Positions 1 to 37,511 of a stretch of 37,511 nucleotides of DNA are shown piece after piece. The notes beneath the pieces were generated by a model. That model saw nothing but the letters and a program-made list of their open reading frames with translations, searched no databases and was not told the origin of the DNA. The stretch comes from Sphaeroforma arctica JP610 (taxonomy: Eukaryota). The DNA lies in the NCBI RefSeq assembly GCF_001186125.1, contig NW_014040098.1, forward strand, positions 1-37,511. Direction: 5' to 3'. Within the stretch, counting starts at the first letter, position 1. Each line of letters starts with the position of its first letter. The translations under genes were made by a program, and so were the position numbers.

Positions 1-400
1 TAGTGTCTGTGCCGTGGTCTCCTTCGTCTTGTCCGGTGTGGCTCGGAAGACGGAGTAGCCAGTGACGATGTCCAAGACGTGAAGTATATAATTGTTCTTG
101 CGTCTGGACTCCAGTGGCATTGGGATGCAATCCACTTGGATGTGGTCCCATGGATAGCGTGCGTCAATACTAATCATCGGGTGTAAGCCTTTACGAAGCG
201 TATCCTGGCCCAAACACATGGCACACTGCCGCTTTACCTCTGTGGCTAATTCTAGTGCCCCAGGTCATACATGACCGTCCTGACGGAGTTGTTGGACTGT
301 GTCCGCTGCCCCATGATGTCCCTGTTCATGTTGCGCTTGTGTAAGCCGTGTGTGTCGCTGTTGCTCTGCCGGAGTTGCCCGTTCAAACGCTGGTTGACTT
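1..400 (-). pseudogene. Family A integrase N-terminal part (HHCC zinc finger and first catalytic Asp)
   Basis: Manual translation: AQHEQGHHGAADTVQQLRQDGHV*PGALELATEVKRQCAMCLGQDTLRKGLHPMISIDARYPWDHIQVDCIPMP...YILHVLDIVTGYSVF. The TGA at 265-267 sits where Trp is expected. Confidence 0.9.
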
Positions 401-519
401 TCGGCGTCCGCCATTGCCACTTCGCGCGCTGTGTCTAAGCACATCATATACTCTATGTGCTTTGGTTCTGCATACCCAAGTCGCTGTGAAAGCAGGGGGT
501 CCAACTTGAACCCGTTGTG

Positions 520-930
520 GGGTCCCACCCGTGCTACTACCGTATGTCCCCAAGGTGTCTTCCCGCAGGCGTACTTGGCATGCTTGAGGAATGTATGGGG
601 TGGGGTGTTCGTGGGATCAATAGTGGATCTGTTTGCAATAACTGCTTGAACAAGTCAAACCATGTTGCTCTTGGTATCCATGGCAAACATACCGTTGCCC
701 GTGCACCGTCCGCTCGTATCTTGCGTAACATCCTATATATCTGTTTCCAAGGTGGGTTCATCCATCCGTCAACTGTCGACCAGTCGTGAGCAAACGCGCC
801 TTCTCCCTCGTCCTTAGTCCAGAATCTAGGGAGCTGAGCGTTGGGTGGATCTGCAAATACATCTGCGTCGTTCGGACCGAAGTGTTGTTGCGCTTGTTCA
901 AAGTAGCTAGGGAACAACTGCCAACAATCC
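520..930 (-). pseudogene. Family A Dam/DIRS-like N6-adenine methyltransferase domain in Pol
   Basis: TDCWQLFPSYFEQAQQHFGPNDADVFA (motif I-like), NAQLPRFW, GAFAHDW, WMNPPW (747-758, motif IV), ATVCLPWIPRATWF. After a frameshift near 600: TFLKHAKYACGKTPWGHTVVARVGP. Confidence 0.85.
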
Positions 931-984
931 GTATACAGTATTTCAGGTTCGTCCTGCTCCGCTGTTCCCTCATGCACTCCTTCT

Positions 985-1830
985 TGCCACGTTAGTGCGT
1001 GCCTTTCCTTCCATCGGTCGCCGATCAACTCTTTCGGTTTGAGCTTGCGAAATTCGCGCAACGGTGCAACCGTATTCGCAAAGTTAGGGAGATGCTCATG
1101 GAGATAATTCGCCAACCCTAAGGCAGAGGCTATATATTTGTACCGTAGTGGGGGTAGGCCAGTCAATAAGTTTCGCCTGTTTCTCATGATCAATGTCTAT
1201 GTCCTTATCCGACACCTTCTTTCCTATGATCATCACTTCCGAAATGGCAAAGTGGCATTTGGCAGGATTGAGCTTACCCCGTTGAATCACCTTCCACACC
1301 GTCTCGATATGTTCGTAGTAGTCATCACTAGCGATCACGATGTCGTCGATATAGTGATGGACCGGTAAGCCATCCAGTATCGTGCTCAAGGTTCGCTGGA
1401 ACTGTTGTGTGAGCACGTGTAGTCCAAACGGCGCTGATGTTAACGAGTACAGGTAACGCTCGTGAGTGAAACTAAAGAGATATTGTGAGTCAGGATGGAT
1501 CGGTAGCCTATGATAAGCAGCCGATATGTCCAGCGTGGTGTAGTACTTCTTACTCTTGAGGCGAGAGATCAGTTCGTTGACCTTGGGAATTAAGAACTGA
1601 TCGCCTGGGATCAGGGCGTTGACCGCCCGCATATCTAAGCACACGCATACCTTCTTCACATTCCTCTCTGCATCAAACGTCAGGACCGCGAGGAGCGAAA
1701 AGTTAACCGTCGTTGGTGTCGTCCGCTTCGTTATGACCAGGTCCGACAACCATTTCTGTACTTGCTCGTCTACGTATGGTAGCCACCGGTCGGATACGAA
1801 GTTACGCGTTGATCTGCGCATATGCATCGC
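985..1830 (-). pseudogene. Family A reverse transcriptase
   Basis: KKVCVCLDMRAVN, YTTLDISAAYHRL, APFGL, HHYIDDIVIAS, KLNPAKCHFA, LIDWPTPTT, then frameshifted thumb LGLANYLHEHLPNFANTVAPL. Confidence 0.95.
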
Positions 1831-2049
1831 CTGTTCGTGGGTTACCGGAATAGTAACCTCGCTCCCTTCCAGACGACAACGTGCGTTGTCAGCAATCTAT
1901 GCGTTCGTTTCTAAGTCCCGTGTGAGTCCCTGTGTTCGGCGCCTGTCGGCGTGAGATTGGTTCGAGAAGCTCGTCGAGTTCTGTAGGGTCGATAGGCGCG
2001 AGTGGAGATTTGAATGCCTCCTATGTATAGGCCCAAACCCTTCAACATG

Positions 2050-2409
2050 TCTTGTCCCACTATAACGTCTATCCCCATGGTAAAATCATTAGTTATAGTG
2101 AGCCGTCAATGATCTTGGACCCATACCGAATAGGAACCACTTCCGTCGTCCCCAGTCGAGGAGTTCGAACCGCCTTGTCAGCTAAATATATGAATGACCC
2201 ATGTGGTGCTGGAGTTGTCGGGCGGCCGAGGAGGTCTGCGGATGTCTGTGATTTGCTCCCGTGTCAATTAGTGCCTTGAACATCTGTCCGTTCACTTGCA
2301 CTTGGATATAAACACGGTTATCAGACGACAGCAATGGGTCCTGTATCGCCATTACGTCCCTAATAGTGTTAACAAATGTGAAGCTCCTATCCAACTCAGA
2401 CACCCTCAC
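2050..2409 (-). pseudogene. Family A aspartic protease
   Basis: RVYIQVQVNGQMFKALIDTGANH (DTG motif), frameshifted downstream. Confidence 0.85.
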
Positions 2410-2436
2410 CTCTCATGCTAGGTCGTTCACCGACTC

Positions 2437-5135
2437 CTAATCACCTTGGTCCTGGTCTGTTTCCATCGCTGTAGGGTCGAAGTCTTCCGTGAGTATCGTA
2501 TTGATATGTACCTCTGTCGCTGCCGACGGTGGTACGAAACTGTCCTCGGACGTAATCGCGTTCACCTGTACTTGAGGTGTCGGGCGAGAGGTAGCCAATT
2601 CTCTGGTCGGGTTTAGTAACCTGACCCTGCCCTGAGGCTCGGGATGCGGGTGGTCTATAGGCTGGTTGTGTGTATCGTGATGCCCGGCTGTTGTCATACG
2701 AACGTGTCCTGCCCTCCGCACCTCCTGGTGGAACTACCCGGAAATGATGACAGCGTGGAATATGACGCGCCCCTGGTGGAGCTTGTGCCTGACATTCAGC
2801 GTATGTAGTAGGTGCTGTCGGTTGTGGTCGCTCTGCCCAGTTTTGTGCCTGATGTCACGTCGTCTGCGGGTTGGGGCGGCTATTGGTTTGTTACGGTTTT
2901 GTGTACGTGCCGTAGTGCGTTGATGCACGTCCTGGATGTCGGGACTTAACAACTGGATAAGCTCATGCGTCTTCATCAACTGCCATTTGGGATGCAACTG
3001 TAGAGTGCATTCGTACGTACGGCCGTTGAGAGCCTCCTCTAGCAGTTGAACTATGCAATGGTTTAGTAGGTTCTACTGAAATCTGTATCCGTCTGGCACC
3101 GTTCACGTGCCCTCCTATGGCTCTCCATCAGCTGTGCCATCTGTTCCATAATAGAAATGTGCATATTACGACTGTGACCCTTGGCAAGCTTGCGAAATGC
3201 GGGTGAAAATTTTTCAAGTCTGTGAAAGTATTCTTTATTTACTTTTGTACTCCGTATTTATACTATTTTTCGTCAAAATTGAACGGCCCTTTCGACTCGA
3301 AAATTTCCTTTGCCAAAGAAATTCCAACGGACGTGCGCGGTCTTTTTTTAGATTCCATCTCCAAAAATACAAACACAATTTCTTCAAATACACTTAAACG
3401 TCTAAGACTCACAACTCAATGAATATTCACTCAAACAACTTGAATAAGGTGTCATATGAAAGGGAAAAACATTTCCTATCAAATGATACCTGTAACAAAA
3501 TTACACATATAATAGATCAAACACAATCGGCGTACGAAACACATTCGTAAACACAACATACAAAAAGCATACTTAGATAATTGGTTCCTCGATGGACTAG
3601 GTCTGAGTCCAACACTTAAACATCATTCACCTTTGACAATATGATTTTTCTACAGCGGGATCCACAGTGGCTTGCGTCTCGTGGGAGTAGATCTGTTCGA
3701 TTTGTAGTTGTGGGGTCCACATCTTCAATTGTTCAGAGTTGTCGCGTATGTAGTCCAATGTGGATTTTTCTGCTTTAAAGTAAGATAACACCTTGTGAAA
3801 CCATGTGAGGCTCCAACTTTCGTCTAACCCTGCGATCTGCGCTTTCTTAAAAGCCTCCAGTAGAGCCCCTCTCGTATCCCGTTCCATGATTTCATGGAGG
3901 TGATATCTGTTCGAAGGCCAGTCCGGCCATGTCCGTGGTGATGGTACTGGACGTTTCTCCACTGGTCGGGCCTCTAGCGTGGCTCGGAGTGTCTCAATCG
4001 AACCCCTAAGGGCTTCAGCCCGAGCCGTGTTGTCATCCTCTATAGCTTGACATAATTCGTCGCTCAAGTGTAGTATACGTGCGTGTAACACCTGGCGGCT
4101 CTTTTCAATACTCGCCGGTGTAGGAGGAGGTGTAGGCATCGTTGTCTCCGCTGGCTTCTAATATTGTTCTTGCCCACTCCGCCGTTGGTGTGCATAATGT
4201 GGTCTCCGTACGTCGAGGGGTCTGTACATACTCACTAGCGGATTCCTTCTCGAACAACTGACGTTGTTGGTGTTGGCGATATGTCGAACACATCTGGTCT
4301 TGTTTAGTCTTGAGTGCCTCCTGCCCGTGTGGGTTCCGTTTGGCCAACACTTGCTCACGTACCAACTCCTGGAATGATGGCGCTGCCTCCCTGGATGACA
4401 GGACAGTGTTTCTTCCTCCTCAGAGGGTTGCCCTTCCGACTCCGGTGACTCGTATCCAAGGCCATGATGTGGTTGTGAACGACCTAGTATTCGGAACGTA
4501 GGGTTTTTCTCCCTGCTTCATGTTGTCTGCCCTTGTCTGTGTGAACTAGTAGATGGGGCGTGCGGAGACAACAATGTCGTAGGGCGCTCCGAAGCCGTAC
4601 TTTGCAATCTTTGTTCATACTTCTATAACAGCGATTGTTGTTGAGCCATGAGCTCGGTGATCTTTTGCGTTGACAGCTGCTCCCGTGTTGTACCCTTGTT
4701 GCTGGGGCGACGGCGATAACGTCTCCGCTTGTTAGGTGGGAGGCGTGGTTGCCCATTAACAGAGGATGAGGCGCCTGAGATACCCGAAGACGAACGAAGA
4801 GGCAGTCCTCCGTTACTGGCTACCTGTTCACCAGTAATGGACTGTTCCTTGTCCTCGCGCAGGTCAGAATCTCCCTTGGCCTCGTCGTTGTGTGCTACGT
4901 CTTCCGTTGTAAGGCTAGGTTCGCCCCTAGTTGCCGTAGGTATCTGTCGATCAAAGTTTGCTTCCTGGTTATGGATCTCGTCATCCTGAGTATCCCTCCG
5001 CCCTGTCTCAGACCGATGGCGGGGATGATTCGTTGGAGGTTGGTAGCGCTTGGGCCCTTTCTGGTCTATATCATCATCCTCTCGACGTTCAGAGGTTAGG
5101 CGTTGCTGTCGGCGGCTTTGACGTGTGTTGGACAT
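2437..5135 (-). pseudogene. Family A gag (fragmented)
   Basis: Colinear minus-strand ORFs (4623-5135, 3627-4139, 2437-2721) upstream of the protease, with low-complexity R/Q/P-rich segments; ends GD-TAG at 2437-2439. Assigned by position. Confidence 0.65.
3154..3650. mobile_element. AT-rich ~500-bp insertion in family A gag, possibly a MITE
   Basis: Abrupt drop in GC content interrupting gag; flanked by TA on both sides (3152-3153, 3651-3652); imperfect terminal inverted repeats GAAATGTGCATATT / AATATGATTTTTC. Confidence 0.5.
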
Positions 5136-6409
5136 AATAGGTATGTAATGTAATATAATGGAAGTTTGGAAATGTATGCAGCAGTCATCCTCAAAATAGT
5201 TCGGGTATAAATACTTCCCCGTCCTAGAGGTTCGACGCCCTTCTCAACAAATCTCGACATTCTTACTTAGACAATTTATTTCGTCCCTTGCCGCAGTATC
5301 AACTCACCCATGAATCCTGCGCCTGTCTTTAGCCAATGCATATGTTAAATGTATTTATGTTTTAGTACCCGTCGGGGTTCACCCTACCCCCTTGTGTGCT
5401 TCTCCATTCCTCTGGTGGAGTCACATCCCTCTTCAGTGAACCCCTTTTGCTCCTGAGAAGGCTCTTCAGCTCTTGTGTTGCTCCCCGTTTGTCGCTGATG
5501 TATTCTTCCGTGTTCCAACATGTGCCATTGTGGTAAGCAACCCATGATGGCTCCATATAGGCCTTGCTGGCTCTGCCGATCCCTCTCTTATGCAACTAGA
5601 CTCTACTTAATATTGCCCTCGTACGTCCCGTCGCCCGAAGTCTCCTAAGGCAGATGTTTCTTAGTATTGTTCTTGGTTCTCGTCCATGGCCTCCTTCTCT
5701 CGGTAGAAAACTTCTCTGTGAGTGTGTTGAGCTATAGTTTCTTGCAACGACTGGAATAGAATGTTAGCCCGTCTCGCTTACTGTAAATCTACTCGTTCTA
5801 AGCCTCTATGTGCAGGTGGTATGTTTATCCTTATTCCTACCCCCATATTTTCTACAAAGGTATAAATAACATTGCTATAGTTTGCTTTTGTCTAGATCTG
5901 GCGTGGGTCTATAATGTTTGTAATGTTATAACTTTTAACCCTACCTACCGTAGGCACTACTATCTTATATCTTCTCTTAAATATTTCTCTGTTCAACACT
6001 CTAAAATCTACCTTTTCTGACTCTATTGGAAAACTTATAATAGACCTAAAATAATCAAATAAACTACGTACTATAGTATTCTGACCACATGCGACCTCTC
6101 GGCGTTGTAATATGTTTTCTCGGTGAGGAGATCAACATCTCGCCTGTCCGTATGTGGATATCGACCCATTCAAGGCCTGAGAGGTGAGAGAGTCGCGCGG
6201 TCAACTTGCTAGCGCATATATCGATGATAAGTTCCCATTGGAGATTAGTCATGGCTTGTTGTCACTCGTCGGGGTTACGCATATATGCGTTGGTATTCAG
6301 GTGTATAGATGGCTTGTATGTGAGGCTCATATCTCGGGATCTGGTCAGAGTTTAGTGTAGAGCGGCGACTCAAATGATCATCATTACAATGAATTTCATC
6401 GTAGCATCA

Positions 6410-8380
6410 ACTTCTCTATCATGGTCTCACAATTGAAAGTCCTCTCATCTACCAAAATTAGGTGAGTGGTTTGTGTTCTACGTTCGATATTTTCATTAAA
6501 GCAACGCGATCGGATAAGCATGCACTTTCTGAACCAGGATCAATTAATTCAAGGACTTTATTTTCATTGCAATATACAGGGATTACTACGCGCTCATCTA
6601 AGGAGTCGTTGTATTTTTTTGTTTGAATTGAACCCGCTAGTACCTTCACTCCAACTTAATGTCGGGTTTCTTGTCGAAGACTTAGCGTGATGGTCATTTG
6701 TCTTCTCGCACTTGTCGCACTTACTAAGATAGTGCTTATAAGTCAGTTCGTGGCGCCCGTTCCATCAACCGTTCGGGGTTAATTGGTACATATCGTACCC
6801 ACGCTTTGTAATAGCAGGGGCCTCCACGTTAGAATCTTGTATATAACCATGCTTTTAAAAGTACGTAAAACTTGGTTTTCCTAAATTGTTTTTTAACGGT
6901 GAAATTAATTAAATACCTTTTCCATTTTTCATTTCAGATATTTGGACATGGCCATTAAAGGCTCGATTATATGCCAAAGATATGATTTGGCCTCGTTCTA
7001 TTAATATAACTATATTAGACTTCCAAATCTATTTATATCTGAATACTCCGGTAGCGAGATGGCTCAACCGAACACAGGTTTCTAGGGACGATTAGCGTTG
7101 CTTAGTTTATCATCCGTTCAGCCAACCAGATTGCCAATCTGACGAAGGCTAGTCGGTAATTCTTGATAGTGAATAGTTATTGGTTAATACAATAACCAGC
7201 GACAACAATAATATTTTTCTTTTTCTTTTTTCTGTTTTTCTTTTCTTCTAAAGATAGGAGGATTTCACGAGTCTCTCGAATTTGTCCCGACGAAACATAG
7301 TAATAGTCTCAGGACTGAGAGGATTATATATAGGCAATGTCTCAGCCGCACAATCCCCCAGAGTGTTTCACGAGGCATACCTAACTTTACTAAAAGACTC
7401 ATTCCGTTTATTTTAGTTTGAATTTATTGAACTTAAGACCATTTTAAAGCGTTTAACTACTCTAAGTTGTTAACACCGCCTTGGGAGGCCGAAATTTACA
7501 ACTTCTCGTCCGCATACTTCTTGACTTTTTTTGTACGGAGGTTCCTTTTCGACACGCGCCTTCTTTTGGGTCGCATGTTGGGAACGTTCTCTCGCGGGCG
7601 TACCGATGGACGCTCGTTAGAGGTCTGTTGGGACACGTACCCTTGATCAGACTTCCCCCATGGTTCATTACCAACCACGTGCTCTTTCGAGGATACTTGA
7701 TCCTAGGTATATGTGTCGTATACAGTATAAAAAAACTGCTCCCAACGTAGTCGGATCAAGTGGAACTTTTTCGCTTGACCCTGTACTATCGACTCGTTTG
7801 ACATACTTGCGACAAAGTTCGCTATACAGCCTCTCGCGATCGTTGCTACCAATGTTCACGCAAAGTACATGCTTGGCACGCAACTCATACTATCATGGCT
7901 TTTCATCCCTGGTTATATTAGGTCTGTTTAAGTCCGTGTCGAGCATTAATATGTAGCTCAGTATGGTAGTGCTCGGTGCTAGGAGTACCAAGATCGGACA
8001 TATAACTCGGCTGCGCATACCTTTGCTTAGTAGGAAGGCTACTAATCAGCATACCTCATGCCAGTTATGACAGCGGTCAAGCTCGTCGAGGTGCTTCTGA
8101 AGGATCTGATAACCGATTCCTTCAGGATTGAACGATTGTATAAGCGCAGAGATCCATTGCTGGAGTGCGATGTCATTCGTCTCTAGCATTACAGGAAAGG
8201 CGTTCAGGGAACGAGACAGTGTCTCGAGATCATGGTTATTGATGAACTCGGACTTCTGGGAGTTAGTATCCCAGTTCGACGTATGTTTACTGATCATGTC
8301 CTTGTATTTCTGATTGTCGCGGTTATCCTGACCGCGTTATGCATGTAACAGCTGAATGATACGCTTCTGTTTGATGGCAC
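6410..8380 (-). mobile_element. Gypsy family B, copy B1 fragment (3' gag + protease), split by a solo LTR
   Basis: Reverse complement aligns by eye with ~14280-15560: NNHDLETLSRSLNAF, NIGSNDRERLYSEL, KCDKCEKTNDHH, VVIPVYCNENKVLELIDPGSE. Confidence 0.9.
6807..7500 (+). repeat. Solo LTR of family B (694 bp, TGTA...TACA) with 4-bp TSD
   Basis: Starts TGTAATAGCAGGGGCCTCCAC and ends GAAATTTACA; homologous to LTRs at 29389/34501-35216 and 36433-37203. Flanks GCTT/ACTT; removing the LTR and one TSD restores gag DEKCGYDM (DAQCGNDM in B2). Confidence 0.92.
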
Positions 8381-8525
8381 CGTTTATTATCCAGCTGCAG
8401 AACAGTAAGTATCCTATAATACCATATATTGGCTACTAATACCGTATAAGAGTAGCTACACCTTAGCTACTATAATAGCTATACCTAGACTTTTCTTTTT
8501 CTTTTCTTAATATCTAGTTAATACT

Positions 8526-10655
8526 ATGACTGAAGGAAATTCTGAAGGCAAGGGTGCCGTAAGCTCCAAGCCTGCTAAGCCTCCTGAGGTTCCTGTGATC
8601 CCTGTGAAAGCGCTGGCCCATCTGATACTGAGGCTGCCGAGGAAAATGTGATGGAAGCTAATTCCGAGGTTGATTATGAGTATAATTATGAGGATGATTC
8701 ATCGGAGCCTAAAGTATTGAAAGAAGATGTCTCTGCTGCCACGGAAAGACTCGCCAGTGTCCGTGTATCGCCCAGGAGTGAAGCCCAAGATCCCAGCTTA
8801 CCACTTGACCACGAGCAATCGAATGTTGGGGACCGACTCAAGAATGTTGGGAAATTTGTTGCGGCCGATGTTGGGAAGGCCATAACATATGAACGAGTTG
8901 AGGGCTCTATACGAATCCGACGCCAAGCTCTGCCAAGAACCTGCACAAGCGTCCTGCCATCGATGTCGGAGTGATTTCTTTAAATGTTGGGGGGGAAACA
9001 TCAAATGTTGGTGTTACATTTGGGCGGATGTTGGGGAAGCCAGAACTCGTCAACGGCTGGTTGGATCTTCTCGGTCTCGACGTCATATTAACAGCACTGA
9101 AGCCAGACTCTATACGAGTCCGACGCCGAGCTACTGTCAAGAACCTGCTCAAGCGTCCTGTCATCGATGTCGGGGTGATTTCTTCAAATGTTGGTGAGGA
9201 AACTTCAAATGTTGGTGCTAAATTGGGGCGGATGTTGGGGAAGCAATAACTTGTCAACGGCTGGTTGGATCTTCTCAATATCGACGTCATATTAACAGAA
9301 CTGAAGCGCTCTACTAAACTTTTCCGAGTCGAGTTTCGAATTCGGGACCTGTGTACTGGTCTACCAGCCTGCAGGATTATCACGGAGCCAGTTACCACTG
9401 GTGAAGTTGGTAGGAACTCAACATGTAATCTGTACCTTTCAGATGCTACCATCGACCATCATCTTGATAGACCTAACCTTGTCAGAGGCTATGATCGTAT
9501 AAAACTCGATGAGGCTTACCAACCTCGTAACAGCGACCTTCAATTACCATCTAACCCTGGTAATCACGATTTTGGCAATCGCTACACCAGTACCTCTTTA
9601 GAGAGTTCCCGCTGTAGCTCTGGGGATGAGGTAGAGAGAACAAGATAAGATCGTCTTAGGATACTACGATCTGGTATGCAAGTACCAGAAGACCGTCTAT
9701 TGAATAACTCTGACCTAAATGATTAACAAGCAAACAACATACGCTATCTATTCGAAAATAAAATAAAGAAGATAGACACTCAATGTTGGCATAAGCAGCC
9801 TGAAGCACTGAGCGAGCGTCACGTGAGCATTTTGAACCAAGTTTTATAAAGCGGCTATGTAACGCGAACGCTGAGGTCGATTTCTCTACTAACGAGAGTA
9901 CAATGGGGACACTGAAAGCCTTTGAGCGAAAGGAATCTGCCAAGATTATGAATAAACTGATGATGAAAGCTTCTATCCATAAACGAATGCCGTGCTATCT
10001 TGAAAGCCCATGATCCCAATTGAAAAACCCTACCCTGAAACCAGTTGTGCGGTAGTATACTTAAGGCCTTCTTTGAAGATGCACGTGACTGTGAATATAT
10101 AGGGTCTCGCAAGTCCTTTGCGAACGTAATTACCATTCGAGGCGCTCGAGCTTATATGACACATATGAACACCCGGATGGGAGGTCGCACCTATACTGTC
10201 GAGTATTTATTGATTTGTCAGATGGAGACACTGAGGGCTAACATATTTAAGAAGGTCAATGACGACATCATCGCTTATGGTGATTTGCGATCCATGCATT
10301 AGTCTGACTTTGACTTTGAGAAGATAGTTTGAAAGCACACCAAACCGAGACCACGAGCTTTACCCATCCCGCTAAGCGTAACGCGGTAGAAGTACTACTA
10401 CGGATCCAAACCAAAGGGTGAAAAGAAGGTGAGAGCTTCTTGCAAAAAGTGTGGTTACAACCTCGCTAAGCGTAATGACAAGTGAAATGGTAGACACAAC
10501 CCTGTTGTGCTTGTAGCAGGCAATCCAGACGTTGGACAAATGTGAAAGAGAGTACTACTTGCAAGAGTACTAATGGATGGCATAACGACGATTGCAAAGA
10601 CATACCGGACGTCCAAGTTAGGCATTGACAGGTTCATATGTGTACACTAGAACAA
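8526..10655 (+). mobile_element. Gypsy family C gag remnant (degenerate)
   Basis: Starts MTEGNSEGKG at 8526. The C-terminus CKKCGYNLAKRNDK*NGRH...STTCKSTNGWHNDDCKDIPDVQVRH*(TGA 10626-10628) matches the family B gag end WNGRH...CDKCEKTNGYHTKSCDKKPNIKLE*. Confidence 0.7.
8820..9315 (+). repeat. Imperfect ~203-bp tandem repeat (~2.5 copies) inside family C gag
   Basis: CTCTATACGA.TCCGACGCC at 8905 and 9108, CTCTAC at 9309; GTCAACGGCTGGTTGGATCTTCTC at ~9049 and 9253; recurrent AATGTTGG. Confidence 0.8.
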
Positions 10656-12272
10656 GACTTTATAAAAAAGCTCAATGAAATCTGTTTACAACACAAAATA
10701 TAGACAGTCATGAGAAGCACATGATGTGCGATTTAGAACAAGTTAAATTTTATTATCTTAGATGAATTCATTTTATTTTTAATTAAATATACATAATTTT
10801 GCCTAAGACATTTCAAAAATAGAACATTAGCAGACACTTTTGCCTGTTTTCAGTTGGATGGCTGGTTTTGACTAATAAATATTTAATATTTACGACAATT
10901 TTGATGAAACAAAACTTTATTTGCGACATTGCAGTAAACCCATGATCCGTGTAGGATACTTTCTTATATTCTATTTGAAATTTTCTAGTGATCAGGCTCT
11001 GTCGTAGAAATGTTTATAAACAGACCAGAATCCAAATTGGCGGGGCTATAGACAAAGCACCCTGGACGGATATTTAGGACCAGACCAGAAAACCGGACCT
11101 ATTAGAGAAATTTCAAGACCGGACCAGAGGATCGGACCTGAGAGGATTATTTCAGAACCGGACTAAATATTGGAATAGAGGATTTAATGAGAGAGAAGGA
11201 TGAGTCATCTGACGTCATCATAAGTTAGTATCAAAGATATCAAAACCTTCGATACCGGTATTTTTACAATCACCCGTTGCTAAGGAAAATCTCGTTCCAC
11301 ATAGGAACGTGATTAATAAATACAACAGACGCGCCGATCAAAAAGGCACGTCTGACTGAGTTCACTTATTCAGACTTTTTGTCGATTCCAGATATTTTGG
11401 CAGTCACCCCTAAAACCCTAAAACCCCCTGGTTAGCGCCCGTTAACAAGTCTCAACCTCAAGTCAACATGTTGGAAAATTTGTTGTCGGAATGCGCTTCG
11501 TACTGTATCAATTATATATATAAATTCGAGCTTATAATTTTATTGGATCAATTTATTTTTAGATTCCATAATTCAATGCTTCCAGTTTGATTTGATATTC
11601 TCACCACACCACGGACGATGAACAATTGTTGGCAAAGGAAAATCGATGGCGCCGTGTGATTGGTGAATACAAAGCCATAAACCGGGGGGTTAGGGCTTAG
11701 TATTTAGCTATACCCTAAACCCTAAAAACTAAAGCTTGGCTCTTAAAAATCAGTCTCAAATAAATATTCGACAATCAATATTTGAACATTGACAATTTTT
11801 CGAAACAACAACACACAAACACACATAACGATATTAACTGAAGTTTCATGGCTTGTAGCTATAGCTCGTTACTACTGTAGTATCGACTGGGAAGATATAC
11901 GACTAATATTTCACGTTACGATCAGACAAATTAAGATATCTACGATTGACCAATATAGTGTAAGAATTCTACTCACAGAATCCCGCGCTCTATCTAGATA
12001 AACTTCAATCTAAAGTCACTGAGGGTTTTGCGAGAAAGGTGTCCTTCACGACTCTCCTGCGTGTGATGAATTATGATCTCAAGTACACCCGACGTGTCAT
12101 GGAAAATTTCGCCCGCTATGCGTCCTTCGAAATGCAACTAGACTATAGTCGGGAGCAAAGAACGGTACTTCACGAAAATACAGATATATTCACACGCAGT
12201 CAGACCAATGTAAGTGCGCGTGTGTCTAGGAACATAGAAACCCACAACGCACGCACTTACATTGATCGCATG

Positions 12273-12273
12273 C

Positions 12274-12333
<60 letters not shown>

Positions 12334-12342
12334 GCGCGCACC
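12273..12342. repeat. (CA)n microsatellite next to the gap
   Basis: Direct reading. Confidence 0.95.
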
Positions 12343-13181
12343 NNNNNNNNNNNNNNNNNNNNNNNNNNNNNNNNNNNNNNNNNNNNNNNNNNNNNNNNNN
12401 NNNNNNNNNNNNNNNNNNNNNNNNNNNNNNNNNNNNNNNNNNNNNNNNNNNNNNNNNNNNNNNNNNNNNNNNNNNNNNNNNNNNNNNNNNNNNNNNNNNN
12501 NNNNNNNNNNNNNNNNNNNNNNNNNNNNNNNNNNNNNNNNNNNNNNNNNNNNNNNNNNNNNNNNNNNNNNNNNNNNNNNNNNNNNNNNNNNNNNNNNNNN
12601 NNNNNNNNNNNNNNNNNNNNNNNNNNNNNNNNNNNNNNNNNNNNNNNNNNNNNNNNNNNNNNNNNNNNNNNNNNNNNNNNNNNNNNNNNNNNNNNNNNNN
12701 NNNNNNNNNNNNNNNNNNNNNNNNNNNNNNNNNNNNNNNNNNNNNNNNNNNNNNNNNNNNNNNNNNNNNNNNNNNNNNNNNNNNNNNNNNNNNNNNNNNN
12801 NNNNNNNNNNNNNNNNNNNNNNNNNNNNNNNNNNNNNNNNNNNNNNNNNNNNNNNNNNNNNNNNNNNNNNNNNNNNNNNNNNNNNNNNNNNNNNNNNNNN
12901 NNNNNNNNNNNNNNNNNNNNNNNNNNNNNNNNNNNNNNNNNNNNNNNNNNNNNNNNNNNNNNNNNNNNNNNNNNNNNNNNNNNNNNNNNNNNNNNNNNNN
13001 NNNNNNNNNNNNNNNNNNNNNNNNNNNNNNNNNNNNNNNNNNNNNNNNNNNNNNNNNNNNNNNNNNNNNNNNNNNNNNNNNNNNNNNNNNNNNNNNNNNN
13101 NNNNNNNNNNNNNNNNNNNNNNNNNNNNNNNNNNNNNNNNNNNNNNNNNNNNNNNNNNNNNNNNNNNNNNNNNNNNNNNNN
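12343..13181. other. Assembly gap (839 N)
   Basis: Run of N; ORFs spanning it are artefacts. Confidence 1.
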
Positions 13182-15326
13182 ACAAGGGACACGTCTCATG
13201 ACGCCCAAGCCCATTCTTTTGACGAACTCAGAAAGGAAAGTCCCCAATTATAAGGGCGTCCCCAATTATAGGGGACAAGGACAAATCTCAGAAGGAACCT
13301 ATTATGGAACCAGAAGAGGAGGCAAGCTCAAGTGGCAAACCTGACTTTACGTCCGAGACTACTAAGCCAACGCACATAAAATTACTGAAAACACTGATCT
13401 TAAGAATCAGTTAGCTACCATTATGAAAGACTTGACTGTCGAACATCTAGATCAATTATATAGATCAGGAAAATATACACAGCACTTACGCGAGCATGTT
13501 TCCCCGGGCATTACTAAAGCCCTACAGAAGTGGACAGAACGTCGACAGGCAATTACGCCCGAAGAACGTAAAGACTCATGCGCTACACCTGTGGCATATG
13601 AGCCAGATGTGCTTAGCGTATCTATACCTTACGAGGCACTACCGCCAGAAATTCATGATAGTTACTCGCCTGTTCTGACACCCGGCCGTGAGTCACCCGT
13701 CCTCGAGGGTATTATAGACTCAGAGGCAGGTAGAAATACTCCACCACTTTTACCCAATTGGGGATGACAATCGTCGGAAACCAGTTAAGACTAGGTATGT
13801 TATCCAGACGCATGAATCACCCAAGATTACAATACAAACCACTATCCGAGGAACAGAGCACCGAAAGGCCTCGACCATGGATTTTACCAGGGGTAATAAA
13901 CACCCCCGTAGAGGCAGGTAGAAATACTCCGCCACTTTTACCCAATTGGGGATGACAATCGTCGGAAACCAGTTAAGACTAGGTATGTTATCCAGACGCA
14001 TGAATCACCCAAGATTACAATACAAACCACTATCCGAGGAACAGAGCACCGAAAGGCCTCGACCATGGATTTTACCAGGGGTAATAAACACCCCCGTAGA
14101 CGTGTTAACGAAGTTAAATTTAATCGCTTCGATCGCACAGCACTACATCAACCCGCAGAGGATTTTCACTCTGGCGAGGTGACCGAACTTAACAAATCGG
14201 TCGACGATTATACCAGTAAAATGGAAATCGCCCACGATGCGCATTATGCTGATGATGTAACATACTTTGCGAATATGATTGCGATTAAGCAAAAGCGCAT
14301 TGATCAGTTACTTCAGGCCCAACGTGGACAAGACCACATGGACAACCAGAAGTACAAAGGGCAAATCAGTCGACTTGGGTCGAACTAGGATGCCAACAGT
14401 AAGCAGGTCGAGTTTATAAACAACTATGACCTCGACACGCTAACCCGTACGCTTAATGCGTTTACGGTTCTGCTGGAGCGAACGATATCGCTCCCCAGCA
14501 ATGGATCTCTGCTTTAATGCAGACGTTTGACCCTACAGATACAAGTTATTTGATCCTGCAGCGACACCAGTATGAGCTAGATACTTGTCGTGACTGGCCA
14601 GCTGTGTGTTGGTTGGTTACATCCTTGTTAAGTAAGGACATGCGTAGCCCTGGACTGAGTTCAATTTTAACTGATCCAGTTGAGAACACGCCCATTCAGA
14701 GTTATATTCTGAAGCTAGATGCTGACCTGAAACGTCCAGATATAACAAAGGACAAGGCACAGCGATGGTACGAGTTCCTGGTTATGCACGTGTTCTGTAA
14801 GAACATAGGGAATAACGACCGTGAGAGCCTGTACACCGAGTTGCGACGTAAACACGCGACTGAGGCTCGAGAAAAGGGACATGAAACAAATTTTCATCGA
14901 TCCCGACTTACGTGGGAACAGTTTTATGATACTGTATCCACCCTTTTCCCCTCACATCGAGTAACATTGAAGGGAAAAGCGGCTGTTAAGTAGCCGCGGG
15001 AGCACACCGATCACGGGTACGTATCCAGGCAGACCTCAAACGAGGGACTCCAACATACAAGTGCTCGCGACTCCACTCTATCCACGCGACCCAATAAATG
15101 GGCACGCGTGGGAGCGAAGGACATGGAACCTCCATTTAAGGAGATTAAGAAATGTGCCGACGCACAGTGTGGAAATGACATGTACCAATTAACCCCTAAC
15201 GGTTTTTGGAATGGCAGACATGTATCCACCTGTACACACTTTCTTATTAAGTGCGACAAGTGTGAGAAGACCAATGGCTATCACACTAAGTCTTGTGACA
15301 AAAAGCCCAACATTAAGTTGGAGTGA
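13182..15326 (+). pseudogene. Family B gag with C-terminal Cys/His knuckles
   Basis: Fragmented ORFs ending CADAQCGNDM...WNGRHVSTC...CDKCEKTNGYHTKSC...KLE-TGA. Confidence 0.8.
13722..14097 (+). repeat. Near-perfect 188-bp tandem duplication in B2 gag
   Basis: Units 13722-13909 and 13910-14097 with AGA microhomology at the junction; single copy in B3 (~36158-36345). Confidence 0.93.
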
Positions 15327-16800
15327 AGGTACTACCAGGTACAATCGTTACACAGACAATACAACGACTCTTTAGATGAGCGTGTAATAATCCCTGTATA
15401 CTGCAATGGAAATAAAATCCTTGCGTTGATTGATCCTGGTTCAGAAATTTCATGTATATCCGATCGCTTTGCATTAATGAAAGATATCGAAAGGAGAACA
15501 CAAACAACTCACCTCATGTTAGCTGATGATAAAACTGCTAAGTGTGATACCATGGCCACAGATGTTAAAATCTCCCTGGCCGATGATAGAAATATCACTA
15601 CCCAAGCTGTGATAGTTAAGATGTCACAGAAGTACGACATTATAGTCGGAGTGAGTGATTTACTCACTCTAGGTATAACCGTAACTGGTCTACCATATAA
15701 CATAGATCCATTAAAGGATCAATCAGACGATAACTGCCTGAATCCATATAAGCCACCGTCAGATACAGTCAAGGCATTAATACCTGACTTTGCGAACAAA
15801 ATCATGGATCTGATTCTAGTTAATAAGAAGACAAAGATCACAGATTGGGCAAAATTCCGCTTTAACGACGGATATGTCAGCCTTGACTTAACCAAGGTAG
15901 ACTCTACACAGTTAAAGTGTCCCTTAAAGAACTATGTATCCTGGAGACACGAGGCTGTGGTAAAAGAACAAGTTGAGAAATTGCTAACAGATGGAGTGAT
16001 AGAAATTAACTATCAACAGACACCAGTTAACTTGGCGCTGCTAACCGTAGACCAACATAACTCTGACGGATCGTTTAAGAAAGTCAGAGTATGTTTAGAT
16101 ATGAGTCCAATAAATAAATTATTGCCGACTCATAGCTTTCACTTACCTCGTATTAACGAGCTACTGCGAAGGATGGAAGGTGCCACAGTATTTACAACTG
16201 TAGACCTTACACAAGGATACCATCAAATGCAGGTATATGAACCACACCGTAAATACTTTAGCTTTACGTGGAAAGGTAAACAATACCGGTTCAGAGGTGC
16301 ACCTTTCGGGTTACACTCTTTACCAGCATTCTTCCAACAAGTAATGGAAGAAATTTTTGCAGACATGCCTAACGTGCAAGTCTATATAGATGACATAGTC
16401 ATCTTTTCTAAGACTAAGAGCGAACACGCCGCATTAGTCAGACGAGTCCTTAAGAGATTCAACGAGCAAAACTTCAAGATTAACGAGAAGAAATGTCACT
16501 TCGCAATGAGCGAAATACCGCTCTTAGGCTACCATATATCTGGGGAAGGTATTAAAATTGACACCGGTAAGGTAGCACACCTGTTAGATTGGCGAACACC
16601 AACTACAGGAAGAGATGTTAACAGCATGTGTGGGTTTGTAAACTTCTTTTCAGATGGAGTACCACATTTAGCTGACTACCTTAAACCTTTTGAACACTTA
16701 AGATGTCATAAAGGCAAACTAGGAGACTTGTAGACTAAAGAGTGTGATGACGCATTTAAAGCGCTCAAGAACGCAGTCCAACAAGCTCCTATTGTACAAG
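15327..16800 (+). pseudogene. Family B protease + reverse transcriptase
   Basis: ILALIDPGSEISCIS, DIIVGVSDL, KKVRVCLDMSPINK, FTTVDLTQGYHQ, APFGL, VYIDDIVIFS, KCHFA, LLGYHIS; TAG at 16731 at an expected Trp. Confidence 0.96.
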
Positions 16801-16814
16801 GACCAGTCGATGGC

Positions 16815-17180
16815 GTGCCTTTTGAAATAGCAACGGACATATCAAACTTAGCACGCGGAGGTGTACTATACCAGGTTATAGATAATAAACCTAGGTATAT
16901 ACAATTCTTTAGCCGAGCAATGAATGCATCACAGTTGAATTATCCAACTGTGCAGCAAGAGCTACTAGCCATAGTAGCAGCTTTAACACACTTCCGCGGT
17001 TACTTAAACGGAACAGCTTTTACGCTGATGTGTAATCAGAAATCTCTTCAATATATGAAAGGGATGAACTCCGACTCACAATTACTGAGTCGCTGGCACG
17101 ATACAATATCAAAGTTTCATTTTGATATAAAACATCTACCAGGGATACATAACCATTTACCGGATATATTATCACGCTTC
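16815..17180 (+). pseudogene. Family B RNase H
   Basis: FEIATDIS...GGVLYQ...NYPTVQQELLAIVAALTHFRGYL...HLPGIHNHLPDILSR. Confidence 0.93.
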
Positions 17181-17219
17181 GTACTGGACTTTAATAAATA
17201 CGTACGTGAGTTACTAGCC

Positions 17220-17630
17220 ACTGACTGGAAATGTAACCCCAGGTGGTTTGAACTGGCTCAAAAGATATTTGGGCCACATACAATTGATATGTTTGCTGCA
17301 CATCATAATGCACAACTAAAGAATTACAGGACTTTAAATCATCCTTTGGGAGATGCCTTTCAACTAGACCTCTCCAAACATAATGCGTGGGCTAATACAC
17401 CATGGCAGTTAATTGTCCAATCATTAAATTATGTTCATATACACAAAGCTACAATCCCGTTGTGTTGCCCATTACGGAGTAAAGATCCATGGCTCAATAA
17501 ATTGATAAGCATGATACAATGCGAGCCAATACATTTAGATAGGGAAGTAGATACTTTCCAATATCAGGGTACCCGAGCCGTCCAGAAGACACCCTGGAGA
17601 CATACTATAATATGTCGTATAGGTCCCATT
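17220..17630 (+). pseudogene. Family B Dam/DIRS-like N6-adenine methyltransferase domain, in frame with RNase H
   Basis: TDWKCNPRWFELAQKIFGPHTIDMFAAHHNAQLKNY...GDAFQLDL...WANTPW (17394-17405)...KATIPLCCP...KTPWRHTIICRIGP. Confidence 0.85.
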
Positions 17631-18079
17631 GGAACAACCAAATGGACCCCTTCTGAGACCTTCCTTAACAAGGTCAAAGAATCATAGATTCCACTCTCTA
17701 CTAGATTGAACGTTAAGCAGTTCAATGGCAACACAGCACTTGAAGTCTGTGCACAAGAAATACACTCTACTAATGACATTACAGTTAAGAAGCGTCAGTC
17801 TCTAGCCAGGACTCTGTTTAATAACATAAAGTCCAAGCCCGAAGTCTTTCAAACCCTAGTTTTAAAGGGATTAATGAAAGATAATCCCGAAGTATATACA
17901 CATTTAATCCGACTACTGAATAAGTCAGGTGTATCTAACGCACATGAGCGCACTTATGACACTCATGCGAAAGCAGAACATGAGTCTGGAAACACAGAGA
18001 CCACGCAAGTGGATTCTCAACACCCTACCTTTATTCTGGAGGAGCAGAATGATAAAAAAAATATTGCTTGGCTGACGCA

Positions 18080-18800
18080 AAACCATAAGTTGAAGCACCA
18101 GAACGTAGTAGACGCACTTAAAGATGCTAAGCGAAATGGCATCGCGCACAGCTGGCAACTTTAGTTGACAGAGTATATCAGTCATGTACAGACTGTGATC
18201 TCAACCAGATTAAGCGCTATGGGTTCGCACCGCTTAAGAGTGTGACTGAAGATGTTCCATGGCGCAGGGTCATCATTGATCTGGTTGACCTGCCCACGTC
18301 CGAGCACACAGGCGACCGTTACGTATGCCACTTCTTTGATGTGGCGTCAGGGTATAACTTGCTCTATCCTTTAAAGTACAAGAGTACGCAGACCATGGCA
18401 GAATTATGTTGCCAAGTCTTTGCTGACCACGGGTGGCCGGGTATTATGTGCACTGATAACGGTAGTGAGTTCTGCGATGACGTTATGAAATCGCTAGTAC
18501 CCGTATCAAGGATGTGCCATAAAAGGGGTGTACCATATAAACCGCAAACACAAGGCGCGAATGAAACGCGCCATAGAAGACTTAAGTTCTTCTTGCGTAC
18601 TGCATTAACGGATGATGCAGATGATTGGCCGTACCACCTTAAGTGGGTACAAACACAGATGAACGAGTGTGCTGATCCGGTTACAGGTACAACACCCGCT
18701 CACTATTTTCGTGGATCCCCTTTAACAAGGACGAACCTAATCACCATGAGTTACTATGATTAGAGAAGGTACAACGTATTTATAACGTTGTATATCCTTG
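18080..18800 (+). pseudogene. Family B DDE integrase
   Basis: HKLKH (HH), PWRRVIIDLVD, FFDVASGY, TDNGSEF...PYKPQTQGANE with exactly 35 residues between D and E. Confidence 0.93.
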
Positions 18801-19277
18801 CTTGCAAGAAATACGCAATATTGGTTTAAAAAAAGTTATATAACTAAGGGTTGTATTGAATCCACCGTCGAGCAAAAAAAACCCCCCGCCCTCTGAACAC
18901 GCCCTCTAGAGTTTGTTGGAGTTTACTTGGAAAGCGTGATGTGATCCATCATCCAACTAGAGGGCACTTCCCGCGTGCACAATATTTATTTTATACACAG
19001 GCCAGAGGGCGTAGCACAAAGTATTCATTTAGCCATAGACTTCTGAATTGAAACAAGCCAAGTATCTTCGGCCCATATCGTATCAATTGTATGTTTTTGG
19101 TACCGGGATTTTAAAAGCTTTTTAGGCGCCATTTTTATTTTGAAAACACACGTCGATAAAATGTACAGTCAGAAACTACCTAATTGTCAAGGAAATGCAA
19201 ATAAACACACTTTATGTTCACAGATAAGCGGCTTTGAATCATTTAGTAGTGTAGACAGTAGAACTAGTGCAATCAAT

Positions 19278-19726
19278 ATGGTGCTCTGTGCAGTTGCTTT
19301 ATATTACAATTGTTAGGATGAAGTTATCTCTGGAAAGACTATTGGGGGGTTTCGAATCCCCAAGCACAAAGACTATCCAAAGATGATTACGGGGATAAAT
19401 TTATTGTAGCCAAGCGTAAGGCTGACGTTAATAACTTACAACGAGTCAAGTCCATTGAGGCATGCCAGCGAAAATTCGAACCCCCGGATGGCCTCTCGGC
19501 AACAGAGGTTGAGAGAGACTTTTGGGAACGTGAGCACCGTGTATGCAGTGTCCACTTCCACCCGACCGTATTGATCAGAGATGGAGATCAAGTAAAACCT
19601 GTAGTCGGAGCTTGCCCCACTATGTATCTTAGAAGGTTGAGTCCTAACATTTCGCCCGTAGTAGAAGAAAAAAACGCGTGTACGCCTATTGATATCGCCA
19701 GACGAAGTGTTCAAGTTGAACACTGA
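19278..19726 (+). pseudogene. Degenerate THAP (C2CH) zinc-finger ORF, likely a DNA-transposase remnant
   Basis: Manual translation: MVLCAVALYYNC*...GFRIPK / frameshift ~19380 / ...QRVKSIEACQRK...HRVCSVHFHP...KPVVGACPTMYL. Matches the THAP pattern MxxCxVxxC...FP...W...CSxHF...AVPT with the second C and the W mutated. Confidence 0.7.
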
Positions 19727-20089
19727 TCTAGTCAGCCCCATCAACTATTAAATCGTTTGTTGACTTTGATGAGAAAGCATTCCGAGCTCGTAAGAGAGCG
19801 ATGCAGAACGATGAACTTTGTTTCGATCGATTATGATTATTGATTTAGCCTTGTTATTTTTATTTTTTAAATGACATTTATGTCTATGTATATTTTTTTC
19901 ATTTAAAAACCCCCACCAAAAAACCAAAAATCATGTGGTGGCAACTAATAATTAATTGGTTTACATCTTGGCGGCGGAATAGATAAATTTGTTACTAGCT
20001 CTATATGTAGTGGTACCTACCCAAATTAAGGCATCGGTTTTTATTTCTGGACCTCATGATTGAGAGTTGAGACTCCATGCTGGCCCAAT

Positions 20090-20230
20090 AGCGGCACTGC
20101 CGGCACAACTTGGGCGGCTGAGGCCTGAGCCCGTGCCCCGTACGGCGTAGGCCGTAGGCCGTAGGCCCGTGCCCCGCAGCGCCAAGGGCCCAAGCGCCAC
20201 AGCACAGCACTGTTGTAGCCTCGACTCTCG
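20090..20230 (+). promoter_or_regulatory. GC-rich putative promoter of the adenylosuccinate synthetase gene
   Basis: GC island with repeated GGCC(C)/GTAGGCC/CCGTGCCCCG about 200-340 bp upstream of the ATG; assigned by position only. Confidence 0.35.
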
Positions 20231-20430
20231 AGTCTTTCTGAACCCGCTACGATTCTGCCGACATGCGACAGGCCGACAGCCCGAGATTACAGCACAAATA
20301 TTTCCACACTCTTGAGTTGAAAGTAGTTTGATATAATTAGTAATATAATAGAGAATATACGTTCGGATTTCTACCGAGTGTATGTATATGCAAATATACC
20401 TGGCGTATATACATATACACGTTTGTAATC

Positions 20431-23606
<3,176 letters not shown>

Positions 23607-24295
23607 TTTTCGGCATTCCTGACATAATAAATTAGACAGACGTTGGTAGCCAATATGCTTCTACTTTTAAGCAAACACGGCTCTTCGAGCTCAACTAACC
23701 CTAATTTAATAACATAAATAAAGAGTGGGTAGTGGACGAAATGGCGTGGCTGACTCATTACCATCTGACTGAAATCATCCTCGCGTATCTATGCGTTCGA
23801 GAATCGCCATAATAGTGAATCTCATTAGTTTAACGTAGTTCCATTCAGAGTACAAGTGCATCATAACTAGCACATTAATTTGTACCTTGGCGAGGTGGAC
23901 GAAATCGATGTTTCAGTTGTGCACATAGTAGTATATAGTATAGACTAGACACATCCGATTAGCATATTTCAATTCGACACAGTCTCTCGTCAGTGCTCTA
24001 CCGGCAAGTGCGGGAAACATTGGTATGTTACTCTGCACAAAATGTATCAAAAATATTCAATCCAAAACAATCCTTGTAATCACACACGCGTGGCGGTGTC
24101 GCATTGATCCGTATGTCAATAATGATGCACGTGTATGTCTCAACGACAGCAACCAGGAAACCTAGATATTTACACAAAAGTATGCCCTCTACCAACCAAA
24201 AACAACCAGTATATCGGATGGATTGTAATATCGCCAAAATGATGCGCTGAGCTATTCACAGCCAGCAGTATTTATTGCAAACGAGTCAACTTGAT

Positions 24296-24401
24296 AAAAC
24301 CTATTTTGAGTTTTAAAACTATGCTTTGAAACAAAGATGAAACTGAAGAAAACCTATTTTGAGTTTTAAAACTATGCTTTGAAACAAAGATGAAACTGAA
24401 G
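24296..24401. repeat. Perfect 53-bp tandem duplication
   Basis: AAAACCTATTTTGAG...GAAACTGAAG at 24296-24348 and 24349-24401. Confidence 0.95.
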
Positions 24402-25183
24402 TGTTCAAATTTGGTGTAGGTGTCAATTAGGATTCACCCGGCATCTGTCCGAGTTGTGGAGCTAGCAAACTCTTAAATACTTCTCAAAAGTACTACATTC
24501 GTTTGACGGATTCAAAAAGCAACTGTATCCAAACTAAAACTGAATTTGAGGCCTATCACGGGCACATGGGTATCATATAACGCTTTACAGCATATTATTG
24601 CTAGAAACCGCCATACTAATGCTTTGATCGACTACACTCACATCAGGTGTCCAGTACAAGCACACTGAGCCCTTTTGACTGAGAATATGGTCCTCATCGC
24701 AGGAAAGTGTCGGGGGATCTACGATAGCGCAAATATAGTCCATTTACGTCGGCTCCCTCTAAACTGTCCACACAAAGCATATGGAACAAAGCAAACACTA
24801 TGAATTACACTAAGGAGGCGGCACATCTCATACAGCACTCCATCTCCTAACCGATGGCGTGGTTGTTCAGCTGCATGTGTACGACCTACTAAAAGTCACA
24901 TGAATTTGAGCGCCAAATCATGTTGCTGATCCAGCAATCGGCCTACAGAGACCCCGCTACACTCTGTGCTATGGGTTAAGCATGCCTGGCAACCCGTAAA
25001 CCCCCTTCCCACGCAATGTGTCAAACACGCCCAACGACGGGCTCGAACGGTTTGCACAGAGTTCTTTAGGTAGACAGTTTCGAAGTTTCGAGAACAGTCT
25101 ACAGTGAAATGAGCGTGTCAAACAGTGTATCGACGAGGACAAGCAATTCGCGGTGACAATCGACTCGAGTTTCAGAGTCCAAC

Positions 25184-25704
25184 TCAGTCTCGGCAGCCAA
25201 CGAGCGTGCAACATAGTAAACCCAGACAACAACACGGATGCTCTTCACAGGTATCATAGGTCGCACAACACGCGCACAGGAAACCAAAACAGAACCATTT
25301 ACAGAAGCCTTGTCGCACGGGCTGGTCCTGTTTCGCCTGCGCCATGGCGGTGTGTACATCCACGTCTTGCTCTCCACACACAGCCCCATGTGTGCCATAG
25401 GTAGGGCGTGTGTGGTCGTACTCTGCCAAGCTAGATTGTGGCCGTGAGGCGCTGTATCCTTCACCGTGCTTGTACGAGGTCTGCGACATGAGTGGCTGTG
25501 CCTCTGGTTGCCGGGAATGTAAGGTGGGTGTAGACGAATACATATTCTGGTATTGCTGGGTAGGAGGTGCTACTGAGTCATACCCGGGTGGGCAATAATC
25601 AGGAAGCGGCGGAGCATGTGGTCCATCGGTCTGTGGCGACGGATACGACTGCAAAAAGTGAAAGCACAAAGGAAGGCGTTAGTATTGAGCCAACTCACTT
25701 TCAT
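25184..25704 (-). CDS. Pro/Gln/Tyr-rich protein with Cys-rich hydrophobic C-tail (CYSTM-like architecture), ~156 aa; exons 25704-25699 and 25648-25184
   Basis: ATG AAA, then a 50-nt intron GTGAGT...TACTAAC...TTTTTGCAG, then SYPSPQ...GFCKWFCFGFLCACCATYDTCEEHPCCCLGLLCCTLVGCRD*. Upstream coding exons cannot be excluded. Confidence 0.7.
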
Positions 25705-25879
25705 TCGAGAAAAATCTTTTAAAAGAAATCTGTCATGACTAGCAGGTATTTGATATAGGTTGGTTCCGACGTGTAGGCGACACAGCCCACTAAAATACAA
25801 ATACTCATACTAATGATTGATACAAACGAGCATTCAGACCGATTCGATAAACAAAGAAGTGATTGAAAAGCTAACGAGC

Positions 25880-25984
25880 ATATATATATATATATATATA
25901 TATACGTACATACATACATATATATATATATATGTATAATCCAAATCGTTCTATATACAATACATGCATACATGCATACATACA

Positions 25985-26024
<40 letters not shown>

Positions 26025-26117
26025 TATATGTATACATATACATATATATATATAGAAATATATATATAAATAGAATATAAATATAAATATAAATATAAAT
26101 ATAAATATAAATATATA
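25880..26117. repeat. (AT)n, (ATAC)n and (ATATAA)n microsatellites
   Basis: Direct reading. Confidence 0.9.
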
Positions 26118-26639
26118 CTGTAATCGGTGTGTGACATGTGTGACTCTGAGTCCATGTGATGCATAACACTTGTGTCCACGTGACGTATGACATCGAGTCA
26201 TACGTGACGTGTGACGCTGAGTTTGTGTGACGTGTGATGCTTAGTCCGCTAGTGGACATGTGTGTATGATGGTGGTTTGGAATGTGCATATTATACATAG
26301 AACTTGGTGAAATGTTGTAAACAAAGACTTACTTAATGTAAGCCAGTAGTATGCGCACATAAAGCTAAGTCTCTGTGATTGGATATGAGTTTGTAAGTAA
26401 TTTAAAATTTAGGCTTAAAACTGTAAAGTAGTGTAAAATATATAGGTGATGGCGACAGTAACCAGAAGGCAACGGTCGCCATCAGTATAGCCAGCAGTTA
26501 GTGTTCATATGCGTGAGCGCTGTCGTATATAACTAGATATCATGAAGTGACCAGTCTTCATAGCTTCTAGGAGCTAATACACTACTTTAATACTCAGTAA
26601 AGGTTACATATATTCCAGTTTTGCACTTAGAATGTACTC

Positions 26640-26642
<3 letters not shown>

Positions 26643-26723
<81 letters not shown>

Positions 26724-26744
26724 TATATATATGTAGTGTGTATG

Positions 26745-26796
<52 letters not shown>
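26643..26796. repeat. (AT)n microsatellite
   Basis: Direct reading. Confidence 0.95.
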
Positions 26797-26798
<2 letters not shown>

Positions 26799-27785
26799 AT
26801 ATGGTCACTTACATGCATATGCAAACATGCAAATGGCTCGAAGTCATGCCAGTATAATCAAAAATAAAAGACCAACTGGAAATGTACGATGCACACTTCT
26901 GATGCACACATTCTGGCACAATCAAGTACCATATATCATGGCTTGAGACAAGGTCACCGCGTACAGAAAAGAAATCAAATTTATATGGACCGAAGGATAA
27001 CATATAGAAAGAGCACTCGCTATAAAGCCATCAACAGAGACAGCCCATAGGTTTTGATGAGTACATCGTATGAACCGCGCTTATAATCGAGAAAGAAAAA
27101 GTACAAAGTTATAGCACAAAAACTTGTACGAATACACACCATTGGCGGTACGACCGCAGAAGGGATCGAAGAGGCCATAATTTGATTTGAAACCGGAATA
27201 AACTCATCAATTGTATGATATGTGTGTATATGATCTACGCTAATTGACAATCCCTCTGGAAGTATAATAGAACTATATTGTATGATACATATCGATATTA
27301 AACATCCCATGTGTCAACTCTAAGTGTCACTTATTTGTACATACATATTATCAAAATTTACACAGGGCGCACTATGCGACTGCTGCCTGTTTGAAAGCTC
27401 GCAGGAGTGGAATAAAGAATCCGTCTTTACGTCACAAACAGACAAAGGGCAGGTTTCGGGTGGGTTTTGCCAACTTTTAGGGCCCGTATAAACGAAAAAT
27501 AGTTGAACAAAATAGTTGTCTCAAAAAAGTTCTGGACCAATGAATGTGCTGAAGTGTATTTTCACAAATCTGAATTTTTGAGGACAACATTTTGAGGGTC
27601 TGGGACCCTCAAGAAACTTCAGCTTTCGAAATAGTTTTACGTTATAGTCCAAAATAGTCCATAAACTCGCAAAATCAGCTGAAAAACATATAATAGGTGT
27701 GAGATTTGTGGTTGCGTTTCATTGGCTACTACAGCCCGCCTGAATGCACAATATTATGTATTTCTTTTGTCAAAACAAAGTATCA

Positions 27786-27836
27786 ACGCACACAACGAGC
27801 ACAGCACGCACACAACGAGCACAGCACGCACACAAC
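27786..27836. repeat. 20-bp tandem repeat, ~2.5 copies
   Basis: GCACACAACGAGCACAGCAC units. Confidence 0.85.
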
Positions 27837-28179
27837 CGTCGCGCTTTGTATATGTGTTGTGTTCTGTTGTGTATCTGCAAGTATACTCTATTACAATGTA
27901 CAATAAACAGCGTCACCTGACTGTAGCGCACACACTTTCAAGCGACCATGGCAGCCTACATAACCAATCGCGCAAAAAAGATGCACAGCATCATAATGGG
28001 GACCGTTGCACCAGCTGTAGATAATACCAAATTAGCTTACAACATTGCCGGATCTGGGGCAGTAATGCATTAAAAAAAGTTCTAATCATTCTCAAAAAAC
28101 TGTGATCGTTCCAATTAAGCAGTCCTGTCGACCTCCACAACAAATAGCGAACAATAGTGAAAGTATCTATTAAGCATCT

Positions 28180-29388
28180 ATGGCAGGAGGAGCAGTTAGA
28201 AGTCCACCTAGTATTTATGGCGGATCTTTGGGGCGACAGTTAGACTTCTCTATGGATGATGATGTTTTGAATAAGAAATTTTGTGTGCCAGAAGACAGCA
28301 GCGACGATGAAGAGTTTTGTGATCCGCTCATTAGTGTGACATAGGAGAACAAACATCTTATCATGCATCTCACAACATATACAACATTGGAGAGCTTTGT
28401 GATAATCTAGACACTGACGTAGAAGCACAAGATGCAAATCAAAATGCTAATGGTTGCAGTGGTGAAGTTGATCTTGCAGAAAGCGAGGACGAGTTTAATA
28501 AAATACTTGCAGATAATGCCTTAGATGTACCTGCAGTATTACAGCCTAAACCGAGAAAGAAACGTACCAAGGCAAAATTATTGCCTACAGGTGATGCATT
28601 GCGCAGTGGATGTTTGTCTACTATAATTGCGCACGAGTCGCCCCTGAAGCAATATGCACCAAGGGTTTCAGCACTCTCGATACTTCTGTACAACTTACTA
28701 CTGCATCAACCACTACTGCTCTAGATTCTACGACATCAGCTGCTGCTGCTCTAGATGGAGTAACTACTGCTGAGGCTACATCGACTATTGCTACTTTAGA
28801 TACTACTACATCAGGGTTTATTGCACCAGTTTTAGATACGTCAGCTACTATAGCTCCAGTTAATACTACGTCAGCTACTACTGATACAGCTACTATTGAA
28901 AAGACAGCTACTACTGAATCGACGACTTCTGCTCTAGATACTACTGGTGCAGCTACTACTGCACAAGTTGCTACTACATCAGCTACTACTGAGTTGACAG
29001 CTACTACTGAATCGACGACTTCTGCTCTAGAAACTACTGATGCAGCTACTACTGCACCAGTTGCTACTGTATACGTCAGCTACTACTGAATCGACTACTT
29101 CTGATCTAGACACTACTGGTGCAGCTACTACTGCCAGCTACTACTTCTCCGCTAATAATACGAACAGTTGCACAAGAATATCTGACATTTACAAAAGTTA
29201 ATCTCTGGAAGGAGTTAACAAGAATCTCGTGTTAATCACCCGGTACGATATAAAATCGGGTTCGCTTGTTCCCAATCAACTCTCCAAGTCATACTCCTGG
29301 AAAGGACCTCCATCTTCTGCTCCTAAAGAGGTTTTAGCCAAAGTCTTGGAGATGAACGATGTTTCACATACAAAACTAAAACTCGTAT
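28180..29388 (+). pseudogene. Degenerate ORF of unknown family: acidic N-terminus, basic PKPRKKRTK motif, Thr/Ala-rich repeats; cut by the LTR at 29389
   Basis: MAGGAVRSPP...EDSSDDEEF with stops and frameshifts; CAGCTACTACTGAATCGAC units at 28905, 28998 and 29077. Confidence 0.45.
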
Positions 29389-29443
29389 TGTAAAAGCTGC
29401 GCCTCCACATTATAATCTTGTAAAATAAACATACTCTTAATAG
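29389..29443 (+). repeat. First 55 bp of the 5' LTR of family B copy B3
   Basis: TGTAAAAGCTGCGCCTCCACATTATAATCTTG matches the LTR starts at 6807 and 37203(-). Confidence 0.85.
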
Positions 29444-30099
29444 GGATAATATTATTTATTTCAAAGGAGTTAAGTTACAATGTATGTACATATGGTATGG
29501 CTCTCATAGCCGTTGTAGTGGTTCGGGGAAGATCGATGGGAAGAAGTGGTCAGTAAATTTCCTGTTGAAGCTTGGGCCAAGTGAGTCGACAATGGAGGAT
29601 ATGCGCTGGGTCAATTCAGGCCGGTGCTGACAAAAAACTGACACCATCGAGTGTGCCACGTATTCGCTTTCTGACCTACTAAATAGCGTACCCACCTCTG
29701 TGGTTCGGATCGGGTCTTTATCGTGTAGTGCTGTGGAATGGGTTAGTGCAGAGTACGGAATGCCAAGTAGGACCAGGTTATCCGTCATAATTCGGTTGAG
29801 GAGCGAGGTTGGGGGTGAACCGATGCCGCACCAGACCACGGATTCACTCGGTATGTGCTGGTTTGCCTGTATTGGAAGTATCATAGGTGGAACCAACAGG
29901 CGCGATGAATTGGTTTGGACCGAAATTTGGAAGTAGTACTTCAACAGCGTGATTGGCCGGGGTATAGGAAACATCTGTTGATATGTCAGAGACGGGTGTG
30001 GGTACAGGGGTTGTTCTACATGCTGGAGAAAAGATCCAAGGTGTTCGTGGAGGGTCCAGATACCATGGAAGTTGTGGCACTCCTGTAGTTGCTGGAGGA

Positions 30100-32937
30100 G
30101 ATCAGGGCCAATGAGAGGTAGTTTCGGGCCTACCAGGATGTATTGGATCAGTTGCTAGATGCAGGCAAAGTGGCTGGTGGTGAATTTTTGGCCACCGGGG
30201 CAGACAGGGTAGAGACAGCTGTCAGTGCGGTAGTCGAACAATGTGAACATGTACGTATTTGTTACGATCATAGCATAGAGCCGTATTGGTGTAGGCTCGA
30301 AGCAGCGGTTGAAGCTGTCGTGTCTGGCTTTGTCCCGATCTGAGGTTGGCTGTTTGCCCATGACCAATTGGTAGTAGTATTGACGCCGGGCCATTGCTAC
30401 GATCTCCTTGTTGGACCAGCGCTTCGTTGAATTCTTTCTAATGTCGTCACATCTTCGGCGGAGGGCTACATGGTCTGGTGTACGCATGTCCGTGGTTTCG
30501 TATACAGTCTTCAAGTGGGCATAGATACTGTACGGAAAGCGCAGTGAGGGTTTGTCGTGGGCCCAGGCGGGTTACGTCAGAGGGGTGAGTGAGTTTGTGC
30601 TGGCTATTGAGTCGAGTTGCAGTCCCAGGCAACCTCCGAGGTAGTCCGCGAATGCTCGCGTGGGGAGCAGGCCACAAATATGGAGTAAGTTGGTTTGATG
30701 TTTGGGAAACCTAGGGTATTTGGTGCCCGTGATGATGGCTGCTGCTCGAATGAGTGCTGAGTTATAGCGCTCAAACAAGGGCTCCAGCGTATCCTTCCAT
30801 ATAGGTGGAGCCCAGGCAATAATGTTCAGGCCATATTTAGCCGTGGATAGAATGAATGTTTTGAACAACACCAGCCTGTTGCGGGGGTGTCGCCAGCTGA
30901 AGCCATGGAAACCATAAGCGCGGAAGAAGGCGATACCCAGAGACAATGCTGTAACCAGGGATTCCATATGTCTGGTGAAAATTTTAGAAAAACCCGGGCT
31001 TGGATCCGTGCGTCGTCGACAAATAAATAAAAGCGGAGGAGCTTGAGCCGGAATTGTGCTAATGTGGTAGCCAAAGAATCCATGTAGATAATAAAGAGCT
31101 GGGGGCCAACGATTGAGCCTTGTAGGATGCCATTTTTTCTATGAAATAGATGCGAGAGCAAGCCGCCGTATGTCACTCGGGTAGGGATCTTCTCAAATAG
31201 CACGCGGAGGCAGTTGATCCAGTTTTCGGGCATTCCAGCGTGGCGCAAGTGTACCCACAGGCGCGGGAGAGCAACCTTGTCGTATGCCTTGGTAATTTCC
31301 AGACAGACGTCGCTCCACTCCTCTTCCGACTGTGTCTCAGATTCCATGGCGGCGAGTGCTTGGTATGGCAGGGGTATCGTGATTTGAAGCCAGCTTGGGT
31401 TGCGTGGGTAGCAGAGCCGTGGTGGCTAGTAATCAGCTTGAGGAAACACTTCTCAAATATGCGTCTGACGATTTACGCTAGCGTGATAGGGCGGAAGTCG
31501 GCGGGGGAGGTGATATCTGCATCGGCCTTTTTTGGGTGCGCTGTCAGGAGGGTGCAGTTCAGGGCGGTAGGGAAGGTACCCGCCTTTAGTAGCTCAGTGA
31601 ATGCTTCGGCAAGGAGTCTACTCAGTAGGCTATTGGCGTCCGGACGTCCTAGTGTCCTGTGTTCGGGGGAACGCTCCATTGCAGCCTTCAGAAGGAAGAT
31701 GTGGATTCCGTCAGGGCCAGGCCCCTTATTATGATAGCGTAGTATAGTCTCCATTACATCGTCGGGGCGTATGGCAAGAGTTACATCTGGCGAGGGTTCA
31801 GTATTCGGTGGAATAACGTACGGATTCGTGGAGTTGATTAGGTCCTCAAAGTAGCCAGTGAGAGTGGCGCCTGTGTAGTCGGCACCCGGTATGCAGGGTT
31901 GGCGTAGAAATCGTCGTTGGTACGCAATATCTTGGGACATTAGGGTATTGCTTTGGGCGGTCAGACGTGGGCGGAACGAGTGGTTTGGCAGCCGTTGTAC
32001 CCAAGGTCTATTTATGTCGTAGTAGAATCCCCCAAAGATTTGTGGGTTAGCGGCATAGCGCCAGATGCGGTCGAGAATCCGTAGCAAGCCTTCTGCTGGA
32101 CCATGCAAGGTGAGATACGACCGTAGTAGGTTCTGATGCACCCGGATTTTGGCTTGGAATAGTCGTGCGCGGGATTTGTTACGTAAGTGATAAAGTCGAT
32201 GGTGATATCGGTTATATCCATGAGAGGGAAGGCGTTGGTCCGGAGGCGGCGGCATTGTTGGTATTTGTTGGTGCCGACGGATGTGTTCCGTTGGAAGTAC
32301 CTGGAGATCAAGCCCAAAAGTGTGGTCACTATAGATGCTGTAGTTTGACAGTTTATAGGTCTGGAGGGAGGCGGAAGTCGTGGGCCGGTGATACGCATGT
32401 TCTGCACCAGTTGAGCCGCCAGCATAGAGATAGTCAAAGTGCCACGTGTTATGTAGGGTAGTTTCGATCGTGTTCATACGTAGTCCGTGAATTGTGGATG
32501 CGTGACCATACTTACGGGCTTTAAAGTTAAAGTCGCCCCAAACGACGTCTGGTTGGAAATTGCCAATCTCGGGAGGATTCATGTATTTCCTGACGTCTTC
32601 TTCGTTGAGTGATTTGAGTGGGAGGTAGAACACGGCCATATGGACGCCAAAGCATACAAAGGATACCGCGTAAGGTGAGGAGTGAACCAGTTTGAATTGA
32701 GATGGGTGGTGTTTGGAAAAAATACCAATACCACAGTGTGAAGGGTGTAAGATGTTGTGCCGTGTTGTGTGATGTAGAATATGATAGTATGTGTTTGAGG
32801 AATGTGATGTTATGCCAGGTTTCAACCACACACATAACATCAACCTGACTCAAAATCGATATAACGTTCAAGCACTTATCTGTATGTGCTGCATTGTCCA
32901 TGTTGAGTCCTTGTGGGTTGAAGAGCGTCATCCTCAT
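30100..32937 (-). pseudogene. LINE ORF2: endonuclease + RT
   Basis: MRMTLFNPQGL, CVVETW, VWGDFN, SDH; KGPGPDGI, DFRPITL, ITKAYDKV, GILQGSIVGPQLF, LFVDD, LFKTFILSTAKYGL, CLYPVC...HFAC. Frameshifts, and part of the RT after FVDD appears deleted. Confidence 0.92.
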
Positions 32938-32942
32938 TGGTC

Positions 32943-34225
32943 CTAAAATTGTTCATCCTCGGTCAATACTACTGGGCCCTGGTCCTTGTTGATGTCAGCC
33001 ATTTCTATATCGTTTTCTGTCGTCGAAGTGTCTGTGGTGGAAGGTTGAGGCTGTGTGGGGAAGACCGTTGGTACGTGGGGTTGTCCGGGCTGCGCACGTT
33101 CTGGCTGTGTGTCAGCGCCTGTCGGGATTCGTGGGTTAGGTGACAAGCGGTTTGTAGTATGTTTTGTTTGATATGCCTTCTGGAGCCGGTCCGTGGTACA
33201 TTGGAGAATGTCTGCGTTGGTGGAATTAACAAGGGGGTCCAGCAAAGCATTCATGCTACGGGCTAGAAGTTTTGGTGCTCGTTCATGTGTGCAGCGGGCC
33301 TCCCGCTTGGTGCGGAGATAGTGGAATAAGGCTGCTTTCGTAGCGTTAGGATGTTGTTAGGAGCGGGGGTCTATGGTTTTATCAAATTGCCACTTCCACG
33401 TTAGTTCTGTATGACGTTTCACCTGGGCGACAGCGTCATTGGGAACACAAAGACGGACGAAACTGGAGGAGGTCCCGCGGCGATTTAGTTCAGAACCCGG
33501 TTTGAACGGGAGATACCAAAGAAAGTGGTAGCGATTAAGGAGCGGTTGGGCGTGCCAGTATTTCTCAAATACTGATTGGGATGGGGGCTTGCCGTTGGAA
33601 AAAAAATGCCCGAAAGAAGAGCCATACCGGAGTGATGTCATCCATTTCGTGGAGAGTTTTGTCCGGCATCGGGCGGCCCATCACTTTCGTCAGAAGCTGT
33701 GCGGGTGCTGGCGGCTGCAGTAGGGGCTGAGAGGTCGGTGGGATCAGGGGTTTTTCGGGGAGTCGGTTTTGTGGGGTTGCCCACTTTTGAGCGGTAGCTG
33801 GGAGGTTCACTGTTACTACTACAAATGGACGCCTGTGGCCTCGGTCTTTTTGCTGGCGGGGCTGGCGGGCTTGTGGAGCCAAACCGGAAGGTGTTGGGTG
33901 TGCCTTCATTTAGAGGTGCACAGGTTTGGGATTTAAGGTCTCGGAGTTCGGATTCGAGGTTGTTCACTTTGACACAGAATTCCGTGAGTATTTGGTGCAT
34001 GGTTAATTTCCATTGGTCGTCAGCCAGAGGCTTTTTGGAGATGGGCCCATTATTGTCCAGGTTTGGTAGGGCCGGCCCCGACATTTGGTTGAGATTAGTC
34101 TGTAGAGTATTGACCTGGGCAGAGAGGTCTGTGATAGATTTTTGTAAATCCAATTTCCATTGGTCATTGTGCAAGGAGTCGTTGGGGACGAGCGCTTTAG
34201 TTGGGGATTCAGCCTGGCCCGACAT
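32943..34225 (-). pseudogene. LINE ORF1 (duplicated MSG...DQWKL heptad-like segment, Pro-rich linker)
   Basis: ATG at 34225; frameshifted ORFs end a few bp before the ORF2 ATG. Confidence 0.7.
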
Positions 34226-34500
34226 TTTTCGGAGGCTGTGGGACTGTGGTCTGTGGGTCGTGAGACTGTGGGACCCCAAACTCCCCACTGGAATTTTGTT
34301 TTGAAGAAAAATATATATAAATCTAAATCTAAACTCCAGGTCCGGTATGATACTATGTGACTTTTTAGTGGGGTCTGTGGGTTTTTGAATTTGGCATTCA
34401 GTTTTACATTGGTGACTTGCGGGTCACCGAGATTTACGTTTCGGAGACGGAAATTCGAGTCAAAGGTCCGAAAACCCTAAAACCCTAAACCTTTTGATTG

Positions 34501-35216
34501 TACGTAAAATGTACTCTTAAAAGTACGTAAACTTAGTTTTCTTTAAATGATTTTTAACTGTTTTTATTAATTAAATACCTTTGCCATTTTACATATCAGA
34601 TATTTGGACAAGGCCATTAAAAGACCCCAGTAAAATACCAAATATAAGATTTGGTCTAGTTCTATTAATAGAACTATATTTACCTTCCAAATCTATTTAA
34701 TATATCTGAATACTTCGGTAGCGAGATGGCTCAACTGAACATAGTTTTCTAAGGACTATTAGCGTTGCTTAGTTTATCCTCCGTTCAGCCAATCAGATCT
34801 GCCAGTCTGATGAAGGCTAAGTCGGTAATTCTTGATGAGTGGCAAGTTATTGGTTAATGCAATAACTATGGACATCAAGTAGTTTTTCTTCTTTTTTTTT
34901 CTTTCTTTTTTTTCTAAAGATAGGATTTTATGAGTCTCTCGGATTCGCCCCAACGAAACATGTCATAGTTTCTAATAGAGCGACAACGAAACACTAAATA
35001 AAATACCGTCGGCGAAAACAGTACTGAGAGTATTATAAATAGGCAATGTCTCAGCTTCACAATCCCTCAGAGTATTACTGTTTTCACGAGATATACCTAA
35101 CTTTACTAAAAGACTCATTTCGTTTATTTACTTTTAAATTTTGATATACTTAGACATAACCTAAGCCTTTATTTACCCTAAGGCGTTAATATCGCCTCTA
35201 TAGACCGATACTTACA
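34501..35216 (+). repeat. Remainder of the B3 5' LTR (ends CTTACA)
   Basis: Colinear with 6860-7500; contains CCAAT (~34789) and TATAAATA (~35034) boxes. Confidence 0.92.
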
Positions 35217-36432
35217 TATTTTAAAGTCAACAAAGGTATTAACTACTTAGACTACTTAAACGTAAAGGTAGATAACTACCACGAAATTTTTCCTAAGCAC
35301 AGTCATTCCTTCAGAGAATAAGACAGAAGTCATAAGTTAGGATTATGACAAAGAAAGACAATACGTCTGCAAAGAAACGCAAGGCCGAACGTAAGAAGAT
35401 GGAGAGAGAAGCCGCTAGCGCTGCCGCATACAGAAGCAACCGCCGCTGCTGCCGATGCGTTTAACCGCACCGTAGCCGAAGCACTTGTCTCCGACAATAA
35501 TAGTCTGGACAATGCTTCGGATAAGGATGTAGCCACTCCGATTAAGGAGACTACTCCTACAGATAGAGCCCGAGGGCCAACTATTGCCTCAACTTCGAAG
35601 CTCGCATTTACGAAGCCAGGAAGTGAGACAAGGGACACGTCTCAAGACGCCCCAACCAATTCTTCTGACGAAACTCAGAAAGAAAAGTCCCCAAATATAG
35701 GGGACAAAGACGAATCTCAAATGGTACCTGTACCGGAACCAGAAGAGGAGGCAAGCTCAAGTGGCAAACCCGAATCTACGTCCGAGACCACTGAGACAAC
35801 GCGCATTAGTAAGTTAACTACTGAAAACACTGATGTTAAGAATCAGTTAGCCGCCCTTATGAAAGGCATGACTGTTGAACATGTAGATCGAATGTATGGA
35901 TCAGGAAAACACGCACAGCACTTATGCGAGCATGTTTCTCCGGGCACTATCGAAGCCCTATAGAAGTGGACAGAACGTCGTCTGGCAATAACGCCCGAAA
36001 AGCGTAAGGACCTGAACGCCAAACCTGTGGCAGTTGACCCAAATGGACTCAGCGTAACTTTACTTTACGAGGAGCTACCACCAGAAGTCCAGGAGCTTTA
36101 TTCGCCGGTTCTATCACCCGGCCATGAGTCGCCTGTCCTTGAGGGTATTATAGACCCAGAGGCAGGTAGAAACACTCCGCCACCTTTACCCAACTGGGAT
36201 AACAATCGTCGGAAACCAGTTAAGACTGGGTAAGCCATCCAGACGCATGAATCACCCAATATTATAATACCAACGTCTATCCAAGGAACAGAGCACCGAA
36301 AGGTCTCGACCATGGACTTTACACGGGGTAATAAACACTCCTGTAAACGTGTTAACGATGTCGAATTTAATCACTTCGATAGCACCGCCTTACACCAACC
36401 CGCAGAGGATTTTCACTCTGACGAGGTGACAG
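35217..36432 (+). mobile_element. Family B copy B3 leader and 5' gag (ATG 35345), interrupted by copy B4
   Basis: MTKKDNTSAKKRKAERKK...; 35628-36432 aligns with 13182-14185. Confidence 0.9.
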
Positions 36433-37203
36433 TGTAAGTTTCGGTCTATCAAGGCGATATTAACGCCTTAGAGTAAATAAACGCTTAGGTTAAGTCTAAG
36501 TATATCAACATTGAAAAGTAAATATACGACATGAGTATTTTAGTAAAGTTAGGTATGCCTCGTGAAAACATCAATACTCTGAGGGATTGTGAGGCTGAGA
36601 CATTGCCTATATATAATCCTCTCAGTATTGTTTTCGCCGACGGGATTTTATTTAGTGTTTTGTTGTCGCTCTATTAAAAACTATGGTATGTTCCGTTGGG
36701 GCGAATCCGAGAGAATCATAAAATCCTATCTTTAGAAGAAGAAAAAAGAATAGAAAAAAGGAAATTACTCGTGATGTCCGTAGTTATTGCATTAACCAAT
36801 AACTTGCCACTTATCAAGAATTACCTACTTAGCCTTCATCAGACTGGCACATCTGGTTGGCTGAACGGAGGTTAAACTAGGTAACGCTAATAGTCCCTAG
36901 AAACCTATATTCGGTTGAGCCATCTCGCTACCGAAGTATTCAGATATAAATGGATTTGGAAAGTAAATATAGTTCTATTAATAGAACTAGACCAAATTTT
37001 ATATTGGTATTTTACTGGGGCCTTTTAATGGCCTTGTCCAAATATCTGATATGTAAAATGGAAAAGGTATTGATTAATAAAACTGTTAAAAACCATTTAG
37101 GAAATTTAAGTTCCTCGTACTATTAAGAGTACGTTTATAGTTTACGTACTGCGTAAGAGTACGTTTATAACATAGAGTCTAATGTGGAGGCCCGGCTACT
37201 ACA
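36433..37203 (-). repeat. 3' LTR of family B copy B4 (antisense insertion into B3 gag)
   Basis: Reverse complement starts TGTAGTAGCCGGGCCTCCAC and ends GAAACTTACA; near-colinear with 34501-35216. Confidence 0.93.
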
Positions 37204-37511
37204 CAGCCCCCACCCAGCTTTGAGACCCATGAGAAGCAAGTTGCTCACTCAAGCTGATTATGGGTCAAAAAGCGAGAAAGGAAAAACGAGTCGAAAAAAT
37301 TAAGTAGCATACCGTATAGTTAATGTTTCTCAGGCGGAGAAGTTAAGCGTTCTCGGTTACCCTGTGAGTTTGGGCTTAGATCCAGTAGGTAGGTGGTGGT
37401 CGACTGGACGTTTAGTACGCTTCAGTGTCTTAAGCACATATGAAGGGTGGGCATTAAAGCTCGGGATAAATGCTGTAGGCGGGTTAGTTTTAACTTCCGT
37501 GACTTCAGACG
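37204..37511 (-). mobile_element. B4 internal 3' end: polypurine tract and end of an ORF (stop 37357-37359)
   Basis: GGGTGGGGGCTG immediately precedes the LTR TG on the minus strand; open frame ...FNAHPSYVLKTLKRTKRPVDHHLPTGSKPKLTG* (probable Pol C-terminus). Confidence 0.7.

What the first reader, a model, noticed from the sequence alone, without database searches (positions are those of the whole stretch)
1..1830. A second, highly divergent Gypsy family carries the same MTase at the same position with an intact NPPW
Family A shows no evident DNA similarity to family B. It still has the homologous domain (TDCW...FGPNDADVFA...NAQL...AF..DW...WMNPPW...KTPWGHTVVARVGP) directly upstream of an HHCC integrase. 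The RTs share an unusual segment (VNFSLLAV...KKVCVCLDM vs VNLALLTV...KKVRVCLDM). Inference: the MTase is an old, vertically kept and selected part of a whole clade, not a one-off capture.
Basis: partly seen in the sequence, partly recalled or inferred. Interest (0 to 1): 0.85.

Follow-up and report, generated by a model that had tools for sequence, protein, structure and literature searches.

The report
Methylase-carrying Gypsy retrotransposons, known lineage
Two very different jumping-gene families in this window carry the same adenine-methyltransferase-type domain just before their integrase, likely inherited from one ancient capture, but a 2026 preprint already describes this lineage in single-celled relatives of animals, and what the domain methylates is still untested.

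Summary
Confirmed, but already described. Elements A (minus strand, runs off the window at base 1) and B (13.2-18.8 kb) are broken Ty3/Gypsy copies with a Dam-family (PF05869) methyltransferase before an HHCC integrase. They share no DNA similarity; third codon positions are saturated, yet the domain is 35% identical. RT and integrase trees put both in one clade of methyltransferase-bearing elements (100/99; 97/94); the methyltransferase tree agrees only weakly (89/43; AU tests do not reject separate captures). Family-A copies show purifying selection (pN/pS 0.15-0.2). All five named relatives are from Sphaeroforma, Abeoforma or Pirum: the 'Ichthyosporean DAM-LTR lineage' of bioRxiv 10.64898/2026.05.21.726589. 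The scan found this architecture before in other genomes. Corrections: this A copy has lost RNase H (other copies keep it) and is frameshifted; B reads NTPW. Two small additions: the domain's best structural match is the RNA methyltransferase PCIF1 rather than T4 Dam, and clade relatives carry a divergent chromodomain that the preprint says is absent.

The parts
1..354 (-). Element A integrase: HHCC zinc finger and start of the catalytic core; in-frame stop at 265-267; runs off the window
   Evidence: blastp to P0003 39% over 115 aa, E 3e-21; integrase tree
500..944 (-). Element A Dam-family (PF05869) N6-adenine methyltransferase domain; NPPW at 758-747; frameshift near 596-609 before the last strand (KTPW 561-520)
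   Evidence: Pfam E 4e-9; 35% to B; 66% to S. arctica SARC_07150; motif positions
979..980 (-). Junction where RNase H is missing from this copy
   Evidence: loose ends of contigs at 979 in X12, X16 and X1, X3, X12, X17 read an RNase H C-terminal motif; P0001 begins with the same junction
981..1914 (-). Element A reverse transcriptase and connection; frameshift near 1150; clade-specific segment VNFSLLAV...KKVCVCLDM
   Evidence: Pfam RVT_1 E 2e-14; tblastn of P0003 1914-1144 and 1151-981
2078..2328 (-). Element A aspartic protease remnant, frameshifted
   Evidence: tblastn of P0003, E 6e-6; DTG motif
2441..6027 (-). Element A upstream part (gag-like and leader frames, broken), multi-copy up to about 6.0 kb; 5' end approximate
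   Evidence: ORFs; contigs of other copies cover 3655-6027, identical low-depth contigs from 6056 on
3204..3654 (.). Solo-LTR-like insert (TG...CA) with 5-bp target duplication GCGGG inside A's gag region
   Evidence: joint 3198>3655 in all 4 runs laid; sequence ends
15327..16730 (+). Element B protease and reverse transcriptase
   Evidence: Pfam; 72% and 67% to P0075, P0167
16734..17177 (+). Element B RNase H
   Evidence: Pfam RT_RNaseH E 2e-25
17178..17657 (+). Element B methyltransferase domain; motif reads NTPW at 17394-17405
   Evidence: AlphaFold2 pLDDT 92.7; fold searches
18050..18837 (+). Element B integrase (HHCC, core), broken and cut short before the C-terminal modules
   Evidence: Pfam rve E 1e-5; tblastn of P0167 and P0075 tails ends at 18837

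Best explanation
A and B are decayed copies of two deeply diverged Ty3/Gypsy retrotransposon families, likely of the published ichthyosporean DAM-LTR lineage, whose Pol carries a conserved adenine-methyltransferase domain between RNase H and integrase that was likely captured once from a DIRS element and is predicted to methylate adenines of the element's own replication intermediate. Shown: domain order, homology, one RT and integrase clade, purifying selection, a complete class I methyltransferase fold for B's domain. Inferred: the domain is packaged with RT and integrase, puts N6-methyl marks on the RNA:DNA hybrid or new cDNA, and the marked insertion is then kept in 6mA-rich open chromatin by the host's AMT1 (the preprint's model). 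The two window copies are themselves dead.
For: Architecture; intact one-ORF relatives PR-RT-RH-Dam-IN such as P0003. Of 20 hits looked up, 5 carry a species name and all 5 are S. arctica, A. whisleri or P. gemmata, the three species named for the lineage. RT clade 100/99, integrase 97/94, methyltransferase set in the best tree; shared C-terminal T-P-W-x-x-T motif in 92-100% of 13 clade rows vs 5-14% of 21 DIRS-like rows. The 3 best RT-only hits all carry the domain. 21 synonymous vs 12 non-synonymous differences, none in NPPW. The preprint reports more 6mA and expression on DAM-LTRs in S. arctica and A. whisleri.
Against: Methyltransferase monophyly is weak (89/43) and AU tests leave separate captures open; RT and methyltransferase distances do not correlate among six deep lineages (r 0.23, p 0.24), though methyltransferase and integrase do (r 0.70, p 0.006). 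No catalytic activity was seen when such domains were expressed in dam-minus E. coli, and Iyer et al. judged DIRS-type domains likely inactive. Host species is inferred from relatives, not shown; no genome is held. 9 of the 10 clade relatives came from a methyltransferase query, so absence of Dam-less members is weak.
Confidence: 0.75

Rival explanations
1. Same origin, but the substrate is RNA: the domain is a minimal PCIF1-like enzyme that methylates the element's genomic RNA (cap-proximal or internal adenosine) or the RNA strand of the hybrid, and the 6mA seen on insertions is written by host AMT1 because the elements are transcribed.
For: Best structural matches are PCIF1/CAPAM (Foldseek ranks 1-3; VIA Z 9.5-10.2 over 134-147 residues), then rRNA methyltransferases (Z up to 9.0), then T4 Dam (Z 8.2). 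Iyer et al. place DIRS-type domains in the PCIF1 clade. PCIF1 prefers ssRNA > hybrid > ssDNA > dsDNA (abstract). No activity on E. coli DNA. The 160-residue model has no separate target-recognition domain.
Against: Z differences of 1-2 between related folds do not fix substrate; Foldseek E-values are only about 1e-3; Pfam family PF05869 is annotated as a DNA methyltransferase; DAM-LTR insertions are enriched for DNA 6mA.
Confidence: 0.25
2. The domain is kept as a non-catalytic binding or structural module (nucleic acid, SAM or RNA polymerase II mimicry), not as an enzyme.
For: Iyer et al. proposed inactivity; negative E. coli assay; CPPW in P0167 and P0005-like rows and NTPW in B; earlier scan notes report lineages with the motif lost but the domain kept (unchecked).
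Against: NPPW/NPPF in 123 of 163 domains collected; no listed change in A's NPPW codons and only silent ones in DVFAD among the differences shown.
Confidence: 0.2
3. A and B captured similar DIRS domains independently at the same site.
For: AU tests p 0.15 and 0.20; A's domain is only slightly closer to clade rows (mean 37%) than to DIRS-like rows (32%); repeated captures are known.
Against: Same position, one RT and integrase clade, shared short loop and T-P-W strand, constrained trees 23-25 log units worse.
Confidence: 0.07

Closest known systems
Ichthyosporean DAM-LTR lineage (Fernandez-Moreno et al., bioRxiv 10.64898/2026.05.21.726589; whole main text read; supplements closed)
   Same: Ty3/Gypsy organisation with a Dam-like domain with NPP motif; nearest named relatives are from the same three species; single DIRS-derived capture.
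   Different: The preprint says the lineage lacks chromodomains; relatives in this clade, including A. whisleri P0016, carry a divergent one below Pfam's cut-off. Its main text has no occurrence of 'PCIF1' or 'purifying'. Whether families A and B are listed individually could be in supplements I could not see.
DIRS1 retrotransposon MT domain (PF05869; Muszewska et al. PMC3783388, passages read)
   Same: Same domain family, same place after RNase H.
   Different: DIRS have a tyrosine recombinase and neither protease nor DDE integrase; A and B have both, and their RTs lie outside the DIRS clade (100/100).
PCIF1/CAPAM cap-adenosine N6-methyltransferase (PDB 6IRV-6IS0; Iyer et al. PMC4738411, passages read)
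   Same: Best structural match of B's domain; NPP[FW] motif.
   Different: 11-15% identity; no WW or helical cap-binding domain; substrate of the retroelement domain untested.
KnitGypsy-Dnmt3 (de Mendoza et al. 2018, PMC5890265, passages read)
   Same: A methyltransferase inside Gypsy Pol under purifying selection.
   Different: That is a C5-cytosine enzyme in a charophyte; unrelated domain.

Membership tests
Ty3/Gypsy LTR retrotransposon | Pol order PR-RT-RH-IN with HHCC zinc finger | tested here: met
   B complete order; A lacks RH in this copy, other copies show its C-terminal motif at the junction
Ty3/Gypsy LTR retrotransposon | RT groups with Gypsy, not DIRS | tested here: met
Ty3/Gypsy LTR retrotransposon | Paired LTRs, primer-binding site, target duplication | tested here: inconclusive
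   A runs off the window; B is flanked by an N gap and cut short; no genome held
Ichthyosporean DAM-LTR lineage | Dam-like domain with NPP-aromatic motif inside a Gypsy Pol | tested here: met
   A NPPW; B NTPW in this copy, NPPW in P0075
Ichthyosporean DAM-LTR lineage | Dam domain clusters with S. arctica, A. whisleri and P. gemmata elements | tested here: met
   A sister to S. arctica P0001 (100/99); A, B and Abeoforma rows in one set (88; 89/43); the Pirum row is inside and outside
Ichthyosporean DAM-LTR lineage | Host is an ichthyosporean | tested here: inconclusive
   Spliced host gene closest to vertebrate enzymes among PDB chains; all named element relatives ichthyosporean; no direct taxon result
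Ichthyosporean DAM-LTR lineage | No chromodomain | tested here: inconclusive
   C-termini of A and B are not in the window; relatives carry a divergent chromodomain, very degenerate in B's nearest relatives (E 0.13-0.3); this questions the feature rather than membership
Ichthyosporean DAM-LTR lineage | Insertions enriched for 6mA and expressed | not testable with these tools
   no modification calls available
DIRS1 retrotransposon | Tyrosine recombinase, no protease or DDE integrase | tested here: not met
   protease and DDE integrase present
PCIF1-type RNA methyltransferase | Methylates cap-proximal or internal RNA adenosine | not testable with these tools
   fold similarity only

The most novel reading that the evidence does not exclude
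The lineage's Pol couples a hidden chromodomain reader with a minimal PCIF1-like writer whose real substrate is the element's RNA or RNA:DNA hybrid inside the particle, not chromosomal dsDNA; this would explain the failed E. coli assay and make it a retroelement-encoded RNA/hybrid adenine methyltransferase kept since the ichthyosporean families split.
Probability: 0.25. Interest if true: 0.6.

Novelty: already known. Interest (0 to 1): 0.27.

Why it matters
As a discovery it is ordinary: the element class and this lineage are in a May 2026 preprint. What the window adds is evidence that the domain has been under purifying selection both between saturated families and among recent copies, a structural pointer (PCIF1) to which substrates to test, and a correction that the lineage may be chromodomain-bearing. 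The open question, what retroelement Dam-like domains methylate, remains testable in a culturable host if the host is Sphaeroforma.

Tried and rejected
Word-index protein searches with A's domain found nothing (143 and 113 candidates); the full HMMER search found 1759 proteins at E<=0.001, so those blanks were a sensitivity limit. No genome is held. The protein atlas gave no answer. The wide structural search did not run; the VIA result is a second look at Foldseek's hits only. Mixture-model RT tree finished only as a quick tree (99); the bootstrap figures are LG+G4. P0032 (long branch) and 6 redundant cluster mates were dropped from the RT tree; only the first 14 full-length DIRS-like RTs and 34 Dam-less RTs were used. 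Expression: no RNA holder listed. Contig depth was not used as copy number. No tRNA genes. Rejected: A as a DIRS element (protease, DDE integrase, RT tree); A as an RNase H-less family (other copies show the RH end); nested insertion or assembly chimera as the source of the fusion (one-ORF relatives P0003, P0016, P0075, P0167). Literature searches; 'DAM-LTR' occurs in one paper only; no search addressed chromodomains in ichthyosporean elements beyond that preprint's text.

Full report
What is there. The window is eukaryotic (a spliced adenylosuccinate synthetase gene from 20437) and holds two Ty3/Gypsy copies. Element A lies on the minus strand from about 6.0 kb to beyond base 1: gag-like frames, protease remnant (2328-2078), RT (1914-981), a Dam-family methyltransferase (944-500) and the start of an HHCC integrase (354-1). 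Element B lies on the plus strand: protease, RT, RNase H, methyltransferase (17178-17657), integrase to 18837. Both are broken by stops and frameshifts.

Checking the observation. Every quoted motif is present. A and B share no nucleotide similarity beyond 19-21-nt chance hits; in codon-aligned RT and methyltransferase the third positions are 26% identical, i.e. random, while the proteins are 42% and 35% identical (pairwise BLASTP). Three corrections. This A copy lacks RNase H: at about 979/980 the RT connection runs straight into the methyltransferase, whereas contigs from public runs continue there with letters that read like B's RNase H end, and S. arctica SARC_07150 begins with the same junction. 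The NPPW part and the KTPW strand are in different frames in this copy. B's motif is NTPW here, NPPW in its relative P0075.

Relatives. phmmer of A's domain found 1759 proteins at E<=0.001 among 1.84 billion; 150 were listed. Pfam scans of 37 of them showed several intact PR-RT-RH-Dam-IN polyproteins near the top and many DIRS-like RT-Dam proteins lower down. Of 20 looked up, 5 carried a species name: S. arctica (P0001, 66% identical), A. whisleri (P0008, P0016, P0025) and P. gemmata (P0012). An RT-only search with B gave 57 hits; the best three (72, 67, 44% identity) all carry the domain, and the remaining 54 are at most 35% identical, one of them (P0169) with a methyltransferase after the integrase. 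That search is word-limited and missed other clade members, so it is weak evidence that no Dam-less member exists.

Trees. RT (65 rows): A, B and 10 Dam-bearing relatives form one clade, 100/99 (99 under a mixture model); the 'unusual' RT segment is this clade's shared signature. Integrase N-terminus (36 rows): the same set plus P0112, 97/94. Methyltransferase: all 12 fall in a 19-row group (SH-aLRT 88, 152 rows); in a 51-row tree 18 rows group at 89/43, with the Pirum row outside. Forcing A, or B, among DIRS-like domains costs 23-25 log units but is not rejected (p 0.15, 0.20). Distances correlate across 10 clade members (RT-MTase r 0.63) but not across six deep lineages (r 0.23, p 0.24), where MTase-IN still do (r 0.70, p 0.006). 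A single kept capture is thus the best reading, resting mainly on RT, integrase, position and shared motifs.

Selection. Contigs laid on 500-1160 show subfamilies about 88% and 99% identical to the window copy. Of the 40 differences shown (64 found), 33 lie in the domain: 21 synonymous, 12 not; pN/pS 0.15-0.21, p 8e-6 against neutrality; none touches NPPW. The list is the best-supported subset, from contigs.

Structure. B's domain folds with pLDDT 92.7. Best matches are PCIF1/CAPAM (Foldseek E about 1e-3; Z 9.5-10.2, rmsd 3.2-3.8), then Erm/KsgA (Z up to 9.0) and T4 Dam (Z 8.2, rmsd 2.8 over 111). This fits Iyer et al., who put DIRS-type domains with PCIF1 and thought them inactive (passages). 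[quoted passage not shown] A's own domain was not folded.

What is known. Fernandez-Moreno et al. (bioRxiv 10.64898/2026.05.21.726589; whole main text read; supplements closed) describe DAM-LTRs, at least four DIRS-to-LTR transfers, and an ichthyosporean lineage (97%) in exactly these three species, with more 6mA and expression than other LTRs, and no activity in dam-minus E. coli. Their model is methylation of the RNA-DNA intermediate followed by maintenance by host AMT1. Earlier notes of this scan report the class in at least 3 other genomes.

One addition. The preprint says this lineage lacks chromodomains. A profile from 10 chromodomains outside the clade scores C-terminal segments of P0016 (A. 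whisleri), P0157, P0005 and P0033 at E 3e-5 to 6e-4 among 222 proteins; the reciprocal profile finds all 10 outside chromodomains (E 8e-9 to 2e-3; hhalign 98%); Pfam Chromo hits P0164 at E 2.6e-4, below cut-off; a model of P0152 matches solved chromodomains (TM 0.79 on the target, rmsd 1.3-1.7, E about 0.01). It is very degenerate in B's nearest relatives and cannot be seen in A or B, whose ends are missing.

Verdict. Real, selected, likely single-origin; a member of a published lineage (host inferred, not shown). Mechanism most likely self-methylation of the replication intermediate, with RNA substrate or a non-catalytic role as live rivals. Interest 0.27.

Noticed in passing
window 3204-3654: Solo-LTR-like insert (TG...CA, 451 bp) with a 5-bp target duplication inside A's gag region; contigs in 4 of 4 runs skip it.
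   Followed up: partly
window 6842-7500, 34507-35216, 36433-37139: A 650-710 bp repeat in three copies; the first splits a B-family fragment, the last two face each other (90% complementary) around a 1.2-kb stretch like B's 5' end (35628-36430).
   Followed up: no
window 6420-8379 (minus): Second, older B-family fragment (gag to protease), 65-81% nucleotide identity to B.
   Followed up: partly
window about 29500-34400 (minus): Broken non-LTR-type element: an endonuclease-like frame and an RT fragment (RVT_1 E 2e-9).
   Followed up: no
window 20437-22961: Spliced adenylosuccinate synthetase gene with microsatellite-rich introns.
   Followed up: partly
window 28595-29145: Thr/Ala-rich frame built of 15-nt-based repeats, mucin-like.
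   Followed up: no
window 13722-14100: 188-bp tandem duplication (99% identical) in B's 5' region.
   Followed up: no
proteins P0083, P0063: Copia-order polyproteins (integrase - Dam - RVT_2) whose domain groups near the Gypsy ones; 'copia' does not occur in the preprint's main text, though its Chloro-Ochrophyta clade has the domain between integrase and RT.
   Followed up: partly
proteins P0016, P0005, P0006, P0033, P0152, P0157: Divergent C-terminal chromodomain in the clade said to lack one.
   Followed up: yes
protein P0032: 2382-aa polyprotein with protease, endonuclease/exonuclease domain, Dam, RT, RNase H and integrase in that order.
   Followed up: no

What the first reader, a model, noticed from the sequence alone, without database searches (positions are those of the whole stretch)
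16815..18800. Gypsy LTR retrotransposon with a Dam-like N6-adenine methyltransferase fused between RNase H and DDE integrase
Seen: one reading frame runs from RNase H (...DILSR) into TDW...FGPHTIDMFA...NAQL...DAF...WANTPW...KTPW.HT...RIGP. A D,D(35)E integrase follows, and the family has TG...CA LTRs and a 4-bp TSD. Known: this motif set is the phage-Dam-like MT domain of DIRS tyrosine-recombinase retroelements; canonical Ty3/Gypsy Pol is PR-RT-RH-IN with no MTase. Inference: a Gypsy lineage packages its own amino-MTase, possibly to mark cDNA or new insertions with 6mA, which is an active-chromatin mark in several unicellular eukaryotes, or to evade silencing. I cannot check whether this lineage is already described.
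Basis: partly seen in the sequence, partly recalled or inferred. Interest (0 to 1): 0.9.

Follow-up and report, generated by a model that had tools for sequence, protein, structure and literature searches.

The report
Broken methylase-carrying gypsy retrotransposon, already described
This is a broken copy of an abundant gypsy-type jumping gene that carries an adenine-methyltransferase-fold domain between RNase H and integrase, a design that a May 2026 preprint already reported in the group of single-celled animal relatives to which the host likely belongs.

Summary
A stop-free frame (16734-17687) runs from Ty3/Gypsy RNase H into a Dam-family domain (Pfam PF05869; AlphaFold pLDDT 94; amino-methyltransferase fold), and a D,D(35)E integrase follows. 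Intact relatives keep PR-RT-RH-MT-IN in one frame, so this is no chance DIRS fragment. The window copy is dead: stops, two frameshifts, catalytic motif reading NTPW, 3' end missing near 18850. The family's TG..CA LTR lies elsewhere in the window. It is not new: bioRxiv 10.64898/2026.05.21.726589 describes 'DAM-LTRs', including an ichthyosporean lineage, with the same 6mA hypothesis. The window's RT groups with Abeoforma DAM-LTR proteins (99/97). This scan also found the architecture before on other DNA (23 notes). Three small additions. (1) Intact members, Abeoforma's included, end in a divergent chromodomain that Pfam mostly misses, though the preprint says this lineage lacks one. (2) The nearest solved fold is the RNA methylase PCIF1, not phage Dam, so a DNA substrate is unproven. 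(3) Two Copia elements with the same domain turned up in passing. Likely mechanism: the domain methylates adenine on the element's own replication intermediate inside the particle (inferred, untested).

The parts
13182..15326 (+). Decayed gag-like region; starts at the edge of an N gap, holds a 190-bp tandem duplication and a Cys/His knuckle-like end
   Evidence: ORFs; 81-87% identical to the partial copy at 35628-36430; no Pfam hit above cut-off for 14457-15323; 'gag' is inferred from position
15390..15656 (+). Aspartic protease
   Evidence: Pfam Asp_protease_2 E 2e-4
15960..16550 (+). Reverse transcriptase (YIDD), Ty3/Gypsy type
   Evidence: Pfam RVT_1 E 3e-28; trees; best solved match of relative P0001 is Ty3 Gag-Pol, E 3e-71
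16818..17177 (+). RNase H; one catalytic aspartate position reads N in this copy
   Evidence: Pfam RT_RNaseH E 2e-25
17205..17639 (+). Dam-family (PF05869), PCIF1-like N6-adenine methyltransferase-fold domain; catalytic motif degenerate here (NTPW)
17688..18050 (+). Poorly conserved spacer behind a stop codon at 17685
   Evidence: 32-33% identity to relatives over partial local alignments, against 61-71% for the RT, RNase H, methyltransferase and integrase domains
18060..18834 (+). Integrase (zinc finger, D,D(35)E core), frameshifts near 18145 and 18715, truncated before the C-terminal SH3-like and chromo domains
   Evidence: Pfam rve E 1e-5; tblastn and spacing; depth drop by 18878
36433..37203 (-). 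Family LTR, 771 bp, TG..CA, preceded on the minus strand by a G-rich tract; 3' LTR of another insertion
34507..35216 (+). 5'-truncated family LTR joined to the leader and gag-like start of a partial copy (35217-36430)
6807..7500 (+). Solo LTR (694 bp) with a 4-bp target duplication (one mismatch), nested in a decayed copy of the same family (6420-8379, minus strand)
1..2330 (-). Second, distant DAM-LTR family: PR, RT, methyltransferase (NPPW kept), start of integrase; no RNase H in this copy
   Evidence: Pfam Dam E 4e-9, above cut-off; RT in the same 13-row clade; tblastn with P0008

Best explanation
This is a decayed, 3'-truncated copy of an abundant Ty3/Gypsy LTR retrotransposon of the already described DAM-LTR kind, whose intact relatives encode one polyprotein (protease, reverse transcriptase, RNase H, methyltransferase-fold domain, integrase, predicted chromodomain) and whose methyltransferase domain likely adds an N6-methyl group to adenine on the element's own replication intermediate. 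Shown here: the domain order, the fold, the conservation, the copy's decay. Inferred: the domain is made as part of Pol and so would be inside the particle with the RNA and the nascent cDNA; being a bare catalytic core of 145 residues with no target-recognition domain, it would rely on RT or integrase for access to its substrate; a marked cDNA would be kept methylated by host AMT1 after insertion and stay transcribed (the preprint's model). Odds: identity 0.95; intact copies are active amino-methyltransferases about 0.7; the substrate is the DNA strand of the intermediate about 0.45.
For: Domain order in one frame in P0001 and P0002 (1376 and 1400 aa) and in P0006, P0008, P0011, P0017, P0035. 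RT clade of 13 rows (99/97) with two Abeoforma whisleri proteins, apart from 8 DIRS-type RTs (100/99). The domain is as conserved as RT: window copy against P0001/P0002, MT 71/66%, RT 69/66%, RNase H 64/69%, spacer 32/33%. 16 of 18 clade relatives keep NPP[W/F], 2 read CPPW; the D-x-F-A-x-x-x-N motif has D in 17 of 17 and N in 18 of 18. Fold: PCIF1 Z 10.3, rmsd 3.3 over 139 residues; the 50 rows shown are nearly all methyltransferase folds. The preprint reports more 6mA and more transcription on DAM-LTRs than on other LTR elements in two ichthyosporeans, and an association with AMT1 in 9 of 13 species.
Against: No activity has been shown: the preprint's expression in dam-minus E. coli gave no 6mA. 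Iyer et al. call DIRS-type domains likely inactive. The nearest structures are RNA methylases (PCIF1, DIMT1/KsgA, Erm, Z 8-10) ahead of T4 and E. coli Dam (Z 7.6). P0002, an otherwise intact frame, lacks the motif's Asn. The preprint's 6mA enrichment is correlative and sits on ApT, the host AMT1 motif, so it may follow transcription. DIRS elements keep the same domain in hosts without 6mA. The host is inferred, not shown.
Confidence: 0.55

Rival explanations
1. The domain is a PCIF1-like RNA methyltransferase: it marks the element's own RNA (cap-adjacent or internal adenosine, or the RNA strand of the hybrid) to stabilise it or shield it from RNA silencing, and the 6mA seen on insertions is a host by-product of their transcription.
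For: Top structural match is PCIF1/CAPAM in both searches (Foldseek E 2.6e-4, the only 3 matches at E<=0.001; VIA Z 10.3), then rRNA adenine methylases. Two relatives have weak Pfam PCIF1_WW hits (P0043 E 5e-4, P0141 E 8e-3). Iyer et al. place DIRS domains in the PCIF1 clade. It explains the negative E. coli DNA assay and the retention in hosts without 6mA.
Against: Sequence profiles tie the domain to phage DNA methylases (PF05869, phrog_111); the profile match to PCIF1 is not significant (E 0.81); the preprint's tree derives the domain from prokaryotic Dam. No close solved relative exists, and a shared fold shows no substrate.
Confidence: 0.25
2. The domain is kept as a non-catalytic nucleic-acid or SAM-binding module, or as a structural linker of Pol.
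For: Negative activity assay; Iyer et al.'s view; 2 of 18 relatives lack the Asn; earlier scan notes report catalytic-motif loss in other DAM-LTR lineages (unchecked).
Against: 16 of 18 clade relatives and 112 of 153 domains overall keep NPP[W/F], which is hard to explain without catalysis.
Confidence: 0.18
3. The domain is a chance DIRS fragment nested in one Gypsy copy.
For: None found.
Against: In-frame domain at the same position in intact relatives and in a second family in the window; repeat depth is as high over the domain as over RNase H and integrase.
Confidence: 0.01

Closest known systems
Ichthyosporean DAM-LTR lineage (Fernandez-Moreno et al., bioRxiv 10.64898/2026.05.21.726589, May 2026; whole main text read)
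   Same: Ty3/Gypsy RT, Dam PF05869 domain in Pol, DDE integrase; the window's RT groups with Abeoforma whisleri DAM-LTR proteins; the second element's domain is 62% identical to Sphaeroforma arctica SARC_07150; same functional hypothesis.
   Different: The preprint says the lineage lacks chromodomains; intact members here, Abeoforma P0007 and P0009 included, end in a divergent chromodomain. Whether this exact family is in their set could not be seen (supplements of preprints are closed; figures not held).
DIRS tyrosine-recombinase retrotransposons with an MT domain (passages of PMC5890265, and PMC4738411)
   Same: Homologous methyltransferase domain directly after RNase H; 48 of the 69 RT rows in the tree built from the domain's hits are DIRS-type.
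   Different: RT is Gypsy-type; protease and DDE integrase are present; TG..CA LTRs with a target duplication; no tyrosine recombinase hit in P0001 or P0002.
Chromoviruses (Ty3/Gypsy with a C-terminal chromodomain; passages of PMC3350952)
   Same: SH3-like region then chromodomain after integrase; nearest RT neighbours are chromoviruses with and without Dam (L001, P0016, P0023, P0032; support 92/94).
   Different: Carries the methyltransferase; the chromodomain of P0001 and P0002 lacks the first and third cage aromatics, like plant group II domains, and scores below Pfam's cut-off.
PCIF1/CAPAM cap-specific adenosine N6-methyltransferase
   Same: Best structural match of the domain.
   Different: A cellular RNA enzyme with WW and helical domains; 12-15% identity; no significant profile match.

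Membership tests
Ty3/Gypsy LTR retrotransposon | Pol order PR-RT-RH-IN | tested here: met
Ty3/Gypsy LTR retrotransposon | RT groups with Gypsy, not DIRS or Copia | tested here: met
Ty3/Gypsy LTR retrotransposon | D,D(35)E integrase | tested here: met
Ty3/Gypsy LTR retrotransposon | TG..CA LTRs belonging to the family | tested here: met
   not on this copy, which is truncated
Ty3/Gypsy LTR retrotransposon | Target-site duplication of 4-6 bp | tested here: inconclusive
   one solo LTR, 3 of 4 bases match
DAM-LTR retrotransposons (2026 preprint) | PF05869 Dam domain in an LTR-retrotransposon Pol | tested here: met
   window copy E 4e-4 (weaker than the preprint's 1e-5); P0001 E 7e-6; second element E 4e-9
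DAM-LTR retrotransposons (2026 preprint) | Asn-Pro-Pro catalytic triplet at family level | tested here: met
   16 of 18 clade relatives; degenerate in this dead copy
DAM-LTR retrotransposons (2026 preprint) | Raised 6mA and transcription on insertions; host encodes AMT1 | not testable with these tools
   no genome held; no modification calls available
Ichthyosporean DAM-LTR lineage | One clade with Abeoforma, Pirum and Sphaeroforma elements | tested here: met
   RT clade 99/97 with two Abeoforma rows; no Pirum row was available
Ichthyosporean DAM-LTR lineage | One clade in the Dam-domain tree (the preprint's criterion, 97%) | tested here: inconclusive
   my quick tree leaves the group open at SH-aLRT 84 with other elements inside; the top three named blastp hits are Abeoforma
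Ichthyosporean DAM-LTR lineage | No Pfam-detectable chromodomain (descriptive feature as the preprint scored it) | tested here: met
   no Chromo hit in P0001 or P0002 at E<=5. By fold and profile a divergent one is present, also in the lineage's own Abeoforma members, so the description, not the membership, needs correcting
Ichthyosporean DAM-LTR lineage | Ichthyosporean host | tested here: inconclusive
   host ADSS exon scores best on two animal-type entries (176 and 164 bits against 130 or less; the entries' organisms are recalled); nearest named element relatives are ichthyosporean
DIRS retrotransposon | Tyrosine recombinase instead of DDE integrase; DIRS-type RT | tested here: not met
Chromovirus | Chromodomain at the integrase C-terminus | tested here: met
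   in intact relatives: predicted fold matches chromodomains (best Z 7.6, rmsd 2.4, 58 residues; Foldseek E 0.05, prob 1.0); a profile seeded without canonical chromodomains picks them up in round 2; Pfam Chromo E 1e-3 in P0158. Each line is modest alone; absent from the truncated window copy
Active DNA N6-adenine methyltransferase | SAM-dependent methylation of DNA adenine | not testable with these tools
   needs an assay; published E. coli assay negative

The most novel reading that the evidence does not exclude
The 'Dam' of DAM-LTRs is a retrotransposon-borne PCIF1-type RNA methyltransferase that marks the element's own RNA, and the ichthyosporean lineage is an unrecognised chromovirus branch pairing this writer with a cage-less chromodomain; the same module has also entered Ty1/Copia elements.
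Probability: 0.2. Interest if true: 0.65.

Novelty: already known. Interest (0 to 1): 0.2.

Why it matters
As a discovery it matters little: the design, the lineage and the hypothesis were posted in May 2026. It is a further example, and this copy is dead. What could matter to that field is modest. A cryptic chromodomain would remove the split between 'chromodomain' and 'non-chromodomain' DAM-LTRs for this lineage and point to a chromovirus ancestor. The PCIF1-like fold suggests testing RNA and hybrid substrates after the negative DNA assay. Dam-bearing Copia elements would widen the recurrent-capture story.

Tried and rejected
No whole genome is held, so no intact copy, copy count, AMT1 search or dN/dS was possible; protein identity by domain served as a proxy. 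Word-indexed homologue searches were poor: 2 hits among longer proteins, 0 among near-length ones, 3 with P0002. The ESM Atlas gave no result. The viral-contig scan could not run on the alignment; the metagenome scan gave 2 loci, both chromoviruses without the domain. No RNA holder was listed. Motif depletion in the element as a footprint of methylation: none (GATC 0.98, ApT 0.96); uninformative. Primer-binding site: no TGG start after the LTR in the window copy, no tRNA gene in the window, and only short complementarities to the LTR; unresolved. The THAP-like ORF (19322-19726) and a TG..CA-looking stretch at 20006-20418 were rejected as parts of the element because they lie at flank-level depth. 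Profile search of PDB sequences gave nothing significant. The Dam-domain tree is poorly resolved (38 of 76 inner branches open), so I make no claim on the donor. Rows dropped: P0003 (unrelated) and P0072 (Copia RT) from the RT tree; the Dam tree used 79 of 153 domains; the careful RT tree 29 of 69; Pfam was run on 41 of the 150 listed hits; names were looked up for 20. No scan notes exist for this genome or sequence.

Full report
Observation. Pfam gives RT_RNaseH E 2e-25 and Dam PF05869 E 4e-4, under the curated cut-off. Upstream lie a protease and an RT (E 3e-28); downstream an rve integrase with 35 residues between the second D and the E. The copy is decayed. It has stops at 16731 and 17685 and frameshifts near 18145 and 18715. 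The catalytic motif reads NTPW at a position where 18 of 18 clade relatives have proline. It starts in an N gap and ends near 18850, where summed contig depth in run X1 falls from about 0.4-1.9 million to 265 (depth is no copy number, but 22,605 contigs were laid on 4 kb).

LTRs. A TG..CA repeat occurs three times in the window, with copies 86-92% alike. The 771-bp copy at 36433-37203 has both ends on unrelated flanks in many contigs, repeat depth continues past 37203, and three listed contigs bridge the LTR end at 35216 into the gag-like leader that is 81-87% identical to the start of the finding's element. A G-rich tract precedes it on the minus strand, and the solo copy at 6807-7500 has a 4-bp duplication with one mismatch. 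The LTR therefore belongs to this family, though not to this copy.

The domain is a fixed part of Pol. Two intact relatives, P0001 and P0002, hold RT, RNase H, Dam and integrase in one frame, P0002 with the protease as well. The domain is 71% and 66% identical to them, as much as RT (69, 66) and RNase H (64, 69), while the spacer behind it is 32-33% over partial alignments. A second, distant Gypsy family at the start of the window has the same domain above Pfam's cut-off. A four-row profile found 5385 proteins at E<=0.001 and 13 at E<=1e-30. I scanned 41 of the 150 listed: 40 have Pfam Dam at E<=0.01, and the best-scoring long ones are RT-RH-Dam-integrase polyproteins. Three of the top hits are Abeoforma whisleri proteins and one is Sphaeroforma arctica SARC_07150. 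In the careful RT tree (29 rows) both window RTs lie in a 13-row clade (99/97) with two Abeoforma rows, next to chromoviruses (92/94) and apart from DIRS-type RTs (100/99) (same shape with 69 rows). The domain tree is poorly resolved. The host ADSS exon scores best on two animal-type PDB entries (organisms recalled), which fits a unicellular relative of animals; the host is inferred.

Fold. The model of the window's domain (66 rows, pLDDT 93.8, pTM 0.88) matches PCIF1/CAPAM best (VIA Z 10.3, rmsd 3.3 over 139 residues; Foldseek E 2.6e-4), then DIMT1/KsgA and Erm (Z 8-8.8); T4 and E. coli Dam score Z 7.6. Sequence profiles point to phage DNA methylases and reach PCIF1 only at E 0.81. Iyer et al. 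already placed DIRS domains in the PCIF1 clade and thought them likely inactive (PMC4738411, passages). Against inactivity, 16 of 18 clade relatives and 112 of 153 domains keep NPP[W/F].

Cryptic chromodomain. Pfam finds no Chromo in P0001 or P0002. The last 60 residues of a model of the P0002 tail (pLDDT 63-78; three rows only) match chromodomains ahead of anything else (best Z 7.6; Foldseek E 0.05, probability 1.0), which are middling scores. A profile seeded with only these two tails finds the tails of 10 clade proteins, Abeoforma P0007 and P0009 among them, and in the second round the canonical chromoviral tails of P0016, P0141, L001, P0032 and P0020. P0158 has Pfam Chromo at E 1e-3. P0001 and P0002 lack the first and third cage aromatics, as plant group II domains do (PMC3350952, passages). 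The window copy is truncated before this domain.

Mechanism. Shown: order, fold, conservation, decay. Inferred: the domain is made with Pol, would be packaged with the RNA, and as a bare catalytic core would act in cis on the element's replication intermediate. I give 0.55 to the best explanation as a whole (N6-adenine methylation of the intermediate, most likely its DNA strand, then upkeep by host AMT1), 0.25 to an RNA substrate with 6mA as a by-product, 0.18 to a non-catalytic role, 0.01 to a chance fragment.

What is known. The first paper search returned bioRxiv 10.64898/2026.05.21.726589, of which I read the whole main text (figures and supplements not seen). PMC5890265 (passages) covers DIRS adenine methyltransferases and a Gypsy with Dnmt3. 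PMC3783388 was seen in a search listing only. Further searches listed no earlier description of Dam in Gypsy elements. The scan's own notes hold 23 findings of this architecture in at least 3 other genomes (seen after the preprint); none is on this DNA.

Verdict. Real, correctly read, already known; interest 0.2. The residue worth passing on is the cryptic chromodomain, the case for testing RNA and hybrid substrates, and the two Dam-bearing Copia proteins, on all of which unseen supplements may bear.

Noticed in passing
proteins P0095 (1248 aa, ENA) and P0072 (522 aa, JGI): Ty1/Copia elements (integrase, SH3, Dam with NPPF, RVT_2) carry the same domain between integrase and RT and pair in the domain tree (SH-aLRT 93). 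The preprint's main text has no 'copia' or 'Ty1'; a paper search for copia, Dam, methyltransferase and DIRS listed 3 papers, whose titles and abstract openings do not describe it; no scan note held all the words. Supplements unseen.
   Followed up: partly
proteins P0018 and P0030 (2144 and 2382 aa): Long polyproteins with an APE-type endonuclease/phosphatase domain, then Dam, then RT, RNase H and integrase zinc finger; long branch in the RT tree.
   Followed up: no
protein P0080: Dam domain next to a dUTPase domain.
   Followed up: no
window 1-2330, minus strand: A second DAM-LTR family; this copy goes from the RT connection straight into the methyltransferase with no RNase H, while its RT sister P0008 has one; probably a deletion in this copy.
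   Followed up: partly
window 15324 and about 6650 (minus strand): Two diverged copies share the same TGA between the gag-like frame and the in-frame pol, which may be a real gag stop with read-through rather than decay.
   Followed up: no
window 6807-7500 and 36433-37203: Both nested LTRs sit in antisense orientation inside older copies of their own family.
   Followed up: partly
window 19322-19726: ORF at flank-level depth with a weak THAP-domain match (E 0.018), just behind the truncated element.
   Followed up: partly
window 20431-22961: Intron-containing host adenylosuccinate synthetase gene (Pfam E 1e-49 for the first exon).
   Followed up: partly
window about 29500-34480, minus strand: A decayed element with endonuclease-like and RT-like frames, probably a non-LTR retrotransposon (read by eye; two frames gave no Pfam hit); its end abuts the truncated LTR at 34507 through short telomere-like repeats.
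   Followed up: no
window 28595-29134: Thr/Ala/Ser-rich repeat frame, mucin-like, on the plus strand.
   Followed up: no
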